Virus record (IMG/VR): IMGVR_UViG_3300001680_000191
Span: 1-64,000 of that record
DNA length: 64,000 bases
From: an uncultured virus (IMG/VR IMGVR_UViG_3300001680_000191)
Taxonomy: Duplodnaviria; Heunggongvirae; Uroviricota; Caudoviricetes
Strand: one strand, 5' to 3'
This document shows, one piece after another, positions 1-64,000 of the stretch. Made by a program: the position numbers and the translations under genes. How positions within the stretch are numbered: the stretch's first letter is position 1; every line of letters begins with the position of its first letter. The notes beneath the pieces were generated by a model. It saw nothing but the letters and a program-made list of their open reading frames with translations, made no database searches and was not told the DNA's origin.

Positions 1-1
1 A

Positions 2-3000
2 TTTGTATCTCCAGGAGTTTTCATCAATGAGATTGATAATTCCTTTATACCAAGAAACGCTCCAGAGATTGGACCAGTAGTCGTTGGCCGCGCGCGCCGC
101 GGCCTGGCAATGACCCCCGTTAAGGTGGAATCATACTCAAAATTTGTTGAGATGTTTGGAGACACTGTAGCCGGCGGCGGAAATAGCGATATTTACCGCG
201 AGGGCAACTATACTTCCCCTATGTATGGTGGCTACGCTGCCAAGGCTTTCCTCCGCTCTAACGTCGCACCTGTTACTTACGTGCGACTTCTCGGACAACA
301 AACTGATGCAGGCCGAACTGCTGGTGGCGCCGCCGCCGCAGGTTGGGCTACAACGAATGCTGGACCTACGGCTGTCATGGGCACAACTGGCGGAGCATGG
401 GGACTTTGGGTCTTTCCATCCGCATCGGCAGCCCAGACCTCGGCCGGCGGCACTCTGCGCGGCATCATTTCTGGAGCGGCTGCAACAGCCTCTCTTGCTG
501 CTATTATTTATACACAGCAGGGCGTTCCTCTTCTGTCGGGTTCCCTATACGGGACCGAGTCCGCCACCGGCGGCACGACGGGTGAAGAAGGAAAAGCTGG
601 CGTTCAAGGAATTAACACTCTGATTAAGGCTAATTCTACAACAGGTCTTTTCACTCTTATTTATTCTGCCTCCGGAGTCAGCAAGAAAATTAAGTTCAAC
701 CTTAATGACTCTTCCGAAAACTACATTCGCAAGAAGCTTAATACGAATCCACAACTGGCGACCGCCGGCGATTTCTACCCGTCTGCTACCGAAGTTAACT
801 ACTTCTTAGGCGAGACTTTCGATCAGGATCTCCTTGATAAAGGTTTAGCCACCAACAAGAATGTGGTGGGAATGATTACTGCTATAGGATACAATACGTT
901 AACTGATTCTAAGACAAAAACAAGCGTCGATACAGATAACACACCAGCCCAAATGAAGCAAGTAGCTTCTACAGAGGGGCGTACAAGTTGGATCATTGGA
1001 CAGGATCTAGGAGCCGCAGACGAATATTATGCTCCAGGTATACAGAAGCTTTTCCGCCTCGTGGGCCGCGGCCATGGCGAATGGCTTATGGACAATGTTA
1101 AGATTTCAATTAGTAATGTTCGCCAATCTAACAGCTCCGTTAGCGATTACGGAACATTCTCGGTCATCCTTCGCGATATGAACGACTCAGATAATGATGT
1201 TGTTGTCCTTGAGCGTTATGACGAATGTACCCTCAACCCAGCTAGCCCCAACTTTGTCGCCCGAAAGATCGGCGATATGTATGTTAAGTGGGATGCCAAG
1301 GAGAAGAGACTCCGTCGCTATGGCGAATACGACAACAATTCCAAATTTGTGTATATTCAAATGAACGCCGACGTCGAAGCAGGCGCCATTGATGCAGTTA
1401 CACTTCCCTTTGGATATTTTGGTCCTCCAAAACTTCTGGATGTCTCCGGCGCCACATGCCGGCGCCTGGGGCTGAATACCGGTCCCGGCGGTACCTATGG
1501 CCACGGCACTAGCGATAGTGTCAATAGTGTGTCTGGAACCTACGTGTCATTTGCTGGCTCCGGTTCAACTTTTGGAGCCAACGGTTACACCCCCGGCGGT
1601 ACCGCCACGCCAGGCTTCTCGGTACCGGCAACAGGCTCTTGGCGCCAGGGCGGCGCCGCCTACGACCACGGCGGCGGACGTAGTCCAAGGCATGGAATGT
1701 CCATAGGTAGTGGTGCTCTTGATTACTTTGCTCTCAAAATGGAGTTCCCGAAGGCGCGCCTTAGATATTCAGCTTCTGCTGGAGGTCTTACTGACCCTCG
1801 AAATGCTTACTTCGGTATGCAAACATCTCGCGGAATAAACAGTACCATCTCAACCCCTGGGATTGGTGAAATGCACAGAATGTGGTCCAAAAACTGGCCG
1901 GATGATCCAACTGCACCAGCCACCGCAGGTGATATCGGTGCGCGCGGATATAACGGATGGGGGTATGTTTTCTCCTTGGACGATGTTATCTCAGGCTCAA
2001 CCGGTGTATTCTACTACGCTTCCGGCTCTCGTGCCCGAGAACAATCCTACACAACTGGTAGCTGGAAGGCTATTCTGGATGCTGGATACAACAAGTTTAC
2101 AGTACCACTTTGGGGTGCATTCGATGGCTGGGATATTACGAAACCAGATCCCGCATATAACAAGGGAATGACACCCGGATCGTCTACTGAGAACAATGAC
2201 TATATCTATCACACTTGGGCCCGCGCAATGGACACCGTTGCGGATCCCGAAGCAATAGATATGAACATGCTCTGTGCACCCGGACTTACGAACAACCAAT
2301 TAACCGAGAAAGCGATGGACATCTGCGCAGCACGCGGCGATGCTCTGGCTCTCATTGACTTAGCGAATGTATATTTGCCAACTCACGAGATCTACAAAAG
2401 CAATAAGGCAGACCGCCTTGCTTCAACTCCAACGCAGGCTGCTATCTCACTTCGAGATCGCAAGATTGATACGAGTTACGGCGCTACCTTCTATCCGTGG
2501 GTTCAGACCCGCGATGAGGGAACAGGTCGACTCCTCTGGATTCCGCCAACTGTCGCCATGATGGGCGTTCTTGCTAGCTCACAGAAGAAGTCGCAACTTT
2601 GGTTCGCTCCCGCAGGCTTTAACCGCGGCGGACTTACCGAGGGTGCAGCAGGACTTCCAGTTCTGAATGTGACCCAGCGATTAACTTCTAAGGAGCGCGA
2701 CATTCTATACGAAGCGCGCATCAATCCGATTGCGTCCTTCCCATCTACTGGAATTGTGGTCTTCGGACAGAAGACCCTCCAACAGCGCCAGTCTGCACTG
2801 GACAGAATCAACGTACGCCGCTTGGTGATTTACTTGAAGAAGCAAATCTCCATCATCTCGTCCAAGATTCTCTTCGAGCAGAACGTACAGGCCACTTGGA
2901 ACCGCTTCCGTTCGTTAGTCGAGCCATTCCTCGCAAACGTCAAGGTTACCTTTGGTATCACTGACTACAAGTTGATTCTCGACGAAACCACCACCACCCC

Positions 3001-3118
3001 TGACTTGATTGATCAGAACATCATGTATGCGAAGATTATGGTCAAGCCGGCACGTGCCATCGAGTTCATTGCGATTGACTTTGTTATCGCATCAACTGGA
3101 GCGTCTTTTGACGACTAA
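2..3118 (+). CDS. Contractile tail sheath protein (gp18-like), 5'-partial
   Basis: The frame is open from position 2 (FVSPGVFINEIDNS, a typical sheath N-terminus), so the true start precedes the window. C-terminal sheath motifs: WFAPAGFNRG, INPI, GQKTLQ, ALDRINVRRL, KPARAIEFI. Confidence 0.95.
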   Translation, partial: FVSPGVFINEIDNSFIPRNAPEIGPVVVGRARRGLAMTPVKVESYSKFVEMFGDTVAGGGNSDIYREGNYTSPMYGGYAAKAFLRSNVAPVTYVRLLGQQTDAGRTAGGAAAAGWATTNAGPTAVMGTTGGAWGLWVFPSASAAQTSAGGTLRGIISGAAATASLAAIIYTQQGVPLLSGSLYGTESATGGTTGEEGKAGVQGINTLIKANSTTGLFTLIYSASGVSKKIKFNLNDSSENYIRKKLNTNPQLATAGDFYPSATEVNYFLGETFDQDLLDKGLATNKNVVGMITAIGYNTLTDSKTKTSVDTDNTPAQMKQVASTEGRTSWIIGQDLGAADEYYAPGIQKLFRLVGRGHGEWLMDNVKISISNVRQSNSSVSDYGTFSVILRDMNDSDNDVVVLERYDECTLNPASPNFVARKIGDMYVKWDAKEKRLRRYGEYDNNSKFVYIQMNADVEAGAIDAVTLPFGYFGPPKLLDVSGATCRRLGLNTGPGGTYGHGTSDSVNSVSGTYVSFAGSGSTFGANGYTPGGTATPGFSVPATGSWRQGGAAYDHGGGRSPRHGMSIGSGALDYFALKMEFPKARLRYSASAGGLTDPRNAYFGMQTSRGINSTISTPGIGEMHRMWSKNWPDDPTAPATAGDIGARGYNGWGYVFSLDDVISGSTGVFYYASGSRAREQSYTTGSWKAILDAGYNKFTVPLWGAFDGWDITKPDPAYNKGMTPGSSTENNDYIYHTWARAMDTVADPEAIDMNMLCAPGLTNNQLTEKAMDICAARGDALALIDLANVYLPTHEIYKSNKADRLASTPTQAAISLRDRKIDTSYGATFYPWVQTRDEGTGRLLWIPPTVAMMGVLASSQKKSQLWFAPAGFNRGGLTEGAAGLPVLNVTQRLTSKERDILYEARINPIASFPSTGIVVFGQKTLQQRQSALDRINVRRLVIYLKKQISIISSKILFEQNVQATWNRFRSLVEPFLANVKVTFGITDYKLILDETTTTPDLIDQNIMYAKIMVKPARAIEFIAIDFVIASTGASFDD

Positions 3119-3164
3119 TAAATTATGAACCAACTAGTTACAATATTAAGGGAGATTACTTAAA

Positions 3165-3758
3165 ATGCCATTCTGGTCAACAAACTTTGGAGAAGACACT
3201 TCACTGAAAGATCCAAAAAGATCTTTTAGATTTACAGTAGAATTCACGGGAATTCAGGATCCTATGGGGAATGGCGCCACACTTTGGTATGCAAAGTCAG
3301 TTCAAAAGCCCTCCTTCAGTATTAGTACTGCAGAGCACAAGTATCTAAACCATACTTTCCAATATCCTGGTTCTGTCACTTGGAACGAGACGGCAATTAC
3401 GCTTGTCGACCCAGTAAACCCAGATATGACTGCAACCCTTTCTGATATTGTGGTACAATCAGGGTATTCACCACCTACCGATGCTACTGCAGAACAAATG
3501 GGTACCATGTCTAAGGCTAAAGCCGCCGGCGCACTTGGAACAGTCTACATTACACAGATTGACTCCGATGGCAAGCCGCTTGAAACCTGGACACTGTGGA
3601 ATGCTTTCATTACAGATCTTAAGTTCGGCGATCTTTCCTATGGCGAAGATGAGTTGACTGAGTTGAGCGTTACACTTAAATATGATTGGGCCCGTGTCGA
3701 AACAGCGAATGCTTCTGCAGCAGTTGCTGGTGGCGGAAACGAATTCTTCGGTGTATAA
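3165..3758 (+). CDS. Tail tube protein (gp19-like)
   Basis: Directly after the sheath; PKRSFRF, WNETAITLVDP, ETWTLWNAF, FGDLSY, LKYDWA match the tube-protein pattern. Confidence 0.88.
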   Translation: MPFWSTNFGEDTSLKDPKRSFRFTVEFTGIQDPMGNGATLWYAKSVQKPSFSISTAEHKYLNHTFQYPGSVTWNETAITLVDPVNPDMTATLSDIVVQSGYSPPTDATAEQMGTMSKAKAAGALGTVYITQIDSDGKPLETWTLWNAFITDLKFGDLSYGEDELTELSVTLKYDWARVETANASAAVAGGGNEFFGV

Positions 3759-3789
3759 AACAGACAATCCATAATTTGAGAGGTGTATA

Positions 3790-4653
3790 TTGTCAAGAAA
3801 TAGAGAACGTGTTGGCGGCACAAAGCAAACACATGCTGATCCGCCCGTTCCACAAGTAGCAGAAGGGGCGCAGGAATCACCCTTTTCCTTCGTTGTTCCT
3901 ACAGAGTTTGTGGATCTACCATCTGAGGGGCGCTTTTATGTGGAGGGTCACCCCCTGCATAACGAGTCCACCATTGAAATCAAGCAGATGACTGCGAAAG
4001 AGGAAGATATTCTGACTTCGAGATCTTTGCTTAAAAAGGGAATTGCCCTCGATAGGGTTTTGCGTAACGTTATTGTTGATAAGCGCATTGAAGTCAGTAG
4101 TCTTCTTATTGGAGATAAAAACGCAATTGTTGTTGCAACCCGTGTTTCGGGCTATGGCAACGAGTACACAACCAATGTTACGTGCCCTGCATGCGGCGTT
4201 AATCAAGAGTTTATGTTTGATTTGAATGAGTGTGAAGCAAAGGATACGGCTGATGAAGCTAAAGATGCTGGCGTAGTCGATAACGGGGACGGTACGTTTA
4301 ACGTTGCTCTTCCTCGCACTGAGATAGACATTACCTTTGGTTTAATGACCGGCCGCGAAGAGAAGAGACTTTTAAAGCTTCTCGAAAGCTCAAAGCGCTC
4401 GAAGGACGGAGAACACAATATTACCCAACAGCTTAAAACAATTATCGCACAGGTCAATGGTGATGACGATCCTAAACTCATTTCTTATGTAGTTGAAAAC
4501 CTTCCATCGCTTGACTCTCGATATCTGCGAAACGCATACAAAGCCACTAATCCGGACCTGGATCTGACACAAGAGTTTGCATGCTCTGAGTGCGATCACG
4601 AACAGGAAATGGAGGTGCCGTTGACAGCGGACTTTTTTTGGCCTGACCGATGA
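3790..4653 (+). CDS. Tail assembly chaperone / baseplate hub assembly protein (gp26-like)
   Basis: LPSEG..Y, MTAKEEDIL, two CxxC pairs and a C-terminal FFWP; lies between tube and tape measure. Confidence 0.75.
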   Translation: MSRNRERVGGTKQTHADPPVPQVAEGAQESPFSFVVPTEFVDLPSEGRFYVEGHPLHNESTIEIKQMTAKEEDILTSRSLLKKGIALDRVLRNVIVDKRIEVSSLLIGDKNAIVVATRVSGYGNEYTTNVTCPACGVNQEFMFDLNECEAKDTADEAKDAGVVDNGDGTFNVALPRTEIDITFGLMTGREEKRLLKLLESSKRSKDGEHNITQQLKTIIAQVNGDDDPKLISYVVENLPSLDSRYLRNAYKATNPDLDLTQEFACSECDHEQEMEVPLTADFFWPDR

Positions 4654-4657
4654 GTAT

Positions 4658-4888
4658 ATGCGAAACGTCTATGAGCAGTTCTTCTTCCTAAAATACGCCG
4701 GCGGATGGTCGCTTACTGAATCCTATAATTTGCCCGTTGGGCTTAGACTGTGGTTCACAGAACGCTTGGCAAGGCAGATCGAAGACGAAAATGCAGCCAT
4801 GAAAGATTCACAACGAGGCGGATCTTCAAGCCAGACGTTGTCATCGCATAACCAGCCCAAAGGCATGAATGCCCCCAAGAAAAGGTAA
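4658..4888 (+). CDS. Small tail assembly chaperone partner, possibly a frameshift extension of the upstream gene
   Basis: GGWSLTESYNLPVGLRLWF motif; its frame is open back through the T7 run at 4633-4639. Confidence 0.65.
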   Translation: MRNVYEQFFFLKYAGGWSLTESYNLPVGLRLWFTERLARQIEDENAAMKDSQRGGSSSQTLSSHNQPKGMNAPKKR

Positions 4889-4911
4889 GAGATAGAACTC
4901 TTGCCTTTTTT
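4880..4911 (+). terminator. Rho-independent terminator
   Basis: Stem AAAAGGTAAGAG / CTCTTGCCTTTT with an ATAGAA loop, running into a T-tract. Confidence 0.7.
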
Positions 4912-4948
4912 GTATTCATACTAATTATTCTATAGCGAGGTAATCACT

Positions 4949-7573
4949 TTGGCAGACGACGGAAAAAGCGCAGCGGACCTAGCGGCAGAAAATGAGCTTA
5001 TCCGCGAAGGTATTGCCCTCAACGAAAAAAACCTAAAGATCGTCAAGGAGATTCGCAAGGACCAAGAAGATGCAGCCGCCCACGAGGCGAAACGCCTGCA
5101 GGAAAGAACAGCCGACCAGAAAAAGTCAATCGGCGCCCAAAATGAGGCTTTGAAACAGCAGGAGGCGGAGCTTACCCTCCTTGAGAAGAAGAATGTTTCG
5201 ATGTTTAATTTTTTGAAGAAGACGGAACACCACGAAAAAATAGCTCAGGATAGGATTGCTCTTCTGCAAGATAGCTTGAGTCTAGATGAGAAGAGACTAG
5301 CGCTCGCAACAAAAGATAAATCCGTTTCCCAAGAGACGCTTAAGGGTATGGTTAGCAAACTAAAGCAAAATAAAAGAAACATCAAGACCGAAAAAGAAAA
5401 CTTAGAAAACGGACTCAAAGGTATTGAGCAAGGCAAATCGATGCTTAAAAACTTGGGCGCCCAAGCACTCGGGCAGTCCAAAATTGGTTCTGCAATTCTG
5501 AAGGGCGGAAAAGGACTACACAGCATGTGGAAATTGGCCGGCAATCTGACGAAAGCCCTCCGAGCCGGCGCGGTCTCCGCCTCGATGCTGACCGCTGCAC
5601 TCGGCATTGGTATTATTCTGTTGGTGGTGGCCGCCATCGCGAAACTCATCGAATTCACCATCATGCTCGCAGTAAAAACCAGAGATGCTACAGTAGCCTT
5701 TCAACGATCCACCGGTGCAGCCGCAAAATTCGGCAAAGCGATACCAGACTTAGAGTACAATATGCGCGCAGTAGGTGTTTCCATGGAAGAGGCGACTGCA
5801 GCGCAGGGAGCGCTTTACAAGAGCACAACTGACTATACGATGGCTTCAGGAAAAGCTCGCGATGATCTTTACAAAACAACCGCCCTCATGGGTGAGTTTG
5901 GTGTAAGTGTAGAAACCTCCGCTAAAATCGCGCAAGCAGCTACCAAGGGGCTGGGAATAGGTATCGGTGGTGCAGACGAACTTCTGTTAGGGCTATCTGC
6001 CCACGCATCCGATATCGGCGTGCCAATCAGCAAGATGATGGAAGACTTTGCCGCTAGCGCAGACGAGCTTAAGCGTTTTGGCAGCGACGGCGAAAGAGTG
6101 TTTAAGAGACTTGCGATGGTTTCCAAGGTTACGGGAATGGAGATCGGTCGTATTCTTGCAATCACAGAGAAATTTGACACCTTCGAAGGCGCCGCAAAAC
6201 AAGCCGGTATGCTGAATGCAGCAATTGGTGGTAATATGGTTAATGCGATGGATCTTATGATGACGACCGATCCTGTCGAGCGCTTTAGCATGATCAAGGA
6301 CAGCATTATGGACACCGTTGGATCCTTTAACGAGATGAGTTATTATCAGAAGAAATTCTATGCGAATGCCGCAGGCTTGAAAGATGTGGGTGAATTGGCG
6401 GCGATGATGTCCGGAGACTTTAACGCATTAGATGGAAGTATTGGACAGACATCAAAAGACTTTGAAAAGCAACGAGCAAAGGCTAAAAACTGGCAATCCA
6501 CAATGGACCTTCTTAAAAATACGTTAGCCTCCTTTCTCCCCACAATGAAAAAAATGCAGAAGCCACTTCAGGATATGTTGGAGGCTTTTGCTAAGGGCGA
6601 AGGGCCGCTGCAAAAATTAGGAGATAGCTTTGCATTACTTATGGAGACTGCAATGTTGCCGGGCATGAAAGCCCTCCCGGAGAAAATTATATATTTTGTT
6701 GACAAGCTTGGCGAGCTTTCGGATTGGTTTAAAGAAAACAAGGACATGATTATAATGGCTGGTAAAGCCATGATGTACGTCATGATCGGCATCGGCGCGG
6801 CCCTGGCGCTCGTGTACGCCCCCATTGGGTTGCTCGTCTACGCTCTCACCCATCTTGTCCTGTGGCTTGGAGAGGTTATGGGAATCGTCAAAAAGAAAAA
6901 TTCCCCGAGCTTCCTGGATCTCTTTACAGGAGGGATGCTAGCAAAAAGCTTAAAAACCGCAGCGTCAGCATTTAAGCTTTTAATGTCTCCAATTATAATG
7001 CTTGGTAACCTACTTGGTAAACTCGGACACTTGTTCGCAGAAACCTTCAATTTCGACGGCATTAAGGATAATGTAAGCAAGTTTGTTAAGTGGCTCCCGG
7101 GCGAATGGGCTGAGTCGGTAACGGGTATCAAAACAGAAATGGAAATATCCTCACCATCCGAAAAGATGATGCGAGAGGTTATCGATCCGACATTCGTGCA
7201 ACCGATGCAGTCAGTAGCCGCCAAGATGCCGGCTCTCGTCGACGAGGTTTATGCGGGTGTTCCCGACCAAGCCGGCGTCACTCTTGGTCGCCTGAAAGCC
7301 GGACAGGTCTCCATGGACGAATTAAAGGCTGACGCAGCAGAACGTGTCCGAAGCGCGATGACTCCGTTAGCAGATATGTTCGGCGCCACCGGACTACTCG
7401 ATCAAGTAGCTAGTGCTATGGGCACCACTACCGCCGGCGCAGGAGGCGGTCCACAAACAACTCAAGTAAGTATTCCGATCAGTATTGGCAAGGACCAACT
7501 AGGTACAGTAGTAACCGAGATAGTAGACGGTCGACTGGGCGCTGTTAGCTACCAAGGTATGGCCGGCCATTGA
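4949..7573 (+). CDS. Tape measure protein
   Basis: 874 aa, Ala/Gly/Lys-rich and helical, with a coiled-coil N-terminus and hydrophobic segments; canonical position after the chaperones. Confidence 0.82.
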   Translation: MADDGKSAADLAAENELIREGIALNEKNLKIVKEIRKDQEDAAAHEAKRLQERTADQKKSIGAQNEALKQQEAELTLLEKKNVSMFNFLKKTEHHEKIAQDRIALLQDSLSLDEKRLALATKDKSVSQETLKGMVSKLKQNKRNIKTEKENLENGLKGIEQGKSMLKNLGAQALGQSKIGSAILKGGKGLHSMWKLAGNLTKALRAGAVSASMLTAALGIGIILLVVAAIAKLIEFTIMLAVKTRDATVAFQRSTGAAAKFGKAIPDLEYNMRAVGVSMEEATAAQGALYKSTTDYTMASGKARDDLYKTTALMGEFGVSVETSAKIAQAATKGLGIGIGGADELLLGLSAHASDIGVPISKMMEDFAASADELKRFGSDGERVFKRLAMVSKVTGMEIGRILAITEKFDTFEGAAKQAGMLNAAIGGNMVNAMDLMMTTDPVERFSMIKDSIMDTVGSFNEMSYYQKKFYANAAGLKDVGELAAMMSGDFNALDGSIGQTSKDFEKQRAKAKNWQSTMDLLKNTLASFLPTMKKMQKPLQDMLEAFAKGEGPLQKLGDSFALLMETAMLPGMKALPEKIIYFVDKLGELSDWFKENKDMIIMAGKAMMYVMIGIGAALALVYAPIGLLVYALTHLVLWLGEVMGIVKKKNSPSFLDLFTGGMLAKSLKTAASAFKLLMSPIIMLGNLLGKLGHLFAETFNFDGIKDNVSKFVKWLPGEWAESVTGIKTEMEISSPSEKMMREVIDPTFVQPMQSVAAKMPALVDEVYAGVPDQAGVTLGRLKAGQVSMDELKADAAERVRSAMTPLADMFGATGLLDQVASAMGTTTAGAGGGPQTTQVSIPISIGKDQLGTVVTEIVDGRLGAVSYQGMAGH

Positions 7574-7604
7574 CCGGTATATAATTTAAAAGGAAACAGT
7601 ACAA

Positions 7605-8738
7605 ATGGCAGACTGGCAAAACTGGACAGATCAATTTAGAAGCGGAAAATATGGCAAGACCACAACTGGTGTCAAGGGCACTGGTATGCCTGTTATCGAG
7701 GTCGATCCGTCTGATGCTTATGCGAGTTCTGATGGTATCCGAGGGATGCAATTGTCATTCTTCCACGTCCCGAGCCAAAAGGCTGTATATTTCAAAGCCT
7801 TCATTGTCGCCTATAACGAAACGTTTAATAGCGATTGGGCATCAGATACAGTATATGGACGCACCGATCCAATTTACATGTTTAAAGGCACCCAACGCCA
7901 GATCTCGTTAAACTTTAAAGTACCCGCATTCTCAGAAGGCGAAGCATACGAAAACTTAGGCAGAGTACAGAAATTAACTCAGTACTTATATCCTACGTAT
8001 ATCGACGACGAAGGCGGCGGACGAATCATTGGGCAGTCGCCTCTTGTTCGCATGAAAGTAATGAACTTGGCACAACTTGGGCCGGCCAGCGGTGACCCCT
8101 ACGGCCGTTCCCACGCGCTGTGGGCACAGAATCACCACGTCATAGCCCGTACCATGAGCGGCTCAGCCCTTTTCGACCAATATAAGTCCACCAATATAGC
8201 CAATCAAGGTATACTTGGTGTAATTTCATCGGTTCAGATAGACCATAACTTGGAAAAAGAAGGTGTTCTGGAAAAAGGCTTTAATACTGTTTTGCCCAAA
8301 TTGATTGATGTATCGGTAACCTTTAATTGCATTCATGAACAAACCATCGGCTTCGACTCCTCTGGTAATGAACTAGCACCCGGGTTTCCATACAATGTGG
8401 TCTTGGAGGAGCCCTGGGACACCGGATCCGAGAGCCTGTCATTTGACATGAAAGCAACGCTCGCTGAAAAAGCACGTGAAATGCGCGATGTACGACAGCA
8501 GCAGCTTGACGACGCAGAGGCACGTTATGGCGGCATGTTTGGAACATCTGGTCCATTTGGTATAGGTCGAGGGCGTTTAGGGAGTGATTTAAGCGCACTC
8601 AAAGACGGAGATCTCAATGCATATGAAGAGTCTGCACTAAGAGGCAACTATGCAGAAAAGGAGTGGTCCGAAATAGAACGCAGAGCCGGCCTTGGCGCCA
8701 TACCCGCCGACGACGGCTTTGCGGGCTGGGACAAATAA
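7605..8738 (+). CDS. Baseplate / tail tube initiator-like protein
   Basis: YGRTDPIYMFKGTQRQISLNF and PKLIDVSVTF motifs; follows the tape measure. Confidence 0.6.
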   Translation: MADWQNWTDQFRSGKYGKTTTGVKGTGMPVIEVDPSDAYASSDGIRGMQLSFFHVPSQKAVYFKAFIVAYNETFNSDWASDTVYGRTDPIYMFKGTQRQISLNFKVPAFSEGEAYENLGRVQKLTQYLYPTYIDDEGGGRIIGQSPLVRMKVMNLAQLGPASGDPYGRSHALWAQNHHVIARTMSGSALFDQYKSTNIANQGILGVISSVQIDHNLEKEGVLEKGFNTVLPKLIDVSVTFNCIHEQTIGFDSSGNELAPGFPYNVVLEEPWDTGSESLSFDMKATLAEKAREMRDVRQQQLDDAEARYGGMFGTSGPFGIGRGRLGSDLSALKDGDLNAYEESALRGNYAEKEWSEIERRAGLGAIPADDGFAGWDK

Positions 8739-8747
8739 GGATAAACT

Positions 8748-9086
8748 ATGGGAAGATATCAAGACACAAGGCGCCTTATTAATGCTAGCGATTATTACTC
8801 ATTTTTGCGCAAGAAAAGAAACGATAAGAAGCGCATAATCCAGTACGCCACACCTCGACTGATTAACCCGGGCGTCAATGCCCGCGCAAGTTTAACGACT
8901 AACGCCTACATTTGGAAGTATGGTGATCGGTTTTACCAGATGGCCCATCAATACTATGGAGACTCTCGCCTATGGTGGATCATTGCATGGTATAATGGAA
9001 CACCGACGGAAGCAGACATCTTCCCAGGGGATCAAATTAGCATTCCGGTCAATGCCTCCAGCGTATTGGAAATTTTAGGACTATAA
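8748..9086 (+). CDS. LysM-like baseplate wedge protein (gp53/Tail X-like)
   Basis: GDRFYQMAHQYYGDSRLWWIIAWYN...PGDQISIP. Confidence 0.8.
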   Translation: MGRYQDTRRLINASDYYSFLRKKRNDKKRIIQYATPRLINPGVNARASLTTNAYIWKYGDRFYQMAHQYYGDSRLWWIIAWYNGTPTEADIFPGDQISIPVNASSVLEILGL

Positions 9087-9087
9087 T

Positions 9088-12000
9088 ATGCCGGAGTTAA
9101 CTTCAGAAGAGAGGCAAACTCATCGCGCCGCCGTGATAGCAGCCTACAAGGCGCGCATGAACCAGAACTGGGGGGGGCTGCAATCAGAGTGGGGTGACGT
9201 CTATGCTTATGATGATGACGGCCTCTTCGATGAGTCCTGGCCAGGTGATGATCTGTGGTCAACTCGATACGGTAGTTTAAGCGCTTCAGAAGGCGTCGGT
9301 GATGATGGCACCCTGACCACGACTACTTCGGGGGATGTAGGTGGCAGGGAAGCCATGGCTATTTTGATAGCAGCCGCCGAAGCCGACGGTCACGCTGCTG
9401 ATACGTCCTCCGAATGGGCAGAGGGTTACATGGATGCCGCGGCCAACCGAAGCGGGATAGCGGCGCGCCTTACAACTGATGGTATTAATGCATGGGAACA
9501 GATGACCGACGAGGAGTTTGATGAATACGCGTACGAGGGCGAATATTTCAAAGGTACGACGAGGATAGCTGCCGGCCACCCGAAATTCGGCGCCACCGTA
9601 GTATTCGAGAAGCTCAAAATTCACCTTAGAGACACCAGTAATCAGAATGGTGAAGACAAAATTGCCAACACACTATCCGCCGGCTCCACTAAAGACGGTA
9701 ACCAGAACATGCTCACTGGAAATCTAATGGAGCGGGAGAAGGAAGAGGAAGCGAAAGCCGCAACCCCCCCTGACACTCCAACATCCAAGATTTCCCGCGC
9801 TGGCATAGCATATGACACTGTTGAGTATCGAGAGCAATGTTTTCTCTTATCACAAATTTTTCATATTGTACAACACAGAGTTGATGTCCTCAATGAAAAT
9901 GAAGATGAACATAAAAATCTTCCTTATATAGACGAGGGGCAAACTGTGGGGCCGTCCTCGGACCCGAAAAATGTAGTCCCCACCAATAGCAGCATAATGA
10001 TAGATGCTCTCACTCCATACGCATTTATAAACCGCCTAACACAATATCCAGACCAACAAACGTTTATTGATCTGCCTACTGCAGATCTATCTCAGCTGCA
10101 GCCACAAATACGTCTTTTCCGAGTGACCGAAACCCGGAACGCATCGACGACCCAGCTTGAAGAAAACTCAACAGAAATGCTGTTCGACACCTCTACCACC
10201 CGACAGGATCTTGAGGAATTTATGAAGCCCACGGGCAAACGCGGATTCGGAGCCGGCATCAAAAGCTTTAATGTCAATTATGAGGCCAGCAATCCATTCG
10301 CATTGAAAAAAAGCATTAGTGCCGAACTAACTATTTTTGCCAACACATTTGATGAACTTACACGCGACCGAGGGGGGTACTCCTATATTGACTTGGCACT
10401 TAAAACCGGCGGAATGTCGTCTTTAGACAGCTTTGACGCAGCCCACGGCAACAACCTTAGTCCCAACGACAAAGCCAAGCGATATAATCTTTCAAAGCTT
10501 AATTTTAGACTCAAGGCAGTTGTGGGATGGTCAAGACCTCCCGGTGTACAAGGGTTCTCAAGCCCAGCAATTGCCAACACACTAAGCTCGTCATTCGTAA
10601 CTATAAACTTGACCCCCACCATCCACACCTTTGACTTTGATGAGATGGGGAGAGTCACCTTCAAAATTCAGTACCTGGCGTACATAGACGACTTCTTTGA
10701 TGAACCATCTTACAGCATCTTTAGCGATTACAAGTCGTTAGAGGCTCAAAAAGAGAGAGAATTACGATATAGGATGATTGCGGACACGTGCGACTCGGAT
10801 GCATTATCTAAATTTAAAGAAGATCAACACGAAGAGGTGCTAAAAGAATTATCCGATGCCCGGGCCAGTATCTGGAGTTTGCTACAAGAAGGCACTAACT
10901 TAAGATATATTAATCTTAAATACAGTTCTCTCCGAAAATACTCAGAGAATCCTGCTTATTTTAACTTAAAGAAAGCCGAAGAGGAAGCCCTTGACATTAA
11001 CAATTTACGAGATGCCAAAAAAGGGTTAAAGAATGGCTTAGCCGCGGCCGTTAAAGAATATAAAGATAACCCCACAGCTAAGGGACAAGGACATACAGAC
11101 AAAAAAAATGCAAACAGCACACAGCAAGTTGCTTTGGTATATTTCTATGTTAGCGATTTAATTGATATTATATTAAAATCCATAGATAACAATTTGGATG
11201 CTGCTGTAGAATTTTATACAAAACGTGTAAACAGCGGCGGCGCCGAGGGGGATTTTGATGACGCAAGCATGCACTCTAAGATGAAAAAAGCCTGGAAGTC
11301 CGCGGAATTGGCTGATAATTACTCACCGGCAAATTATGGCGCCCTTACCGCACTCCAGAAAACCGCCCTCAATAATGCGCTGGACGCCGGCCATTCCGCT
11401 GAAGTTCAGGGTGATCTATATCGTGCGGTTCGATTGCGTGAAAATTTCCGAAGGTATCGGGCAGTCTTTGGCCCCATAGAAATATTAAATATGGCTAATC
11501 CGGGCGAATCGTTGTCGGTGAACATAGGGGATCTGCCAATATCATATAAGTACTTTATGGAATGGCTCACGGGCCGCACGCTAGCTAAAGATCGCCCCTA
11601 CTATCCCATCTCTGCTTTTTTAAATGATTTTATTAATGGATTGATAAAGGGCTTTGTTAATGATGGAGAATGTTTTAAGCGAGGGACAGGACAGTCTAAA
11701 CAGAAAACTACACTATGCCAGACGGCGATAACAGCATATAATAGACAAGAAAATACATCTGACGTTTTTAGTGAGATGCTAGCTGAATATAGAGTGCGGA
11801 CCAAAGAACGTACGAGTCACGATACGAATCGCTTGCATCTTTATTATCACGATGCCGGTCAAGACAACACTGCCAGTTGGCGCCCTATTGATCGGTGGCC
11901 AATTCTAGAAGTCTCTGGCCCCCCCGGCAGCCCGGTCACTTCGCGCGGCTTATCCCGTGAAATAAATTATATTTGTTATTATGCAGGACGAAACTCACCG

Positions 12001-12603
12001 AATGAAAGAATGAATGGAGATCCTTATGAAGACATGGCACGCGGAGTGATGCATTACACAGCAGGCAAAGACGCCGGTATAGTGAAGACTATAAAATTTA
12101 CAAAAACGGAAGCCCCGGGCCTCAAAGAGGTTCGCTTCGAACAAGATGGATATGATGGGTTAGCCCAGCTGCGCGAAGTGTATAACGTTACAATTGATAC
12201 ATATGCGAATGTGAGTGCTTTCCCTGGCTCCTACATTTTTGTAAATCCTCTAGGATTAGCCCCTAATATGACATTTAGCTCTAAAATCGACCCCGATAAG
12301 TTAAGTGCACGAGATTTGAGCACTTATGGAATTGGTGGATACTACATGATTGTCCGAAGCGCACATTCATTTGGACCCGGCATCGCAAACACGCGTATAG
12401 ACGCAGTGTGGGTTGCTTCCATTGGTGGCGACCAAAAATCCGAAACAGGAAGTGATAGATACGATACGGTGGATGCCGAAGGCAAAGCGATAGAGAGGCA
12501 AACTAAGTGTAGCTTCATCAAGGGGGTATACTCGACCGCGGGTACCGAAAGAGGAAAGAAAGACGAGCCCGGCGACACGGTGGGCGAGGCCCCCGGACAA
12601 TGA
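9088..12603 (+). CDS. Large probable baseplate hub / tail-associated protein
   Basis: 1171 aa ORF in the tail module; C-terminal FPGSYIFVNP...GIGGYYMIVRSAHSF resembles hub proteins. Confidence 0.5.
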   Translation: MPELTSEERQTHRAAVIAAYKARMNQNWGGLQSEWGDVYAYDDDGLFDESWPGDDLWSTRYGSLSASEGVGDDGTLTTTTSGDVGGREAMAILIAAAEADGHAADTSSEWAEGYMDAAANRSGIAARLTTDGINAWEQMTDEEFDEYAYEGEYFKGTTRIAAGHPKFGATVVFEKLKIHLRDTSNQNGEDKIANTLSAGSTKDGNQNMLTGNLMEREKEEEAKAATPPDTPTSKISRAGIAYDTVEYREQCFLLSQIFHIVQHRVDVLNENEDEHKNLPYIDEGQTVGPSSDPKNVVPTNSSIMIDALTPYAFINRLTQYPDQQTFIDLPTADLSQLQPQIRLFRVTETRNASTTQLEENSTEMLFDTSTTRQDLEEFMKPTGKRGFGAGIKSFNVNYEASNPFALKKSISAELTIFANTFDELTRDRGGYSYIDLALKTGGMSSLDSFDAAHGNNLSPNDKAKRYNLSKLNFRLKAVVGWSRPPGVQGFSSPAIANTLSSSFVTINLTPTIHTFDFDEMGRVTFKIQYLAYIDDFFDEPSYSIFSDYKSLEAQKERELRYRMIADTCDSDALSKFKEDQHEEVLKELSDARASIWSLLQEGTNLRYINLKYSSLRKYSENPAYFNLKKAEEEALDINNLRDAKKGLKNGLAAAVKEYKDNPTAKGQGHTDKKNANSTQQVALVYFYVSDLIDIILKSIDNNLDAAVEFYTKRVNSGGAEGDFDDASMHSKMKKAWKSAELADNYSPANYGALTALQKTALNNALDAGHSAEVQGDLYRAVRLRENFRRYRAVFGPIEILNMANPGESLSVNIGDLPISYKYFMEWLTGRTLAKDRPYYPISAFLNDFINGLIKGFVNDGECFKRGTGQSKQKTTLCQTAITAYNRQENTSDVFSEMLAEYRVRTKERTSHDTNRLHLYYHDAGQDNTASWRPIDRWPILEVSGPPGSPVTSRGLSREINYICYYAGRNSPNERMNGDPYEDMARGVMHYTAGKDAGIVKTIKFTKTEAPGLKEVRFEQDGYDGLAQLREVYNVTIDTYANVSAFPGSYIFVNPLGLAPNMTFSSKIDPDKLSARDLSTYGIGGYYMIVRSAHSFGPGIANTRIDAVWVASIGGDQKSETGSDRYDTVDAEGKAIERQTKCSFIKGVYSTAGTERGKKDEPGDTVGEAPGQ

Positions 12604-12627
12604 ATTTCAACACAATAGAGAAACCAA

Positions 12628-13923
12628 ATGGCATCTTCTGATAATATTATTTACCGTCAAAGTGAAGCTCCTTCAGACACGGATGCACAGGCCGGTGATA
12701 GCACTCCAACCAATATGAGTGATCTATACATAGAAAGCTTGTATGCAGATAACACAACCAAGAATCTATACAACAAGCGCCTTCGGTATAAAAATGAAGT
12801 CGCGATAGCCACAGAAGATTATTCTAACGTGGTAGATTTCAATTTTGCTGAGAAACATCTATATGGGCGCACCAGCCGGCTATTTGTCCCTATGGTTGTT
12901 AGCGACCCCAACACACAAATTGTAAATATCAGAGGAAGTAAAACGGAGGGTGATTTTAAGGCTTTAAACTTTGTAGAAGAAAATTTCAATGAAATGACAT
13001 ACCAATTTAGAAAATCTGTGATGTCTAAGAAAATTAGTGCCGCCGATCCCTATTTATCGGAGCTTCAGGTATATAAAGCCTATGAAAACCCACATAAACT
13101 TTACTATGATCACTTGAGAATATACAAAGATGCAATCGACTCAATTTTTAAAGATGATAATGAATCGATTATAAGTTTTGATGACTTTCTAGCTAAACTT
13201 TTACCCTACCTTAAAAAGACTGCCCGAAAGCAACCCTTCACTTTTCCCGCATTCATAAAAAGCAACTATTGCCCCGTTCATGTCTCTGGTCTCGTCATAG
13301 AAATCGCAGATATTTCACCCGCCGCCGATGTAGAAAAAATACTCAAACTCACCTATAGTTCAAATTGGGAGTATTATCTAAATGCCTGTCGTAGTTATGG
13401 CTTTATGGTGGACAAACTATATCCTGGCCGCCTTGTAGCTGATATCGCCTCTAGTCCTATGCTGCGAAAGGCTGCAACATATAACATGGGTAGCACCGAC
13501 AGGGTTTTACGTGGAGCATATACGCCAGCACACCGAGGATATTATCGAGACTTTAGAAATATAATGCTCCGCTTTTATAATCAGGTTAAATATCCCTCCT
13601 TTAAGGCAGTTACGTGTAATAGCTCTAAGGCACCAACAGTAAAGACCACCAGGCCGATAGAATATCCCCCCCAAATTTTCAAAGAGCGATATAGTGAGTT
13701 GTTTTTCTTTAGGCTATACTGTACAATCAGATTTATGGAAGAAGAGAGCCCTTATACAAATAATGAAAAAACGTTATTGATTGATGATTGTATGGAGGTG
13801 TTTCGAAGGAAACCCCGGGCAGCTGTCGACATTTTTGAAAGAATTTTAAATAAAACGTTTGACTATATGGGCTCTTTAAGCTATATTAAGAGTAAGTTCG
13901 ATAGAATTGATTTAGAAAAGTAA
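12628..13923 (+). CDS. Hypothetical protein
   Basis: 431 aa ORF at the end of the tail module; no motif recognised. Confidence 0.7.
   Translation: MASSDNIIYRQSEAPSDTDAQAGDSTPTNMSDLYIESLYADNTTKNLYNKRLRYKNEVAIATEDYSNVVDFNFAEKHLYGRTSRLFVPMVVSDPNTQIVNIRGSKTEGDFKALNFVEENFNEMTYQFRKSVMSKKISAADPYLSELQVYKAYENPHKLYYDHLRIYKDAIDSIFKDDNESIISFDDFLAKLLPYLKKTARKQPFTFPAFIKSNYCPVHVSGLVIEIADISPAADVEKILKLTYSSNWEYYLNACRSYGFMVDKLYPGRLVADIASSPMLRKAATYNMGSTDRVLRGAYTPAHRGYYRDFRNIMLRFYNQVKYPSFKAVTCNSSKAPTVKTTRPIEYPPQIFKERYSELFFFRLYCTIRFMEEESPYTNNEKTLLIDDCMEVFRRKPRAAVDIFERILNKTFDYMGSLSYIKSKFDRIDLEK
13859..13887 (+). promoter_or_regulatory. sigma70-like promoter
   Basis: TTGACT-N17-TATATT upstream of the PolA-like gene. 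Confidence 0.6.
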
Positions 13924-13928
13924 GGCTA

Positions 13929-15116
13929 ATGTACTTCCAAACGATCGACGACAAGAAAGAGTGTGTAGGGGTTTATCAGGATGGTAAGCTCCTCTTTGAC
14001 CAGATTCCCTCTAATTTAGATCGAACTTGGAAGTATTCAGGTACGCTAGAGGGTACCGCAGCGGAATACGCATGGCTATATTGTGGTGGTATTTCTTTGG
14101 AGGCTGCATGCCCGGAATCACTTAAAGAAGAGTATGCCGCATCAGCCAAAAAAATGAGGGCTTACCGACGCTCTTTTGAACTGGCTAAAGTGGATCTATA
14201 TGAACACTGCTTTTTTGATTTGGTGCCACATGATTTTATCGTGAGATTCTTAGAAATAAAAAATAAGATCACCGAACATGTTTTTCAAACATGCGATAAA
14301 CCCTCTAACTATACGTTCTTAAGCGACGTACAAACACTCCTTCACCAGATCAAGTATCAAACGCTCAATTTAAATAATGAGGAGTGCCGCGAAATTTTTG
14401 TAAAGAGCGCTCTCCGTAAAGAAGCGCAAAAGTATCTTAATAAGCAAAACTATATTGACTATAACCTGTTTGGTACCGTCACAGGGCGTCTTACCACGAG
14501 GACCCACTCATTCCCTATACTGACAATGAGAAAAGAGCTTAGGAGGCTTATAAAGCCTCGCAATGACTGGTTCCTGTCGCTGGACTATAACGGAGCAGAA
14601 GTACGCACCCTGTTGGCCCTCAGTGGTATACCACAGCCGCCAGAAGATATTCATTCGTGGAATCTGAAGAACGTTCTTGAGCGCGCCGATATTCCCAGAG
14701 AAGAAGCTAAGACCATTTTCTTTGCATGGCTCTATAATCCTGATTCTAAGGCAATTAATACTGAATACTATGATCGAGAAAAAGTACTTGACAAATGGTA
14801 CTCAGAAGGATATATTAGTACTATATTCGGAAGGGAAATTAAAGTGGATCGCCGGCGCGCCTTAAATTATTTGATCCAGAGCACCACCTCTGATTTGGTG
14901 TTAGAACGCGCTTGCCGAATTTCGGAATTATTGAAGGATAAGAGTTCATTTATCTCCCATATAGTACATGATGAAATCGTGATAGATTTAGATAGTAAAG
15001 AAAGACATCTCGTACCCGAGATCAAAGAGATTTTTGCGAATAACCAGTTGGGACGCTATCTGGTCAATATGTCTGCGGGCCCAAATTACTTAGATCTGAA
15101 CGAGCTAAAACTATGA
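13929..15116 (+). CDS. Minimal family A DNA polymerase (polymerase domain only)
   Basis: TVTGRL, motif A LSLDYNGAEVR, motif B REEAKTIFFAWLY, ALNYLIQST, motif C HIVHDEIV; only 395 aa. Confidence 0.82.
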   Translation: MYFQTIDDKKECVGVYQDGKLLFDQIPSNLDRTWKYSGTLEGTAAEYAWLYCGGISLEAACPESLKEEYAASAKKMRAYRRSFELAKVDLYEHCFFDLVPHDFIVRFLEIKNKITEHVFQTCDKPSNYTFLSDVQTLLHQIKYQTLNLNNEECREIFVKSALRKEAQKYLNKQNYIDYNLFGTVTGRLTTRTHSFPILTMRKELRRLIKPRNDWFLSLDYNGAEVRTLLALSGIPQPPEDIHSWNLKNVLERADIPREEAKTIFFAWLYNPDSKAINTEYYDREKVLDKWYSEGYISTIFGREIKVDRRRALNYLIQSTTSDLVLERACRISELLKDKSSFISHIVHDEIVIDLDSKERHLVPEIKEIFANNQLGRYLVNMSAGPNYLDLNELKL

Positions 15117-15973
15117 TGTCGATAGTGGGTATCGGCAACGGCGCCAGTGCCATCGCCGCGAGATTTAAAGAACATTCTCAATATAATATTTACTGCTTAA
15201 ATGACAAAGTTAAAAAGAACGGCAAGGAAAGCTTTAAACTTAAGACCTTCGACAATCCAGAAGAATACGAAGACAATATCCCTAATTTAAAAAAGTTTTT
15301 TAAAGATGCTGACAAACACGTGCAGGTTTTTATTATGGGATCCTCATTAAGTTCTAATTACTCACTAGGAATTTTAGAACAACTCCAAAATAAGAAAGTA
15401 GATGTATTCTATATAAAGCCCGACACCGACCTATTAGCTGACACTCCCGCAAAGATAGAAAAGGTAGTAGGAGGGATCCTACAGGAATATGCTCGCTCAG
15501 GCTTACTTCACAGTCTCACTATAATTTCCAACGAATTTGTAGAACTGGCCATGGGAAATACAGTTCCCATTAAGAATTTTTATGATTCTCTAAACAAAAC
15601 CATTGTTTCAGCCATTCATTTTATCAACTATTTCACTCACAACGAACCGGAGATTGGCAATGTGTCTCGCCCCCAAGAAATAAACAGGATCAGGGCGATA
15701 GGATTTGCCACCGTAGAAAAACTTCAAGAAAAATGGTTCTTTCAGCTTGACAACCCTCGTGAAATATGTTATTATCTATGTGTAAATGATAAAAAATTAG
15801 AGAGCGATGGAGGATTACATAAGCGTATTGTTGAAAGTCTGAAAAGAAAGAATTCAAACGCCTATTTACGCCATTCATATGCAATCTATGAAACTTTTCA
15901 TGAACAAGACTTTGGGCTCTGCGTTGCCCACACTAACGCAATTCAAACAAATACTCTTGACAATCTTGAATAG
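15113..15973 (+). CDS. Degenerate tubulin/FtsZ-like protein
   Basis: N-terminal IVGIGNGASAIA loop and an LTIISNE...FYDSLNKTI pattern; the GGGTG(S/T)G signature is absent. Confidence 0.45.
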   Translation: MMSIVGIGNGASAIAARFKEHSQYNIYCLNDKVKKNGKESFKLKTFDNPEEYEDNIPNLKKFFKDADKHVQVFIMGSSLSSNYSLGILEQLQNKKVDVFYIKPDTDLLADTPAKIEKVVGGILQEYARSGLLHSLTIISNEFVELAMGNTVPIKNFYDSLNKTIVSAIHFINYFTHNEPEIGNVSRPQEINRIRAIGFATVEKLQEKWFFQLDNPREICYYLCVNDKKLESDGGLHKRIVESLKRKNSNAYLRHSYAIYETFHEQDFGLCVAHTNAIQTNTLDNLE

Positions 15974-15984
15974 AGTGTTATAAT
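15957..15984 (+). promoter_or_regulatory. sigma70-like promoter
   Basis: TTGACA-N16-TATAAT with TG extension upstream of the SSB gene. Confidence 0.6.
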
Positions 15985-16007
15985 ACCCATCATAAAGGAG
16001 AAACATT

Positions 16008-16787
16008 ATGGGAATCAACATGGAGCTTATGCGCCGCAAGCTCGCAAATTTGCGCGGTGACGGAAGAGGTTCTGACGGAACTTCACACTGGTTCAAGCCA
16101 GACGAGGGAGATACGGATATCCGTATTGTACCAACAGCGGATGGAGATCCGTTGAAGGAAATGTTCTTCCACTATAACGTGGGAGATCATAGGGGAGGTG
16201 TTGTGTGTCCGAAGCGAAACTACGGAGAACGCTGCCCCATCTGCGATTTTGCCTCACAGTTGTGGCGTGAAGGAACAGACACAAACGATGAGGAAACCAA
16301 GAAGCTAGCAAAGTCACTCTTTGTGCGCACTCGGTACTTCTCACCAGTCGTTGTACGAGGTCGAGAGGATGAGGGAGCGAAGATTTACGGCTACGGAAAG
16401 CAGGCGTATGAACTTTTGCTCGGGTATATTCTTGATCCTGAATACGGTGATGTCACTGATGTGCAAGAGGGCACCGATATCACCCTAACCTATACGAAGC
16501 CCAATAAGCCGGGCGCGTACCCACAAACAAGCCTGAAGATGCGTAGAAACACTTCGCCACTGCTTAAGGATAATGAAGCCGTCCCCGCCCTCCTAGATGG
16601 TATTCCAGAGTTTGATTCTCTTTTTGAGCGCCTTACTCCAGAGCAGGTAGATGTGATTCTCGATGAGCAGTTAGCCGGCGAAAAAACCGCTGAAGCGCGC
16701 TCGTCTGAGACAACGTCATACAACCACCAAAATAAGGGTGGAAAGAATGACGTGGACCGTGCATTTGATGAACTAATGTCAGGTTAA
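16008..16787 (+). CDS. Single-stranded DNA-binding protein (gp32-like)
   Basis: FHY...CPK...CPIC Zn ligands, YGDVTD..EGTDI, acidic tail DVDRAFDELM. Confidence 0.85.
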   Translation: MGINMELMRRKLANLRGDGRGSDGTSHWFKPDEGDTDIRIVPTADGDPLKEMFFHYNVGDHRGGVVCPKRNYGERCPICDFASQLWREGTDTNDEETKKLAKSLFVRTRYFSPVVVRGREDEGAKIYGYGKQAYELLLGYILDPEYGDVTDVQEGTDITLTYTKPNKPGAYPQTSLKMRRNTSPLLKDNEAVPALLDGIPEFDSLFERLTPEQVDVILDEQLAGEKTAEARSSETTSYNHQNKGGKNDVDRAFDELMSG

Positions 16788-16807
16788 TCTCAAGCTTGTT
16801 TATAATG

Positions 16808-16849
16808 GCCGCTGGCAGAGCGGGCATACAAATACTCTGCCGCACTTTT
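16808..16849 (+). repeat. Structured RNA motif, copy 1 (hairpin/pseudoknot followed by a T-run)
   Basis: GCCGCTGGCAGAG-CGGG...CTCTGCCGC; stem GGCAGAG/CTCTGCC; second copy at 17114. Confidence 0.6.
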
Positions 16850-16871
16850 AATCAACAGAAGGAGACATATA

Positions 16872-17105
16872 ATGTTAGAATGGTTAAAGTCCGCGTGGGC
16901 GCGCTGGAAGGTGCATGTTAGTGTTGTAGGAGGCGTTCTTGTTATCGCCACTGCATACGGTACATGTTCAGTCGAGCCCCCCACCGTTTCGGAGGCAACT
17001 CCGACATTCACAGAGCCAGCAACTGCTGGTGAAACCGTCCCGGTGTCCTCGACCACCGAGACTACCACTGAGACAACTACCGGCACTACCACCGAGACTC
17101 AGTAG
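16872..17105 (+). CDS. Small membrane-anchored protein with a Thr/Glu-rich tail
   Basis: AGGAG RBS; hydrophobic VSVVGGVLVIATAYGTC followed by TTET repeats. Confidence 0.7.
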   Translation: MLEWLKSAWARWKVHVSVVGGVLVIATAYGTCSVEPPTVSEATPTFTEPATAGETVPVSSTTETTTETTTGTTTETQ

Positions 17106-17113
17106 TCCCCCCA

Positions 17114-17150
17114 GCCGCTGGCAGACCGGTGTAAAGTCTGCCGCCATTTT
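17114..17150 (+). repeat. Structured RNA motif, copy 2
   Basis: GCCGCTGGCAGAC-CGGT-GTAAA-GTCTGCCGC; compensatory G-C to C-G change relative to copy 1. Confidence 0.6.
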
Positions 17151-17160
17151 AAAATAATCC

Positions 17161-17188
17161 TTGACATTTAAAATCAAGGTGTTATAAT
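17161..17188 (+). promoter_or_regulatory. sigma70-like promoter
   Basis: TTGACA-N16-TATAAT with TG extension. Confidence 0.65.
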
Positions 17189-17280
17189 AAAGACATCTTC
17201 AATGGAAGATAGATACGAATCTCTACCGCTTCGGCACTTGAGGTTCAGACATTAATATGCGAATTTGCAAAGGAGAAAAA

Positions 17281-18435
17281 ATGTCAAACAAAAAAGGTGC
17301 CGCTGACACCACAACCAGCATCATGAACACCAACGAAGTTAAGGTCGTTGACATTCACAATAACAACCCCCGTGTCCGCCCAGGGTTCAACACTCAAGGT
17401 ACAATTAACCTTGATGAATTCGACAAGTTGGTGAAAAGCAGCGGACTGGTACCAATCAAATTCAAAAGCTGCACGTTCAGTCATTTTGAATTTCTTGATC
17501 TCCATACGGTCGATTTAGATGACGAAAATTTTGCGAATTTAGGTATTCGTAATGAGTTTGATGCAAACGATCGTATTGATGGACTTGAGGTATCCTTTTC
17601 ACAACGCGGCTTTGTTATAACTGAGTGGCCGCCTAGTCGTGACTCCAATGGTGCATGGCTTGGAGGCCGAGGGCGCGCCTCCGCCGCCATTAACAACGAC
17701 GAACGTTGGTTGCCAACTGCGGTATATAGCCGCGAAGACACGTCGCTAAAGAATACGCTCACAAACGCATTCATTGAGAACTTGGACGATCTTCCGAACT
17801 CTCCCGCAACTTACGAGGATATTGTAAACGGCGGTGTTCACTTGATCAACTTGGGTGAGCTTGAGCCAACTGTTGCGGATATTGACAGCTGGCTTCGTGA
17901 CCTCCAGGTGGAGTTGCACTTCAAGACCGGTCAAATCACCAAAATGCGTGATAAGATTATTGAAGTTAGCACACGTGATGAATCATTGATTCTTCGCAAG
18001 GCCACTAAAGATTGGCACTCTTGGATTAAGCGTAACCTTGAGTTACGTAAGAAAGACTATGTACTGGTTAATGCATCTCTGGCATCCTGCGATACCTATA
18101 TTCAACGTGTCTGGTGTGAAACTATTCTGCCAGCCATTATTAAGGGTACTGATCCAGTAGATATTATCTTCTACACTAGCCTCTACCGTCCTCCGGAAGC
18201 ACGCGAGGCGCTATCGAAGTCGATCACCAAGCTGAATCAGCTTTACGCCATGTCATATGAACTAGTAAAAAGTCAGCTAGCTGCAGCCGGGCTGAATCTC
18301 GATGGGCTCTTGAAAGCAACTGGCAAATCTATTGGTGACGCCGAGAAGCCATTTAATATTATTGGTGCCTGCCCACAGATTGCTGATAGTCATGATCTTG
18401 AGAGCGATTCACTTGTTAGTGTGGCCAAATACTGA
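17281..18435 (+). CDS. Hypothetical protein, possible ParB/Srx-like N-terminal domain
   Basis: AAGGAG RBS before ATG 17281; WLGGRGRASAA and NAFIENLDD resemble ParB GxRR..A and ALIENLQR. Confidence 0.45.
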   Translation: MSNKKGAADTTTSIMNTNEVKVVDIHNNNPRVRPGFNTQGTINLDEFDKLVKSSGLVPIKFKSCTFSHFEFLDLHTVDLDDENFANLGIRNEFDANDRIDGLEVSFSQRGFVITEWPPSRDSNGAWLGGRGRASAAINNDERWLPTAVYSREDTSLKNTLTNAFIENLDDLPNSPATYEDIVNGGVHLINLGELEPTVADIDSWLRDLQVELHFKTGQITKMRDKIIEVSTRDESLILRKATKDWHSWIKRNLELRKKDYVLVNASLASCDTYIQRVWCETILPAIIKGTDPVDIIFYTSLYRPPEAREALSKSITKLNQLYAMSYELVKSQLAAAGLNLDGLLKATGKSIGDAEKPFNIIGACPQIADSHDLESDSLVSVAKY

Positions 18436-19259
18436 TGAAAACTCCACTGCGATATCCGGGAGGTAAATCCCGGGCAGTGAAGACGCTAATGGAATTCATT
18501 CCCGAAGATTGTGGGGAGCTTTGCTCCCCCTTTCTAGGGGGTGGTTCAATAGAGTTAGCGCTCGCTGAGAAAGGAATAAAGGTCCATGCATATGACGGGT
18601 TCAAGCCGATTGTATGGTTCTGGCAGGCTCTCTTAAAAGATCCTGAGCGCTTGGCCACACTAGCAGACCTCGCTCGCACCAAATCTAAGAAGAAGTATAT
18701 CTATCAAGATAAAGAATATAAAGCGAGAGGGCTTCTACAGAGAGACTTCGATCGATTCAGGGATGAAATTAGATTTGCCCTGCGCTCTGGTCACCCCTTT
18801 TCATACGAAGCTGCAGCAAAAGTATATGCTATTAATCGCAGCAGTTTTTCGGGTGCTACCCTTGCAGGTGGGTTCTCTGAAAGAGCATCATATGCAAGGT
18901 TTACAGACTCACAAATAGAATATATTAGGAACTTTAAGGTGGACAACCTCACGGTGAAGCATGCCGACTTTAAAGACTCTATCAAAAGGCATGACTGTTG
19001 CCTATATCTTGACCCTCCATACTTTTTGGAGGCTGCACGATGCAAACTTTACGGAGACGAGGGAGACATGCACGCATTCTTTCCTCACCTTGCGCTCTTC
19101 TCTATGCTGAGAGAACGAGCCAACTGGATCTTATCATATAATGATTGCGACGAGATCCGTTCACTTTATCGAGACTTCGATATACACGAAGCAGAGTGGA
19201 CATACGGAATGAATAGATCAAAGAAATCTTCAGAAATCATCATTACTAACTTGCCATAA
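18435..19259 (+). CDS. DNA adenine methyltransferase (Dam-like, D12 class)
   Basis: LRYPGGKS, SPFLGGGSIE, YLDPPY, ILSYND. Confidence 0.93.
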   Translation: MKTPLRYPGGKSRAVKTLMEFIPEDCGELCSPFLGGGSIELALAEKGIKVHAYDGFKPIVWFWQALLKDPERLATLADLARTKSKKKYIYQDKEYKARGLLQRDFDRFRDEIRFALRSGHPFSYEAAAKVYAINRSSFSGATLAGGFSERASYARFTDSQIEYIRNFKVDNLTVKHADFKDSIKRHDCCLYLDPPYFLEAARCKLYGDEGDMHAFFPHLALFSMLRERANWILSYNDCDEIRSLYRDFDIHEAEWTYGMNRSKKSSEIIITNLP

Positions 19260-19279
19260 CACAGGGCATGTGTTATAAT
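19251..19279 (+). promoter_or_regulatory. sigma70-like recA promoter containing an inverted repeat
   Basis: TTGCCA-N17-TATAAT (TG-extended); ATAACACA-N5-TGTGTTAT spans the spacer. Confidence 0.65.
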
Positions 19280-19297
19280 AACATATAAGGAGAGCAA

Positions 19298-20440
19298 ATG
19301 GCTAAAGCTAAAGCAAAAGCTGGTCGTGTAGCAATACAAGACCTAATGAAAATGGTTAACAAGAAAGCCGGCAGGAATGTCGCACACGATCTGACGGGAG
19401 AAAATCCCACGTCAGTAAAGGAATGGATCCCCACCGGCTCCCGCTGGCTGGACTCAATCATCAGCAAGGGCCACCGTGCCGGCGTTCCAGTAGGAAAGGT
19501 GACGGAGATTGCAGGACTTGAATCCACAGGCAAATCTTACATGGCCGCGCAAATAGCCGCAAACGCTCAGAAAACGGGCAAGCTTATCGTCTACTTCGAT
19601 TCTGAGTCAGCCATCGACCCACGCTTCTTGGAGCAGGCAGGATGTGACCTAGAGCGACTAATGTACATCCAGGCTTCCTCTGTGGAGTTTGTATTGGAGA
19701 CTGTAGAAGAACTGCTGGGAGCAGCCGAAGATCAACTACTGTTCATCTGGGATTCACTCGCACTTACACCTTCTGTATCTGATGTTGAGGGAGACTTTAA
19801 TCCCCAATCATCGATGGCAGTGAAGGCGCGCATTTTGGCCAAGGGAATGTCCAAGCTGATTATTCCGATTGCCGACAAACAGGCTACGTTCCTGGTCCTC
19901 AATCAGTTGAAGACTAACATTCCCAGCGGACCAAACGCTCGCATCATTGCTATGACGACTCCGTATATGACACCGGGAGGAAAGGCAATGCATTATTCCT
20001 ATTCTCTCCGCATCTGGTTGACTGGGCGCAAGGCAAAGGCTTCCTTTATTGAAGACGAGAAGGGATTCCGTATTGGATCCGAGGTTAAGGTGAAACTGGA
20101 GAAGTCTCGCTTTGGCACACAAGGGCGCTCATGTGCTTTCCGCATTCTGTGGGGGAACGAAGTGGGCATCCGCGATGAAGAGTCGTGGTTCGATGCGATC
20201 AAGGGCTCTTCATGTCTCACCAGTGCCGGCGCATGGTACACCATTAAGACAGCCGACGGCTATGAAAAGAAGTTCCAGCCTTCTAAGTGGACCGAGTTGG
20301 TAAATGAAGACGCAGAGTTTAGAGAGCATGTTACTGCACTAATGGATGAGGAGATAATTCAGAAGTTTGATAAGCGCCAGGGTGACGCAAAAGCTTTTTA
20401 TGAAGATCCTGCAGATCTCACAGTTCCAGTAAAGGCATAG
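19298..20440 (+). CDS. recA: RecA/UvsX recombinase
   Basis: IPTGSRWLD, Walker A GLESTGKS, FIWDS, LNQLK, TPGGKAMHYS. Confidence 0.95.
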   Translation: MAKAKAKAGRVAIQDLMKMVNKKAGRNVAHDLTGENPTSVKEWIPTGSRWLDSIISKGHRAGVPVGKVTEIAGLESTGKSYMAAQIAANAQKTGKLIVYFDSESAIDPRFLEQAGCDLERLMYIQASSVEFVLETVEELLGAAEDQLLFIWDSLALTPSVSDVEGDFNPQSSMAVKARILAKGMSKLIIPIADKQATFLVLNQLKTNIPSGPNARIIAMTTPYMTPGGKAMHYSYSLRIWLTGRKAKASFIEDEKGFRIGSEVKVKLEKSRFGTQGRSCAFRILWGNEVGIRDEESWFDAIKGSSCLTSAGAWYTIKTADGYEKKFQPSKWTELVNEDAEFREHVTALMDEEIIQKFDKRQGDAKAFYEDPADLTVPVKA

Positions 20441-20444
20441 TAAA

Positions 20445-21434
20445 GTGAAGAATAAAAGAGTATTAATAGTAGATGCGCTAAACGCATATCTGAGAGCATA
20501 TATTGTAGACCCCTCATTGTCTTCTAATGGTCAACCCATTGGTGGGCTCAAGGGCTTCATGAAGATTCTCCAAAAGCTCGTAAGAGAAACCAATCCCAAT
20601 CAGATTGTAATTGTGTGGGACGGACCAGATGGTTCCCGTAAGCGCAAAGACATGGACAAGAACTATAAGGCCGGCAGAAAACCAATCCGCCTTAACCGCG
20701 CCTTCCATAATCTAACTGAGAACGAGGAATTGCAAAATAAGATTTGGCAGCAAAGCCGAGTCATTGAATATTTCAACAGCATGCCTATCATCCAGTTTAT
20801 GATAGAAAAAATAGAGGCAGACGATGTTATTGCACACCTAACTACTTCAAGTTATTATGACGGCTGGCAAAAGATTATTGTATCCAATGATAAAGACTTT
20901 ATGCAGCTGTGCGATGACGAGACAATTTTATGGCGCCCAGTAAAGAAAGAGCTTCTAAACGTCAGAAGGATCATAGAGCAGACCGGTGTACATCCAACGA
21001 ACATGGCTCTGGCGCGCTCAATTATTGGAGATACCTCCGACAACCTTCCAGGCATCCGCGGCGCCGGGTTTACGTCGGTAAAGAATCGTCTGTCATTCTT
21101 GTCTTCCGAAAAAGATTACACCATAGATGAGGTTTTAGAATTTTGTGAGAACTCAGGTACCAATCTTAAGTTTTTTACCAACATCGTGGAGGGCCGCGAC
21201 GTGATCGAACACAATTATAAGATGATGCAACTTTACAGTCCTCAAATGTCTATTCAAGCAAAAGATCATGTTAACTATTCTTTAGAAAATTTTGAATGCA
21301 CTTTCAACAAAACTGAAGTAATAAAGCTTATGCGAGAGGACGGCTTTGGTGAGTTAAATTGGGATGATTTACGTACACACTTAAATAAGATCACGAGGGA
21401 TTGTGTTGACGCTGCAGCCCTGGCACTTAAATAA
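20445..21434 (+). CDS. 5'-3' exonuclease / flap endonuclease (PolI N-terminus / T4 RNase H-like)
   Basis: LIVDA, VWDG, YKAGR, EADDVIA, SNDKDFMQL, GDTSDNLPGI. Confidence 0.93.
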   Translation: MKNKRVLIVDALNAYLRAYIVDPSLSSNGQPIGGLKGFMKILQKLVRETNPNQIVIVWDGPDGSRKRKDMDKNYKAGRKPIRLNRAFHNLTENEELQNKIWQQSRVIEYFNSMPIIQFMIEKIEADDVIAHLTTSSYYDGWQKIIVSNDKDFMQLCDDETILWRPVKKELLNVRRIIEQTGVHPTNMALARSIIGDTSDNLPGIRGAGFTSVKNRLSFLSSEKDYTIDEVLEFCENSGTNLKFFTNIVEGRDVIEHNYKMMQLYSPQMSIQAKDHVNYSLENFECTFNKTEVIKLMREDGFGELNWDDLRTHLNKITRDCVDAAALALK

Positions 21435-21449
21435 TGTACAGTTTTTCGG

Positions 21450-21477
21450 TTGACTTTAAGGGTGGCTGCGCTATACT
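21450..21477 (+). promoter_or_regulatory. sigma70-like promoter
   Basis: TTGACT-N16-TATACT upstream of the helicase. Confidence 0.5.
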
Positions 21478-21504
21478 TACTACTAGGGCTAGAAGTGAGG
21501 ATTC

Positions 21505-22875
21505 ATGTCGCCAGATAATGTAAATTTTGGAAGGTATGGAAAGAGCTTCCAAGAGGGACTAGTACAACTAATTTTCGAGGATCGTCCGTTCGCGGATCAG
21601 ATAACGGAAGTTCTAGATGTTGGCTTTCTTGAACTAGAGTATCTACGTGTTTTTATTACGAAAATACTGGACTATCGGGACAGGTATAACAAGCATCCAT
21701 CTGTGGATGCGGTCACTACCATACTCCGTACCGAGTTAGAAGGTGAAGACGGTGTAATTCAAAAACAGGTAAGGGATTATTTTGTTAGAATTCACACGCG
21801 GGAGATTCAAGATATTGAGTATATTAAAGAAGCTTCTTTGGACTTTTGCCGTAAGCAGAATCTTAAAGAGGCCATGCTAAAATCTGTGGGACTCCTGCAG
21901 AGCTGTTCCTTTGACGAAATTTCCAGTACAATAAATGAAGCGCTTAAACTGGGATCGGATAATAACTTTGGCTATGAATATATCACAGACTTTGAAAAAA
22001 GATATGAAATTAAACACCGAAATCCGGTTACTACTGGGTGGAAAGATATTGATGGTATTGTAGGTGGAGGATTAGGTAAAAGTGAGTTGGGGGTAGTAAT
22101 TGCTCCGACCGGCGCTGGAAAGTCTATGGTCCTCGTACATCTAGGATCAAATGCTGTGATCGAAGGGAAGGTGGTAGTACATTATACACTAGAACTGCAG
22201 GACACAGTCATTGCAAATCGCTACGATAGTTGTATTACCGGGTATCCTCTTTCTGATTTACGTACTTTTAAAGACGAAATATATGAACAAATCAAGGACA
22301 TTGATGGTAAACTGATCATCAAGGAGTATCCTACGAAGTCTGCTACTACCAATACTATCCGTTCCCATCTTTCGCGCCTTGTTAAACGCGGCATCAAGCC
22401 CGGGCTGATAATTGTAGATTATGCTGATCTTTTAAGGCCAGTTATTGTCCGCAAAGAAAAGCGCGACGAGTTAGGATCTATTTATGAGGAGTTAAGAGCT
22501 ATCTCGACAGAGTTCCAGTGCCCTATCTGGACCGCTTCACAAACAAATCGAGCAGGACTTAGTGCAGAGGTGATTACGATGGAACAAATATCAGAAGCCT
22601 TTAACAAATGCTTCGTTGCGGACTTTATCTTTTCGGTATCACGAACAATTGAGGATAAACAAAACAATAAAGGCAAAATTTTTATTGCCAAGAATAGGAA
22701 CGGACCAGATGGCATGGTGTTTAACATATTTATGGACACATCCAATGTCAGTATTAAGATACTCCCCAGATCTCCTGTCACCAATGGAATAATACCAGGA
22801 ACCCCCGTTGCCTTAACCGCTACAATGCAAAAAGGGTTGCTTAAAAATAAATATGAAAAATTTAGAAGGAATTAA
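21505..22875 (+). CDS. Replicative SF4 helicase (DnaB/gp41-like)
   Basis: APTGAGKS, YTLE, IIVDYADLL, WTASQTNR, KNRNG. Confidence 0.93.
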   Translation: MSPDNVNFGRYGKSFQEGLVQLIFEDRPFADQITEVLDVGFLELEYLRVFITKILDYRDRYNKHPSVDAVTTILRTELEGEDGVIQKQVRDYFVRIHTREIQDIEYIKEASLDFCRKQNLKEAMLKSVGLLQSCSFDEISSTINEALKLGSDNNFGYEYITDFEKRYEIKHRNPVTTGWKDIDGIVGGGLGKSELGVVIAPTGAGKSMVLVHLGSNAVIEGKVVVHYTLELQDTVIANRYDSCITGYPLSDLRTFKDEIYEQIKDIDGKLIIKEYPTKSATTNTIRSHLSRLVKRGIKPGLIIVDYADLLRPVIVRKEKRDELGSIYEELRAISTEFQCPIWTASQTNRAGLSAEVITMEQISEAFNKCFVADFIFSVSRTIEDKQNNKGKIFIAKNRNGPDGMVFNIFMDTSNVSIKILPRSPVTNGIIPGTPVALTATMQKGLLKNKYEKFRRN

Positions 22876-22880
22876 TAAAA

Positions 22881-24848
22881 ATGAGAACCATTGAGAACAT
22901 CCGCCGATTTAGATTATCGGACACATTTATCGAACCATATAAAACAGCAAAGGTACCCTGGGGCCCGATCGGCTATATCACATACAAACGCACATATTCG
23001 AGACGGTTGAGCGAATTTGATCCACAAGCAACCGGTACCGAAGAATGGCACCAGACATGCCGCCGCGTGATCGAGGGAATGTTTAATGTCCAGAAGCAAC
23101 ATGTTGTTATGTTGGGACTAGGCTGGAACGATCAGAAAGCACAGACGACGGCTAAGGACGCATACGATCGCCTATTCAACCTGAAATGGACGCCTCCGGG
23201 CCGCGGCTTATGGATGATGGGGACGAAGTTTGTGGAAGAGAAAACTGGGGCTGCATTGTTTAACTGTGCCTTTCGTTCAACCAAAGAGTTGGCCACCAAG
23301 GGTGGCTATCTGTTCGCTTGGATGATGGACGCATTGATGCTCGGTGTCGGTGTTGGTTTCGACACTCTTGGGGCAAATACGTTTACCATCAAAGAGCCAG
23401 AATACACAGGCGACACACTTATAATCGATGACAGCCGTGAAGGATGGGTCAATTCGGTTCATAACCTTCTCGATGGCTTCTTTTTAGGTGCCAAAGTACC
23501 AAAGTTTGACTACACAGCCATCCGGCCTCCCGGTTCTAAAATTAATGGATTCGGTGGAACAGCGTCAGGACATGAACCACTGCTGGAACTACACGAAAAC
23601 TTAACAGAACTGTTCGCCTCTAAGATCGGAGAGCCTATCTCATCGGTCGATATTGTTGATACAGAGAATCTTATCGGTCGGTGTGTGGTAGCCGGAAACG
23701 TCCGCCGATCGGCCGCTCTAGCGATGGGGAACTACGATGATAAACGCTACCTTGAGATGAAAAACGATCAAGAGAAGTTATATCATCATCGATGGGGCTC
23801 CAATAACTCCTTCAATGCGGTGGTTGGAATGGACTACACTTGGCACGCAGAACAGAGTAAGAAAAACGGCGAGCCCGGCTATATCTGGTTGCGAAACGCA
23901 CAGACCAAGGGACGCTTTAAGGATGATGATCGATTAGATGACGTTAATGTGGCAGGATTCAACCCCTGCAGCGAACAGCAACTTCACGATGGTGAATGCT
24001 GTTGTTTGGTGGAGACATTCCCCGCAAAGCACGAGACGTATGAGGACTATCTAAAAACTCTCAAGTGTGCGTATCTATATGGGAAGACAGTCACGCTGGT
24101 CAATACTCACTGGCCCGAGACCAACGCCATGATGCTCAAGAACCGCCGTATCGGACTTTCACAGTCGGGCATCGTCCAAGCATTTAATAAACATGGCCGG
24201 CGTAATATGTTAAAGTGGTGCGATGATGCTTACGAACACATTCAGTTACTTGACAAAGAATATTCAGACTGGCTGTGTGTTCCCAAATCGATCAGAACAA
24301 CTTCTATTAAGCCATCGGGAACTGTGTCGTTGCTGAACGGCTCCACGCCCGGCATCCACTTCCCAGAAGATGAATACTATATTAGACGTATCAGGTTCTC
24401 AAAAGAATCAAAATTACTTGACAGCATTAGAGAAGCCGGCTATACTATGGAGGATGATGAATATTCTCCGAATACTACTTGTGTCGAGTTTCCTGTCAAA
24501 GAGCCGTATTTCCACAAAGGAAAGCGGGATGTCTCGATGTGGGAACAACTTGAAATTGCTGCCCAGTATCAACATTATTGGGCCGATAACGCCGTGTCTG
24601 TTACTATCACGTTTAAGGATGAGGAAGCAGGCCAAATTAAAAGTGCTCTTGAACTATATGAGACAAGACTTAAAGCAGTCTCCTTCCTTAGATACAAAGA
24701 AACCGGATACAAACAAGCACCATACGAACCAATAACGAAAGAAGAGTATGAAGAGAGAATAAAGAAAGTGGTTCAAATTCAGCGCATTGATACTGAAGAA
24801 GCCGGCGAAGGAACTAAGTTCTGTACAAACGACACCTGCACAATTTAA
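22881..24848 (+). CDS. nrdJ: Class II (B12-dependent) ribonucleotide reductase
   Basis: PPGRGLW, FNCAF, VAGNVRRSA, GEPG, NPCSEQ, TSIKPSGTVSLL, C-terminal CxxxxC. Confidence 0.93.
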   Translation: MRTIENIRRFRLSDTFIEPYKTAKVPWGPIGYITYKRTYSRRLSEFDPQATGTEEWHQTCRRVIEGMFNVQKQHVVMLGLGWNDQKAQTTAKDAYDRLFNLKWTPPGRGLWMMGTKFVEEKTGAALFNCAFRSTKELATKGGYLFAWMMDALMLGVGVGFDTLGANTFTIKEPEYTGDTLIIDDSREGWVNSVHNLLDGFFLGAKVPKFDYTAIRPPGSKINGFGGTASGHEPLLELHENLTELFASKIGEPISSVDIVDTENLIGRCVVAGNVRRSAALAMGNYDDKRYLEMKNDQEKLYHHRWGSNNSFNAVVGMDYTWHAEQSKKNGEPGYIWLRNAQTKGRFKDDDRLDDVNVAGFNPCSEQQLHDGECCCLVETFPAKHETYEDYLKTLKCAYLYGKTVTLVNTHWPETNAMMLKNRRIGLSQSGIVQAFNKHGRRNMLKWCDDAYEHIQLLDKEYSDWLCVPKSIRTTSIKPSGTVSLLNGSTPGIHFPEDEYYIRRIRFSKESKLLDSIREAGYTMEDDEYSPNTTCVEFPVKEPYFHKGKRDVSMWEQLEIAAQYQHYWADNAVSVTITFKDEEAGQIKSALELYETRLKAVSFLRYKETGYKQAPYEPITKEEYEERIKKVVQIQRIDTEEAGEGTKFCTNDTCTI

Positions 24849-24858
24849 CGAGAGAGAA

Positions 24859-25089
24859 ATGAATTTTAATCATTTAATAGAAAGAAGCGAACTAAAAAGA
24901 ACATGTAACGCACTCGGACATAAAGAGTGTTATTACCAGCCCGTTGGTGACGGACAAACTACCGCCGGAAATAATTATCATGTTACAATGAATTGCAAAA
25001 ATTGTGGACGCCGAACCGAAGCATTCATGTCTGAGAGACAGTATAAACAACACAGCAGTATTTTAGAAAGAGAGATAAGCAATGTTTAA
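24859..25089 (+). CDS. Small Cys-rich hypothetical protein
   Basis: ATG 24859 after a GAGAG-type RBS; CKNC motif. Confidence 0.6.
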   Translation: MNFNHLIERSELKRTCNALGHKECYYQPVGDGQTTAGNNYHVTMNCKNCGRRTEAFMSERQYKQHSSILEREISNV

Positions 25090-25354
25090 TCCAGTTAATC
25101 GACACATTCTTATTGATGTTAACAACAACCCTGACCCCTCCGCAGAATCTTTAATTGTTCTTCCAGAAGATTATGCTCCGGAAATTGATCGCCATGCGGA
25201 AGTGTCGGTATTGAGGGCTGCCCCTGATTTACGAATCGATGTTGGTCAAGGGGACAAACTTATAGTGGACCGGTCTATGATCGAAGAAATTAGTATCGGC
25301 GGCACTATTTATAACGTTATATTAGATAACTATGTGCTGGGAATTATAAAATAA
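25082..25354 (+). CDS. groES: GroES-like co-chaperonin
   Basis: MFNPVNRHILID, IVLP, VGQGDKLIV, VLGII follow the GroES pattern; GroEL is present in the window. Confidence 0.65.
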   Translation: MFNPVNRHILIDVNNNPDPSAESLIVLPEDYAPEIDRHAEVSVLRAAPDLRIDVGQGDKLIVDRSMIEEISIGGTIYNVILDNYVLGIIK

Positions 25355-25379
25355 AGGACCCAGCGGGGGTCAACGATAC

Positions 25380-26309
25380 ATGGACAAACACTTCTATAAT
25401 GAAGCATCAGCCAAGAAGCTTGGCTGGGAGCCCGGATGGTTTGGCGAAAAGTACTTTGATGATAAATTAGTACGCGCCATCAAGAAATGGCAGAAAGGCC
25501 GTGGACTAAAAGGCGATGGGCTGTGTGGTCCGATGACATTCCGGCGTTTGTGGACTGAGCGCCAAGCGGCCATCGATGACTACAAGCCCAACGATTGCCA
25601 CTATTCTAATTACATTGTATACAATGGAGACTTCCACCCGATTGAATGGGATAAGTTTGTTCTGTGGTCTGAAAAAGGTGGGATGCAAGCGAAAAGCGGA
25701 CACTACTATGATTACTCCGGGCGCCCAAAGCGCAAGATTAGATACTTTGTTAATCATTGGGATGTGTGCCTATCCTCCAAGTCGTGTCAGAGCGTTCTGG
25801 ATAGACGCGGTATCTCAGTTCATTTTTTGATAGATAACGATGGCACCATATACCAGACTCTTGACATGCAACATGCCGCATGGCATGCCGGCTCTTCTCG
25901 TACTAACCGCCCGTCCGTGGGCGTAGAGATTAGTAATGCATACTACCCTAAATATCAAGACTGGTACAAATCTCACGGCTTCGGGTCACGCCCTGTGATA
26001 GATGGGGCTTGGGTCCATAGCCATCAGCTAGACGCGTTTCTTGGGTTTTATCCTGAGCAGATTAAGGCAGCGCAAGCTCTCTGGAAAGCCATCCATGGAG
26101 CAACAGGAATTCCCTACGAATGCCCCACTGGTCAGTTTGGAAAAACCTCTACTAAGTATGAGCAAAATGTGGCGTATGGCAACTATTCTGGATTTGTGAG
26201 CCACTACCATATCAGTAAAAATAAAATAGACTGCGCTGGGCTAGAGTTAAGAGACCTGTTGGACGAGGTTAAATACGATATTGAGATCTTAGATAAGATA
26301 AAGAATTAA
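25380..26309 (+). CDS. Endolysin: peptidoglycan-binding domain plus N-acetylmuramoyl-L-alanine amidase
   Basis: AIKKWQK..GLKGDGLCGPMT; SVHFLIDNDG, AWHAG, SVGVE, SHY...KIDC. Confidence 0.9.
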   Translation: MDKHFYNEASAKKLGWEPGWFGEKYFDDKLVRAIKKWQKGRGLKGDGLCGPMTFRRLWTERQAAIDDYKPNDCHYSNYIVYNGDFHPIEWDKFVLWSEKGGMQAKSGHYYDYSGRPKRKIRYFVNHWDVCLSSKSCQSVLDRRGISVHFLIDNDGTIYQTLDMQHAAWHAGSSRTNRPSVGVEISNAYYPKYQDWYKSHGFGSRPVIDGAWVHSHQLDAFLGFYPEQIKAAQALWKAIHGATGIPYECPTGQFGKTSTKYEQNVAYGNYSGFVSHYHISKNKIDCAGLELRDLLDEVKYDIEILDKIKN

Positions 26310-26331
26310 ATTTTTTAATTCTAGTTAATGC

Positions 26332-26868
26332 ATGGGCATTATACTTCTCTTCTTGAGTTGCGTGGGATTGGTGACACACGAAGAGGCGATTCTAAAGATA
26401 AATGATACCATTCCTATGGAAGTTTTTGCGCTGGGTGAGCCCAAGCGCAAAGCGGAGTGGAAAAGCCCACCCAGTGTGCGTGTCTGTGCAACGTCTGAGG
26501 TCTCTTTGTCCCGGGTATATAATGCGGTTGAATATTGGAGCCGGCTCGGGTATGAATTTGGTATCGTGAAAAAGGATAATTTTAGCATGTGTATGAACCC
26601 CAAGATGGGAGAAATAATAATAACTTTACCCGAGTCTGGATTTGCCAATTCTAATATGGCATCCACACGCTTATATACGGACACGACAACAGGTGCCATT
26701 GTGAAAGCTAAAATATTTGTTTTACCTAAATATGCACGAAAAGATCGAGTGTTAGAACACGAATTTGGCCACGCATTAGGGTGGTTACACTACCGCCAAC
26801 GTTATCATATAATGCACCCTATCTGGTATTATGGTGGTTTCGATTCTTATGGAATCCGCCAAAAATAA
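26332..26868 (+). CDS. Matrixin-like zinc metalloprotease with signal peptide
   Basis: HEFGHALGWLH plus the Met-turn HIMHP; hydrophobic N-terminus. Confidence 0.85.
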   Translation: MGIILLFLSCVGLVTHEEAILKINDTIPMEVFALGEPKRKAEWKSPPSVRVCATSEVSLSRVYNAVEYWSRLGYEFGIVKKDNFSMCMNPKMGEIIITLPESGFANSNMASTRLYTDTTTGAIVKAKIFVLPKYARKDRVLEHEFGHALGWLHYRQRYHIMHPIWYYGGFDSYGIRQK

Positions 26869-26897
26869 TTGACAAACAAAGTCAACTAAGTTATAAT
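26869..26897 (+). promoter_or_regulatory. sigma70 consensus promoter
   Basis: TTGACA-N17-TATAAT. Confidence 0.75.
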
Positions 26898-26904
26898 ATA
26901 ACAA

Positions 26905-27792
26905 TTGATATTTGAGTACGATAAAATAGTGGTAGGAAGTTGCTTGGACGCTGTTCTTTACGCATTCAACAATAACTGTCCTATTTTTTTTACAAAGGCA
27001 CAACGACCCTTTAGATTTGACTATTTGGAACCAGGCCAAGACTTGACTTTTTTGAAGGCCCCCAGCCGGCCTCCTAAAAGTTTAACGACGTTTGAAGAAG
27101 AAAAACTTATAGGCATCCCGAAAAGCGTTCTGTGGGAGAGGTTGCTGTTTTTGCTTTCTTTAGATGGCAAGGCGCCCCTTTCGAATTTGTGTCACACGAT
27201 GCGTTATAATGGTGATACTCTCGTTTGCTCTAATGAGTATTCGAAGATTTTTGAATTGAAGTTTAATGAGTGCTTATACTTTGGCGATCAATCAGCCGCC
27301 GGACTGGCCACCGAGAAATCTCTTGACGAGACCACATATATATGTTATGATTATATTGCATTCAATAAAGGCGGCAAGCATGAAATCGACCATATTCGCA
27401 CAAATGATGATTTTGTCAGCGAGATATGGTTTTATTCTTCCGACCGTATTGATGGAAATACTCCTGTTAGAGATGCTTGTGCGGTATCAACACTAACAGA
27501 ACAACAGCTATTGGATTTTGATCATTCCGAAACAATGGCGCGCTTTAAAACCATTCATGAAATGGAATCCAGAGGAATGAAAGGACAATTTGCAGGTGGA
27601 TACACAACAGCCGGAAACCCGAAACATTACAAATTTAGAACAACTAGCATTGGACGCCAAACGCATCAGCAAAGAACTGAAGCCACACCGAGTGAAGCGA
27701 ATGTCACGATTCCGAAGCAAAGTACACAAAGTTTGCTTAATTCTTTGTCGTCCGCTAGCGTGGCCTACGATAGATTTTTAAAATATTTATGA
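26905..27792 (+). CDS. Hypothetical protein with a degenerate Rossmann-like N-terminus
   Basis: YDKIVVGSCLDAVLYA resembles a FAD/NAD-binding beta-alpha start without an intact GxGxxG. Confidence 0.5.
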   Translation: MIFEYDKIVVGSCLDAVLYAFNNNCPIFFTKAQRPFRFDYLEPGQDLTFLKAPSRPPKSLTTFEEEKLIGIPKSVLWERLLFLLSLDGKAPLSNLCHTMRYNGDTLVCSNEYSKIFELKFNECLYFGDQSAAGLATEKSLDETTYICYDYIAFNKGGKHEIDHIRTNDDFVSEIWFYSSDRIDGNTPVRDACAVSTLTEQQLLDFDHSETMARFKTIHEMESRGMKGQFAGGYTTAGNPKHYKFRTTSIGRQTHQQRTEATPSEANVTIPKQSTQSLLNSLSSASVAYDRFLKYL

Positions 27793-28667
27793 GCCGTTTG
27801 CACCTAGCAGGCATAATACCCTTAGCTAATCTTAAGACTAATTTTCAGGTGGCGATACCGGAAGTTCTTCTACCTATTGGTCATGGATTTTCAGCTATTC
27901 AGAAATCAGTTTTTGAGTGTGCCATGGCTGGATGCAATACTATTTGGATTGTGGCAAACGATGATTTGGCTCCTGTTATTAGAGAAATCGTGGGTGACTG
28001 GGTATATGATCCGGTATATTATCACAGTCCAGCCAAATTTAGTTCGGAACAACGAAAAGAAATACCTATTTACTACGTACCGATTCACCCGAAGGATCGC
28101 GATAGACGTGATTCTTATGGGTGGTCGGTTTTATATGGCATACACTGTGCTTGGAGAGTCGCTCATAATATTTCTCAATGGATCACACCCGACAAATATT
28201 ATATTTCGTTTCCTCTTTCGGCATTTGATGTATACCAAGTGAGAACCTGGCGCCGAGAAATCTCGGATCCAAAGAAGAATTTTTTCTTCACTCACAAACA
28301 AAACCATATTAAAAATAATTTACCAATTTCATTTACAATGACAGGAGAAGACTTTAAATTATGCCGAAGAACAGTAAACCAAAAGACAACAAGGGAATAT
28401 TTACCCCCTTCACCGGGCCAGCAGTACCCAAGCCAAAAATTACCACTGCAAGACCGGTGGTCAGCCCGATACTTCACTCTGGAAGACGTTTTTGAGGCAG
28501 TAGACGATAAAAATGCTCACAAAGTAGAGCTTGATTGGCATTACGATATCTCTAATTGGAGTGGGTATCGTAATTTTCTATCTTCAGACAATATAATAAA
28601 TACTCCTGAAGAGGGGTTGACAAAACCCCACATACATGTTAAATTACCATATACCTCGGAGGAATAA
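27789..28667 (+). CDS. Degenerate sugar-nucleotidyltransferase-like protein
   Basis: LAGIIPLA...PEVLLPIG...ECAMAGCNTIWIV resembles the NTP_transferase N-terminus; GxGTR is absent. Confidence 0.5.
   Translation: MSRLHLAGIIPLANLKTNFQVAIPEVLLPIGHGFSAIQKSVFECAMAGCNTIWIVANDDLAPVIREIVGDWVYDPVYYHSPAKFSSEQRKEIPIYYVPIHPKDRDRRDSYGWSVLYGIHCAWRVAHNISQWITPDKYYISFPLSAFDVYQVRTWRREISDPKKNFFFTHKQNHIKNNLPISFTMTGEDFKLCRRTVNQKTTREYLPPSPGQQYPSQKLPLQDRWSARYFTLEDVFEAVDDKNAHKVELDWHYDISNWSGYRNFLSSDNIINTPEEGLTKPHIHVKLPYTSEE
28617..28645 (+). promoter_or_regulatory. sigma70-like promoter
   Basis: TTGACA-N17-TAAATT with TG extension before dnaE. Confidence 0.5.
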
Positions 28668-31600
28668 TGGATCGTCAAGAATCCAAGATTAAGTTTGTTG
28701 GTCTGCACGCACATTCAGTTGCAGGCTCTATTTTTGATGCGGTGGGATACCCGCAAGAGCATATGGATTTTGCATATGAGAATGGCTCGGACGCCTTAGC
28801 ACTGACGGATCATGGAAACATGAATGGTCTTTCGTGGCAGGTGCTCCATGCCAAGAAGATGAAAGCGGAAGGGAGAGATTTTAAACCCATCTTCGGGGTG
28901 GAGGCATACTTTACCACATCGATTAAAGAGTGGCGCGAAGCGTATGATACTGAGATGGCAGACAAGAAGAAAGCCCGCAGCGCAAAGAAGGACACACAGT
29001 CCGGAGCCACAGTCGAGGATGAAGGAGATACTAAGAATGCACAGCCGATCTTGAAGCGCCGGCGACACCTTATTCTCCTAGCACAAAATCAGACGGGACT
29101 AAACAATTTATTCAAGCTAATATCTCACAGCTATACCGATGATTATTTCTATCGGTACCCGCGAATGGACTATGATCTGCTCCGGAAGCACTCAGAAGGC
29201 GTTATCGCTGCGTCTGCATGCTTGGGTGGGGTGTACGCTGGAAACTACTGGGAGAACCGCGAGAAGGGACCAGAGGCTGTTTTAAACGCTATGCGTGAAA
29301 CGACAGTGGAAATGCAATCTATTTTCGGAGACAGATGGTACGCCGAATTACAGTGGAACAACATTCAAGAACAGCATGAGTTGAATCAATACATTATTCA
29401 AATGGCAAAGGACTTTGACCTTAAACTAATTTCTACCGCAGACAGCCATTACCCGAACCCTGAAGCTTGGAAAGATAGAGAGATGTATAAGCGCCTCGGC
29501 TGGCTTGGGAAGGGAAAACCACAATGGAAGAAAGGACAAGAGACTGACGGAGAAAAAGAAGAGGTACTTCCTGAATCGGTAGACGTAATTGGTTATGAGC
29601 TATATCCCAAGAACGGTGATCAGATGTGGGAGAGTTACCAGAAGTACACAGAAGATAGTGATTTCAGTTACGATGATGATCTGGTATTAGAGAGCATCGA
29701 GGAGACTTATCGGATTGCTCATGAGCGAATCGAAAACTTCATGCCAGACGCCACTGTGCGGCTGCCAGACTTTGTAGTTCCAGAGGGAGCAACAGCTACG
29801 GAAGCGCTTCTACGCTATGCGATTGATGGGCTCCGACTTATGGATCTTCATAAAAATCCTGAATATGTTAAGCGACTGAAATATGAGTTAGACGTTATTG
29901 ACGGCCGCGGCTTCAGTAAATATTTCCTGACGATGAAGGCGATCACTGACGAAGCTGCAGACATTATGCTGGTTGGACCAGGCCGCGGCAGCGCATGTGG
30001 ATCGCTGGTGGCGTATGTGCTGAAAATCACCCAGATTGATCCTATCAAATATAACCTACCCTTCGAACGCTTCCTGCGTTCAGACGCTACAGACTACCCC
30101 GATATTGATACCGATGTATCCGACAGCATGGCTCTGAAGGAGAGGCTGATTGAGAAGTGGGGCGCCGACCGCGTAGCACCCATCTCCAACTGGAATACTC
30201 TTCAACTACGCTCACTTATTAAGGACATTTCTAAACTGTATGAGATTCCATTCACTGAGGTCAACACTGTAACCAGCGTCATGATGCGTGAAGCCACAGG
30301 TCCCTCCAAACAGCGCCACGGCATCACTGCCGGCGTGTATGTACCGACATGGGAAGAGGTGTTGGAGTTCTCTCCTACACTTAGGACATACCTGGCTCGC
30401 TACCCCGAGGTGGCTGCACGTGTAGCCGGCTTGGTTGGGCAGGTACGCTCATGTTCACGACATGCAGGAGGGCTGCTCGTCTCTGAGAATCTTAATGAGA
30501 ACATGCCGCTTATTAATAGTGGTGGAGTGCGCCAGTCGCCTTGGGCTGAAGGACAGAACGTTCGTCACCTTGAGCCGCTGGGCTTCATTAAGTTTGATTT
30601 GCTTGGGCTTTCAACGTTAAAGATGATTGAGGGTTGCATCGAACATATTCTTCGACGCCATCACGGAATAGAAGAGCCGACGTTCGAGGATATCAAAAAG
30701 TATTATAACGAAAAGCTCCACCCCGACGCTATTGATTTGAACGATCAGAAGGTATATAAGAATGTTTTTCATCGCGGCAAGTTCGCAGGAACTTTTCAGT
30801 TCACTAACTCAGGGGCTCAAGAATTTTGTAAGAGTGTAAAGCCTACGAATATTGCGGAGATCTCCGCGGTCACCAGTATCTTTCGTCCCGGGCCATTGTC
30901 AGCCAAGGTCCACGAACAGTACATTGCCGCCAAGGAAGGGCATGCTGACATCGAGTGGTACCACCCCCTCTTCAAAGAGATAACAGAAGAGAGTTATGGC
31001 CATGTTATTTTCCAAGAGCAGATTTCTGAGATCACTCACCGGATTGGCAAGGACATTTCCCGAGACGATGGTAATACTATCCGCAAGCTTTTGACCAAGC
31101 GCGGCACAGGTAAAGAACATCTCCTGATTGAGTTTAAGCAGCAGTTTGTTCAAGGAGCGAACGAAAAGGGAATGTCCATCAGAACTGCAGAAGAGATCTG
31201 GGAACTTATGGAAGGCTTTGCTAAGTATGGTTTCTCTAAGAACCATGCAACAGCATATAGTATCATTTCTTACCAGTGTGCATGGCTCTGGACTTATTAT
31301 ACTGCAGAGTGGGCCGCAGCGTTTCTGGACAAAGAGCCGGAAGCACGCAAAGAACGCGCCATCAACACAGTCAAGAGCCACGGATTTAATATCGAACCAC
31401 TTGATGTCAATAAATCAGGCGTTGTGTGGGAGATTAGCAAAGATGGAAAGACACTAATCCAGCCGCTTACATCCATTAAGGGGCTTGGCATGGCAGCTAT
31501 CGAACAGGTATTAGAGAATCGCCCCTTCATGAACGCAGAGGATCTATTGTTCCGCGAAGGGGTATCCTACAGCAAACTTAATAAGAAGGCACTAGATGCT

Positions 31601-32122
31601 TTGTGTCGAGGTGGAGCGCTGGATCAGATTGTAGATGATCGCTTTACGGGACGTAAACACTTCTGGTCTTCTTGTGTGGTTAACCGCCCTAAGAATCTTA
31701 AGAAGCTAGCAGACAACATAGAGTTGTATAGACCCGAGGGGGACTTTACAGAAGCAGAGATCATCCAGTTCAAGACGGATCTCACGGGAGTATTCCCGAT
31801 GAACCTAGTAATTGGACCAGAGATGATCCAGAAGCTTAAAGAAAAGTTTATCCCCCCAATTTCTGAGTTTGATCCAGAGCTTCAGGTGTGTTGGTTTATT
31901 CCACGCCAGATCACAGCGCGCAAGACCAAAAATGGAAAGCTTTATTGGATCGTTGAGGTGATTGACTCTAACAACGAACTAACTAGAATTAGGTGCTGGG
32001 CAGTTAAACCCGAGAAAGATAAGATTCACTTAAACCGACCCTACATGGCTAAGTTAAAGTATGATGAGAACTGGGGCTTTTCAACCTATGCTATCGGACA
32101 AACATTTAGGCTATTAGGATAG
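28667..32122 (+). CDS. dnaE: DNA polymerase III alpha subunit (family C)
   Basis: PHP domain LHAHS, LTDHG, DSHY; GPGRGSACGSLVAY; PDIDTD; KFDLLGL; FSKNHATAY. Confidence 0.96.
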   Translation: MDRQESKIKFVGLHAHSVAGSIFDAVGYPQEHMDFAYENGSDALALTDHGNMNGLSWQVLHAKKMKAEGRDFKPIFGVEAYFTTSIKEWREAYDTEMADKKKARSAKKDTQSGATVEDEGDTKNAQPILKRRRHLILLAQNQTGLNNLFKLISHSYTDDYFYRYPRMDYDLLRKHSEGVIAASACLGGVYAGNYWENREKGPEAVLNAMRETTVEMQSIFGDRWYAELQWNNIQEQHELNQYIIQMAKDFDLKLISTADSHYPNPEAWKDREMYKRLGWLGKGKPQWKKGQETDGEKEEVLPESVDVIGYELYPKNGDQMWESYQKYTEDSDFSYDDDLVLESIEETYRIAHERIENFMPDATVRLPDFVVPEGATATEALLRYAIDGLRLMDLHKNPEYVKRLKYELDVIDGRGFSKYFLTMKAITDEAADIMLVGPGRGSACGSLVAYVLKITQIDPIKYNLPFERFLRSDATDYPDIDTDVSDSMALKERLIEKWGADRVAPISNWNTLQLRSLIKDISKLYEIPFTEVNTVTSVMMREATGPSKQRHGITAGVYVPTWEEVLEFSPTLRTYLARYPEVAARVAGLVGQVRSCSRHAGGLLVSENLNENMPLINSGGVRQSPWAEGQNVRHLEPLGFIKFDLLGLSTLKMIEGCIEHILRRHHGIEEPTFEDIKKYYNEKLHPDAIDLNDQKVYKNVFHRGKFAGTFQFTNSGAQEFCKSVKPTNIAEISAVTSIFRPGPLSAKVHEQYIAAKEGHADIEWYHPLFKEITEESYGHVIFQEQISEITHRIGKDISRDDGNTIRKLLTKRGTGKEHLLIEFKQQFVQGANEKGMSIRTAEEIWELMEGFAKYGFSKNHATAYSIISYQCAWLWTYYTAEWAAAFLDKEPEARKERAINTVKSHGFNIEPLDVNKSGVVWEISKDGKTLIQPLTSIKGLGMAAIEQVLENRPFMNAEDLLFREGVSYSKLNKKALDALCRGGALDQIVDDRFTGRKHFWSSCVVNRPKNLKKLADNIELYRPEGDFTEAEIIQFKTDLTGVFPMNLVIGPEMIQKLKEKFIPPISEFDPELQVCWFIPRQITARKTKNGKLYWIVEVIDSNNELTRIRCWAVKPEKDKIHLNRPYMAKLKYDENWGFSTYAIGQTFRLLG

Positions 32123-32125
32123 AGT

Positions 32126-32731
32126 ATGAACGTTATGAAATATTTTAGCCCTCTCTTGAAGGAACCTAAATTTATTGATGACCTCCCCACGTTAATCAGA
32201 GTACGCAAGTTTGATGAGCCTGCAGCTAAAGAGTTTTCAAATTTGATGAGCAAAGCGCAAAACTCGGGTCAACCTGTGGTCCCTGTTATTATAGATAGTT
32301 ACGGAGGACAGGTCTACAGTCTAATGGCGATGATTTCCGACATCAGGCATTCAAAAATCCCAGTGGCCACCATTGTGCAAGGTAAGGCAATGTCATGCGG
32401 AGCTATCTTGTTTAGTTTCGGTACCGAGGGGTACAGATATATGGACCCAGACGCCACTCTTATGATTCACGACGTAAGCTCGATGGAAATTGGGAAAGTC
32501 GAAGAGATTAAAGCCTCGGCCGAAGAAACAGAACGACTTAATCAAAAAATATATTCGATGATGGCAGAGAACTGTGGGCACCATAAAGATTATTTTTTAG
32601 ATATTGTACATGAAAAAAGCCACGCTGACTGGTTTTTAGAAGCAGACGAGTGTAAGAAGTACAACTTAGCCAATCATTTACACATCCCAGAGCTAAAGAT
32701 TAAAGCTACCGTGGATTTTGAGTTTAAGTAG
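32126..32731 (+). CDS. clpP: ClpP-like protease
   Basis: IDSYGGQV, GKAMSCG, LMIHD, WFLEADEC. Confidence 0.88.
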   Translation: MNVMKYFSPLLKEPKFIDDLPTLIRVRKFDEPAAKEFSNLMSKAQNSGQPVVPVIIDSYGGQVYSLMAMISDIRHSKIPVATIVQGKAMSCGAILFSFGTEGYRYMDPDATLMIHDVSSMEIGKVEEIKASAEETERLNQKIYSMMAENCGHHKDYFLDIVHEKSHADWFLEADECKKYNLANHLHIPELKIKATVDFEFK

Positions 32732-32766
32732 GTCCGCGGGCTATTTAAGGTGCGGGGTTCTATAGC

Positions 32767-33468
32767 ATGGCTGCATCAGATAAAATAAGATGGAAGAGAA
32801 TGGTAAATGAAATACGATTTCTTCATAATGAAAAGTCCCTAGTGGAAGAAATAAACAAAGAGACGGGCCCGCAGTTTCAGGAGTATTACGTTAGGTTTGC
32901 AGCCGAGAATGGCTTGGATTTGGCTAAATTAAACGCCCAAAACAGCGATATCATTGACAAGCTGTATGGCAAGAAAGCTCCAAAAATTTCTCCGGAAGAG
33001 TTTCCAGATTTTGAAAATGCTAGCGCGGCCGCCCTTGTCCTTTATATTGGTGAATCAGAAGAGCCAGAAACTGAATATAGCGATACACAAGATGATTTAG
33101 AAATTCATGAGTCTTTTAAAAAACTATTCAAGAGGCTTGCATTAAAATTACACCCCGATAAAGTGGGCAGACAGGTAACTATTGAACAGGGGATGGAAAA
33201 TCTGGTATTGTTTAAAGAAGCTAAAAGCGCGCTCGACGAGAAGAAATATTTTGTATTGCTTGACTTAGCAGAGCGGTTCCGTGTCACACAATCACGCAAC
33301 TATAAACAGCAAATTCGGTGGATGAAGCGAGAATCCCAAAGAATCAACTTAACTATTCATAAAGAAAAAGATACCTATAACTATCTTTTTTCTGAATCTG
33401 AAACCGATGAACAAAAGAATGTTCTCGTGAGAAGATTTATTTTACAACTTTTTAAGATTCACGTCTAA
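32767..33468 (+). CDS. J-domain (DnaJ-like) protein
   Basis: FKKLFKRLALKLHPDK contains the HPD motif. Confidence 0.75.
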   Translation: MAASDKIRWKRMVNEIRFLHNEKSLVEEINKETGPQFQEYYVRFAAENGLDLAKLNAQNSDIIDKLYGKKAPKISPEEFPDFENASAAALVLYIGESEEPETEYSDTQDDLEIHESFKKLFKRLALKLHPDKVGRQVTIEQGMENLVLFKEAKSALDEKKYFVLLDLAERFRVTQSRNYKQQIRWMKRESQRINLTIHKEKDTYNYLFSESETDEQKNVLVRRFILQLFKIHV

Positions 33469-33474
33469 AACGAC

Positions 33475-33503
33475 TTGACAGCATCCCCCGATGATGCTAT
33501 ATT
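33475..33503 (+). promoter_or_regulatory. sigma70-like promoter
   Basis: TTGACA-N17-TATATT with TG extension. Confidence 0.7.
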
Positions 33504-33527
33504 AATAGAGTAACAAAGGAGAGCCTA

Positions 33528-33782
33528 ATGGCCACAACACACAACGAGAAGAAGCAATACGTTAAGGAATACATCCGTTCCCTATCAGCAATTGAGGGAT
33601 GCATCGAACCATACCAGGAACAAAAGCGCGAACTACGATCTGAGTTCCGAGAGAATGGCTGGCTTAACACAGACGAGATCCGGGCCGCCGTAAAGGCTTA
33701 CCGTCTTTTCAAGGGTAAGTTCAATATTGACGAAGTTGTAGAGAACTTCGAAATGATCTCTGGAGAGGTTGATGATTCTTGA
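33528..33782 (+). CDS. Small coiled-coil protein, possibly GapR/T4 DsbA-like DNA-binding
   Basis: EYIRSLSAIE...EQKRELRSEFRENG...IRAAVK; AAGGAG RBS. Confidence 0.45.
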   Translation: MATTHNEKKQYVKEYIRSLSAIEGCIEPYQEQKRELRSEFRENGWLNTDEIRAAVKAYRLFKGKFNIDEVVENFEMISGEVDDS

Positions 33783-34227
33783 GTATGCCAAAGTACACGC
33801 AGGGGTTATTGAACCCCAGCGAGCTAACCCCTCGGATGCAGGTTTAGATGTATTTTTCTCGCCAAAGGAATCTGCTACTGTCTTGATTAATCCCGGTGAA
33901 AGCAAGATTCTGGAGACTGGTTTAAAATTTGGAGTACCGCATGGCTACATGTTGGAAGTGAAAAATAGAAGCAGTGTAGCAGCCAAGCGCTCACTCATAG
34001 TCGGCGCCTGTGTCATCGATTCGGGATATGACGGCGAGGTCTTTATCAACCTACACAATGTGGGCAGTGAGATGCAAGTCATTCTACCCGGTAATAAAAT
34101 AGCACAATTAGTAATGATTCCGGTTGTTCACTTTAGGGCCATTGAGACTAGCGAGGAAAGAATTTATATGCACCCCATGACTATAAGCAGACGCGGCAGC
34201 GGAGCCCTAGGGAGCACCGATGGATAA
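33772..34227 (+). CDS. dut: Trimeric dUTPase
   Basis: DAGLD, RSS, VIDSGYDGE, IAQLV, RGSGALGST. Confidence 0.95.
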   Translation: MILEYAKVHAGVIEPQRANPSDAGLDVFFSPKESATVLINPGESKILETGLKFGVPHGYMLEVKNRSSVAAKRSLIVGACVIDSGYDGEVFINLHNVGSEMQVILPGNKIAQLVMIPVVHFRAIETSEERIYMHPMTISRRGSGALGSTDG

Positions 34228-34693
34228 GAACACACAGGTGGTTATGTTTTCGTCAAAGACAGGCGAGTGGTCCACACCACAAGATTTCTTTGATAAACTT
34301 AATTGGCGATTTGGTATTTTTACCCTCGATCCATGCGCAAGCCCCGTCAATGCAAAGTGTGCTAATTTTTTCACTGAAGCAGAAGACGGTCTAGCTAAAA
34401 GTTGGGAGGGCTTTAATTCTTTTATTAACCCTCCTTATGGCCGCGGCATCGAGAAGTGGATTAAAAAAGCATACCAGGAGTCACGACAAGAGGATACTAG
34501 CGTAACCATGCTGATTCCTGCGCGTACTGACACAAAGTATTGGCATGAACACGTTATGAAGGCTGACGAAGTGTATTTCGTGAAGGGTCGCTTAAAGTTT
34601 GGGGACAGTCAAAACTCTGCCCCCTTCCCATCTGCGGTGGTTGTTTTTGACGGAACCAACCGACAGCAAATTTTTGGTGCAATTAACAGATAA
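34220..34693 (+). CDS. Phage N6-adenine DNA methyltransferase
   Basis: EWSTPQ, LDPCA, NPPYGR, LIPARTDT, GRLKF, APFPS. Confidence 0.9.
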   Translation: MDKNTQVVMFSSKTGEWSTPQDFFDKLNWRFGIFTLDPCASPVNAKCANFFTEAEDGLAKSWEGFNSFINPPYGRGIEKWIKKAYQESRQEDTSVTMLIPARTDTKYWHEHVMKADEVYFVKGRLKFGDSQNSAPFPSAVVVFDGTNRQQIFGAINR

Positions 34694-34705
34694 GGAGAAA
34701 TAATT

Positions 34706-35083
34706 GTGACACACGAAACTATAACCGCTGCTCTGCACAACTTACAGGCACAAATTAATGAAATCATGGGGCTTATGAAAGATGCTGCTAAACAGCCATC
34801 CACAACCGAAACCGCCTCAAATATTGTAAAATACTCTCTCCAACTAGCGCAATTAGAGGGGGCTTTTATTACACTCCAGCAACATGCACCTGCGCTTGTG
34901 GAAGTGGCAAACCAATACCCTGTCCCTCCACTTCCCGCGTCCCCACTGGAAGAAGAACCAGAGGTAGAAGAGAAAGAGGGGGAGTTGATCATGACCGAGG
35001 GCATCTCTAGAACATATGACCGCGTGGCGCAAGTTCATGCCGACACTGCCACCGCGGCCGCGGCTGAGGAAGAGGAAGAGTGA
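34706..35083 (+). CDS. Hypothetical protein
   Basis: AAGGAG RBS and GTG start; acidic C-terminus. Confidence 0.65.
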   Translation: MTHETITAALHNLQAQINEIMGLMKDAAKQPSTTETASNIVKYSLQLAQLEGAFITLQQHAPALVEVANQYPVPPLPASPLEEEPEVEEKEGELIMTEGISRTYDRVAQVHADTATAAAAEEEEE

Positions 35084-35352
35084 ATCGTCGAGAGCGCCGC
35101 ACCATGGAAAAAAGCGTAGGTGCGCAAGCCTCCAAGGACATCGCCGATAAAGTTGCTCAGTTCGGAAGAATGCCACAGAAATGTGATGCTTGTCATGAGC
35201 CATTTGACAAGAAAGACAAAGATATGATACAATCGTGGAGTGTTGTAGTCAAGCAAGAAGTAGTGAGGCTATTCTGCCCACACTGCATAAAAAAGACACA
35301 GGAGGCTTTAGAAAATGTCAGTAAAGAAAATATCGAAACAAGCACTGGATAA
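35080..35352 (+). CDS. Small zinc-ribbon protein
   Basis: CDAC...CPHC; MNRRERR N-terminus. Confidence 0.65.
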   Translation: MNRRERRTMEKSVGAQASKDIADKVAQFGRMPQKCDACHEPFDKKDKDMIQSWSVVVKQEVVRLFCPHCIKKTQEALENVSKENIETSTG

Positions 35353-35680
35353 GATAATGGCCGGCCAAGTTCGGGAGCCAGCAACGTGTGTTATTAAATT
35401 TTATTCTAACACCTGCGACCTTTGCCACAACCTGCAAGAATACTACGAAGCAATTGCAGAAAGGGAGGAATTCGCAGACATTCACTTTTTTGCATTCAAT
35501 ATCGACGAACATCCCCTGATTGAAAAAGCTTTAGGCTTTAATGGGGTACCCACTCTTTCGTTAATGAAAGTTGGGATCCCCAAGAAAAGAATCCGAATCC
35601 TAGAAGATCCTGAGAACCCGCATAAGTTGACGTGGTATCGAAGTTCCGAAATCATTGACTTTATTGAAAGGGAGCGATAA
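35315..35680 (+). CDS. Thioredoxin-like protein
   Basis: IKFYSNTCDLC, NID, GVPT. Confidence 0.85.
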   Translation: MSVKKISKQALDKIMAGQVREPATCVIKFYSNTCDLCHNLQEYYEAIAEREEFADIHFFAFNIDEHPLIEKALGFNGVPTLSLMKVGIPKKRIRILEDPENPHKLTWYRSSEIIDFIERER

Positions 35681-36711
35681 TGAAGCGTTCCTTAGCTTAC
35701 GATGATGTACTTCTCGTTCCACAGTACTCTGACATCCGATCTCGGAGTGAAATAGAGACTGACACAGATCTTGGAAACGGATTAGCTTTAGAGTTGCCCC
35801 TCCTTTCGTCGCCGATGGACACAATCTCTGAAAAAGAGATGGCAGTCAGCTTGGCGGCCGCCGGCGCCTGTTCGGTAATTCATAGGTATAATACCATTGA
35901 ACAACAAACAGTCATGGTTTCCAGCGCGATAGAAGAGATAGGTCCCTCCGCACGCGTCGGTGCTGCTGTAGGGGTCAGTGGAGATTTCCTTAATCGTGCC
36001 TCTGTGATGCGCGCAATAGGTGCCAGCTTTATCTGCGTAGATGTTGCCCATGGTCACCACATATTGATGAAGGAAGCACTCCAGACGCTGCGCACAGCCC
36101 TCGGCGATGATCTACACATTATGGCAGGCAACGTAGCCACACTTCAGGGCATTAATGACTTAGCAGATTGGGGTGCAAACTCCGTACGGTGTAATATTGG
36201 AGGAGGATCCATATGTTCCACCCGTATTCAAACCGGACATGGAATGCCCGGATTAGAAACTATTTTTGAGTGTGCCAAAACCGACAGAGATGTAACCATC
36301 ATTGCAGACGGAGGAATAAAAAACTCAGGCGATATAGTTAAAGCATTAGCAGCCGGCGCAGACGCAGTAATGGTTGGGTCGATGCTAGCTGGTACTGACG
36401 AGACCCCCGGGAACATGCTCCAGGATTCTGATGGCAAAAAGTGGAAGGTCTACCGCGGCATGGCCAGCAAGGAAGCACAAATGGACTGGCGCGGCCGCTA
36501 TTCTTCTTTTGAAGGGGTGGCAACAAGAGTACCTTATCGTGGCCCGGTAGAGGTCATCTTGGAAGATATTGAGCGCGGAATCAGATCCGGGTTCTCATAT
36601 TCAGGCGCCCGCAACTTAAAAGAGCTACATGCAGTAGCTCGATTTGTTTCACAAACCTCATCGGGGATCTCAGAAAGCAAAACACACATCTTAGCACGGA
36701 GTTGGAAGTGA
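35680..36711 (+). CDS. guaB: IMP dehydrogenase / GMP reductase family (no CBS domains)
   Basis: YDDVLLVP, SSPMDT, DVAHGH, AGNVAT, GGGSICSTR, IADGG, YRGMAS; GuaB versus GuaC is not fully resolved. Confidence 0.88.
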   Translation: MKRSLAYDDVLLVPQYSDIRSRSEIETDTDLGNGLALELPLLSSPMDTISEKEMAVSLAAAGACSVIHRYNTIEQQTVMVSSAIEEIGPSARVGAAVGVSGDFLNRASVMRAIGASFICVDVAHGHHILMKEALQTLRTALGDDLHIMAGNVATLQGINDLADWGANSVRCNIGGGSICSTRIQTGHGMPGLETIFECAKTDRDVTIIADGGIKNSGDIVKALAAGADAVMVGSMLAGTDETPGNMLQDSDGKKWKVYRGMASKEAQMDWRGRYSSFEGVATRVPYRGPVEVILEDIERGIRSGFSYSGARNLKELHAVARFVSQTSSGISESKTHILARSWK

Positions 36712-37034
36712 GTCAAGAAATCAAGTATGGGAAACTCACAAAGCGAATTGTATTTACAGAAACTGATCACAGACACGCACAATTTATTTTAAGATTAAAG
36801 CATGACAACATAAAACAGTCTGATTTCTTTCGAGCTATAATCACTGGGTATATTGACCAAGACGAGTCTCTTCAATCATATGTAGATTCAGTGTCTCAAC
36901 AATCTCAACTAAAGATATCTAAATCTCGAAAACTTAGAGAAGTGGGCCGAGCTAAAAAAGATAGTATGGGGTTGTCGAATGGGGATGTAACAGATATCTT
37001 TGATCTCATCGCACAGGAGCACCCGGAGTTATGA
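36708..37034 (+). CDS. Hypothetical protein
   Basis: GTGA overlap with the upstream stop; ATGA overlap with the next gene. Confidence 0.6.
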   Translation: MSQEIKYGKLTKRIVFTETDHRHAQFILRLKHDNIKQSDFFRAIITGYIDQDESLQSYVDSVSQQSQLKISKSRKLREVGRAKKDSMGLSNGDVTDIFDLIAQEHPEL

Positions 37035-37279
37035 AAGACTGCTTAAGACCCTGCTCGCGACTGTGCATCGAATCCAAAAAAGAGTGCACGGAGAAAGAAT
37101 GCAGAATGTGGGTCGACTTCCCGGCCGAGTATAACTGTTGTTTAATTTCTATTTATGAAAACGGTTCCATGACGCTCCGCGAGATAGGGGAGAGACTCCA
37201 TATATCTTTTGCTCGGGTAAAACAAATTGAATCAGATGCAGTAAAGAAGATTAGAAAATGGGAGGGAGTAAGAGAATAA
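37031..37279 (+). CDS. Stand-alone sigma70 region 4 (HTH) protein with a Cys-rich N-terminus
   Basis: MTLREIGERLHISFARVKQIESDAVKKIR aligns with sigma70 region 4.2 (TLEEVG...TRERIRQIE.KALRKLR); 7 Cys in the first 37 aa. Confidence 0.8.
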   Translation: MKDCLRPCSRLCIESKKECTEKECRMWVDFPAEYNCCLISIYENGSMTLREIGERLHISFARVKQIESDAVKKIRKWEGVRE

Positions 37280-37357
37280 TGAATACTACAAGGGTTTTAA
37301 CAAAAAGGTACACTATTTATACATGAGTTTAAGGAATATTCAAAGGAGAATTATATA

Positions 37358-37999
37358 ATGGCTCGTAAAACTTTACTAACAGAGAATGAGCTTCGCCAAT
37401 TTATGAAGCTTGCTAACTTGACCCCGATTGGGCAAGTCAAGCTTTCAGAATTTGGTTATAATGACCTTGATGAACAGGAAGCACCCCCCGGAGAGCTTGA
37501 GGATTATGCCGCCGGCGATCTTGAGCGAGGACACCCCGACGAGGCGGCCGCAGACGAGGAAGAGGCCGGACTAGAGATGGGCGATGATGAGCTTGATGCG
37601 GAAGCCGGACTTGAAGATATGGGAGCCGAAGAGGGCGGCGCCGGGATGGTGTCTGTCGATGATTTCATGTCTGCACTTGAGTCTGCCCTAGAGGATGTGC
37701 TGGGTGAGCCCGTCTCGACTGAGATGGATGATGAGCTTGGCGCCGAGGACGATTTAGAAGGCGGCGAGATGGACATGGAAATGGATGTCGAAGCAGGCCC
37801 TGACGATCTTGAGGTTACTGCTTCTGCAGAGGAAGAGGAGCTTCCGGGCATGCGAGATGGAGTTTACGAGGGGAAAAGCCAAGACGATATCGTCAATGAG
37901 GTTGCCCGTCGTGTTGCAGCGCGCTTACAGAAAGAGAATAGCAAGTCGGTGATGGTGGACCAGCTGGCTGAGAGAATCCTTAAGAGATTAACAAAGTAA
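37358..37999 (+). CDS. Very acidic low-complexity protein, probably virion/head-associated
   Basis: Long D/E-rich core; ACTATTTATA motif upstream. Confidence 0.6.
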   Translation: MARKTLLTENELRQFMKLANLTPIGQVKLSEFGYNDLDEQEAPPGELEDYAAGDLERGHPDEAAADEEEAGLEMGDDELDAEAGLEDMGAEEGGAGMVSVDDFMSALESALEDVLGEPVSTEMDDELGAEDDLEGGEMDMEMDVEAGPDDLEVTASAEEEELPGMRDGVYEGKSQDDIVNEVARRVAARLQKENSKSVMVDQLAERILKRLTK

Positions 38000-38000
38000 C

Positions 38001-38029
38001 TTGACATATAGTTCACGATAAGTTATAAT
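38001..38029 (+). promoter_or_regulatory. sigma70 consensus promoter
   Basis: TTGACA-N17-TATAAT. Confidence 0.75.
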
Positions 38030-38030
38030 T

Positions 38031-38060
38031 TAACCACCGGTCAACGCCGGTGGTTATTTA
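38031..38060 (+). terminator. Hairpin (terminator or 5' leader stem)
   Basis: TAACCACCGG-TCAACG-CCGGTGGTTA perfect 10-bp stem followed by TTTA. Confidence 0.6.
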
Positions 38061-38071
38061 CATGGAGAGAC

Positions 38072-38467
38072 ATGAGTTGGCTATTATATGGGTTGGTATT
38101 TATATTCGGGTATATAACCTGTCAAACATTTTATTTTATTAAAAGCAGCCGACTAAGCTTAATAGTGCTTAGAGCTACCCACCTCATATATATATCCAGC
38201 ATGATGAAGGCTGTCGAGCATATGTCGTTTGCTCGTGGAATAGTATTAGAACACATGCTTCGCACGGAGAAGAGTTCTGCGGTCATTAGTATGTTTGAAC
38301 TGCGCCACGAAGAAGAAGTAAGGAATCTTAAGAAAAGGTCCGTGGACCTTTTATTGGACCTGCACCCAGAATTTTTTCAGAGAATGGTGGATTTTGAGAA
38401 CTGGGAAGAAGCTGCTCAATACGTGGATGTCCACAAAGACGTTGTTTTTAAATTTTGGGAGAAATAA
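38072..38467 (+). CDS. Hypothetical membrane-anchored protein
   Basis: N-terminal hydrophobic segment; GGAG RBS. Confidence 0.65.
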   Translation: MSWLLYGLVFIFGYITCQTFYFIKSSRLSLIVLRATHLIYISSMMKAVEHMSFARGIVLEHMLRTEKSSAVISMFELRHEEEVRNLKKRSVDLLLDLHPEFFQRMVDFENWEEAAQYVDVHKDVVFKFWEK

Positions 38468-39109
38468 ATGATTGACAAGATAAAAGAAAAGGTTAATAAA
38501 TTTTTAACTACCGTAGAACAAGCTGCCCCAAAATCCGAACCAGGCTCTGCCCGGGTAGTTATCATGGACGGCGCCGAGCCCGAACCGGAACTCCGAGTCA
38601 TAGGACTATTCTGTGATGTGGCGGAAGAAAAGGTAGCGGAGTTGGTGCATGCCCTTCTCTATCTTCACGAATCTAATAAAACCAAAGAAGAATCACTCCC
38701 TATCGATTTTTACCTTTCCACCTATGGAGGCGCCGCGGATGATATGTTCGCGCTCTACGATGTCATGCGCCAGATCCTGCCCACCACTGAGATTCATACT
38801 ATAGGTATGGGCAAGGTTATGTCTGCCGGCGTCTTGTTGCTAGCTTCAGGTACAAAGGGAAAAAGAAAGATCGGAAAGTACTGCCGCGTGATGATACACT
38901 CAGCCATGGCCGGAAGCCACGGCTCATTGCCGAATTTGGTTAACGAGCTTGAAGCGCTCCAACAAATTCAGGAAGATTACATTACTGCTCTTTCTGATGA
39001 AACGAATATGAGCAAGCAAGAAATTAAAAATATGCTTGAACGTAAGGTTAACGTCTATTTATCAGCAGAAGAAGCTGTAAAATTAGGTATAGCTGACATA
39101 ATTATTTGA
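38468..39109 (+). CDS. clpP: Second ClpP-like protease
   Basis: YLSTYGG, GMGKVMSAG, RVMIHS, YLSAEEAVKLGIAD. Confidence 0.9.
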   Translation: MIDKIKEKVNKFLTTVEQAAPKSEPGSARVVIMDGAEPEPELRVIGLFCDVAEEKVAELVHALLYLHESNKTKEESLPIDFYLSTYGGAADDMFALYDVMRQILPTTEIHTIGMGKVMSAGVLLLASGTKGKRKIGKYCRVMIHSAMAGSHGSLPNLVNELEALQQIQEDYITALSDETNMSKQEIKNMLERKVNVYLSAEEAVKLGIADIII

Positions 39110-39118
39110 GGTTTTTGA

Positions 39119-40798
39119 ATGTCTACACTTAGTGATATCTTACAAGAAGAGTACATCAAGCAGATCGGGGAACTAGATCTGAAGATGTTGATGGAGATGG
39201 TGGAAGAAGTATTTGAGTCTGTTCCCCACTTGTCTGAAGAGGCGCCTGCTCCTGCCTCGCTCGCAAGTCAGAGCGACGATGCCGCATTGGAAATGATCTT
39301 AAAGATGATTCCCGATATTGCTGTATCAGAAATCGGATGGTCAGATGTGAGGACGACAGAAGAGGGGGTCGAAATTAAGGGGCCCCAGCGCCGATTGCTT
39401 GAAGACTATCTGAATAACATACAAGGAAGCGACCTTGCCGAGAAGATTTCAGGTGTGTCTCAGTTCTATACTAATGGCGCAGGACTAATTTCTGAACAAG
39501 CAGGTGAAGACCGCACTAAGAGAATTGTTCAAGCAATTTCATATCTTGTTTTCTATAAAACGTTGACAAAAGTAATTACAAACTTTAACGCATCCTCCGC
39601 AGGGTTTAGTTTTGAGTCGTTCCTCGCTGCTCTTGTGAATGGCCGTCAGATCCCCGCCAACACAGGAACGATCGCCGACTACACCGATCGTTCTTCGGGC
39701 GACGAAATTCCAGTAAGCCTTAAACTTTATAAGGAAGGGCAGCTGGAAGTAGGCGGCAGCTTTACAGATTTGGTTAACGATCTTGTAACTCCAAAATACA
39801 TGGGACTCGGGGGTGCTATGAGGTATGTGATTTGCACCAAAGAGTTGAGTGGTAAGGATTTAGAGCAAGAGGGTAAGATTAATTTTTATCAATTCGACTT
39901 TACCCTTCAAAACGTAATGGATATTTTGTCTCAGTCACGCTTGAATGAAGTTATTCGATTGCCTAGCGTAGTATTAAGCGCTATTCAAGCTGGACAACAA
40001 GCAGGCGCCGGCGAAAGACTCGGGCTAGCCGCCAGGGACAAACAGCTTTCATCAGAGGAATTAACCCCCATGTTCAACGATGCAATCAAGAAACAGATAG
40101 AAGATCTAATAGCGAATGAGGAGAGCCCCCTTCAACAATTTGAAGAGGACGATATGAAGAAACTATTGGACGAATTGAACTGGGAAAAGAACGATGAGAT
40201 CTTTAACAACGATAAGGTTCGAGGCTCAGGCGCGCTAAACTCTAACCATATATTTAGACTAGTCAAGAAGTTATATCCCGACATTCCTGCAATTCATAAA
40301 AGTATGAGGGTTGCGATAATCGCAGCCAATAACGAGGTGGTTATCTCACAGAAGGCTGCAGCCAAAAAGAGCGAGAGAAAAAATCAGATTGCACAAATGA
40401 TCGCTGATGGCGAGTTCCTATCCCCAGAAGACTCGGCCAGAGAGTATAAGGTGTTGGGAGAATCCCAGAAGAAGCAAGCACTTTTAAATACTCTCGGATA
40501 CTTGCAGACTCACCACTTTGCTTTAAATCAAACACAATCGACAAACCCTGGAGAGCCCACGAACACTTTGAATCTGGGTGCGATCATGGTTGGCCGCCGC
40601 ATGGTTGCCAACGCCATGGAAAATGTTCGAGAGCTTCTTAACGAAGAGGTCTACGAAATCTTTCAGTCACTTAAGCTTCTTTCAGATAGTTTAAATGAAT
40701 TTTTCGCTGGTGGATTAGAAGATGATAAGCTTGCGACGTCTGCAATTGGAAATGCAGAGAACATTAGTTCGAAAGATATTTTGCAAACTGACAAATAG
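39119..40798 (+). CDS. Hypothetical protein, possible PD-(D/E)xK-like nuclease core
   Basis: GFSFESFLAAL...IADY...PVSLK; weak motif inference only. Confidence 0.45.
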   Translation: MSTLSDILQEEYIKQIGELDLKMLMEMVEEVFESVPHLSEEAPAPASLASQSDDAALEMILKMIPDIAVSEIGWSDVRTTEEGVEIKGPQRRLLEDYLNNIQGSDLAEKISGVSQFYTNGAGLISEQAGEDRTKRIVQAISYLVFYKTLTKVITNFNASSAGFSFESFLAALVNGRQIPANTGTIADYTDRSSGDEIPVSLKLYKEGQLEVGGSFTDLVNDLVTPKYMGLGGAMRYVICTKELSGKDLEQEGKINFYQFDFTLQNVMDILSQSRLNEVIRLPSVVLSAIQAGQQAGAGERLGLAARDKQLSSEELTPMFNDAIKKQIEDLIANEESPLQQFEEDDMKKLLDELNWEKNDEIFNNDKVRGSGALNSNHIFRLVKKLYPDIPAIHKSMRVAIIAANNEVVISQKAAAKKSERKNQIAQMIADGEFLSPEDSAREYKVLGESQKKQALLNTLGYLQTHHFALNQTQSTNPGEPTNTLNLGAIMVGRRMVANAMENVRELLNEEVYEIFQSLKLLSDSLNEFFAGGLEDDKLATSAIGNAENISSKDILQTDK

Positions 40799-40801
40799 AA
40801 C

Positions 40802-40830
40802 TTGACATAACACACAAAAGAGATTATAAT
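40802..40830 (+). promoter_or_regulatory. sigma70 consensus promoter
   Basis: TTGACA-N17-TATAAT upstream of groEL. Confidence 0.75.
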
Positions 40831-40851
40831 ATAGTATGACGAGAGGTATAG

Positions 40852-42447
40852 ATGAGCCGAGCTTACGATAATGAACAAACACTCCAGCAAAAGATAATGA
40901 ATGGTGCTAATATTTTAGCAGACAATGTTGCTTCAACCTTGGGCCCCCGCGGCCGAAACGTTCTGCTTAAAGAAAAAGGTGGTGTGCCTTTTGTAACAAA
41001 AGATGGCGTTACTGTTGCTGCGTTTGTTTCACTAGAAGACCCTTTCGAAGATGCAGCCGCACAAATTATAAAACAGGCTGCTGTAGAAACTAACAATAAC
41101 GCAGGCGATGGCACAACCACCGCAACGGTTCTTGCCCGGGCCATCATCTGTGAAGCACAGAGATATATAGCCTCGGGAATGTCGCCGGTCGAGATACAAC
41201 GCGGCATCCATCTAGCAACTAAAACTATTATTGATAATCTTAAAGATATGGCGACCCCCATTAAAAGCATTGATGATATACGCCACATCGCTACCATCTC
41301 AGCCAACAACGATGCAGCCATCGGGGAGCTTATCTCGTTGGCAATTGATCGCATTGGTCAAGATGGGGCAATTACTATCGAGGAATCGCGCTCGATGGAC
41401 ACATCCATAGATATCATAGAGGGGTTTAAGTTTGACTCGGGCTATGTTGCCGGCGCCTTCATCACTGATGAGCGCCGAGCTATCCTCTATCACGAAGAGC
41501 CGCTCTTTATGGTCACGGATCACAAAGTCTCAAATGTTGAACAGATCCTCCCGGTACTAGAGCTATGTGCTCGCGAGTCGCGCCCACTGATTATAGTGGC
41601 AGAAGAGATAGAGGGGCAAGCCCTCGCAGCTTTAATCATGAATGCAATGCGTGGAACCCTAAAGGTAGCTGCAATTAAGGCACCCTCCTACGGAGAAGAG
41701 AGACGAAACACCTTAGAAGATATTGCCGCCTCAACTGGCGCCAAGTTTTTATCCCGCGAGAGCGGCACTAAATTACAAGAGACCCAGATGATGGACCTCG
41801 GCACTGCAAAGTTTATAGAGTGCACTAAATATTCTACTACGATCGTGGGTGGACAACAGGATTACGAAGCGATTGAGTCTCGTATTATGAATTTGAAAGC
41901 AGTCATTGAGCAGACAGAATCTCTGGAAGAGTGCGAAGCAATCCAAGGTCGTATAACGCGCCTAAACTCAGGAGTAGCAGTCATCCGCGTTGGTGGCTCT
42001 ACTGAGGTAGAGATGACCGAGAAAAAGCACCGCATTGAAGATGCACTAGAAGCCGTCCGAGCCGCCCAAGAAGAAGGCGTTGTTGCCGGCGGAGGTACCG
42101 CGCTGGCCCGGGCAGCCCAAACCATGGTCATCACAACGAAAGGCGATACAGACGAATTCCACCCGGACCAAACATCCGGAATCAATATAGTTATGTCAGC
42201 ATGTCAGGAGCCCCTGCGCCAGATGGCTCGTAATTCTGGTGAATCACCAGACCTTGTACTAGCTGAGGTTTTAGGAACAAAAGCTCCCCACGGATGGGAT
42301 TTTAGGAGAGGGGGGATAGTAAACCTTATAGAAAAGGGAATTATAGACCCGGTTAAAGTAACCCGTATTGCTCTCCAAAATGCCGCTAGCTGTGCCGGCA
42401 CCCTCCTAACAACTAACTTCGGAATTATTCAGAGAGAGGACGATTAA
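40852..42447 (+). CDS. groEL: Chaperonin GroEL
   Basis: TLGPRGRNV, TKDGVTVA, AGDGTTTATVLA, IEDAL.A.RAA.EEGVVAGGG, GIIDP.KV. Confidence 0.97.
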   Translation: MSRAYDNEQTLQQKIMNGANILADNVASTLGPRGRNVLLKEKGGVPFVTKDGVTVAAFVSLEDPFEDAAAQIIKQAAVETNNNAGDGTTTATVLARAIICEAQRYIASGMSPVEIQRGIHLATKTIIDNLKDMATPIKSIDDIRHIATISANNDAAIGELISLAIDRIGQDGAITIEESRSMDTSIDIIEGFKFDSGYVAGAFITDERRAILYHEEPLFMVTDHKVSNVEQILPVLELCARESRPLIIVAEEIEGQALAALIMNAMRGTLKVAAIKAPSYGEERRNTLEDIAASTGAKFLSRESGTKLQETQMMDLGTAKFIECTKYSTTIVGGQQDYEAIESRIMNLKAVIEQTESLEECEAIQGRITRLNSGVAVIRVGGSTEVEMTEKKHRIEDALEAVRAAQEEGVVAGGGTALARAAQTMVITTKGDTDEFHPDQTSGINIVMSACQEPLRQMARNSGESPDLVLAEVLGTKAPHGWDFRRGGIVNLIEKGIIDPVKVTRIALQNAASCAGTLLTTNFGIIQREDD

Positions 42448-42672
42448 ATGCGACAAGGGGACTTAGTACATATTCCACAAGGGGTCACTCTCTTCGGTTT
42501 TGATAGCGCAATACTGGACAAGACAGAGAAACCAACAGTGGGAGTATTCCTTGAGGAAACAACTCTTAACGGCTGGCTTAGCGGAACTTATACGATCTAT
42601 GCTCTCGGCCGAGAAGCAGTCGTGAAAAAAAGACACGTATACCCAATGGGAGAAAATAATGGCCCTAGTTAA
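42448..42672 (+). CDS. Small protein, divergent GDLV (SH3/KOW-like) family member
   Basis: MRQGDLVHIP...VGVFLE. Confidence 0.55.
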   Translation: MRQGDLVHIPQGVTLFGFDSAILDKTEKPTVGVFLEETTLNGWLSGTYTIYALGREAVVKKRHVYPMGENNGPS

Positions 42673-42952
42673 ATTAACCGAGGTGTGTCACAATAACACA
42701 CTCACTACACACCAAGATTATACATTACGAGAAGTGTTTGTCAATCCTGAGCACGTCGTTATGATCAGAGAAGAAGCGCGCATGCGTCAGTTAAATGAAC
42801 AAGGGGCGCTGCCTGCAGATCTAGACGGGACTCATCAGTTCACCAAGCTGACAATTAATCGCGGACACACCGGCACTGAGATAGTAGTAGTTGGCGCCCC
42901 ATCCATTATCGAAAGCACACTGAACCAACAAAAAACACTTTTGAGAGGATAA
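42659..42952 (+). CDS. Hypothetical protein
   Basis: Coupled ORF with GGAG RBS; VFVNPEHVVMIRE. Confidence 0.65.
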   Translation: MALVKLTEVCHNNTLTTHQDYTLREVFVNPEHVVMIREEARMRQLNEQGALPADLDGTHQFTKLTINRGHTGTEIVVVGAPSIIESTLNQQKTLLRG

Positions 42953-42953
42953 A

Positions 42954-43316
42954 ATGAACAAAGAAAGAGTAAATATTCAATATTCAATAGATTTAAATGA
43001 ATTAGCCGGCGAGGTGGTTAGGCTAATGGCCCGAGCCAGCAGCATAGCCGACGCAGCAGTACAAGCAGAGTTTAGTGATTTGAAGAACATAGATGAGAAG
43101 CACGCATTATCACTGCATGCAATCTCTACGGTGGATATAGCCCGCAAGCGCTTGGCAGCTATTGACTATGCGCTGAATGATGTAGCGCAAATTATCAACG
43201 GCTATCTCACATTTAAAGTGCAAGAGAACCTCCAGGAACAGGTCGACCAGAGCCCACGCCCACCGGATGTAAGCCCACTGCATGAAGATATGAGGGCGGC
43301 TGACGAGGGAACATGA
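42954..43316 (+). CDS. Hypothetical protein
   Basis: Coupled ORF with GAGG RBS. Confidence 0.65.
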   Translation: MNKERVNIQYSIDLNELAGEVVRLMARASSIADAAVQAEFSDLKNIDEKHALSLHAISTVDIARKRLAAIDYALNDVAQIINGYLTFKVQENLQEQVDQSPRPPDVSPLHEDMRAADEGT

Positions 43317-44071
43317 TCTCCCCGATCAAAGAACCTACCGCATATAAATGTGTGGAGTATCTTAAAGAAGTGATTCCCCCCGAGAGCGTTGTAGATACCT
43401 TCTTGTTTTATTCCGGCCAGCTTGAGTTTGATTTAGCACAATCTAACCGGCTATTGCGATGCCACACAAATCGCTATGTAATCTATGAGTTTTGGTATTG
43501 TATGCAGGAAGACCCTGAACGCGTAGCCGAGATTGCCGAATATTTTAGGGAGCGCTCCGACCCTATTTCTTATACCTTTCTACAAAAATCCTGGGCCGGA
43601 CTGAAAGATCACTACGTACGCGCCGCCATCTTTTTCCTGTTAAACATCTATTCTGAAGATGGATATGTTTCCTCGGGCAAATTGAACCTTCAACAGTATA
43701 GCCCAATTATGCTTAATAGAATAAAACAATGCTCCTTCGAAAACATGAGAATCAATTTTTATAAAGATGAAGAGTTCTTTGCGGGAGCTTCTTATATTGA
43801 GAAGCCGGAATACCTCGTGTTTCCCATGGGGAAGTTTAACTACAACCTTTTTGAAGAGGGCAAGAGCTATGGGTATGAGTCAACTCCTGTCAATCACACC
43901 AACACGAAGCTATCGATAGATGAGTTACAACACAAAACTCTTGTGCTTTACAAATATCACAAAGAGGTTCTTAAATTGTACGATGGCTACAACATAGCCA
44001 TGATCAATAAATATGGAAAAGTCACCGAGAGTGCCGACCACTGCGAGGATTTAGTAATTGCAAATTTCTGA
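43313..44071 (+). CDS. Degenerate Dam-like methyltransferase homolog
   Basis: FLFYSGQLEF and RAAIFFLLNIYSEDG resemble D12-class motifs; no DPPY. Confidence 0.5.
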   Translation: MISPIKEPTAYKCVEYLKEVIPPESVVDTFLFYSGQLEFDLAQSNRLLRCHTNRYVIYEFWYCMQEDPERVAEIAEYFRERSDPISYTFLQKSWAGLKDHYVRAAIFFLLNIYSEDGYVSSGKLNLQQYSPIMLNRIKQCSFENMRINFYKDEEFFAGASYIEKPEYLVFPMGKFNYNLFEEGKSYGYESTPVNHTNTKLSIDELQHKTLVLYKYHKEVLKLYDGYNIAMINKYGKVTESADHCEDLVIANF

Positions 44072-44408
44072 ACTAATACGGGCATGTGCCCTCTTTGCTA
44101 CGGCTCAGGCTCTGGTATGGTTTCAGCTTTACTCACAGTATATCTGGAATTGGTGGGAAAACCGACCGTTGGTTGCGGCCATCGTGTTTGGAATCCCCGC
44201 TAGTCTTTGTTTCTGGTATGGCACACGGATAGCTGTTGCGGCAACTAGTGCTGCATGGTCGGCGAGGCTTCTCGGTTTTGGCATGTCTTACATGACATTC
44301 CCGATTTTAACGTGGTGGCTGTTGGGGGAATCAATGTTTACGACCAAGACGATGATCTGCGTAGCTCTGTCTTTTGCCATCCTGTCCGTTCAACTGTTTT
44401 GGAAATAA
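44058..44408 (+). CDS. Small 4-TM membrane protein (DMT/SMR-like)
   Basis: Four hydrophobic segments; WWLLGES motif. Confidence 0.6.
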   Translation: MQISELIRACALFATAQALVWFQLYSQYIWNWWENRPLVAAIVFGIPASLCFWYGTRIAVAATSAAWSARLLGFGMSYMTFPILTWWLLGESMFTTKTMICVALSFAILSVQLFWK

Positions 44409-44411
44409 GAA

Positions 44412-45170
44412 ATGTCAAATATTTATTTATTTGATGTAGACGGGACCCTAACCCCCCCTAAAGAAAAGATCCATGGCCCCTTTGCGTGCACTTTTTTAAA
44501 ATGGGCGAAGGGTAAAGAGATATATATTGTATCAGGGGGTTCCTTTGTGCGCATACTGGACCAACTAGGTACGGATATTGTAAAAGAATGTGCTGGTGTA
44601 TTTGCTTGCATGGGAAATATTTTTTACCAGAGGCTCGATCAAATTAACCCGTCGGCCTTCGAAGAGTGGCAAATTATTTATGAGAATAAATTTCGCAGAC
44701 CACGTGGCCTGTATAAAAAGCTAGACAAAATAGTAGAGGAGTCCTCCTACCATACTAAAACAGGTAGCCACTATGAAGAAAGAGTGGGTATGCTAAACTT
44801 TTCAATCGTTGGTGCGAATGCCACAGTGCAACAACGCAAAGACTATGTTTCATACGATGGGGAACACCATGAAAGGGAAGAACTGGTCGATAAGCTAACA
44901 AAACACTACCCCAGTTTAGATTTTGTTATCGGTGGGGCAGTTAGCATAGACATTTTTAAGGTGGGAGATGACAAATCTCAAATTATAGACAGGTATTTTG
45001 ACGAAGCCTTAGAACATAATAAGATAATATTTGTCGGAGATCGCATTCCATTCCCCGGTAACGACTGTTCATTAGCAATCGCGCTCCGACAGCATCCCAA
45101 TGGGAGTGTTCATGAGATAGAAACGTGGCGAGATACAGTAGAACTATTAAAGACTGAGCCTTTTGCGTAG
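44412..45170 (+). CDS. HAD-family phosphomannomutase (eukaryotic PMM-like)
   Basis: LFDVDGTLTPP, EERVGMLNFSIVG, GGAVSIDIF, FVGD...GND. Confidence 0.85.
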   Translation: MSNIYLFDVDGTLTPPKEKIHGPFACTFLKWAKGKEIYIVSGGSFVRILDQLGTDIVKECAGVFACMGNIFYQRLDQINPSAFEEWQIIYENKFRRPRGLYKKLDKIVEESSYHTKTGSHYEERVGMLNFSIVGANATVQQRKDYVSYDGEHHEREELVDKLTKHYPSLDFVIGGAVSIDIFKVGDDKSQIIDRYFDEALEHNKIIFVGDRIPFPGNDCSLAIALRQHPNGSVHEIETWRDTVELLKTEPFA

Positions 45171-45211
45171 ATACTGATAAAAACAACTATTTATAAAGGC
45201 GAGGTAAATTA

Positions 45212-48200
45212 ATGGACATTTCTACAGGCAATTGGTTCGAGTATCTTCGAGAAGAAGTTTTAACAGAGGGGCTCCGAGACATCGGGCTCCCCGAACAAGT
45301 CATCGACTTTATTGAGAACGCGATGCCGAACGCGCCCGAGAAGTCAAAGATGTACGCTGGCAATCAGTGGAAGCAGTGGGAACTAAACCGCGCCTATTTC
45401 TCACGCCCGCAAGATCACTGGGTTCGCTGGATGAAGGACAACTTCAGGGACCAGATTCAAGCGAATATCATACCGGGTCAAGGGGACATGGGCGAGATTG
45501 TCGCCCGCACAATCACTCCCTTCTCCACGGGCGACCCCCAACGTAAGCGCGAGATGTACGACGAAGAGACCGTCAAACGAAACAAGATGATTGTCTTTGT
45601 TGTACAGAATGTCAAGAACACCATCGGCAAGCCCATGGGCGCCTGGCGCAAGTCATTTATGAAAGCTGTCAAAGCTTTAAGTAAGGCTGGTGTCCCTTCC
45701 GAGAAAGTTGAAGTAGTTAAAGATCATCTCGCTGCTACAATAATGTCAGAGTTTCGCCGCTGGTGGAACAATTATGATGAACTATTCTCTTGGCTGAACG
45801 ACGAGCCAACCAACTATGAGATGATCAAGGGTGAAGATAGCATCGACCAAGCTATGCGCACAGCCGTCGAGGATTTAAACAGCAGAGAAGATCCAGAACA
45901 GGTCATCCACCAGTTTGATGACGGCTCGTACTGGTATAACCTCAATGTATCTAACTGTGCCGTTGAAGGCGAGCGCATGGGACATTGTGGCGGCGACACT
46001 CGCGGCACACTCATATCCCTCCGCAAGCGCCAAAGCAAGCGCAAAGCCTCCTCATCTTACATCACGATGACTTACGAAGCTGAATCCTATGGTGGTGGTG
46101 GCACCCTATATCAGATTAAGGGGCGCAACAACGATGCTCCCCCCGAAGAAATGTGGGACCACATCGACTGGTTCATTAAGAATATGGATATCACATCGGT
46201 ACAGGAGACAGGCGAACACTCAAACGATTATAGCGGCTTTCAAGAGCTGAATGATTACCTCGCCGCCCGCAACCGAGACGTCAGTTTCACCGGCGCCATC
46301 GACGAAGAAGCCATCCAAGAAGCTGTGAATGAGGCTGCCGGCGAGTACGAGGGTGAGAACTCATCGATCGACGGCGAAGTTCAAGGACCAGATGACCACG
46401 GCGGCGAAGGCGTATATGTTTATATGACGAGCGACTGCAACATACAGATCGAACTAGGTTGGAAAGGGTTTGTCGAAGAATCCGGCGACTATGTGGCGAC
46501 ACTCAGCGAGAATGACACAACCGAAGACGATCGCTTTAAGAGGATCCCCACTAACAATTGGGGAAGTGAAGCGCGAGATTTTGTAAGCGACATGGAGATA
46601 GAGAATGTCGAGTGGGATCTACCCGGTGAAGGTGAGGTTGAGTGGAATGTTAGAATGTTGGAAGGCGTCCATCCTCCCGAATACGAGGGAGACCCGGCCG
46701 CCCGCGGCCCACAGACCGCGGTGCTTGAAATTTCGATTCGCAACATGGAACAGGAAGCCGCCGAGAATGAAGATGAAGCTGGACAAAACATGCGATACTT
46801 TGGCGAGCAAGTTCAAGAAAACTTCGAAGATGCTTACGAAGAGATCCATGAGAAGATACGCTCCAAACTAGCAGAAGAAGGGTATGCATCCAAGACTCCG
46901 TATGATCGTGAGCGCGCCGGCATGAGCGAGATGGATCTTGACAACTGGAAAATCTGGCAAGATGGTCCGAGACTGGAGTTTTGGTTCAGACGCGGAAAGA
47001 GGGACGACACTGCAATATTAAACTCTGGCGGTGACATCACCAGCGTCCCAAATGTGATCAAGATGTGGGGATTTGATGAAACGAGAGAAGGACACATGGA
47101 TGGAATATACCGCAAGATGTTCGGATCGCCTTCGGTGGGGCGCCCACCTCGTATAGAGAACGATGTTCTTAGCCGTAACATGGCGAGAAACTTAGAGAAA
47201 CTTTACTCTGCGGCCGAAGCGCCCGCATCAGGGCAGCAGCCGCTAGCCCTTGGCGATGAATATGAGGCTCCACCCGCTATGCTCGTATTAGCGAAGGACT
47301 CACGCTTTATCATCATGCCGGAGACAACATTAAAGAGGGAGCAATATCCCACCATGTTGCTCAACTGGAAATATGAGATTGGGGTGGGCAGCAAGTCATC
47401 GCCTGAAGAAGTTGAAGTTGTCAAAGACATTGTGAAATATTTTAATGAACACCCTGATATGGTGGAGGAAGCAGTAGCGGAAACAATCCGCTCAGCAATG
47501 GAAGGAACGGCAGCACTCGCTGACGCTACTAAGAATGATGTTATGTCAGGCAGATGGGCGAGCAACGCCATCCAAAATATCGACAGCCGCTTTGGAGGGG
47601 CCGCGGCTTCGGGATCCGATGCGTGGGCAGAGCGGGCAATAATGATTGCTACGTGGATCAAGGAAAACTTCGATCAGATGGGCGAAGTTGAGAAGTGGGT
47701 TGCTTGGTTCAAGTTTTTGAAGCCGCTGAAGGAGGGATACTTTAACCTCTCGCGCGACGGAGACATTGAGATGGATGACAACGATAACCTCGGACGCCCA
47801 GAGAGTTGGGGAAGGAAAGTTAAAGAACAGATGACGAAACTAGGTACGTGGGATTCCACTGTGAGGGACTATGCAGGCGTTCCAACCCAAGAGCCCATGG
47901 TGGGCACGCTGGGAGAGCCGCAGGCTGTAGGAGAGAGTACAGAGCAGCAGATTGATAGGATTGAGAGATTGCTGAGCGAAGCCGATGATTCTTACGACCT
48001 ACGAATCTATAACATCAAGATAGGCTGTGTTATTGATCGTGATAATGGCGGTTCAGAGTCTGAGACTGCCACAGAGATTCGAGGTGTTGACTCCGTAACC
48101 ACAGTGCGCCCAATTGCTGCCACCAAGCGCTCGATAACAGCCACATCTGAATATGTGTTGTATGATATTAAGTTTGAATTGTTGGGGTCGGCGAGCAGAG

Positions 48201-48772
48201 TAGAGTATAGAGACGAAATTCTTCTGCCTCGCATGCGAAGGATCAAAGGGTTAAAGATAATGACAATATCATCTATGCATCGAATAAACCGGAAAGGAAC
48301 GATTCGCACCGTGCGAGAATCTAAAGTGTTGAAAGAATATGGATTCGGAGCAGCCAGTTCCAACAGCGGGCTAGCGGGACAGCTAGGCTCAGTTGCCGGA
48401 AGGAATAATCAGGGAAGCTCCCCCAACATGAAAACGCCGCGGCCAACCTTACAGGCAATTGTAGATGATTGGTCCGAAGGTGGCGTTAAAATATATGATG
48501 TTCCGACAGATCACGGCAACAGTGCCCACCACGTGATGATGCCGACTGAAGAATTAATAGGACTGATGGGCGCAATGTTCCGTGGACCCAAGGATATTTT
48601 TGATGGTGGATACCAAGACTTTATTGCTAATGGTGCACAAGCGCCTGTATATTTAGCGGTGGGTCAAAATGGCAGAGCAGCCGTAACTGGCAACGAGGAT
48701 CTTATTTGGTATGCCAAGAAGTCGGGCCTGGAAAACTTGCCCGTATTTATTAGTTATCAAAGGCAAGTCTAG
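45212..48772 (+). CDS. Large acidic protein with a PcfJ-like motif, probably virion-associated
   Basis: 1186 aa; EGERMGHCG...YQIKGRNN; ACTATTTATA motif upstream. Confidence 0.5.
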   Translation: MDISTGNWFEYLREEVLTEGLRDIGLPEQVIDFIENAMPNAPEKSKMYAGNQWKQWELNRAYFSRPQDHWVRWMKDNFRDQIQANIIPGQGDMGEIVARTITPFSTGDPQRKREMYDEETVKRNKMIVFVVQNVKNTIGKPMGAWRKSFMKAVKALSKAGVPSEKVEVVKDHLAATIMSEFRRWWNNYDELFSWLNDEPTNYEMIKGEDSIDQAMRTAVEDLNSREDPEQVIHQFDDGSYWYNLNVSNCAVEGERMGHCGGDTRGTLISLRKRQSKRKASSSYITMTYEAESYGGGGTLYQIKGRNNDAPPEEMWDHIDWFIKNMDITSVQETGEHSNDYSGFQELNDYLAARNRDVSFTGAIDEEAIQEAVNEAAGEYEGENSSIDGEVQGPDDHGGEGVYVYMTSDCNIQIELGWKGFVEESGDYVATLSENDTTEDDRFKRIPTNNWGSEARDFVSDMEIENVEWDLPGEGEVEWNVRMLEGVHPPEYEGDPAARGPQTAVLEISIRNMEQEAAENEDEAGQNMRYFGEQVQENFEDAYEEIHEKIRSKLAEEGYASKTPYDRERAGMSEMDLDNWKIWQDGPRLEFWFRRGKRDDTAILNSGGDITSVPNVIKMWGFDETREGHMDGIYRKMFGSPSVGRPPRIENDVLSRNMARNLEKLYSAAEAPASGQQPLALGDEYEAPPAMLVLAKDSRFIIMPETTLKREQYPTMLLNWKYEIGVGSKSSPEEVEVVKDIVKYFNEHPDMVEEAVAETIRSAMEGTAALADATKNDVMSGRWASNAIQNIDSRFGGAAASGSDAWAERAIMIATWIKENFDQMGEVEKWVAWFKFLKPLKEGYFNLSRDGDIEMDDNDNLGRPESWGRKVKEQMTKLGTWDSTVRDYAGVPTQEPMVGTLGEPQAVGESTEQQIDRIERLLSEADDSYDLRIYNIKIGCVIDRDNGGSESETATEIRGVDSVTTVRPIAATKRSITATSEYVLYDIKFELLGSASRVEYRDEILLPRMRRIKGLKIMTISSMHRINRKGTIRTVRESKVLKEYGFGAASSNSGLAGQLGSVAGRNNQGSSPNMKTPRPTLQAIVDDWSEGGVKIYDVPTDHGNSAHHVMMPTEELIGLMGAMFRGPKDIFDGGYQDFIANGAQAPVYLAVGQNGRAAVTGNEDLIWYAKKSGLENLPVFISYQRQV

Positions 48773-49548
48773 TGTCGAAAGGCGTTATAAAGAAAGCATT
48801 AGGTGCCCTAGTCGCCCTAGGCATCCTTGCCTTGTTGGTATTGCTATCCATTCAATCTATAAATGAAGATTTAAGAATATCTAAATCCGATATGGGCATG
48901 AGTAACGACCTATCCTATAAAGAAAAAAGGGCAGCGTCAACCTCACGAATGAGCGCTGTTCGTATTGTGTCAATGACTTCGGATGGGAGTGGTATGTCCA
49001 GCATGAGTGGCACTTACGTGACGGTGATGGGGCGTTATTACGTGCTTACGGTTATGCACGGCATCGCCGGCCCCTGTGAGCTTACAAAGATTATCGTTGA
49101 GGATGTGTATTACGATTGTATTAAATATATTACCGTAGATTCGCTCCACGACTACGCAATCATGGAGGTTGAAAAGATTTTTTCGCGCCACCCCATCAGT
49201 ATTATTCTTGACACCCCTTTAATTCAATCGTCCTCGGGGCGCCACTCATCTGTCTTGGCAAACGTCTATTACACAGGGTTCCCAAATGCGATGGGACCTT
49301 TCACGGTGAGGGGGCACATTATGGGCTATGATGCTTTCGGGAGCAAAAATATCTATATACTTTCATACGCCTGGATGGGCGCCTCTGGTTCTGGCGTTTT
49401 TAACGAGGATGCAAAACTTATAGGATACGTCATCGCGCTAGATGTAGGAAAAACAGAGGACGGGGTTCAGGTCTTGGAAAATGTTGTAATGGTGGGCTCC
49501 TCCAAAAATATTAATTGGTCTCCGCTCTTTAAAGAGTTTTACGAATAA
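48772..49548 (+). CDS. Membrane-anchored trypsin-like serine protease
   Basis: N-terminal TM; LTVMH, DYAI, GASGSGVF. Confidence 0.82.
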   Translation: MSKGVIKKALGALVALGILALLVLLSIQSINEDLRISKSDMGMSNDLSYKEKRAASTSRMSAVRIVSMTSDGSGMSSMSGTYVTVMGRYYVLTVMHGIAGPCELTKIIVEDVYYDCIKYITVDSLHDYAIMEVEKIFSRHPISIILDTPLIQSSSGRHSSVLANVYYTGFPNAMGPFTVRGHIMGYDAFGSKNIYILSYAWMGASGSGVFNEDAKLIGYVIALDVGKTEDGVQVLENVVMVGSSKNINWSPLFKEFYE

Positions 49549-49560
49549 GGTATAATAACA

Positions 49561-49755
49561 ATGAAAACTGCAAAAGATGAAAAGTGTGTGTTTAAAGCAC
49601 TCTTTGAAAAAATGGAAAAACTAGATCGCGATATGCGCGATGTTAAAGAAACGCTATTACGATTAAAGGAACAAATCTTAAATCCCGATGACTTGGCCCA
49701 ATTACAGACAGAGTATGAGTTATTTACCACAGGAGAAAATACCGATGACCACTGA
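49561..49755 (+). CDS. Small coiled-coil hypothetical protein
   Basis: AAGG RBS; overlaps the next start. Confidence 0.55.
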   Translation: MKTAKDEKCVFKALFEKMEKLDRDMRDVKETLLRLKEQILNPDDLAQLQTEYELFTTGENTDDH

Positions 49756-50086
49756 ACCAGATATAACCCATTTAGAGTTGGCTACTGAGCCAGAGGATCT
49801 AAAGCCCAAACCACCCCCTCGCCTGGCGCCGAGAGGAATAAGAACCTTTACCGTGTGTCGCCAGAGTGACGAAACCGGAGTATCAGGCGAAGGTGTTGTA
49901 ATCGAAGGGGTGTCGTTGGCCTCTGGCCACTGTATCATCCATTGGCTGTTTCCGCCCCCACGCGGCGGCATTGCTATTTTTGATTCGTTAGATGATTTTT
50001 TGAAGGTGCACGTTAAACCTCACCCAACCAACAAAACTATCATCACTTTTGAGGATGGCGAACAGAATACTTACGAGGGAGGATAG
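49745..50086 (+). CDS. Hypothetical phage protein
   Basis: AGGAG RBS before ATG 49745; RQSDETGVSGEGVVIEGV motif. Confidence 0.65.
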   Translation: MTTEPDITHLELATEPEDLKPKPPPRLAPRGIRTFTVCRQSDETGVSGEGVVIEGVSLASGHCIIHWLFPPPRGGIAIFDSLDDFLKVHVKPHPTNKTIITFEDGEQNTYEGG

Positions 50087-50091
50087 TATAG

Positions 50092-50535
50092 ATGAGTTAT
50101 AAATTCACACGCGAAACCCACACCTTCGAAGAAATGGGCCCAGACCCCACAACCCTTACAAATGATACCGGTGGTGGTGATGTGGTTACATTTGGGACGG
50201 GTAACTTGACGTCAGGCAAGATATACTATCTTTCCTCTGGGGGAGCCTGGACCGAAACAGACGCAGATGCCATTGCTTCAAGTGATGGATTGCTTGGGAT
50301 CGCTCTGGGGGCTGCCCCCGCTGACGGACTTCTTCTGCGTGGGTTTTTTGATGCGGCAACCTATCTCTCAAACTTCATATCAGGTCTGCCTGTATATCTT
50401 TCCGCCACCGCTGCATCCATGGACACAACTCAACCTGCAGGCGCCGGCGATGTTGTTAGGTGCGTGGGTTACTGCACAGACACCGCCAACGTCATTTATT
50501 TTAACCCGAGCGCCACAACAATAGAGTTGTCGTAA
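50092..50535 (+). CDS. Probable virion accessory (fibre/decoration-like) protein
   Basis: Gly/Thr/Ala-rich; LLGIAL, GLPVYLS, VVRCVGY, IYFNP. Confidence 0.5.
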   Translation: MSYKFTRETHTFEEMGPDPTTLTNDTGGGDVVTFGTGNLTSGKIYYLSSGGAWTETDADAIASSDGLLGIALGAAPADGLLLRGFFDAATYLSNFISGLPVYLSATAASMDTTQPAGAGDVVRCVGYCTDTANVIYFNPSATTIELS

Positions 50536-51611
50536 TGGCAATCAACAAAGTCAACGGAATCTTATTCTCCGATATCAGCAAAGTTCAAAATGTTGACGAC
50601 ACAGATATTGATAAGATAAATGGACTAGCCGCCGGAGAAGCCGCACCAGCAGAGCACAGCCCTCTGTGGGTTGCAGTTGGAAGTAATAAACTCGCCTACT
50701 CAACAAACGGCACAGACTGGACAGACCTTACCATGACCGGAGTATCCGCCCTTAAAGATCTTACATTTGGCAAGAACTCTAGCGGCACGGACGCATGGTA
50801 TGGGTGTTCAACTACCGACTCGAAAGGGTTTGCCTATACCACAGATGTTACAGATGCCGATTCGTGGTCGACAGTCAATCCTCCCGGTACTGGCGGCGGC
50901 ACCGCAATAGAGTATAGTGTCAACGGAACAATAATAATGGGCAGAGAACATGAGAACTACTCAATACGTCGCTCTACGGACTACGGAATTACCTGGGTTA
51001 ATTCAACTATTGGTAACATTCCGGGCAATGCGCCCAAGGCGACAGATTCTTTAGCGACAAATGGGGAAGGTGTATGGCTAGCAGGTATGGGAACACTTGG
51101 CGTCATTTTGAAGTCTTTTGATGACGGCATTAACTGGTATAAGTCTGCTGATCTTGGAAGCGACCAACACATTGGTTTGGAATACGCGAACGGCGCATGG
51201 GTAGCCACCGAGAAAAGCAAAACAATTAACGTTTGTACCTCAGTAGCAGAAAGTAATATCACAGACACTTGGACACAAGTAGACCCCCCAACCACTAAAA
51301 CCGGAGATTCAATAGCCCATATCACCGGCAGTACATGGATGGTTGGTGGTGGGAGAAGGAAGATGTGGAAGAGCACTGATAATGCAGCATCTTGGGTTCA
51401 AGTAACAAGTCTTACTAACTACGGAGGGAGCACATCCACTAATAACAATGCCTACTCGCTGGCATCAGACGGCACGAGCGTCATCGCTACCGGTAGAGAG
51501 GGGTATATTAACATATCAACAGATCTTGGGGAAACATGGACAACTGTTCACACTATGCCAGGCAATCAGCATATGGTATCGGTTGAATACAACAAGGTTA
51601 AGCCTTTTTAA
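50535..51611 (+). CDS. BNR/Asp-box beta-propeller protein, probably virion-associated
   Basis: Repeated S.D.G.TW motifs: STNGTDW, STDYGITW, SFDDGINW, STDNAASW, STDLGETW. Confidence 0.75.
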   Translation: MAINKVNGILFSDISKVQNVDDTDIDKINGLAAGEAAPAEHSPLWVAVGSNKLAYSTNGTDWTDLTMTGVSALKDLTFGKNSSGTDAWYGCSTTDSKGFAYTTDVTDADSWSTVNPPGTGGGTAIEYSVNGTIIMGREHENYSIRRSTDYGITWVNSTIGNIPGNAPKATDSLATNGEGVWLAGMGTLGVILKSFDDGINWYKSADLGSDQHIGLEYANGAWVATEKSKTINVCTSVAESNITDTWTQVDPPTTKTGDSIAHITGSTWMVGGGRRKMWKSTDNAASWVQVTSLTNYGGSTSTNNNAYSLASDGTSVIATGREGYINISTDLGETWTTVHTMPGNQHMVSVEYNKVKPF

Positions 51612-51634
51612 CATAAAGGAAACTATTTATAAAC

Positions 51635-52582
51635 ATGGACAAGTGGTTTAAATTACTACAAGAAGATCGCCGCGACCGACGACCTCGGCCCGAACCGACA
51701 CCTTTTAAGAGCGATGCTCAAAAAAGATATAAGGCACAACGCCGCAAAAATGACATATATTCAACCTCGGGCGGCCACAAAAACTTATCCAGCGGAGAAC
51801 CCTATAACAACAAAACAAAAAGAGCTGGCACTGATAGATTGCGTTTTGAAGAAGTGGAAGAAGAAACATTTGAGATGAACACCACCCTCAAACCGGAAAT
51901 ATGGAAGGGACTGACGCTAAACCCCAAAGTAGCAGATAAGCTTTTAGGGATTGCAGAAGATTTTTTAGAAAACTTAGAAATTGAGGTAGATATGCTTGAT
52001 TTGCGAATTACAGGTAGCCTGGCAAACTTTAACTGGTCTAGATATTCAGATGTGGATTTGCATATAGTTGTAGACTTCGCCACTGTCGATGAGGACTTAA
52101 TTTTGGTTAAAGCATACTTCGACGCAGCCAGAGCAAAATGGAACGATCTACACAGCATTACTATCAAGGGACATGAAGTGGAAATCTATGTAGAAAATGC
52201 GAATGAAGAACACGTATCTTCTGGCATCTATTCTATTTTGGGAGAGCGTTGGATTGTAGAGCCTACACGACAAGAGGTAGAAATCGACTTCGCTCAAGCC
52301 CGCAAGAAAAGCGATAGTATCCAAACACGCACGGCTTTAATCGGATATCAAGTGGAGGCTGGAGACTATAAGGGCGCCCTAACCGCCATAGATAGAGTTA
52401 AAAGTAAAATACGGCGCATGCGAGCGGCAGGTTTGGCCAGTCCACAGCGCGAGTTCTCCCCCGAGAACATAGCATTTAAGATTCTCAGACGAGAGGAAAT
52501 TCTTAAACAGTTGAATGACTTAAAGTATAATGCATATGATAATATGATGAGTATTAAAGAAAGGAGAGAATGTGAAGTTTGA
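51635..52582 (+). CDS. Pol-beta superfamily nucleotidyltransferase
   Basis: ITGSLANFNWSRYSDVDLHIV (GS...DxD) and a third acidic residue in EVEIYVE. Confidence 0.8.
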   Translation: MDKWFKLLQEDRRDRRPRPEPTPFKSDAQKRYKAQRRKNDIYSTSGGHKNLSSGEPYNNKTKRAGTDRLRFEEVEEETFEMNTTLKPEIWKGLTLNPKVADKLLGIAEDFLENLEIEVDMLDLRITGSLANFNWSRYSDVDLHIVVDFATVDEDLILVKAYFDAARAKWNDLHSITIKGHEVEIYVENANEEHVSSGIYSILGERWIVEPTRQEVEIDFAQARKKSDSIQTRTALIGYQVEAGDYKGALTAIDRVKSKIRRMRAAGLASPQREFSPENIAFKILRREEILKQLNDLKYNAYDNMMSIKERRECEV

Positions 52583-52805
52583 AGAGATTTCGGAAACACA
52601 AAAAGTAACTCCTGGCGAGTACGTCTTGCATGAGCCCACAAAGCAGATTGTAATGTGTGGTGCTTTTAACCGCGAAGCTGATTTCATTCGAGCAATTGGG
52701 ATGGGCAGGTCACTTAAGGATAAAATATCAAACTTTAAAAAGATAAAGCTCACTGAAGAAGAAAGGCAGGATAGAAAAGTTAGTCGTTGTAAGGGGTGTG
52801 GATAA
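52572..52805 (+). CDS. Hypothetical protein
   Basis: AAGGAG RBS and GTG start; CKGC at the end. Confidence 0.6.
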   Translation: MKFEEISETQKVTPGEYVLHEPTKQIVMCGAFNREADFIRAIGMGRSLKDKISNFKKIKLTEEERQDRKVSRCKGCG

Positions 52806-53071
52806 TGTTTTGGACTGAGGGTTTTTTTAATTCAGGACCGTTTGCCAGCGCGAGCATCGACAGCCAAAATTTTGCGGACGGACTATACTTCGCTCATCTG
52901 TTTCAATCTTCTTTGGAACAACGCACCCTGATTGAAGAAGCTCACTTGACCGCCACGATGAATAATGATTTAGAATTAGCACTTAAAAAGAAAACTGAAT
53001 TAGATTATTTAGATGGTGTATTCAGACTAACAATGGAAATACACAAATCTGACGGTGGATTAGATTCTTGA
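52796..53071 (+). CDS. Hypothetical protein
   Basis: Coupled small ORF; start uncertain. Confidence 0.5.
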   Translation: MWIMFWTEGFFNSGPFASASIDSQNFADGLYFAHLFQSSLEQRTLIEEAHLTATMNNDLELALKKKTELDYLDGVFRLTMEIHKSDGGLDS

Positions 53072-53331
53072 CCAAGCTATACATTTATTGTTTATTTGAA
53101 CAAGACGATATTTTTCACGGAGTTTATTCTTCGTTAAAAAGTGCCCACCGCGATGCGCTAAAGATGGCCAACAAAGGACCAACCGGGGTGTATATTAAAT
53201 ATTCTGGCGAATATTTAGCACCCACGCTGCCGATCTTGAAAAAGATTTTTAACGGAGAGATAGACATAAAAGTTGAATACATTTCTTCAGCCGCCAGGGC
53301 CACCATTATTAAAACAAAACTAAAAGAGTAA
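53068..53331 (+). CDS. Hypothetical protein
   Basis: KLYIY...GVYSSLKSA motif. Confidence 0.55.
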   Translation: MTKLYIYCLFEQDDIFHGVYSSLKSAHRDALKMANKGPTGVYIKYSGEYLAPTLPILKKIFNGEIDIKVEYISSAARATIIKTKLKE

Positions 53332-53332
53332 G

Positions 53333-53590
53333 ATGGAAATTTATGTAATATACGGAATCACAGATTGTCCCGCATGTCTCCGCGCATGCGCGGATTTAAT
53401 GGATTGTGAGAAAGAATATGTTTTTGTAGAAACTGATTTTTCTAAAACATACCGGACTTCCCTTAAAAAAGAATTTGAGTGGGAGAGTTTTCCGATGATA
53501 GTGAAAGCGACCGAGGACACAGAGGAGTTCATCGGTGGCTATGATGATTTGTGTCATATTTTAGAAAAGGAATCAAGCGCCCCCACGTGA
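53333..53590 (+). CDS. Glutaredoxin
   Basis: CPAC, SFPMI, FIGGYDDL. Confidence 0.88.
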   Translation: MEIYVIYGITDCPACLRACADLMDCEKEYVFVETDFSKTYRTSLKKEFEWESFPMIVKATEDTEEFIGGYDDLCHILEKESSAPT

Positions 53591-53645
53591 AGCCTATAAA
53601 TTGAACATCGGCTCTTCACAAAATAATCATTAGAATAGTTACTAT

Positions 53646-53894
53646 GTGGAATTTAAACGCGGAAATTTGATACGGTGGGTGGTGGATCATAATGCATATG
53701 AAGCCTCCGACGACGTTTTAAGGGGTATCAGCCCTAATTATAGACATGGGATTGTCATGGAAGTATCGAATAAAGATCCAACTGCCGTGATGGTTTTTTG
53801 TTATGATTGCAAAAAGAAAAGGGAGGGCAATTGGATGATACTCGATGCGGCACACGATAGACTTGAAATTTTGAGTGGTGAATCCGATGGCTAA
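53646..53894 (+). CDS. Divergent SH3/KOW-like family member
   Basis: FKRGNLIRW...HGIVMEV...LEILS. Confidence 0.6.
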   Translation: MEFKRGNLIRWVVDHNAYEASDDVLRGISPNYRHGIVMEVSNKDPTAVMVFCYDCKKKREGNWMILDAAHDRLEILSGESDG

Positions 53895-54189
53895 TTTATT
53901 TTTCAAGAAAGAAAAGTCCCCCAAACAAGAGGCAATAAACGCACTTCTGTTAATGATCTCCAATTATTATGACGGGCGCTATGAAGTGTTGGCGACATCA
54001 GATGATGGAGGGGCTATGTTGGAAGTACAGATAGAGGTGCCTGATGTTTCTGGACACTTATCTACCCAAGCACCAACATTTCCTTTTTTTGATATTTGGC
54101 CTATTTGGATGGGCTGGCGTGTGGTGATAGCTAAAGTACCGCCGGGGTACATCGATGCAATAACCTTGGCAGCAGAGTCAGATTATTAA
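53887..54189 (+). CDS. Hypothetical protein
   Basis: Overlaps the upstream stop. Confidence 0.55.
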   Translation: MANLFFKKEKSPKQEAINALLLMISNYYDGRYEVLATSDDGGAMLEVQIEVPDVSGHLSTQAPTFPFFDIWPIWMGWRVVIAKVPPGYIDAITLAAESDY

Positions 54190-54239
54190 CATCCCTCTGA
54201 CAACATATGCTTGACTTTTTTCTTGAGTTGGGTTATATT
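54186..54239 (+). promoter_or_regulatory. Promoter with tandem upstream boxes
   Basis: TTAACA(54186), CTGACA(54197), -35 TTGACT(54211)-N17-TATATT. Confidence 0.65.
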
Positions 54240-54259
54240 TATAACATAGAGAGAAGATT

Positions 54260-54898
54260 ATGTCAATGGAACAAAAAATTACTGAAACTCTTTCAAGGTC
54301 GGTCTGCGGTGGATGGGATCGTGGCTTTTTAGAATCTATCCTTGACCAACTTGCCAAGGGTCGCAACCTATCAATCAAACAAAAACAAAGCATAGGCAAA
54401 GTATTGGCGCGTAACGGCGATGACGCGCAGGGAGTTCACGACAACTGGCAAACTGAATATATTAAGAAATATAAAAAAGATGGAATCGTGCTGGCCACAT
54501 ATCATTCCCGGCAGCCTTATTATAAGCCAATGGCCGCAGACATTTTAGCAGACAAAGTGCCGGAGTATAAAAAGTTTCTCCGCATGTATAATAATAAGTA
54601 TTCCCGCAAGGTTCTTGCAGCCCACACACAGGCGCCACGTTATGCGGTAAGCACCCATATACAGGGGAGAACCAATCTGAATGCCTACAAAGACATTGAG
54701 ATAGATAGTGTAGCGTGGACTACTCAATCGGCCGTCGTGGAAAAGTTCAAAAAGCATGGCGGGTTCATAATGGAGATTCGCCCTGAAATATATTCTCATG
54801 CCAAGGGTTCTAAACGATACAAGATTTTACCCATAGGCGCTACAATACCTCTTATTATTGAGGAACGACACCTGAAACTACATCGTAAGACCAAATAG
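54260..54898 (+). CDS. Hypothetical phage protein
   Basis: WDRGFLESILDQL...LSIKQ motif. Confidence 0.7.
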   Translation: MSMEQKITETLSRSVCGGWDRGFLESILDQLAKGRNLSIKQKQSIGKVLARNGDDAQGVHDNWQTEYIKKYKKDGIVLATYHSRQPYYKPMAADILADKVPEYKKFLRMYNNKYSRKVLAAHTQAPRYAVSTHIQGRTNLNAYKDIEIDSVAWTTQSAVVEKFKKHGGFIMEIRPEIYSHAKGSKRYKILPIGATIPLIIEERHLKLHRKTK

Positions 54899-54913
54899 GA
54901 AGCTATTTATGGT

Positions 54914-55147
54914 GTGTATCCTCCACGCTTTCAATCCGGTACTTTCGTTCGATGTGTCTATGACTTCATGGATTTTTATACCTATATTTATGACGATGTT
55001 GACGCGACAGATTACACTCACTACGGTCTTGTGATCCGCGCCGACCCCGAGTTTTTAGATTTTATGGATGAATATGTTTATGAGGTTTTGTGTGTGGACG
55101 GGATTAAGAGGCATTTTATGGAGTCAGAAATCGTAGAAGTTATGTAA
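54914..55147 (+). CDS. Divergent SH3/KOW-like family member
   Basis: FQSGTFVR...YGLVI...YEVL...FMESEIVEV. Confidence 0.5.
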   Translation: MYPPRFQSGTFVRCVYDFMDFYTYIYDDVDATDYTHYGLVIRADPEFLDFMDEYVYEVLCVDGIKRHFMESEIVEVM

Positions 55148-55155
55148 GTTTGCAC

Positions 55156-55184
55156 TTGACAGGGCGTGCGTAATGCGATATACT
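55156..55184 (+). promoter_or_regulatory. sigma70 promoter for tRNA-Leu
   Basis: TTGACA-N17-TATACT. Confidence 0.75.
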
Positions 55185-55196
55185 TTATATAGGAAG

Positions 55197-55282
55197 GGCT
55201 GATTGGTGGAACGGTATACACAGGAGACTTAAAATCTCCCGCCCGTTCGGGCTTGCGGGTTCGAGTCCCGCATCAGCTACCA
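55197..55282 (+). tRNA. tRNA-Leu (anticodon TAA)
   Basis: Acceptor stem GGCTGAT/ATCAGCT, anticodon arm GGAGA-CTTAAAA-TCTCC, long variable arm, GGTTCGAG T-loop, encoded CCA. Confidence 0.93.
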
Positions 55283-55295
55283 TTTAGGAGGTAAA

Positions 55296-55487
55296 ATGAA
55301 AAGCATTTTCAAATATGGGATAATCGTTATTTTAATCTATTTTGGGGTCAACTGGGTTGCAGATAATCCGAAGTCAATGCACCAGTTTCGCAAGATAATG
55401 AATGGCTGGGTAGCTACCGGCGCAGAAAAGGCTTCGGAAGTGTTTGACGGGATAAAAACGAGTGCCTCACAATCTCTTGACAAATAA
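55296..55487 (+). CDS. Small membrane protein
   Basis: AGGAGG RBS; N-terminal TM. Confidence 0.7.
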   Translation: MKSIFKYGIIVILIYFGVNWVADNPKSMHQFRKIMNGWVATGAEKASEVFDGIKTSASQSLDK

Positions 55488-55520
55488 AATCTTGCTTTTT
55501 TCATAGCAGGGTGCTATATT
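55466..55520 (+). promoter_or_regulatory. Promoter with tandem upstream boxes
   Basis: CTCACA(55466), TTGACA(55477), -35 TTGCTT(55492)-N17-TATATT with TG extension. Confidence 0.65.
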
Positions 55521-55542
55521 ATATACATCCAAGGAGAGCAAA

Positions 55543-55701
55543 ATGGATTTTAGTATTGGTGATATTGTGAAACATATTGAAGCTGGCAAGATTGGCACGG
55601 TAAGGCTGATCGACGGTGTGGCTGTCTGGGTATACTGGGGGTGCGGGTCGCTCGATCACACCAACTATATGCAGCTTGAAATACTTGACACGGCTGTATG
55701 A
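55543..55701 (+). CDS. GDLV-family small protein (52 aa, not in the ORF track)
   Basis: MDFSIGDIVKHIEAGKIGTV...WVYW...LEILDTAV; AAGGAG RBS. Confidence 0.7.
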   Translation: MDFSIGDIVKHIEAGKIGTVRLIDGVAVWVYWGCGSLDHTNYMQLEILDTAV

Positions 55702-55919
55702 TAAGAGTAGGCGATCTGGTAAAATACATTCCGAGTCCCTCTGCCACATTTAAGTGGGAGAGGTACACGGATGCGTATAAAGCCCTTCCTGGCGTGATTC
55801 TACGCGAAGTGAAAGCCAAGGGCACCACTACGCGCCGATTTGAGATACGCTGGCACGACGGCCAGCTATCAGAAGAATGGATAAGTTTTCTGGAACCCTT
55901 TGACAACTCTTTGACTTGA
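55698..55919 (+). CDS. GDLV-family small protein
   Basis: MIRVGDLVKY...PGVILRE...IRWHDG...LEPF. Confidence 0.75.
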   Translation: MIRVGDLVKYIPSPSATFKWERYTDAYKALPGVILREVKAKGTTTRRFEIRWHDGQLSEEWISFLEPFDNSLT

Positions 55920-55944
55920 CTTGGGGCGGTTTCGGTGTTATATT
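55900..55944 (+). promoter_or_regulatory. Promoter with tandem upstream boxes
   Basis: TTGACA(55900), TTGAC(55911), -35 TTGACT(55916)-N17-TATATT with TG extension. Confidence 0.75.
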
Positions 55945-55966
55945 ATAAGAGTAAGGAGAGGAAGAA

Positions 55967-56161
55967 ATGAGCCCTGAAGAAATGAAAGCGCGCCCCGTGC
56001 GATTTATCGTCGCTGGTGATATGGTACACGAAAATATAGGAACCTTTGGCGAATGGATCGGGCTCGTCATTGATGTTGATCAGCGTACAGGGACAGCCAA
56101 GATTCTCAGGCGAGGGAAAATCATCGAAAGAAGTGATCACGGTCGCTGGAATGTTGTTTAG
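55967..56161 (+). CDS. Divergent GDLV-family protein
   Basis: VAGDMVHE...IGLVIDV. Confidence 0.6.
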   Translation: MSPEEMKARPVRFIVAGDMVHENIGTFGEWIGLVIDVDQRTGTAKILRRGKIIERSDHGRWNVV

Positions 56162-56165
56162 ACTC

Positions 56166-56220
56166 TTGACAATCACTTGACAGGATTGCCCTTGCTACCT
56201 GTGTCCCACTATGTTATATT
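56166..56220 (+). promoter_or_regulatory. Promoter with tandem upstream boxes
   Basis: TTGACA(56166), TTGACA(56177), -35 TTGCTA(56192)-N17-TATATT with TG extension. Confidence 0.75.
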
Positions 56221-56242
56221 ATAGGTATAGAAAGGAGAAAAC

Positions 56243-56416
56243 ATGATCGAAGTTGGAAGTATTGTAGAGAGCATCGGCTTTGTGCAAGGGCACAACAAGT
56301 CAAACCACGGGCTTGTCATTAGCCTGATGGCAGACGGCAAGATCGCTCGCGTGTTCTGGATGGCTACGCAGCAGAGCGGCTTTTGCTCAGTTAAAGATTT
56401 GAAGGTGATAACATGA
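56243..56416 (+). CDS. Divergent GDLV-family protein (57 aa, not in the ORF track)
   Basis: MIEVGSIVES...HGLVIS...RVFW...DLKVIT; AAGGAG RBS. Confidence 0.7.
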   Translation: MIEVGSIVESIGFVQGHNKSNHGLVISLMADGKIARVFWMATQQSGFCSVKDLKVIT

Positions 56417-56760
56417 AAGTTTGGGTTATGCAAGGAAGCTATGAAGGCGAGTTGTTTAGCAGCGTACACCTGACTCAGAAAGGTTGCGCCATGGCGTGTA
56501 TTGCTGATATAATGGAGTTCTTGGATATTGACGACGAAGCATCGATGCTCGATGCGATACAAGACAGACAGGTATACGAGGCTCCCGTTGGAGAAAAAGA
56601 CGATATTGCGAAGCCTATTGAGTGGGACCAAGAGAAACTGAAAGAAATGACGAGCGAGCAGCTTTGGAAGATTTTTGCTGAGTGGTCCGAGATCAGTTGG
56701 GATCGAATGGCAGATCGTAGCTATAATCTCGACGCAAATCCTGTGGAGATTCAAGCATGA
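56413..56760 (+). CDS. Hypothetical protein, paralog of the next gene
   Basis: MKVWVMQ...VHLTQKGC. Confidence 0.7.
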   Translation: MKVWVMQGSYEGELFSSVHLTQKGCAMACIADIMEFLDIDDEASMLDAIQDRQVYEAPVGEKDDIAKPIEWDQEKLKEMTSEQLWKIFAEWSEISWDRMADRSYNLDANPVEIQA

Positions 56761-57062
56761 TGAACATTTGGGTAGTACGACAGACATGCACAATGGAACA
56801 CGACACCTATCTCTCCACGCATATAACGGAGAAAGGCGCGCTGATCACCGCCATTAAAATAGTGCGTGAGGATCTGACAGACGGATTCGATGAGGATGAG
56901 CTTGAAGATATGCGATCAGGCATGCCCCACCATCCCGAAGAAGATTTGATGCAGTACGACAGCAAACAACTACGGGGCATTGTTAACGACTGGTGGGAGT
57001 ATGGCTTTGATATGAATGAACACGTACAATACCAGATACATCAAACACAGGTGGTAGGATGA
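56757..57062 (+). CDS. Hypothetical protein, paralog of the previous gene
   Basis: MNIWVVR...THITEKGA. Confidence 0.7.
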   Translation: MMNIWVVRQTCTMEHDTYLSTHITEKGALITAIKIVREDLTDGFDEDELEDMRSGMPHHPEEDLMQYDSKQLRGIVNDWWEYGFDMNEHVQYQIHQTQVVG

Positions 57063-57295
57063 CAGCACTTAAAGTTTTTATTTTGGTGGGAACGATAGAT
57101 TCTCACGATGGTCAGTTTGCGACAGTCGAACTTAATCTAAATCCAGCAACGAATGGTGGCCCCGCGATGGCGGTGCTGCCCGTGTCTGCGTTTCCATGCG
57201 AGATCAAGGAAGGGAAAGTGTTTTATGTAGTTAAACTTTCCGAGCTGGAAGATGCTGTTATCATTTGCCAAAAGGAGCCTGATGAAAATAGGTGA
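57059..57295 (+). CDS. Hypothetical protein ending in the junction repeat
   Basis: Its stop lies inside ATGAAAATAGGTGA (C-terminus DENR). Confidence 0.65.
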   Translation: MTALKVFILVGTIDSHDGQFATVELNLNPATNGGPAMAVLPVSAFPCEIKEGKVFYVVKLSELEDAVIICQKEPDENR

Positions 57296-57476
57296 TTTGG
57301 TAAGGTTTGAAAGTGTCTTGAACGATGATATGGATCGTTATCAAGAAGCACATGGCTTGGTGGTGAAGATGTCTAAGACTGGACACGATACAGAGTCAGC
57401 ACAGGTGTTGTTTAGCAACGGAGAAACTGGATGGCTTGATACTCAAAGATTGGTGGTGATAAATGAAAGTAGGTGA
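57282..57476 (+). CDS. MKVGDLV-family protein
   Basis: MKIGDLVRF...LVVINESR. Confidence 0.8.
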   Translation: MKIGDLVRFESVLNDDMDRYQEAHGLVVKMSKTGHDTESAQVLFSNGETGWLDTQRLVVINESR

Positions 57477-57684
57477 CTTAGTTAAACTTCCGTCCTCGCG
57501 TGGAGCATCGTTCCGCGCTGGGCTTATTGTTGATTTTGTTGAAAAGAAATGCTGGCGCACAGAAGAACTTGGCATCAAGGTAGACTGGCGCAAGATCGAT
57601 CCAGAGCCTCACGCGGTTGTGTTGATTAACGGTAACCGCCGGACCATTCCGTTGACAGACTTGGAACCTATTGATGAAAGCTAG
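57463..57684 (+). CDS. MKVGDLV-family protein
   Basis: MKVGDLVKLP...LEPIDES. Confidence 0.8.
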   Translation: MKVGDLVKLPSSRGASFRAGLIVDFVEKKCWRTEELGIKVDWRKIDPEPHAVVLINGNRRTIPLTDLEPIDES

Positions 57685-57880
57685 CGGCGCCCCCAGCATC
57701 GGTGATCTTGTTGTCGCACTCTACGATGTGGAGCGCGGCATTTCTTGCGCTGGATTGGTGATGGAGACTAAGGGAATCGAATGTAATGTTCGGTGGTTAT
57801 CCGCAAGTTATCCTATCGGATGGTGGCAGCGTTCAGCCCTAAAAGTTATCAGCCCAAGCGGGAAGACCAAAAAAGTTTAA
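57674..57880 (+). CDS. GDLV-family protein with a short N-terminal extension
   Basis: MKASGAPSIGDLVV...LKVIS. Confidence 0.75.
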   Translation: MKASGAPSIGDLVVALYDVERGISCAGLVMETKGIECNVRWLSASYPIGWWQRSALKVISPSGKTKKV

Positions 57881-57885
57881 CGCAC

Positions 57886-57940
57886 TTAACAATCACTTGA
57901 CAACTTAGAGGTTGACTAACACCCGTTTGGGTGCTATATT
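57886..57940 (+). promoter_or_regulatory. Promoter with tandem upstream boxes
   Basis: TTAACA(57886), TTGACA(57897), -35 TTGACT(57912)-N17-TATATT with TG extension. Confidence 0.8.
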
Positions 57941-57964
57941 ATAGGTATAGAAAGGAAGAAATAT

Positions 57965-58174
57965 ATGAAAGTCGGTGACCTTGTGATGTTTGAAAGTGAC
58001 GTTCCCAAATCCCAGCGGTTCTGGACTGGCGAATATGTCAGAACAGGCATTGTTGTTGCTGAGTTATCCGGCGATCATATCGAAGCACCCGCTGTTTCAG
58101 TATTGTGGGCATCAGGCGAACTTACTGAAAGATGTCCTCCCCGGATACTGGAGGTGATCAGTGAAAGTCGGTGA
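57965..58174 (+). CDS. MKVGDLV-family protein
   Basis: MKVGDLVMF...LEVISESR. Confidence 0.8.
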   Translation: MKVGDLVMFESDVPKSQRFWTGEYVRTGIVVAELSGDHIEAPAVSVLWASGELTERCPPRILEVISESR

Positions 58175-58331
58175 TTTGGTAAGAGACGTTGAAGGCAAAT
58201 ACATCGGCATAGTTTCGCACATTGATCCTGAAGAAATCGGTGATGATGATGCGGTTATGGTTGTGTGGCTCGATGGTGATGCTTCTTGGCATACAGCAGA
58301 GTTTTTGGAGAGATTAAATGAAAATAGGTGA
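58161..58331 (+). CDS. MKVGDLV-family protein (56 aa, not in the ORF track)
   Basis: MKVGDLVRDVEGKYIGIVSHIDPEEIGD...LERLNENR. Confidence 0.8.
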   Translation: MKVGDLVRDVEGKYIGIVSHIDPEEIGDDDAVMVVWLDGDASWHTAEFLERLNENR

Positions 58332-58494
58332 TTTGGTAGAATCCCCCCATCATATGATTCGGGGCATTGTCACGGAAGTAGGCGATGGTGACGATAACTA
58401 TAATAACGGCCCAGCCGTGCGCGTCAAATGGCTTGACGGCGACGATTCGATAGAGTGGGCAGAGTATTTGAGGGTGATCAGTGAAGGTCGGTGA
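58318..58494 (+). CDS. MKVGDLV-family protein (58 aa, not in the ORF track)
   Basis: MKIGDLVESPHHMIRGIVTEV...VKWLDG...LRVISEGR. Confidence 0.8.
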   Translation: MKIGDLVESPHHMIRGIVTEVGDGDDNYNNGPAVRVKWLDGDDSIEWAEYLRVISEGR

Positions 58495-58651
58495 TCTGGT
58501 GAGAAGCCTTAAATCTGAGGGTGGCATGTTGGGTATTATAGTTGGATGGCATCGCCACAACCGTGAGGCGCGCCCAATAGTCCGATGGAATGACGGCAGA
58601 ATCAGTTGGGTGATGCCACATTTAGTCAAGGTAATGTGTCCAGTATTATGA
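58481..58651 (+). CDS. MKVGDLV-family protein (56 aa, not in the ORF track)
   Basis: MKVGDLVRSLKSEGGMLGIIVGW...PIVRWNDGR. Confidence 0.8.
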   Translation: MKVGDLVRSLKSEGGMLGIIVGWHRHNREARPIVRWNDGRISWVMPHLVKVMCPVL

Positions 58652-58845
58652 AAGTAGGCGATCTGGTAAAGGTGGGACCACCATCGCGCCCTTTTATCAC
58701 CCATCCATTTTTCGTGAGCATCGTGTTGGAAGTCAACAAGAGCGAAAACCATCCGAATGGTTTGGGGTTAGTTAAAGTGTTGGAAGCCGGCCAAGAAGCG
58801 TGGTATCCCATTGGATGCATCGAGTTGATAAATGAAAGTCGGTGA
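58648..58845 (+). CDS. MKVGDLV-family protein
   Basis: MKVGDLVKVG...IELINESR. Confidence 0.8.
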   Translation: MKVGDLVKVGPPSRPFITHPFFVSIVLEVNKSENHPNGLGLVKVLEAGQEAWYPIGCIELINESR

Positions 58846-59017
58846 TCTGGTTAAACTAAAGTGGCGAGGAAATGGTCACCCCAAGATTGGTGTGATTGTT
58901 GGTAGTTTTCAAGGTGACCTGGACTGTGAAGAATATAAAGTTTTATGGGATTGCCCGGAGTGGTCGATGGGCATGTGGAAAGAGCGTGAGTTGGTGGTGA
59001 TCAGTGAAAATAGGTGA
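58832..59017 (+). CDS. MKVGDLV-family protein
   Basis: MKVGDLVKLKWRGNGHPKIG...LVVISENR. Confidence 0.8.
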   Translation: MKVGDLVKLKWRGNGHPKIGVIVGSFQGDLDCEEYKVLWDCPEWSMGMWKERELVVISENR

Positions 59018-59192
59018 TCTGGTCGAGATTGAAAAGTGGTGCAAGAACAAGTTTAGGAAAGCTATTGTTGTTCGGGTCGAAGAATGGGATCGCGAAGGCG
59101 CATGGATTAAGTATCTCGATGGCGGCCATGGCACAAGTGACAGCGGCTATGCCATGAAACGAAACTTGAAGGTGATCAGTGAAAGTAGGTGA
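59004..59192 (+). CDS. MKVGDLV-family protein
   Basis: MKIGDLVEIE...LKVISESR. Confidence 0.8.
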   Translation: MKIGDLVEIEKWCKNKFRKAIVVRVEEWDREGAWIKYLDGGHGTSDSGYAMKRNLKVISESR

Positions 59193-59358
59193 TTTGATTA
59201 AACATAGGCATGCCGAGTGGCACACAGGCATAGTCACAAAGGTTAGCCGTGACGGACCACCGGGCTTGGTGTATGTAGAGGCTTTGTGGAGTGGCGACTG
59301 GCTTAATGAACGGAGCATAGAACAACAATATCTTGAGGTGATCAGTGAAGGTCGGTGA
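59179..59358 (+). CDS. MKVGDLV-family protein (59 aa, not in the ORF track)
   Basis: MKVGDLIKHRHAEWHTGIVTKV...LEVISEGR. Confidence 0.8.
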   Translation: MKVGDLIKHRHAEWHTGIVTKVSRDGPPGLVYVEALWSGDWLNERSIEQQYLEVISEGR

Positions 59359-59506
59359 TCTGGTTCGCGTAAATGCTCCCGTGGTGTATATCGGTATGGT
59401 TATGGTTACTAATGTGAAAGGTGGCGCTCTTGTGCGCTCGCTTGATGGCAACTATGAGTATTGGATATATGACTGGAGCGGGGAGGTTATCAGTGAAAGT
59501 CGGTGA
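59345..59506 (+). CDS. MKVGDLV-family protein (53 aa, not in the ORF track)
   Basis: MKVGDLVRVNAPVVYIGMV...GEVISESR. Confidence 0.8.
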   Translation: MKVGDLVRVNAPVVYIGMVMVTNVKGGALVRSLDGNYEYWIYDWSGEVISESR

Positions 59507-59699
59507 TCTCATATCGTTCAAGCCAAAATCGTTCGGTGATGATGACTGGTCTAACCCCGGCATTGTACTCGACAGCTATGAGCATGATGATCGGCAAACT
59601 GGAGGCTGGAAAGACTTGATATGGATTGTATGGATCGATGGTTATAAATGTATGGTCAACCAAAGAAACGATGATGTGGTTTACTTGACAGGTTCTTGA
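59493..59699 (+). CDS. MKVGDLV-family protein
   Basis: MKVGDLISFK...PGIVLD...IVWIDG. Confidence 0.8.
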   Translation: MKVGDLISFKPKSFGDDDWSNPGIVLDSYEHDDRQTGGWKDLIWIVWIDGYKCMVNQRNDDVVYLTGS

Positions 59700-59729
59700 C
59701 TTGACATTGGGGCAAATGGGTGTTATATT
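59685..59729 (+). promoter_or_regulatory. Promoter with tandem upstream boxes
   Basis: TTGACA(59685), TTGAC(59696), -35 TTGACA(59701)-N17-TATATT with TG extension. Confidence 0.8.
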
Positions 59730-59735
59730 ATAGGT

Positions 59736-59873
59736 ATGAAGAAGAAAAAGACCAACACCCCGAAGCGCCGCAACTGGATCGCAGTCGCCGCACATTTTCG
59801 GCTCGCCGGAGCGATGAAGGATCGCAAGAAGGCAGCGAACAAAAAGGCATGCCGAGGAAAGGTGCGAGTATGA
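59736..59873 (+). CDS. 45-aa highly basic peptide, probably leaderless
   Basis: MKKKKTNTPKRRNWIAVAAHFRLAGAMKDRKKAANKKACRGKVRV; ATG 6 nt after the -10; ATGA overlap with the next gene. Confidence 0.65.
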   Translation: MKKKKTNTPKRRNWIAVAAHFRLAGAMKDRKKAANKKACRGKVRV

Positions 59874-60040
59874 AAATCGGTGATCTGGTGCGTATGCAAG
59901 CGAATGGAACGATATGGTTAGTTATGTGTGTTGTCGGTGACGATGCACTGTTACATAATATGAAGACCAACTATCGAATGTGGGCGACTTGGAACCTCAC
60001 ACACGATAGACTCAACTATGAAGTGATGAGCGCAGCATGA
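59870..60040 (+). CDS. MKVGDLV-family protein
   Basis: MKIGDLVRMQ...YEVMSAA. Confidence 0.78.
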   Translation: MKIGDLVRMQANGTIWLVMCVVGDDALLHNMKTNYRMWATWNLTHDRLNYEVMSAA

Positions 60041-60213
60041 AAGTCGGTGATTTGGTAAAGAGTCGTTACGCAAGGTTTGAACTCGCTGGAGTGATGGGGG
60101 TTATCGTCAAAAATACACCCGAGTATTCCACAACCCAATATCAGGTTTTGGTGGGTGGTCGCATACGATCCTTTGCGGCGAGGCATTTGGAGGTTATCAA
60201 TGAAAGTCGGTGA
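60037..60213 (+). CDS. MKVGDLV-family protein (58 aa, not in the ORF track)
   Basis: MKVGDLVKSRY...MGVIVK...LEVINESR. Confidence 0.8.
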   Translation: MKVGDLVKSRYARFELAGVMGVIVKNTPEYSTTQYQVLVGGRIRSFAARHLEVINESR

Positions 60214-60379
60214 TTTGGTGAGAAGCCTTCAGAGTTATAACTCTGAAGGCGGCATGTTAGGTATTATAGTCGGCTGGAACCGCAGCCCTGCAAATCTCCC
60301 TCATATCTGCCCAATAGTACGATGGAATGACGGTAGAACCAGTTGGGTTATGCAACATTTAGTTAAGGTGGTGGTATGA
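60200..60379 (+). CDS. MKVGDLV-family protein
   Basis: MKVGDLVRSLQSYNSEGGMLGIIVGW; close paralog of the 58481 gene. Confidence 0.8.
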   Translation: MKVGDLVRSLQSYNSEGGMLGIIVGWNRSPANLPHICPIVRWNDGRTSWVMQHLVKVVV

Positions 60380-60660
60380 AAGTCGGTGATTTGGTAACAT
60401 TGTCAACATATTCGTTATGTTCAGAACCGATGTGGACATGGAAGAACAAGATTTGGGATGGTAAAAAGTCCCTTGTGGGGCTGGTTGTGTGTGTGAAAAA
60501 TAACCCACGTATCAGGCCATGGACATCTAAGAATGAAAGCACATTTTATTATATTAACTGGATGCAGAAAGATGGTCCTGCGAGCCGATTCGGAACAACA
60601 ATCTATCACGGCAGCGCGTCTGGATATTTCCTGCGTAAAGATTTGAAGTTTGTGAAGTGA
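60376..60660 (+). CDS. MKVGDLV-family protein (longer member)
   Basis: MKVGDLVTLS...VGLVVCV...INW...LKFVK. Confidence 0.8.
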   Translation: MKVGDLVTLSTYSLCSEPMWTWKNKIWDGKKSLVGLVVCVKNNPRIRPWTSKNESTFYYINWMQKDGPASRFGTTIYHGSASGYFLRKDLKFVK

Positions 60661-60677
60661 ACAAAAAGGAGATAAAG

Positions 60678-61022
60678 ATGCAAGTAAATGAGTTTTTTAA
60701 TACAGTTGGTTCCAACAGGAACCGACAGGTTGTGTGTGCTGATGGGTTCACCATGAGTGTGCAAGCGTTCGATGGTGGGTACTGCACACCGCGCATCAAC
60801 GACGCAGACAAGTATGAAGAAGTTGAGGTAGGCTACCCGAGCGAGCGCGAGGAACTACTGATGAACTGGGCAGAAGAACCCGACAAGCCGACACAAACGG
60901 TTTACGGATACGTGCCGGTTCAAGTGGTGACGAATGTGCTGGCAAAGCACGGCGGCATTGTTGACGGCGAGATCCCCAAGGGTGTTGCCCCAATCCCAGC
61001 AAACTTTATGGTTGACGAATAG
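60678..61022 (+). CDS. Hypothetical phage protein
   Basis: AGGAG RBS before ATG 60678; CADGFTMSVQA...YCTPR...EVGYPS. Confidence 0.7.
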   Translation: MQVNEFFNTVGSNRNRQVVCADGFTMSVQAFDGGYCTPRINDADKYEEVEVGYPSEREELLMNWAEEPDKPTQTVYGYVPVQVVTNVLAKHGGIVDGEIPKGVAPIPANFMVDE

Positions 61023-61066
61023 TTGACAACTTAGGCGTTGACAGTGGCGCTATGCTTTGCTATATT
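61012..61066 (+). promoter_or_regulatory. Promoter with tandem upstream boxes
   Basis: TTGACG(61012), TTGACA(61023), -35 TTGACA(61038)-N17-TATATT with TG extension. Confidence 0.8.
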
Positions 61067-61089
61067 ATAGGTATAGAAAGGAAAAAACT

Positions 61090-61299
61090 ATGACCGAGCA
61101 ACGACACCCAATCCACGCCGTAGGATCTTTGGTGCGGCACAAGAACCTTCCTGACAACCCTCTTGCGCTTGTTATAGACCATGCGCCTTGTTCAGATGGT
61201 AGCGGGATCATCGTCAGAGTGCTAAAGCCATCAAGGGGCAATCCAAGCGGTGAGTTTGTCACAGTATCTATCAGATGGGAACTTGTTTCTTCGTCCTGA
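61090..61299 (+). CDS. Divergent GDLV-family protein
   Basis: HAVGSLVRHK...ALVID...VRVL...WELVS. Confidence 0.65.
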   Translation: MTEQRHPIHAVGSLVRHKNLPDNPLALVIDHAPCSDGSGIIVRVLKPSRGNPSGEFVTVSIRWELVSSS

Positions 61300-61349
61300 C
61301 ATTCACTTGACAAGAAATGGCTTGCACTAATAGCCATCCCGGTTATATT
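61296..61349 (+). promoter_or_regulatory. Promoter with tandem upstream boxes
   Basis: CTGACA(61296), TTGACA(61307), -35 TTGCAC(61322)-N16-TATATT. Confidence 0.65.
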
Positions 61350-61368
61350 ATAAGAGTAAGGAGAAAAT

Positions 61369-61770
61369 ATGGGTTATCGTTCCGAAGTTGTTTTGTATGT
61401 GGGTCCAGAAGTGATGCCACAGTTTATGGTCGCGATGGCCAAGTCCCAAGCCGCCCGAGAGTTGTGCTTTGGCGATGCCGATCAGATGGTCAAAGATTAT
61501 GGTGACGTTAAAGGTTCGTTCCTATTTAAGTGGGGATGGCTCAAATGGTACGATAGCTTCCCTTGTGTGAACGCCATCGAGGACTTTATGGATTGGTGCG
61601 ACGGCGAGAAAGTTCCCACAGGCGAGAAAGACGAGGAAGGGAAAGATAAGACAGACCACGCCACCGAGTTTTTCAAGTTTATTCGCATTGGCGCAGAAAT
61701 GGATGACAATGAGCAGCGAGGCGATGCGTTTTGGGGTGACATTTATATCAACCGGAGCATTGAGTTTTAA
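61369..61770 (+). CDS. Hypothetical phage protein
   Basis: MGYRSEV...LKWYDSF...FIRIG; AAGGAG RBS. Confidence 0.75.
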   Translation: MGYRSEVVLYVGPEVMPQFMVAMAKSQAARELCFGDADQMVKDYGDVKGSFLFKWGWLKWYDSFPCVNAIEDFMDWCDGEKVPTGEKDEEGKDKTDHATEFFKFIRIGAEMDDNEQRGDAFWGDIYINRSIEF

Positions 61771-61781
61771 GTTTGAGGAAA

Positions 61782-61857
61782 GGGACCATAGCTCAACTGG
61801 CAGAGCAAAAGGCTTTTAACCTTTAGGTTCTGGGTTCGATTCCCAGTGGTCCCACCA
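61782..61857 (+). tRNA. tRNA-Lys (anticodon TTT)
   Basis: GGGACCA/TGGTCCC acceptor stem, AAAGG-CTTTTAA-CCTTT anticodon arm, GGTTCGA, CCA. Confidence 0.95.
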
Positions 61858-61864
61858 TTATCAC

Positions 61865-61941
61865 AGGCTCTTAGCTCAGTTGGTCAGAGCATTCCGCTCA
61901 TAACGGATCGGTCGTCGGTTCAAGTCCGACAGAGCCTACCA
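61865..61941 (+). tRNA. tRNA with CAT anticodon (probably Ile2, alternatively elongator Met)
   Basis: AGGCTCT/AGAGCCT acceptor stem, CTCATAA loop, GGTTCAA, CCA; the paired 1-72 and lack of GGG/CCC exclude the initiator tRNA. Confidence 0.9.
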
Positions 61942-61961
61942 CTTTTATAATAGGAGAGAAA

Positions 61962-62165
61962 ATGATTTACACAGTCATTTATGAAGAAGAAAACACAGGA
62001 AATATGGGGACTTTTACTTTCGCGGCTCAGAGGCATGACAAAAACTATGCATGGGCTGAGTTTGTTGAAAAGTATGCAGAGAAAGGGCAAGAACCGATTG
62101 CTATAATGCCCGGTCAAAGCCTCGTATATTTTATACCTGACATTTCGTTTGCAAACGTGGCTTGA
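61962..62165 (+). CDS. Hypothetical protein
   Basis: AGGAG RBS. Confidence 0.65.
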   Translation: MIYTVIYEEENTGNMGTFTFAAQRHDKNYAWAEFVEKYAEKGQEPIAIMPGQSLVYFIPDISFANVA

Positions 62166-62190
62166 CTTCGACAAGCGCCTGAGTTATAAT
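62162..62190 (+). promoter_or_regulatory. sigma70 promoter for tRNA-Arg
   Basis: TTGACT-N17-TATAAT. Confidence 0.75.
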
Positions 62191-62198
62191 ATAGTTAT

Positions 62199-62275
62199 GC
62201 TTCGGTAGCTCAGCTGGATAGAGCATCGGCCTTCTAAGCCGAGGGTCATAGGTTCAAGTCCTATCCGAAGTGCCA
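62199..62275 (+). tRNA. tRNA-Arg (anticodon TCT)
   Basis: GCTTCGG/CCGAAGT acceptor stem, TCGGC-CTTCTAA-GCCGA anticodon arm, GGTTCAA, CCA. Confidence 0.95.
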
Positions 62276-62300
62276 CTCACAAACAACAAAAGGAAACAAA

Positions 62301-62525
62301 ATGTCGTATCACGATGGCTATATTAAACCAGGCTCCACAGGTATATCCGTGGTCAATCCTCTCCATGAGGTGCAGCTTAAACTCGATAAGATCACACAGT
62401 TGGTCAGTGAGTCGTCTACCGCTGAACATGAAGATGCCGGCGTTATTAGTATCGAGCACCTTAGAATGATACTGACACTTCAAAACATTCTCGACGGCAC
62501 CGACGACGAGAAAGATGTAAAGTAA
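62301..62525 (+). CDS. Hypothetical protein
   Basis: AAGGA RBS. Confidence 0.6.
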   Translation: MSYHDGYIKPGSTGISVVNPLHEVQLKLDKITQLVSESSTAEHEDAGVISIEHLRMILTLQNILDGTDDEKDVK

Positions 62526-62537
62526 ATGTTAGTCCCC

Positions 62538-62566
62538 TTGACGCGCCCCCACATAGGGGTTATATT
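62538..62566 (+). promoter_or_regulatory. sigma70-like promoter
   Basis: TTGACG-N17-TATATT. Confidence 0.6.
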
Positions 62567-62649
62567 TATAGAGTAGGGCAAGATCCCGCGATTTTTTCTC
62601 GCCATTTTTTCTTACCAAAAATCTCTTTTCCCAACGCACAGAAAGCACA

Positions 62650-62934
62650 ATGAAAATGACACTCGTAGTAGACACGGACGACCCGAAAGGGATTGATCAC
62701 GCATGGGAAATGATTGCCATTCTTCAAAAGAAGGCTGGTCGGAACCCAACTGCGATTCGGTATACTAAAGAGTTTGGAAAGATTGAATACATTAAGTCCC
62801 TCCGCAAGTACGTGCGCGAACAGGCAGATGCACTTAAAGATGCCGACGACGATACCGTGGGTGATATTAAGGACATGCAGAGCCTTCGCAATACCAAGCA
62901 GTTTGCTGACCGTATTTTCAATGGTGAAAAATGA
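62650..62934 (+). CDS. Hypothetical protein with a possible ribosomal L7/L12 CTD-like motif
   Basis: KIEYIKSLR...SLRNTKQFAD versus L7/L12 KIAVIKAVR...GLKEAKDLVE. Confidence 0.45.
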   Translation: MKMTLVVDTDDPKGIDHAWEMIAILQKKAGRNPTAIRYTKEFGKIEYIKSLRKYVREQADALKDADDDTVGDIKDMQSLRNTKQFADRIFNGEK

Positions 62935-63110
62935 AAGTTGGTGATCTGGTGACATTTGAGTTTAACCCTGATAACATCGCGTCGTTGGGTATCGTTACTT
63001 GTATCGATCCCGAAGAAATCGGTGATGCAAATGAAGTCGAAGTTTTATGGAACGATGGCGATTCACGGAACCACTCAACAATCCATCTGGAGCTATTAAG
63101 TGAAGGTTAA
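62931..63110 (+). CDS. MKVGDLV-family protein (59 aa, not in the ORF track)
   Basis: MKVGDLVTFEF...GIVTCIDPEEIGD...LELLSEG. Confidence 0.8.
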   Translation: MKVGDLVTFEFNPDNIASLGIVTCIDPEEIGDANEVEVLWNDGDSRNHSTIHLELLSEG

Positions 63111-63288
63111 AGTTGGCGATCTGGTGAGAATGAAGGACACTATGTATGATAGTGATCTTGTCGGCATCGTTGTTGACAGGGACCATCATCCTAACTCTAC
63201 CCAAATAGGTATAAAATGGTTTGGAGGTTCAGGCAAAGTTGACTGGGAGCCCGAGCCATGGTTGGAGGTTGTCAGTGAAAGTCGGTGA
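63100..63288 (+). CDS. MKVGDLV-family protein
   Basis: MKVKVGDLVRM...LEVVSESR. Confidence 0.8.
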   Translation: MKVKVGDLVRMKDTMYDSDLVGIVVDRDHHPNSTQIGIKWFGGSGKVDWEPEPWLEVVSESR

Positions 63289-63424
63289 TCTGGTGTTTGA
63301 TAGATACCATAAAAAATACAGCATCGTTGTGGATGTGTGGGGCAGCAAGAAAACGGGGAGGTTCGTTAAACTTAACCAGGGATACAAAGTATCTGCCGAA
63401 TATATGAGGGTTGTTAGTTCTTAA
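63275..63424 (+). CDS. MKVGDLV-family protein
   Basis: MKVGDLVFDRY...MRVVSS. Confidence 0.78.
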   Translation: MKVGDLVFDRYHKKYSIVVDVWGSKKTGRFVKLNQGYKVSAEYMRVVSS

Positions 63425-63474
63425 CAATCTCTTGACGGGAAAAACTTGCGTTAACCGCTGCGCGGTGTTATAAT
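63421..63474 (+). promoter_or_regulatory. Promoter with tandem upstream boxes
   Basis: TTAACA(63421), TTGACG(63432), -35 TTGCGT(63446)-N17-TATAAT with TG extension. Confidence 0.7.
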
Positions 63475-63480
63475 ATATAT

Positions 63481-63666
63481 ATGAAAGTTGGTGATCTGGT
63501 AAAACTCAAACATCAAGGTAATGGCCACCCACGTATCGGTATCGTTAAAAGCGTGTCGGTGCGTTCTCTTGAAGAAAGGGTATGCACGTGTATGTGGGAT
63601 AAGCCATTGTGGGATTACGTTCAGTATAATGAAGGCGAGTTGGAGGTTGTTAGTGAAAGTAGGTGA
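63481..63666 (+). CDS. MKVGDLV-family protein, probably leaderless
   Basis: MKVGDLVKLKHQGNGHPRIG...LEVVSESR; ATG 6 nt after the -10 with no SD. Confidence 0.8.
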   Translation: MKVGDLVKLKHQGNGHPRIGIVKSVSVRSLEERVCTCMWDKPLWDYVQYNEGELEVVSESR

Positions 63667-63820
63667 TCTGGTGAGATACAAAGGCATTTTAGGCATTGTT
63701 ACTGCGCCTTGCATAAAGCGATGGGCTAAATCTGGTGATGTGTGGGTGCTGTGGAACAACAGGAGCAAGCCCATCGTGGAGTGCAGCGGCTTTATGGAGT
63801 TGGTAAATGCAAGTCGGTGA
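63653..63820 (+). CDS. MKVGDLV-family protein
   Basis: MKVGDLVRYKGILGIV...MELVNASR. Confidence 0.8.
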   Translation: MKVGDLVRYKGILGIVTAPCIKRWAKSGDVWVLWNNRSKPIVECSGFMELVNASR

Positions 63821-63989
63821 CTTAGTTAAACATTTTCTGACCGAGCAGATCGGCGTCATAGTTTTTATCTCGCAACATAACGGGCTTCCGATCCGTGTGC
63901 TGTGGACAACGCAGGGCGATTCCCTGTTCGGTCCCGGCAACAAAGAATGGTGTGGAGAGAATCAGTTGGATCTCTTGACAACTGCTTGA
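63807..63989 (+). CDS. MKVGDLV-family protein
   Basis: MQVGDLVKH...IGVIV...RVLW...LDLL. Confidence 0.8.
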   Translation: MQVGDLVKHFLTEQIGVIVFISQHNGLPIRVLWTTQGDSLFGPGNKEWCGENQLDLLTTA

Positions 63990-64000
63990 CAGCATTTACC

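Follow-up and report, generated by a model that had tools for sequence, protein, structure and literature searches.

Near the right end of the window (the whole stretch of DNA analysed, 64,000 nt) lies a dense series of small genes whose products start alike and differ in their loops. The question raised by this locus is what these genes encode, how the series changes and what it may do for the phage.

Layout of the array

The source is a large myophage, uncultured and of marine or hydrothermal-vent origin, that encodes GroEL, UvsX, a DnaE-type polymerase and a T4-like sheath. It is only distantly T4-like (sheath identity at most 36%, DnaE replacing the family-B polymerase), and its contig of 73,630 bases extends beyond the window. 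The array is part of a hyperplastic region of about 18 kb (about 54–73.6 kb on the contig), which is probably early.

A six-frame scan for the motif [KQRE][VI]GD[LIV] gave 23 hits on the + strand and 0 on the - strand. The preliminary description had counted 22 MKVGDLV-type genes, and 22 were recovered within 57282–63989, all on the + strand with M/V-K/Q-V/I-G-D-L starts. They encode 49–94 aa and begin with ATG (13), GTG (8) or GTT (1), the GTT case having an alternative GTG two codons upstream, at 63100. All 22 frames are contained in the ORF list made by the first-start rule, which begins 7 of the 22 too far upstream (57252, 58606, 59421, 59720, 60155, 63221 and 63521). The ten genes reported as back-to-back were confirmed (57965 to 59699); their starts are 196, 157, 163, 167, 184, 172, 175, 166 and 148 bp apart.

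Profile search found 34 members on the contig, 24 inside the window and 10 outside; the latter, at 67145–72244, bear out the guess that the array continues past the window end. About nine divergent members had been reported from 42448 onward; two were significant (55698–55919, E 2e-5 to 2e-7; 57674–57880, E 1e-5 to 2e-7), and six in-window candidates, all on the + strand, were only weak (42448, E 0.26; 53634, 3e-3; 55543, 0.025; 55967, 0.1; 56243, 2e-3; 61090, 0.01). No - strand ORF reached E ≤ 1 in the family profile search.

The promoter pattern TTGAC[ATG]-N16-18-TATA[AT]T occurred 23 times on the + strand, 15 of them in the last 19.6 kb, and once on the - strand; 34 promoter-like sites were observed versus 20.5 ± 4.5 in shuffles. 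Repeat family D5 is a 49-nt promoter cassette present in 5 copies. Repeated sigma-70 promoter cassettes of consensus type precede the genes, which form predicted operons of up to 10; these cassettes lend indirect support to the early expression claimed before. Both early timing of the array and translational coupling are suggested by the sequence. The features are as follows (window coordinates, strand, description and basis).

55698..55919 (+): divergent member (MIRVGDLV); profile; ATGA overlap with weak candidate 55543-55701
57276..57356 (+): patch with 17 differing columns versus the otherwise near-identical G001; genome comparison
57282..57476 (+): member, 64 aa; motif scan, profile E 1e-16; start overlapped by 14 nt by non-family gene 57059-57295
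57463..57684 (+): member, 73 aa; motif scan, profile; 14-nt overlap on 57282; top cross-genome match G005_5977, 72 bits
57674..57880 (+): divergent member (MKASGAPSIGDLV...); profile E 1e-5 to 2e-7; 18-nt in-frame insertion within the joint motif
57912..57964 (+): sigma-70-type promoter cassette, TTGACT-17-TATATT, family D5, ahead of the 10-gene run; TG before -10, spacer hairpin (-7.9 kcal/mol), conserved leader ATAGGTATAGAAAGGAAG
57965..58174 (+): family member of 69 aa that opens the 10-gene run; motif scan, profile; 18 differences versus G001 at 58049-58156
58149..58185 (+): example of the joint, about 37 nt; repeat families D1-D3
58161..58331 (+): member, 56 aa, GTG start; motif scan, profile; 14-nt overlap
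58318..58494 (+): member, 58 aa; motif scan, profile; 14-nt overlap; phrog_1690 E 1.8e-5
58481..58651 (+): member, 56 aa, GTG start; motif scan; recent paralogue of 60200
58648..58845 (+): member, 65 aa; motif scan; ATGA 4-nt overlap on 58481
58832..59017 (+): member, 61 aa, modelled as a five-strand barrel; AF2 model, fold matches
59004..59192 (+): member, 62 aa, GTG start; motif scan, profile; 14-nt overlap
59179..59358 (+): member, 59 aa, GTG start; motif scan, profile; 14-nt overlap
59345..59506 (+): member, 53 aa, GTG start; motif scan, profile; 14-nt overlap
59493..59699 (+): member, 68 aa, closing the 10-gene run; motif scan, profile
59701..59729 (+): sigma-70 consensus promoter, 11/12, TG extended -10; promoter scan
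59870..60040 (+): divergent member, 56 aa; motif scan, profile; model partly confident
60037..60213 (+): member, 58 aa; motif scan; ATGA overlap on 59870
60200..60379 (+): member, 59 aa; whole unit missing from G001 and the X4 contig
60376..60660 (+): long member, 94 aa; motif scan, profile; ATGA overlap; subfamily also found in G002, G003 and G004
61038..61089 (+): promoter cassette, 11/12, with conserved leader; upstream of weak candidate 61090-61299
62931..63110 (+): member, 59 aa; motif scan, profile; ATGA overlap with non-family gene 62650-62934
63100..63288 (+): member, 62 aa, MKVKVGDLV; motif scan, profile; motif begins at 63106
63275..63424 (+): member, 49 aa, GTG start; motif scan, profile; 14-nt overlap
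63481..63666 (+): member, 61 aa; motif scan; paralogue of 58832, 48% aa; TATAAT 8 nt 5' of its ATG
63653..63820 (+): member, 55 aa, GTG start; motif scan, profile; 14-nt overlap
63807..63989 (+): member, 60 aa, MQVGDLV; motif scan, profile; 14-nt overlap

The dual-coding joint and the turnover of units

Behind the conserved C-terminus of the members lies a dual-coding joint that the preliminary description overlooked. In a second reading frame, the L-E-V-I-S-E-S-R-stop of gene n supplies gene n+1 with its ribosome site, its start codon and its opening codons. In the last strand, the codons for L-E-V-I double as the Shine-Dalgarno GGAGGT of gene n+1, whose start codon lies inside gene n (usual overlap 14 bases); gene n itself stops at the TGA within GGT-GAT (Gly4-Asp5) of gene n+1. 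The joint is about 30–37 nt long, with 14 copies in 52000–64000, and in all 13 in-window 14-nt joints the start was preceded, at 5 nt, by a purine-rich box (GGAGG/GAGG/GGTGG). Among 150 members of five genomes, the overlap with the preceding member was exactly 14 nt in 80 and 4 nt (ATGA) in 12; 51 had no member just upstream. The conserved skeleton had been taken as a protein feature; this reading fails for the S/N-E-S/G-R-stop tail and largely for the E of L-E-V, which are signals of the next gene read out of frame. Translation of the chained genes may be coupled via termination-reinitiation.

Gly4 was encoded by GGT in 94 of 95 cases with the joint in use, and by GGC in 24, GGT in 23 and GGA in 8 of the 55 cases with the joint not in use. 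Val3 was GTC in 60/95 versus 13/55, respectively (background GTC 0.20, GGT 0.24). Synonymous sites relax where the joint is unused, so its nucleotide conservation follows from dual coding and does not mark a dedicated recombination signal.

Unit changes were seen among near-identical genomes, which are metagenome assemblies, some possibly from one study. Comparison of G001 with the contig showed 100% identical DnaE and 34 mismatches in 18,772 aligned bases; 31 of the 34, and all gaps, fell in three patches within three mini-genes. G001 lacked a 176-nt unit (60200/60220 to 60375/60395); both breakpoints fell within the 20-nt repeat of the joint, and the X4 contig showed the same deletion form. 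In the X3 contig, from another study, the unit at 60200 was kept and the body of member 57965 was replaced by 157 unmatched nt, the right edge lying at 58149, where the joint repeat begins. The joint is where units recombine. The whole-unit indel and the unit replacement agree with the exchangeable units proposed earlier; fixed content and order across relatives had been named as evidence against that proposal, and content differs even between near-identical genomes.

The joint appears to be the sole stretch alike across all units, so ordinary homologous recombination could add, delete or swap whole units in frame. The position of the breakpoints and of the X3 edge would also suit a dedicated, integron-like site-specific cassette system, with the joint as the site for a phage-encoded recombinase. 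This is highly improbable: the 15 neighbouring ORFs contained neither an integrase nor another family, and 25 larger ORFs yielded no integrase either, only a UvsX-type general recombinase. Moreover, synonymous sites of the joint are near background where no upstream gene ends, and 20-nt identity suffices for phage general recombination.

Turnover was fast. Relatives with DnaE 41–64% identical held almost no one-to-one orthologues; most members had only family-level top matches there, of about 25–35 bits, and four cross-genome matches reached at least 47 bits. Recent in-genome duplicates were 58481/60200 (71%) and 70322/71928 (77%). Together with the unit present or absent between near-identical genomes, these results speak for mostly dispensable copies, an "accordion" sustained by unequal crossing-over at the joint, with most units redundant or neutral; unit loss without visible cost fits such copies and a useful repertoire equally. 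However, dN/dS was 0.08–0.37 in four paralogue pairs, even for old paralogues, and 0.18–0.19 in two allelic patches, and members of five genomes had no internal stops. In addition, metagenomic orthologues of 58832 retained subfamily-specific loop residues (e.g., RGNGHP), and the array habit was kept in phages with DnaE only 41% identical. Dispensability of most units is therefore considered unlikely. Judged by these substitution ratios, the mini-genes encode real, constrained proteins under purifying selection, and member differences look like ordinary divergence under such selection plus recombination, which would need no diversity-generating mechanism. We place high confidence in the architecture of the array and its evolution as described.

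Family, fold and possible function

The family matched no model in Pfam and NCBIfam; KOW/LSm Pfam models gave no match at E ≤ 1 among the 22 members, and PcrA_UvrD_tudor gave a sub-threshold match (E 0.13) to 1 of 22. At E ≤ 1e-3 there were 3,655 representatives (50%-identity clusters), and nearly all of the best 150 of these were 50–70 aa. The family is very large, without a name and nearly confined to viruses. Of 158 IMG/VR loci, 144 contained the family; five or more members were present in 63 and ten or more in 39, and a single locus had them on both strands. Many IMG/VR contigs carry arrays. Run lengths vary between genomes.

The AF2 model of member 58832 had five strands (pLDDT 88.6), and all its top fold matches were SH3-like barrels, as the earlier assignment to small SH3/KOW/Tudor-type barrels had it. 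VIA-align gave Spt5 KOW (Z 8.7, rmsd 2.0, 56 aligned), R67 dihydrofolate reductase (DHFR; Z 7.7) and NusG KOW (Z 7.6), with Tudor, PWWP and chromo domains ranking next. The model of the divergent member 59870 was partly confident (pLDDT 70, middle under 50), so the predicted common fold is established for typical members only. One scaffold with variable loops was upheld, loop entropy being about 4 bits versus 0–1 bit at M1-V7, G20, V37, W39 and L54; pI ranged from 4.1 to 10.8. The SH3-like fold class says nothing specific on member function.

The KOW matches (28% identity for NusG) raise the possibility that the mini-proteins are KOW/LSm-type factors acting on RNA, RNA polymerase, Rho or the ribosome, a special case of binding. 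Weak sequence matches to uL24 KOW (E 0.12) and a ribosomal-protein-derived SH3 (8jvz, E 0.014) point the same way, as does the role proposed for T4 early LSm-like proteins, one mutant of which is described as stabilising an mRNA (PMC12152347). Such a role is doubtful here, given the lack of KOW/LSm Pfam matches and hhalign probabilities for A2 of only 0.3% versus T4 GoF and 0.1% versus MotB.1. Furthermore, 210 chains at Z ≥ 5 make the fold match generic, and 15 of the 34 members have pI < 6, a poor fit to RNA binding.

Up to 10 tightly coupled genes per putative operon, and a tetramer (R67 DHFR) among the fold matches, could also indicate that the paralogous barrels are subunits of one hetero-oligomer (mixed ring or fibre, Sm/LSm-like), made in equal amounts by coupled translation; SH3/Sm-like barrels often oligomerise. 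This is quite improbable, as the set changes: even near-identical genomes differ by a lost or replaced unit, relatives are nearly without orthologues and run lengths vary by genome.

The whole is best explained, at a probability of roughly 0.6, as a chained, recombining SH3/KOW-like repertoire made early as binders. Stand-alone SH3/KOW-like beta-barrel proteins of 49–94 aa would form this repertoire, 34 on the contig; they may be produced early and serve as small binding modules, in a set that can change, against a range of targets in the host or in rivals. Taken by itself, a function in binding or host takeover is tentative; it might consist in anti-defence or host-directed binding.

Comparison with known systems

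KOW, Tudor, chromo and PWWP barrels (Spt5 and NusG KOW; 4zn3, 2xhc) resemble the members in having five strands and about 55 residues (Z 7.6–8.7), and the KOW motif shares with the members a G-D-x-V strand at the N-terminus, followed by G-[IL]-V in strand two. However, the members stand alone whereas the known ones are domains, Pfam KOW/Tudor models are unmatched at E ≤ 1 apart from PcrA_UvrD_tudor, and function is not transferable from this class. R67 (type II, DfrB) DHFR (1vie) is alike in size and fold (27% identity over 55 residues; Foldseek TM 0.73–0.78 to the 58832 model), and a viral "R67 DHFR domain" cluster lies nearby in the ESM Atlas (0.88, below the Atlas 0.9 lead level). In contrast to R67 DHFR, PF06442 was unmatched at E ≤ 1 in all 22 members, and the members are far too diverse for one active site.

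Integron cassettes and poxvirus "genomic accordions" are arrays of exchangeable or amplifiable units with one promoter, in which copy-number change is an adaptation route. Here, in contrast, an integrase and an attC-type site were not found in the 15 neighbouring and 25 larger ORFs checked, and the units have diverged as paralogues and are not identical copies of recent origin.

T4 early GoF, MotB.1 and Frd.2 were described as a predicted "LSm-like fold" family (Kim et al. 2025, PMC12152347). As presented there, they are likewise small early proteins with a predicted SH3/Sm-class barrel and several paralogues per genome. The T4 proteins have 119–141 aa with extra C-terminal parts and number three per genome, unchained and without arrays; sequence relation to the two compared, GoF and MotB.1, was absent (hhalign 0.3% and 0.1%).

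By analogy, the nearest known system is the modular shuffling of hyperplastic regions in T4-type phages, described as mediated by PeSL (promoter-early stem-loop) cassettes (Arbiol et al. 2010, PMC2839356). Compared with that description, the repeat at the unit indel here lies in coding sequence that both neighbours use, not between genes; shuffling here involves only paralogues of a single family, whereas PeSL genes are unrelated ORFans; and the phage itself is only distantly T4-like (sheath ≤36%, DnaE, not a family-B polymerase). Shared with the PeSL regions as described would be small non-essential early genes in one region with repeated consensus sigma-70 promoters in front, and insertions, deletions and replacements among close relatives that end in short repeats (PMC2839356).

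Mini-gene array and the joint between its members

A six-frame scan for the motif [KQRE][VI]GD[LIV] revealed 23 copies on the + strand and 0 on the - strand. Twenty-two of the 23 were located within 57282-63989, each with a start codon ahead of it, and ten members formed an uninterrupted run (57965 to 59699; start-to-start distances 148-196 nt); the gene counts and spacings of the preliminary description were thus correct. The expected continuation of the array beyond the window end was found with a profile of the core members, which detected 34 members at E<1e-3 over the whole contig: 24 within the window and a further 10 at 67145-72244. The nine divergent members proposed from 42448 onward were recovered in part: a broader profile gave weak candidates at 42448, 53634, 55543, 55967, 56243, 61090 and 67329 (E 2e-3 to 0.26) and no minus-strand ORF at E<=1.

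Gene callers mis-start or overlook these mini-genes. Under the first-start rule, 7 of the 22 members were called too far upstream. One source of such errors was the translated promoter cassette, which yielded false N-termini ('MLYYRY...') under this rule at 59720-60040 and 61057-61299.

In most neighbouring pairs, the downstream start was positioned 14 nt ahead of the upstream stop. The joint, a dual-coding boundary of about 30 nt, had the sequence ...GGAGGTGATCA(G/A)TGAAAGTCGGTGA...; in the upstream frame it was read as L-E-V-I-S/N-E-S-R-stop, and shifted one base later it was read as M-K-V-G-D. Because the joint reads in two frames, the conserved C-terminal tail of one member corresponds to the ribosome site of the next gene together with its start and its first four codons. 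GGAGGT forms the core of the Shine-Dalgarno site and can pair with CCUCC at the end of 16S rRNA; a GGAGG-type box was located 5 nt ahead of the downstream start, inside the upstream gene. The anatomy of a translationally coupled operon was therefore present: stop and start overlap, and the ribosome site falls within the gene upstream. Among 150 members of five genomes, the exact 14-nt overlap on an upstream member was found in 80 and the 4-nt overlap ATGA in 12, while 51 had no member directly upstream.

The joint is also used by genes outside the family:

57059-57295, non-family gene with D-E-N-R as its tail, overlapping the first 14 nt of member 57282
59736-59873, non-family, very basic ORF of 45 aa, ending in ATGA on member 59870
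62650-62934, non-family ORF of 94 aa, ending in ATGA on member 62931

Where the joint was in use (95 cases), Gly4 was encoded by GGT in 94 and Val3 by GTC in 60. Where it was not in use (55 cases), Gly4 was encoded by GGC (24), GGT (23) or GGA (8) and Val3 by GTC in 13; these codons were near the genome usage (GGT 0.24, GTC 0.20) and the amino-acid motif was retained. This relaxation of codons in members without an upstream gene showed that dual coding accounts for the nucleotide identity seen at the joint. Members without the 14-nt joint behind them lacked the E-S-R tail and kept the alternating hydrophobic last strand (for example LKLLTNA, VKVVV, LKFVK); the strand, unlike the tail, is therefore a feature of the protein. 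No shared RNA structure was detected at twelve 80-nt joints (z -2.17 to +1.11, 2 of 12 below -2).

Member 57674 carried an 18-nt in-frame insertion within the joint motif at 57674-57700 (ATGAAAG / insertion / TCGGTGATCT), which provided a TAG stop to the upstream gene. GATC density was 9.8 per kb in the arrays (contig 57282-60660, 62931-63989 and 69968-72244) versus 4.9 elsewhere, because GGTGATC occurs twice in the joint.

Predicted fold and family of the mini-genes

A model of member 58832 (61 aa), built with a 21-member alignment, was a five-strand barrel with pLDDT 88.6 and pTM 0.73 (strands 6-9, 19-27, 33-39, 45-50 and 54-58). Foldseek gave no PDB match at E<=1e-3 for this model; its best rows were PWWP, R67 DHFR, PetP, Spt5 KOW and the PcrA Tudor domain. 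Among 48,161 chains compared by VIA-align, Spt5 KOW ranked first (Z 8.7, rmsd 2.0, 56 aligned), followed by PsaE (7.9), NdhS (7.8), R67 DHFR (7.7), NusG KOW (7.6) and then Tudor, PWWP, chromo and YorP, and all 50 matches listed were barrels of the SH3-like class. A total of 210 chains had Z>=5, and the match is therefore one of fold class, not of family. Member 58832 is thus predicted to be an SH3-like small beta-barrel of the KOW/Tudor/chromo class, and the earlier proposal of a small SH3/KOW/Tudor-type barrel was borne out for this member. The model of the divergent member 59870 was partly confident (pLDDT 70, pTM 0.5), with strands 1, 2 and 5 confident and residues 28-35 and 39-45 under 50.

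Sequence searches placed the family outside the named ones. None of the 22 members reached the Pfam gathering score, the best being a sub-threshold SH3/HAS-barrel (E 0.005); NCBIfam matched 0 of 21 members, and PHROGs gave weak matches in 3 of 22 to families of unknown function. The Spt5 and NusG matches bear on an alternative in which the members act on RNA, polymerase or ribosome in a KOW/LSm-like manner. KOW PF00467 gave no match at E<=1 in any of the 22 members, a PDB profile search matched uL24 KOW at no better than E 0.12, and this alternative is considered unlikely. R67/DfrB PF06442 was likewise unmatched at E<=1 by all 22 members, so the likeness to R67 DHFR was in fold only. An arrangement of the barrels as a hetero-oligomer is thought very improbable.

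At E<=1e-3, the family profile matched 3,655 cluster representatives (50% clusters), and nearly all of the best 150 representatives listed were 50-70 aa. A word-indexed search gave 596 matches, and all 120 listed were unnamed or 'hypothetical'. In tblastn of one member against 50,697 isolate phage records, no match was found at E<=0.01. Fused barrels were found in few metagenome proteins: P0121 contained a pair of units within a single frame, read-through of the joint giving LEVVKQVKVGDLV, P0221 contained five repeats in tandem over 370 aa, and one protein of 3,101 aa contained five matched stretches. A search for longer or fused forms scored 8,000 candidates and gave 1 protein at E<=1e-5, a weak indication. 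In the main text of freely accessible papers, no description of chained arrays or of the motif was found.

Conserved stretches were limited to M1-V7, G20-[IL]-[VI], V37-x-W39 and L54-I57, and the entropy of loop columns was up to about 4 bits. Metagenome orthologues of 58832 (55-89% identical) varied mainly at residues 24-35 and 45-48 and kept a subfamily-specific RGNGHP loop. The pI of the members was 4.1 to 10.8; this span ruled out a reading as DNA mimics, in which all members would be acidic.

Distribution among phages and turnover of units

The window covers positions 1-64,000 of a viral contig of 73,630 bases, and all large genes of the contig were on the + strand. Comparison of the 25 larger ORFs with PHROGs showed that the contig encodes tail sheath, tube, DnaE-type polymerase, UvsX-like recombinase, DnaB helicase, ribonucleotide reductase and GroEL. 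GroEL and DnaE-type polymerase genes were among ORFs 40852-42447, 28667-32122 and 13929-15116 of the window, and a second ORF of 395 aa likewise matched a DNA-polymerase PHROG. Against 1,439 records, the identity of DnaE was at most 31%, and sheath and RecA were matched best by Microcystis phage Mel-JY01 (36% and 32%). These comparisons point to a phage without a close isolate relative. In megablast, a tRNA was the sole match of 57000-64000. At the DNA level, the stretch was matched in hydrothermal-vent and marine metagenomes.

IMG/VR loci were sought with the DNA pattern of the joint. The motif was found in at least 158 stretches, with at least one member in 144, at least five in 63 and at least ten in 39; up to 24 members were packed in 9 kb, and all loci but one were one-stranded. 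Loci L001-L080 included 33 distinct contigs with at least five members. In bacterial and archaeal genomes (596 Gb), 119 loci had single joint matches and members were present in only 3 of them (6, 4 and 2), which showed that the arrays belong to phages. The loci with 6 and 4 members were L208, an 11,055-base MAG contig binned as Flavobacteriales, and L232. These two and the third member-bearing contig are probably phage contigs binned into MAGs, and therefore give no reliable hint of the host. Four relatives, G002, G003 and G004 (DnaE 62-64% identical) and G005 (41%), had 24, 28, 33 and 31 members per 19.9-kb stretch, with the same joint throughout. The closest isolate, Mel-JY01, had 0 members.

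Most window members had only family-level similarity in relatives (about 25-35 bits); a cross-genome match of at least 47 bits was found for four, 57463 (72), 60376 (51), 63106 (49) and 58481 (47). G001, in which DnaE was 100% identical, was a second assembly of this phage, with 34 mismatches in 18,772 aligned bases; 31 of the 34 and all gaps were in three patches within members 57282, 57674 and 57965. G001 was without exactly one unit, member 60200, whose left flank was joined to the 60376 body via a 20-nt repeat common to both units. The same joined form was found in a Logan contig of metagenome run X4. A contig of 7,054 nt from another study (run X3) matched 58149-64000 with one difference and kept unit 60200; in it, 157 unmatched nt replaced the 202-nt body of member 57965, and next upstream was a promoter cassette matching 70/74. 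Contigs of runs X6 and X7 were left out, as their joint matches had 20-33 nt sides and came from the conserved joint of other phages.

Comparison of G001/X4, X3 and the window therefore revealed three haplotypes of one phage, in which whole units are lost or replaced; each form was present in two assemblies, from samples that are perhaps not independent, and the length of the 20-nt repeat is below the word sizes commonly used in assembly. The haplotype edges fell in the joint or in a promoter cassette. Content was thus variable among near-identical genomes, in agreement with the exchangeable units that had been suggested from the window.

A dedicated cassette system would account for edges at the joint, and is regarded as highly improbable. 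The site-specific recombinase expected beside an integron-like array was detected neither among 15 neighbouring ORFs (Pfam) nor among the 25 larger ORFs (PHROGs) of the contig, 30% of the genome lying outside it; a UvsX-type general recombinase was present among the latter. Recombination at the joint is best regarded as a consequence of dual coding, not as the work of a purpose-built site. A diversity-generating retroelement was dropped, since the G001 differences were of all base types and mostly synonymous.

Recent duplicates were present within the genome (58481/60200, 71%; 70322/71928, 77%). Together with the lost unit, they would fit largely dispensable accordion copies, a reading that is considered unlikely. 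The dN/dS of four paralogue pairs was 0.17, 0.08, 0.26 and 0.37, and that of the two larger allelic patches was 0.19 and 0.18, with 0.59 on three differences in the third patch. The mini-genes are, to judge from these ratios, translated and constrained genes.

Promoter cassettes, reading of the array and known parallels

The pattern TTGAC[ATG]-N16-18-TATA[AT]T was found 23 times on the + strand and once on the - strand, and 15 of the 23 were in the last 19.6 kb (54-73.6 kb of the contig). Four sites in 52500-64000 matched 11/12 consensus positions, and a 49-nt cassette (family D5) had five copies in the same region. In seven or eight cases, the leader ATAGGTATAGAAAGGAAAAA came behind the promoter, and a start codon after it. 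Of the 23 spacers, 5 were predicted to form a G/C hairpin with a folding energy of at most -4.4 kcal/mol (57912, -7.9; 62538, -8.1), the rest being weak or unfolded. By sequence, the cassettes show features of putative early promoters read by host polymerase. The array of a complete relative (293 kb, with terminal repeats) was 16.6-32 kb from the left end. The array is probably expressed early.

Four tRNA genes, the only hits of an Rfam scan of 52000-64000, were inside the mini-gene region:

55197-55282, tRNA Leu-TAA
61782-61857, tRNA Lys-TTT
61865-61941, tRNA Met-CAT
62199-62275, tRNA Arg-TCT

Two of the four had their own 11/12 sigma-70 promoter directly upstream, at 55156 and 62162.

The most economical reading, with a probability of roughly 0.3, is that the array supplies a set of small binding modules, made early and differing in specificity. 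It is suggested by the fixed barrel with free loops, the wide charge range and the subfamily-specific conserved loops, and by the strong early-type promoters, the high turnover and the persistence of the habit across distant relatives. It is tentatively proposed, further, that the joint may serve as a universal adaptor, by which any unit could stand behind any other in frame, neighbours supplying ribosome site and stop. The arrays would then be an integrase-free cassette system of large marine phages, whose populations may shuffle a shared pool of SH3-like binders (at least 3,655 50% clusters) as a rapidly changing early counter-defence or host-takeover toolkit.

If this is true, a structural class and a genomic logic would become available for a huge family (3,655 clusters at 50% identity) that is invisible to Pfam, NCBIfam and mostly to PHROGs, and that fills several per cent of many large marine phage genomes. 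One short sequence would be the last strand of a protein, the ribosome site, the start and first strand of the next, and the stop, and would double as a homology patch for in-frame gene gain, loss and exchange. The arrays would be natural libraries of minimal binding scaffolds and screenable candidate sources of anti-defence or host-control factors.

In kind, the closest parallel is the family of T4 LSm-like early proteins, GoF, MotB.1 and Frd.2 (PMC12152347). No relation of the mini-gene family profile (A2) to T4 GoF or MotB.1 emerged (hhalign probability 0.3% and 0.1%). In mechanism, the closest parallel is shuffling mediated by promoter-early stem-loop (PeSL) cassettes of T4-type phages. 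In the PeSL report (PMC2839356), consensus sigma-70 promoters are clustered in a region of small variable genes, which the present cassettes resemble, and the indels of relatives end in PeSL repeats. The unit indel found here, in contrast, ended in the coding joint rather than in a promoter cassette; of the edges observed, that on the left of the X3 replacement alone lay in such a cassette and was PeSL-like. Modular shuffling of the PeSL type would thereby be extended from intergenic to coding sequence.

Follow-up and report, generated by a model that had tools for sequence, protein, structure and literature searches.

Phage genomes are mosaics, and it has long been disputed whether exchange takes place at conserved 'linker' sequences or at random and is followed by selection. 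The closest known analogue of the array described here is the modular shuffling mediated in T4-type phages by PeSLs, intergenic elements of about 100 bp carrying a sigma70-like promoter and a stem-loop terminator (2010, PMC2839356; Comeau et al. 2014, PMC4122927). The setting matches those accounts, with a repeated motif around variable small ORFs in the hyperplastic region of a T4-like phage. As with PeSLs, the early genes concerned are small and variable, belong to a T4-like myovirus and are bordered by short conserved sequences; whole ORFs have been inserted, deleted or replaced between close relatives, the exchange falling inside the repeat, and expression signals come with the repeat itself. 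Unlike the PeSLs so described, however, the repeat of this phage is built into coding sequence: it measures about 32 nt, leaves no intergenic DNA, consists of the sequence coding for the ends of a single protein family and carries signals for translation (Shine-Dalgarno sequence, start, stop and coupling) where those of PeSLs are transcriptional. Neither promoter hexamers nor a stable stem-loop were found in the junction, and PeSL-like promoter cassettes are present in this phage elsewhere in the region. The described PeSL shuffling also features excised mini-circles, whereas the present array is known from contigs alone.

Two further systems share some of these properties. Tandem multigene families, subject to unequal crossing-over and gene conversion, likewise consist of tandem paralogues with conserved ends that undergo deletion, duplication and replacement; here, in contrast, only the ends of about 32 nt are alike and the gene bodies have a pairwise nucleotide identity of about 25%, which implies that it is at the boundaries that exchange happens, with unrelated bodies moved intact. 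Translationally coupled overlapping genes, with ATGA or longer overlaps and termination-reinitiation, resemble the array in having the Shine-Dalgarno sequence inside the upstream gene and the start near the upstream stop, and GTG starts are enriched at coupled junctions (152/361 vs 14/103). They differ from it in that the overlap is here fixed at 14 nt and reused hundreds of times, and the stop is supplied by the conserved Gly-Asp codons of the downstream gene itself. With hundreds of unrelated gene bodies sharing one boundary, in which the end of a protein, a ribosome-binding site, a start and a stop coincide, the array offers a natural test case for the dispute between linkers and random exchange.

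The array and its genes

The window is a stretch of 64,000 nucleotides, positions 1 to 64,000 of IMG/VR record IMGVR_UViG_3300001680_000191. The array lies on a 73.6-kb contig (G000), a fragment of an uncultured, deep-sea T4-like myovirus whose source was traced to hydrothermal-vent metagenomes; the record is 38% complete, and the contig holds T4-like tail sheath, tube, baseplate, gp32 and UvsX genes. The junction flanks some 35 small paralogues of 49-94 aa, which occupy 55.5-72.2 kb of this contig. Each encodes the N-terminus MKVGDLV, and many the C-terminus L-E-V-I-S-E-S-R. The same pattern occurs in 89 IMG/VR stretches, and family members abound in related viral contigs of that database, a family HMM search giving 999 matches from 88 sources. 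On our reading of the sequence, the coupled genes follow one another with no intergenic DNA, and promoter-like cassettes are confined to the position ahead of a run's leading gene (Table 1).

Table 1. Positions of the array, its junctions and variable segments, and of putative recombination genes in the window
Feature	Position	Strand	Remarks
gp32-like single-strand DNA-binding protein	16008..16787	+	PF08804 2.9e-15
RecA/UvsX-like recombinase	19298..20440	+	phrog_97 2.6e-60; PF00154 7.9e-35
Two divergent family members (SIGDIV and RVGDLV starts)	55543..55919	+	ATGA overlap between them
Three family genes (57282, 57463, 57671)	57282..57880	+	Non-family gene 57059-57295 ends in a TGA embedded in the 57282 gene
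Allelic variant patch	57276..57356	+	Starts 6 nt ahead of the 57282 start codon; run X5 only
Promoter-like repeated cassette	57912..57964	+	TTGAC-N17-TATATTATAGGTATAGAAAGGA; before the first gene of the operon
Promoter-like cassette, copies in the window	55916, 57912, 59701, 61038, 62162		Looser copy near 63432
Ten family genes (57965, 58161, 58318, 58481, 58648, 58832, 59004, 59179, 59345, 59493), predicted to be translationally coupled	57965..59699	+	Behind the promoter-like cassette at 57912
Allelic variant patch	58049..58156	+	21 differences from L005; right end inside the junction; in runs X4 and X5
Junction with 14-nt overlap	58149..58181	+	Start GTG 58161; upstream stop TGA 58172-58174
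Junctions of the same 14-nt-overlap architecture	Starts 57282, 57463, 58318, 58481, 58832, 59004, 59179, 59345, 59493, 60200, 63275, 63653, 63807		
ATGA junction (4-nt overlap), start 58648	58645..58668	+	Uses the same cassette 5' end, read in the second alternative frame; likewise at 60037 and 60376
Four family genes (59870, 60037, 60200, 60376), putatively coupled	59870..60660	+	
Polymorphic cassette	60200..60379	+	Identical 20-nt ATGAAAGTCGGTGATTTGGT at both flanks (60200, 60376)
Three family genes (62931, 63100, 63275), putatively coupled	62931..63424	+	
Three family genes (63481, 63653, 63807), putatively coupled	63481..63989	+	

Anatomy of the junction

An initial annotation of this DNA had listed nine copies of the repeat. 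Allowing at most 3 mismatches, the 31-nt consensus matches seven times (58150, 58470, 58993, 59334, 59482, 60189 and 63264; 0.00 expected from shuffles), and the copies at 59168 and 63642 have 4 mismatches each; the observation is confirmed. A shorter core, TGAARRTNGGYGAYYT, gives 22 matches against 0.24 expected. Across 28 junctions, high pairwise identity is confined to about -12 to +20 relative to the start codon, and it falls to about 25% outside. The junction also carries a direct repeat, GGTGATC occurring twice, 17 nt apart.

The junction of about 32 nt is the overlap of the codons for the upstream C-terminus with those for the downstream N-terminus. As had been proposed, both frames are coding: the upstream one reads ..ATC AGT GAA AGT CGG TGA (I-S-E-S-R-stop) and the downstream one GTG AAA GTC GGT GAT CTG GT (M-K-V-G-D-L-V). 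The LEVI codons (TTG GAG GTG ATC), which encode the last strand of the upstream protein, also form the extended Shine-Dalgarno sequence of the next gene, whose start codon lies 6 nt beyond it. Here GGAGGTGATC is presumably the complement of the 16S rRNA 3' end. Past the last strand the upstream frame adds four unstructured residues (S/N-E-S/N/G-R) and ends at the TGA within the GGT GAT of the next gene, 14 nt after that gene has started. The cassette 5' end, NTGAAAGTCGGTGA, holds a stop for each of the two alternative frames (NTGA, and TGA at +11), so that any gene upstream ends there and would be coupled to its successor. With the downstream start in or beside the upstream stop and the Shine-Dalgarno sequence within the upstream gene, the layout is that of coupled pairs, from which translational coupling of the family genes is inferred.

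The 14-nt overlap was found 14 times in the window, as the initial annotation had counted (13 family-family junctions and one non-family gene running into start 57282), and 18 times on the whole contig; the ATGA overlaps that it reported are likewise present, those in Table 1 among others. At 687 unique family starts, the -14 overlap after a family gene was seen 273 times and the -4 overlap 37 times.

Constraint at the nucleotide level

A large part of the junction amounts to no more than a Shine-Dalgarno sequence and the conserved N- and C-terminal strands of a single protein family. It could accordingly be conserved for protein termini, Shine-Dalgarno sequence, stop and initiation alone, with random illegitimate recombination and selection acting at the boundaries and with no preference for the repeat as a crossover site. 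LxVI and MKVGDLV are indeed structural strands, and the synonymous bias of the upstream half is toward the anti-Shine-Dalgarno complement (GAG 249/256, GTG 156/259, ATC 162/219). Against this account, GGT and GTC are strongly preferred even at starts whose stop is used by no upstream gene. At 103 such unoverlapped starts, the counts against background were AAA 77/89 vs 0.50, GTC 52/88 vs 0.19, GGT 81/103 vs 0.30, TTG 42/98 vs 0.22 and GTA 49/95 vs 0.17; nucleotide conservation therefore exceeds what amino-acid coding needs, a point that the initial annotation had put forward for checking. Its further remark that Gly-Asp is nearly always GGT GAT held for the Gly codon, which is invariantly GGT where its stop is used, and failed for Asp, since GAT at the unoverlapped starts (75/103) is not significantly above the 66% background. 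Part of the bias, for instance AAA at codon 2 and the A/T-ending codons, could be selection on translation initiation.

The start region might also be conserved as the operator of a translational regulator of all family genes, RegA-like or a small RNA, which would be compatible with a role in recombination. The same ATGAAAGTCGGTGATYTGGTA stands at coupled and free starts, with biased synonymous sites, as such an operator would have it; folds of 8 junctions, with z-scores from -2.0 to +1.5, gave no common or conserved RNA structure. A search for a RegA homologue returned no match and, having no positive control, is uninformative. We regard an operator as rather improbable.

Gene-sized differences among relatives

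The clearest case is a relative (L005) that is 99.7-100% identical to G000 over 21 kb and lacks 60220-60375, exactly one gene, with the 20-nt junction repeat at the joint. A 4,018-bp contig from another sample (run X5) has the same joint, at which 176 nt are skipped and 20 letters fit either side. A second relative (L067) lacks two genes of G000: at F69968 the crossover lies in ATGAAAGTCGGTGAT and flank identity changes from 91.5% to 99%, and at F70633 it lies in GGTGMTCAGTG, where the comparison also revealed one cassette swapped between two junctions. Other relatives have multi-gene indels bounded by junctions. Duplication events were found in L083 and L029, the former a junction-bounded single-cassette duplicate with 98.9% identity; few recent duplicates occur within a locus (4 of 1,914 pairs at at least 80% identity).

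Contig pairs of at least 88% identity yielded 11 distinct indels, in six of which junction microhomology of 18-35 nt is present at both ends. A further two fall at family-type starts, where microhomology is at most 6 nt; one has only one end at such a start, and two are unrelated to the family. The positions of the crossovers vary from event to event, within and beside the junction. The initial annotation had proposed locating breakpoints among relatives, and the ends of indels, swaps and duplications do largely map to the junctions. This comparison suggests that recombination at the junction has removed, copied and exchanged whole genes, and differences that map inside a shared boundary bear on the dispute over mosaicism.

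Homology-block ends point the same way: 223 of 574 unique internal ends (39%) fall within -15 to +25 of a family start, an interval covering 2.9% of positions, although these counts and their p-values are inflated by the relatedness of the sequences compared and by the choice of loci that contain the junction. Per start, ends number 0.29 at family genes and 0.045 at other ORFs, about 6 times fewer, the non-family controls being built on crude ORF calls. For genes that share 70-85% identity between contigs, the coupled neighbour was orthologous in 1 of 28 comparisons, and non-family neighbours, a noisy control, were likewise poorly conserved. Surviving whole-gene indels must fall near gene boundaries in any case.

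These data also bear on conservation for expression alone. In its favour are the scant microhomology of the L072/L073 event (6 nt) and its absence from the 206-bp L073/L042 event, the two indels located elsewhere than at family junctions, and the poor conservation of non-family neighbours; the six indels with long junction identity at both ends and the excess of homology ends at family starts argue against it, and we hold this account to be unlikely.

Since metagenome assemblies and Logan contigs are the source of all relatives and of both allelic forms, repeat-induced misassembly may contribute to some degree, assemblers being able to jump between repeats of 20-30 nt in mixed phage populations. 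Logan contigs do break exactly at junctions (58151-58160, 59001/59011 and 60219/60376), and many short-sided joints of 20-37 nt are repeat-induced; in those that go back, the sides of 31-37 nt have the length of the repeat itself. Yet the deletion form was obtained independently in L005 and in the X5 contig with long sides, and repeat collapse cannot yield cassette swaps and identity jumps between relatives of 80-99% identity. Depth gives a hint in the same direction, the contig segment of the 60200 gene standing at 9.3, 4.6 and 7.8 against flanks of 25-34, 12-14 and 17-20 (runs X1, X3 and X4), with none in X5. An assembly artefact is very improbable as the explanation of the array's variation.

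A probable mechanism for whole-gene exchange

It is probable, at roughly 0.7, that the repeat serves as the common boundary within a large family of tiny genes of the early region, which recombine by homology and thereby move as whole genes. With about 20-32 nt nearly identical at every boundary, homology-driven recombination could occur between any two of them and would remove, duplicate, insert or replace whole genes; Shine-Dalgarno sequence, start, stop and overlap would be kept after each crossover, so that shuffling would leave expression unbroken. The phage RecA/UvsX-gp32 machinery may carry out the exchange, or else replication slippage or annealing; the RecA/UvsX-like protein encoded in the window is a plausible candidate catalyst, and a 5'-3' exonuclease gene is also on the contig. 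Lengths of 15-30 nt are short for efficient RecA-type exchange.

The initial annotation had likewise proposed that crossovers between junctions delete, duplicate or insert whole genes, which the breakpoints bear out, and had compared this with an integron lacking a visible integrase. The array does resemble integron gene cassettes (attC x attI, IntI) in being one-directional, with putatively promoterless cassettes, a repeated boundary sequence and gain or loss of whole genes. A dedicated site-specific system, integron-like or nuclease-guided, might then act on the junction, with its two GATC sites as a possible recognition signal, and move the cassettes; the conservation beyond coding needs, two GATC sites per consensus junction, a contig total of 395 GATC against 280 expected, and the incompleteness of both genome records searched would accord with this. 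No tyrosine integrase (PF00589) or reverse transcriptase was found, however, among the 61 ORFs of at least 95 aa of the contig (38% complete) or in the 102.5-kb sister record G001 (54% complete). The repeats are direct, the junctions lack the imperfect inverted repeat or consistent hairpin of attC, and there is no fixed crossover point. The missing integrase was thus rightly noted, and the analogy itself is not supported: the absence of these enzymes and of a hairpin, together with the variable crossover points, indicates homology-driven shuffling, and a site-specific system is the least probable of the explanations weighed here.

Going beyond homology-driven exchange, we would tentatively entertain that the junction is a standardised 'connector' embedded in coding sequence and kept at the nucleotide level, a translational counterpart of PeSLs by which single anti-host genes might pass from one co-infecting phage to another, possibly in the form of excised cassette circles. 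It would then be kept even at overlap-free starts because every cassette could terminate, couple and recombine with any other.

Predicted fold of the family

The array also draws attention to its proteins as candidates for host take-over or counter-defence, a putative function. Curated families gave no significant sequence match: every Pfam match was below cut-offs, the sole PHROGs match was phrog_1690 (unknown function; 1.8e-5, one family member), and all 112 of 112 homologues are unnamed or 'hypothetical'. One member, the 58318-58494 gene, was modelled with AlphaFold (pLDDT 91.1) as a five-stranded barrel, in which MKVGDLV is the first strand, residues 52-55 (LRVI, pattern L-x-V-I) are the last and the tail is unstructured. 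Its top fold matches were the Spt5 KOW domain, YorP, PetP and the UvrD Tudor domain (TM about 0.7; Foldseek E-values >0.01), and on this model the family is an uncharacterised, highly diversified set of small, predicted SH3/KOW-like proteins.

Junction structure and codon constraint

The repeat reported in the initial annotation, here the junction, is a gene boundary of about 32 nt that unites the C-terminal codons of the upstream gene, an SD sequence, the next start and an embedded TGA. It was recovered as a 31-nt consensus with seven copies at up to 3 mismatches (0.00 expected); two further copies from that annotation carry 4 mismatches each, and the start-codon core occurs 22 times against 0.24 expected. 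The fourteen junctions described as sharing one overlap were all found in the window, with 18 on the contig, and the dual coding was read as described: the upstream gene runs ...ATC AGT GAA AGT CGG TGA and the downstream gene GTG AAA GTC GGT GAT, so the stop of one gene is the TGA within the Gly-Asp codons of the next. The last four residues of the upstream gene (S/N-E-S/N/G-R) are dictated by the MKVGD of its successor. The 5′ end of the cassette, NTGAAAGTCGGTGA, holds a TGA in the other alternative frame too (ATGA overlaps at 58648, 60037 and 60376), and therefore, as read from the sequence, upstream ORFs in either non-cassette frame end within 14 nt. Two non-family genes, at 57059-57295 and at contig 69664-69981, have no stop of their own and end in the embedded TGA of the next family gene; their C-termini read ..ENR and ..NESR. 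Conservation is limited to about -12..+20 around the start, with pairwise identity among paralogues of ~25% outside it, and folding 8 junctions gave no consistent RNA structure. A variant junction at 63100-63110 combines an upstream TAA stop (63108-63110) with a next gene that begins GTG AAG GTT AAA GTT GGC GAT (MKVKVGD), giving an overlap of 11 nt versus the standard 14.

Among 361 unique overlap-type junctions, taken from the contig and its relatives in IMG/VR, synonymous positions in the L-E-V-I codons of the upstream half are biased toward GGAGGTGATC: GAG is used in 249/256 cases (background 0.42), GTG in 156/259 (0.27), ATC in 162/219 (0.34) and TTG in 74/163 (0.22). This bias runs in the direction expected of an extended SD, which would be complementary to the 16S 3′ end of the host. 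On the downstream side, GGT is invariant wherever the embedded stop is used. Codon bias persists there at 103 free starts, defined by a stop codon in the frame concerned that precludes use of the embedded TGA by any upstream gene: AAA 77/89 (background 0.50), GTC 52/88 (0.19), GGT 81/103 (0.30), TTG 42/98 (0.22) and GTA 49/95 (0.17). Conservation thus exceeds the needs of amino-acid coding plus overlap, a comparison of the kind proposed in the initial annotation. Its statement that Gly-Asp is nearly always GGT GAT holds for GGT, while GAT (75/103, background 0.66) shows no significant bias. The counts draw on 538 unique canonical starts lying 60 nt or more inside the locus edges, with 74 intermediate-class starts excluded, in loci selected for carrying the junction; as the sequences are related, the p-values are optimistic. 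GTG starts make up 152/361 at coupled junctions versus 14/103 at free starts, an excess consistent with reinitiation, and adjacent family genes may well be translationally coupled at the junction.

Probable whole-gene exchange among relatives

A degenerate 22-nt junction pattern was found in 89 IMG/VR stretches, from contigs whose lengths range from 6.7 to 293 kb, and an HMM built from the contig's own members gave 999 matches in 88 sources. Among 687 unique family starts, the preceding family gene overlaps by -14 in 273 and by -4 in 37, other spacings being rare. The order of orthologous genes is scrambled in four of these stretches (L075, L035, L065 and L009).

When breakpoints were located among relatives, as had been suggested, many ends of indels and homology blocks, and those of a swap and a duplication, mapped to junctions. 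L067, a stretch 82-99% identical to the contig, lacks the family gene F69968, with the crossover in ATGAAAGTCGGTGAT and a jump in flank identity from 91.5% to 99%. A second family gene missing from L067 is F70633, where the crossover falls in GGTGMTCAGTG. The position of the contig's 70301-70480 gene is occupied in L067 by another member of the family (33% amino-acid identity), between conserved flanks that end at the two junctions. A scan of contig pairs with flanks of at least 88% identity returned 19 raw rows, 13 of them unique, for 11 distinct indels: six have junction identity of 18-35 nt at both ends, two lie at family-type starts with microhomology of 6 nt or none, one has a single end at such a start, and two, in tRNA or promoter areas, have no connection with the family. 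The latter, ~220 bp each, separate near-identical contigs (L026 13423-13637 and 17300-17523, versus L044 and L078) and adjoin tRNA or promoter-like sequence, with an 8-nt repeat at one. In L083 an A-B-A′ arrangement is observed, with 98.9% identity between the two copies of A, whose ends both lie in junctions, and L029 holds an adjacent gene pair at 85% identity; recent duplicates are rare (at least 80% identity in 4 of 1,914 within-locus pairs).

Homology blocks between different contigs (at least 78% identity and 120 bp) have 574 unique internal ends, and 223 of these fall in the -15..+25 window around family starts, which takes in 2.9% of positions; left ends cluster at -15..+4, right ends between +15 and +29. 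Counted by boundary, there are 0.29 ends for each family start versus 0.045 for each ORF start outside the family, and the ORF calls behind the latter figure are crude. Linkage between a gene and its coupled neighbour follows the same gene's identity between two contigs: the neighbour is orthologous in 1/28 cases at 70-85% amino-acid identity, 9/15 at 85-95% and 49/53 at 95-100%, with 13/27 for small non-family genes at 70-85%, a noisy control. These statistics are affected by selection bias and non-independence, and all relatives, as well as the forms with and without a deleted gene, are metagenome assemblies.

The closest relative, L005 (a stretch of a 102.5-kb record), shows 100% identity over 60376-69535 and 99.68% identity over 48477-60219, and lacks 60220-60375, exactly the gene at 60200-60379. 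Its alignment blocks share the 20-nt ATGAAAGTCGGTGATTTGGT, the 5′ end of both the 60200 gene and the next one. The same deletion joint occurs in a 4,018-bp contig of metagenome run X5, where 176 nt are skipped and 20 letters fit both sides, and contigs of runs X1, X3 and X4 end at 60219 and restart at 60376. Contig depth of the 60200 gene segment is 9.3, 4.6 and 7.8 in these three runs versus 25-34, 12-14 and 17-20 in the flanks, which is a hint only. Most other joints and apparent returns in the run-contig comparison have sides of 20-37 nt that are the repeat itself, and for this reason they were not used as evidence for circles or rearrangements. The remaining L005 differences are three patches within family genes (57276-57356, 57738-57754 and 58049-58156), which segregate independently among samples; one ends within a junction. 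They are allelic variants, one matching the L009 allele, and were not copied from a paralogue: donors were sought for all three L005 patches and none was found. These patches hold nearly all nucleotide variation in 10 kb otherwise invariant across four samples.

Mechanism and comparison with known shuffling systems

The evidence, drawn from sequence comparison, matches homology- or microhomology-driven exchange at the ~32-nt shared boundary. Site-specific recombination does not match it: crossover positions differ among events, no hairpin was found at the 8 junctions folded, and neither an integrase nor a reverse transcriptase turned up among 61 contig ORFs or in the 102.5-kb sister record, both records being incomplete. 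The recombination proposed in the initial annotation is largely supported, by junction-bounded whole-gene indels, a swap and a duplication, and its integron-like part is not. The RecA/UvsX-like, gp32-like and 5′-3′ exonuclease gene products could be involved in the homology-driven exchange. A search for RegA (PF01818), run without a positive control, gave no match and is uninformative.

In T4-type phages, two papers describe PeSLs as intergenic promoter and terminator cassettes of ~100 bp flanking variable ORFs, with inter-PeSL recombination accounting for indels between close relatives and giving mini-circles (PMC2839356; PMC4122927). PeSL-mediated modular shuffling is the nearest known system to the exchange at junctions. 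The present phage has similar promoter-like cassettes: the motif TTGAC-N17-TATATTATAGGTATAGAAAGGA occurs ~13 times from 55.9 to 72.6 kb (15 rows matched the regex, among them two overlapping pairs), and such a cassette precedes the opening gene of every run. The junction, in contrast, is coding, without intergenic DNA, and carries translational signals. Upstream of 50 kb there are four looser matches to a search expression made up of a -35 box and a generic -10 box.

The protein family

The ~35 genes encode proteins of 49-94 aa, all on the + strand between 55.5 and 72.2 kb, starting M/V-K-V/I-G-D-L-V; by alignment they form a single family with the pattern MKVGDLV / GIVV / VxVxW / DG / LxVI. 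An AlphaFold model of the 58318 gene product (alignment of 24 members) is a five-stranded barrel with pLDDT 91.1, in which LRVI (residues 52-55) is the last strand and the final residues are unstructured. That strand is kept in members without a downstream overlap (e.g. ...LKLVY, ...LNVIE, ...LKVISPSGKTKKV), and LxVI is therefore a protein feature. The best Foldseek matches were Spt5 KOW, YorP, PetP and the UvrD C-terminal domain (KOW/SH3/Tudor-type barrels; TM ~0.7, E-values >0.01). Family members gave no Pfam match above cut-off, one member hit one PHROGs family of unknown function, none of the 112 database homologues carries a name other than 'hypothetical', and the protein atlas returned unnamed viral clusters only, the nearest named being SH3-like families with scores <0.9. 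Literature searches found 'MKVGDLV' in no paper, and nothing relevant on small paralogous phage proteins encoded in tandem arrays.

The phage and its gene content

The contig (73,630 bp, 46% GC, CheckV completeness 38%) has the window as its first 64 kb. Its genes include those for a T4-like tail sheath, tail tube and baseplate protein, a gp32-like SSB, a RecA/UvsX-like recombinase, a 5′-3′ exonuclease and a DnaB helicase, together with a DnaE-type polymerase (best matches at ~27-31% identity), class II RNR, GroEL and two ClpP. The DnaE-type polymerase, a short family-A polymerase fragment-like ORF, the chaperonin and the two ClpP-like proteases form an unusual replication and chaperone set for a phage with a T4-like tail. 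No cultured close relative was found, and when the region was compared by blastn with 50,697 phage records, only tRNAs matched. The region is present at 0.83-1.00 of sampled words in contigs of four hydrothermal-vent metagenome runs from one study, a habitat call that leaves out runs X6-X20, with a small share of words.

Positions of further features on the contig
Feature	Position	Remark
Promoter-like cassette TTGAC-N17-TATATTATAGGTATAGAAAGGAAAAA	window 55916, 57912, 59701, 61038, 62162	highly conserved
Promoter-like cassette, further copies	contig 64897, 65848, 65952, 67561, 69413, 71002, 72567	
DnaE-type Pol III alpha, short family-A polymerase fragment-like ORF (395 aa), GroEL-type chaperonin, two ClpP-like proteases	13929-15116, 28667-32122, 40852-42447, 32126-32731, 38468-39109	coordinates listed jointly
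Two Dam-family N6-adenine methyltransferases	18435-19259, 34220-34690	PF02086, PF05869
tRNA genes Leu-TAA, Lys-TTT, Met-CAT, Arg-TCT	55197-55282, 61782-61857, 61865-61941, 62199-62275	scattered among small-gene arrays

A depth spike at 62016-62349 in the run contigs stems from tRNA of other organisms. GATC is over-represented on the whole contig, at 395 sites where base composition predicts 280; 161 of the 395 fall within 55-73 kb, and the consensus junction contains two GATC sites.
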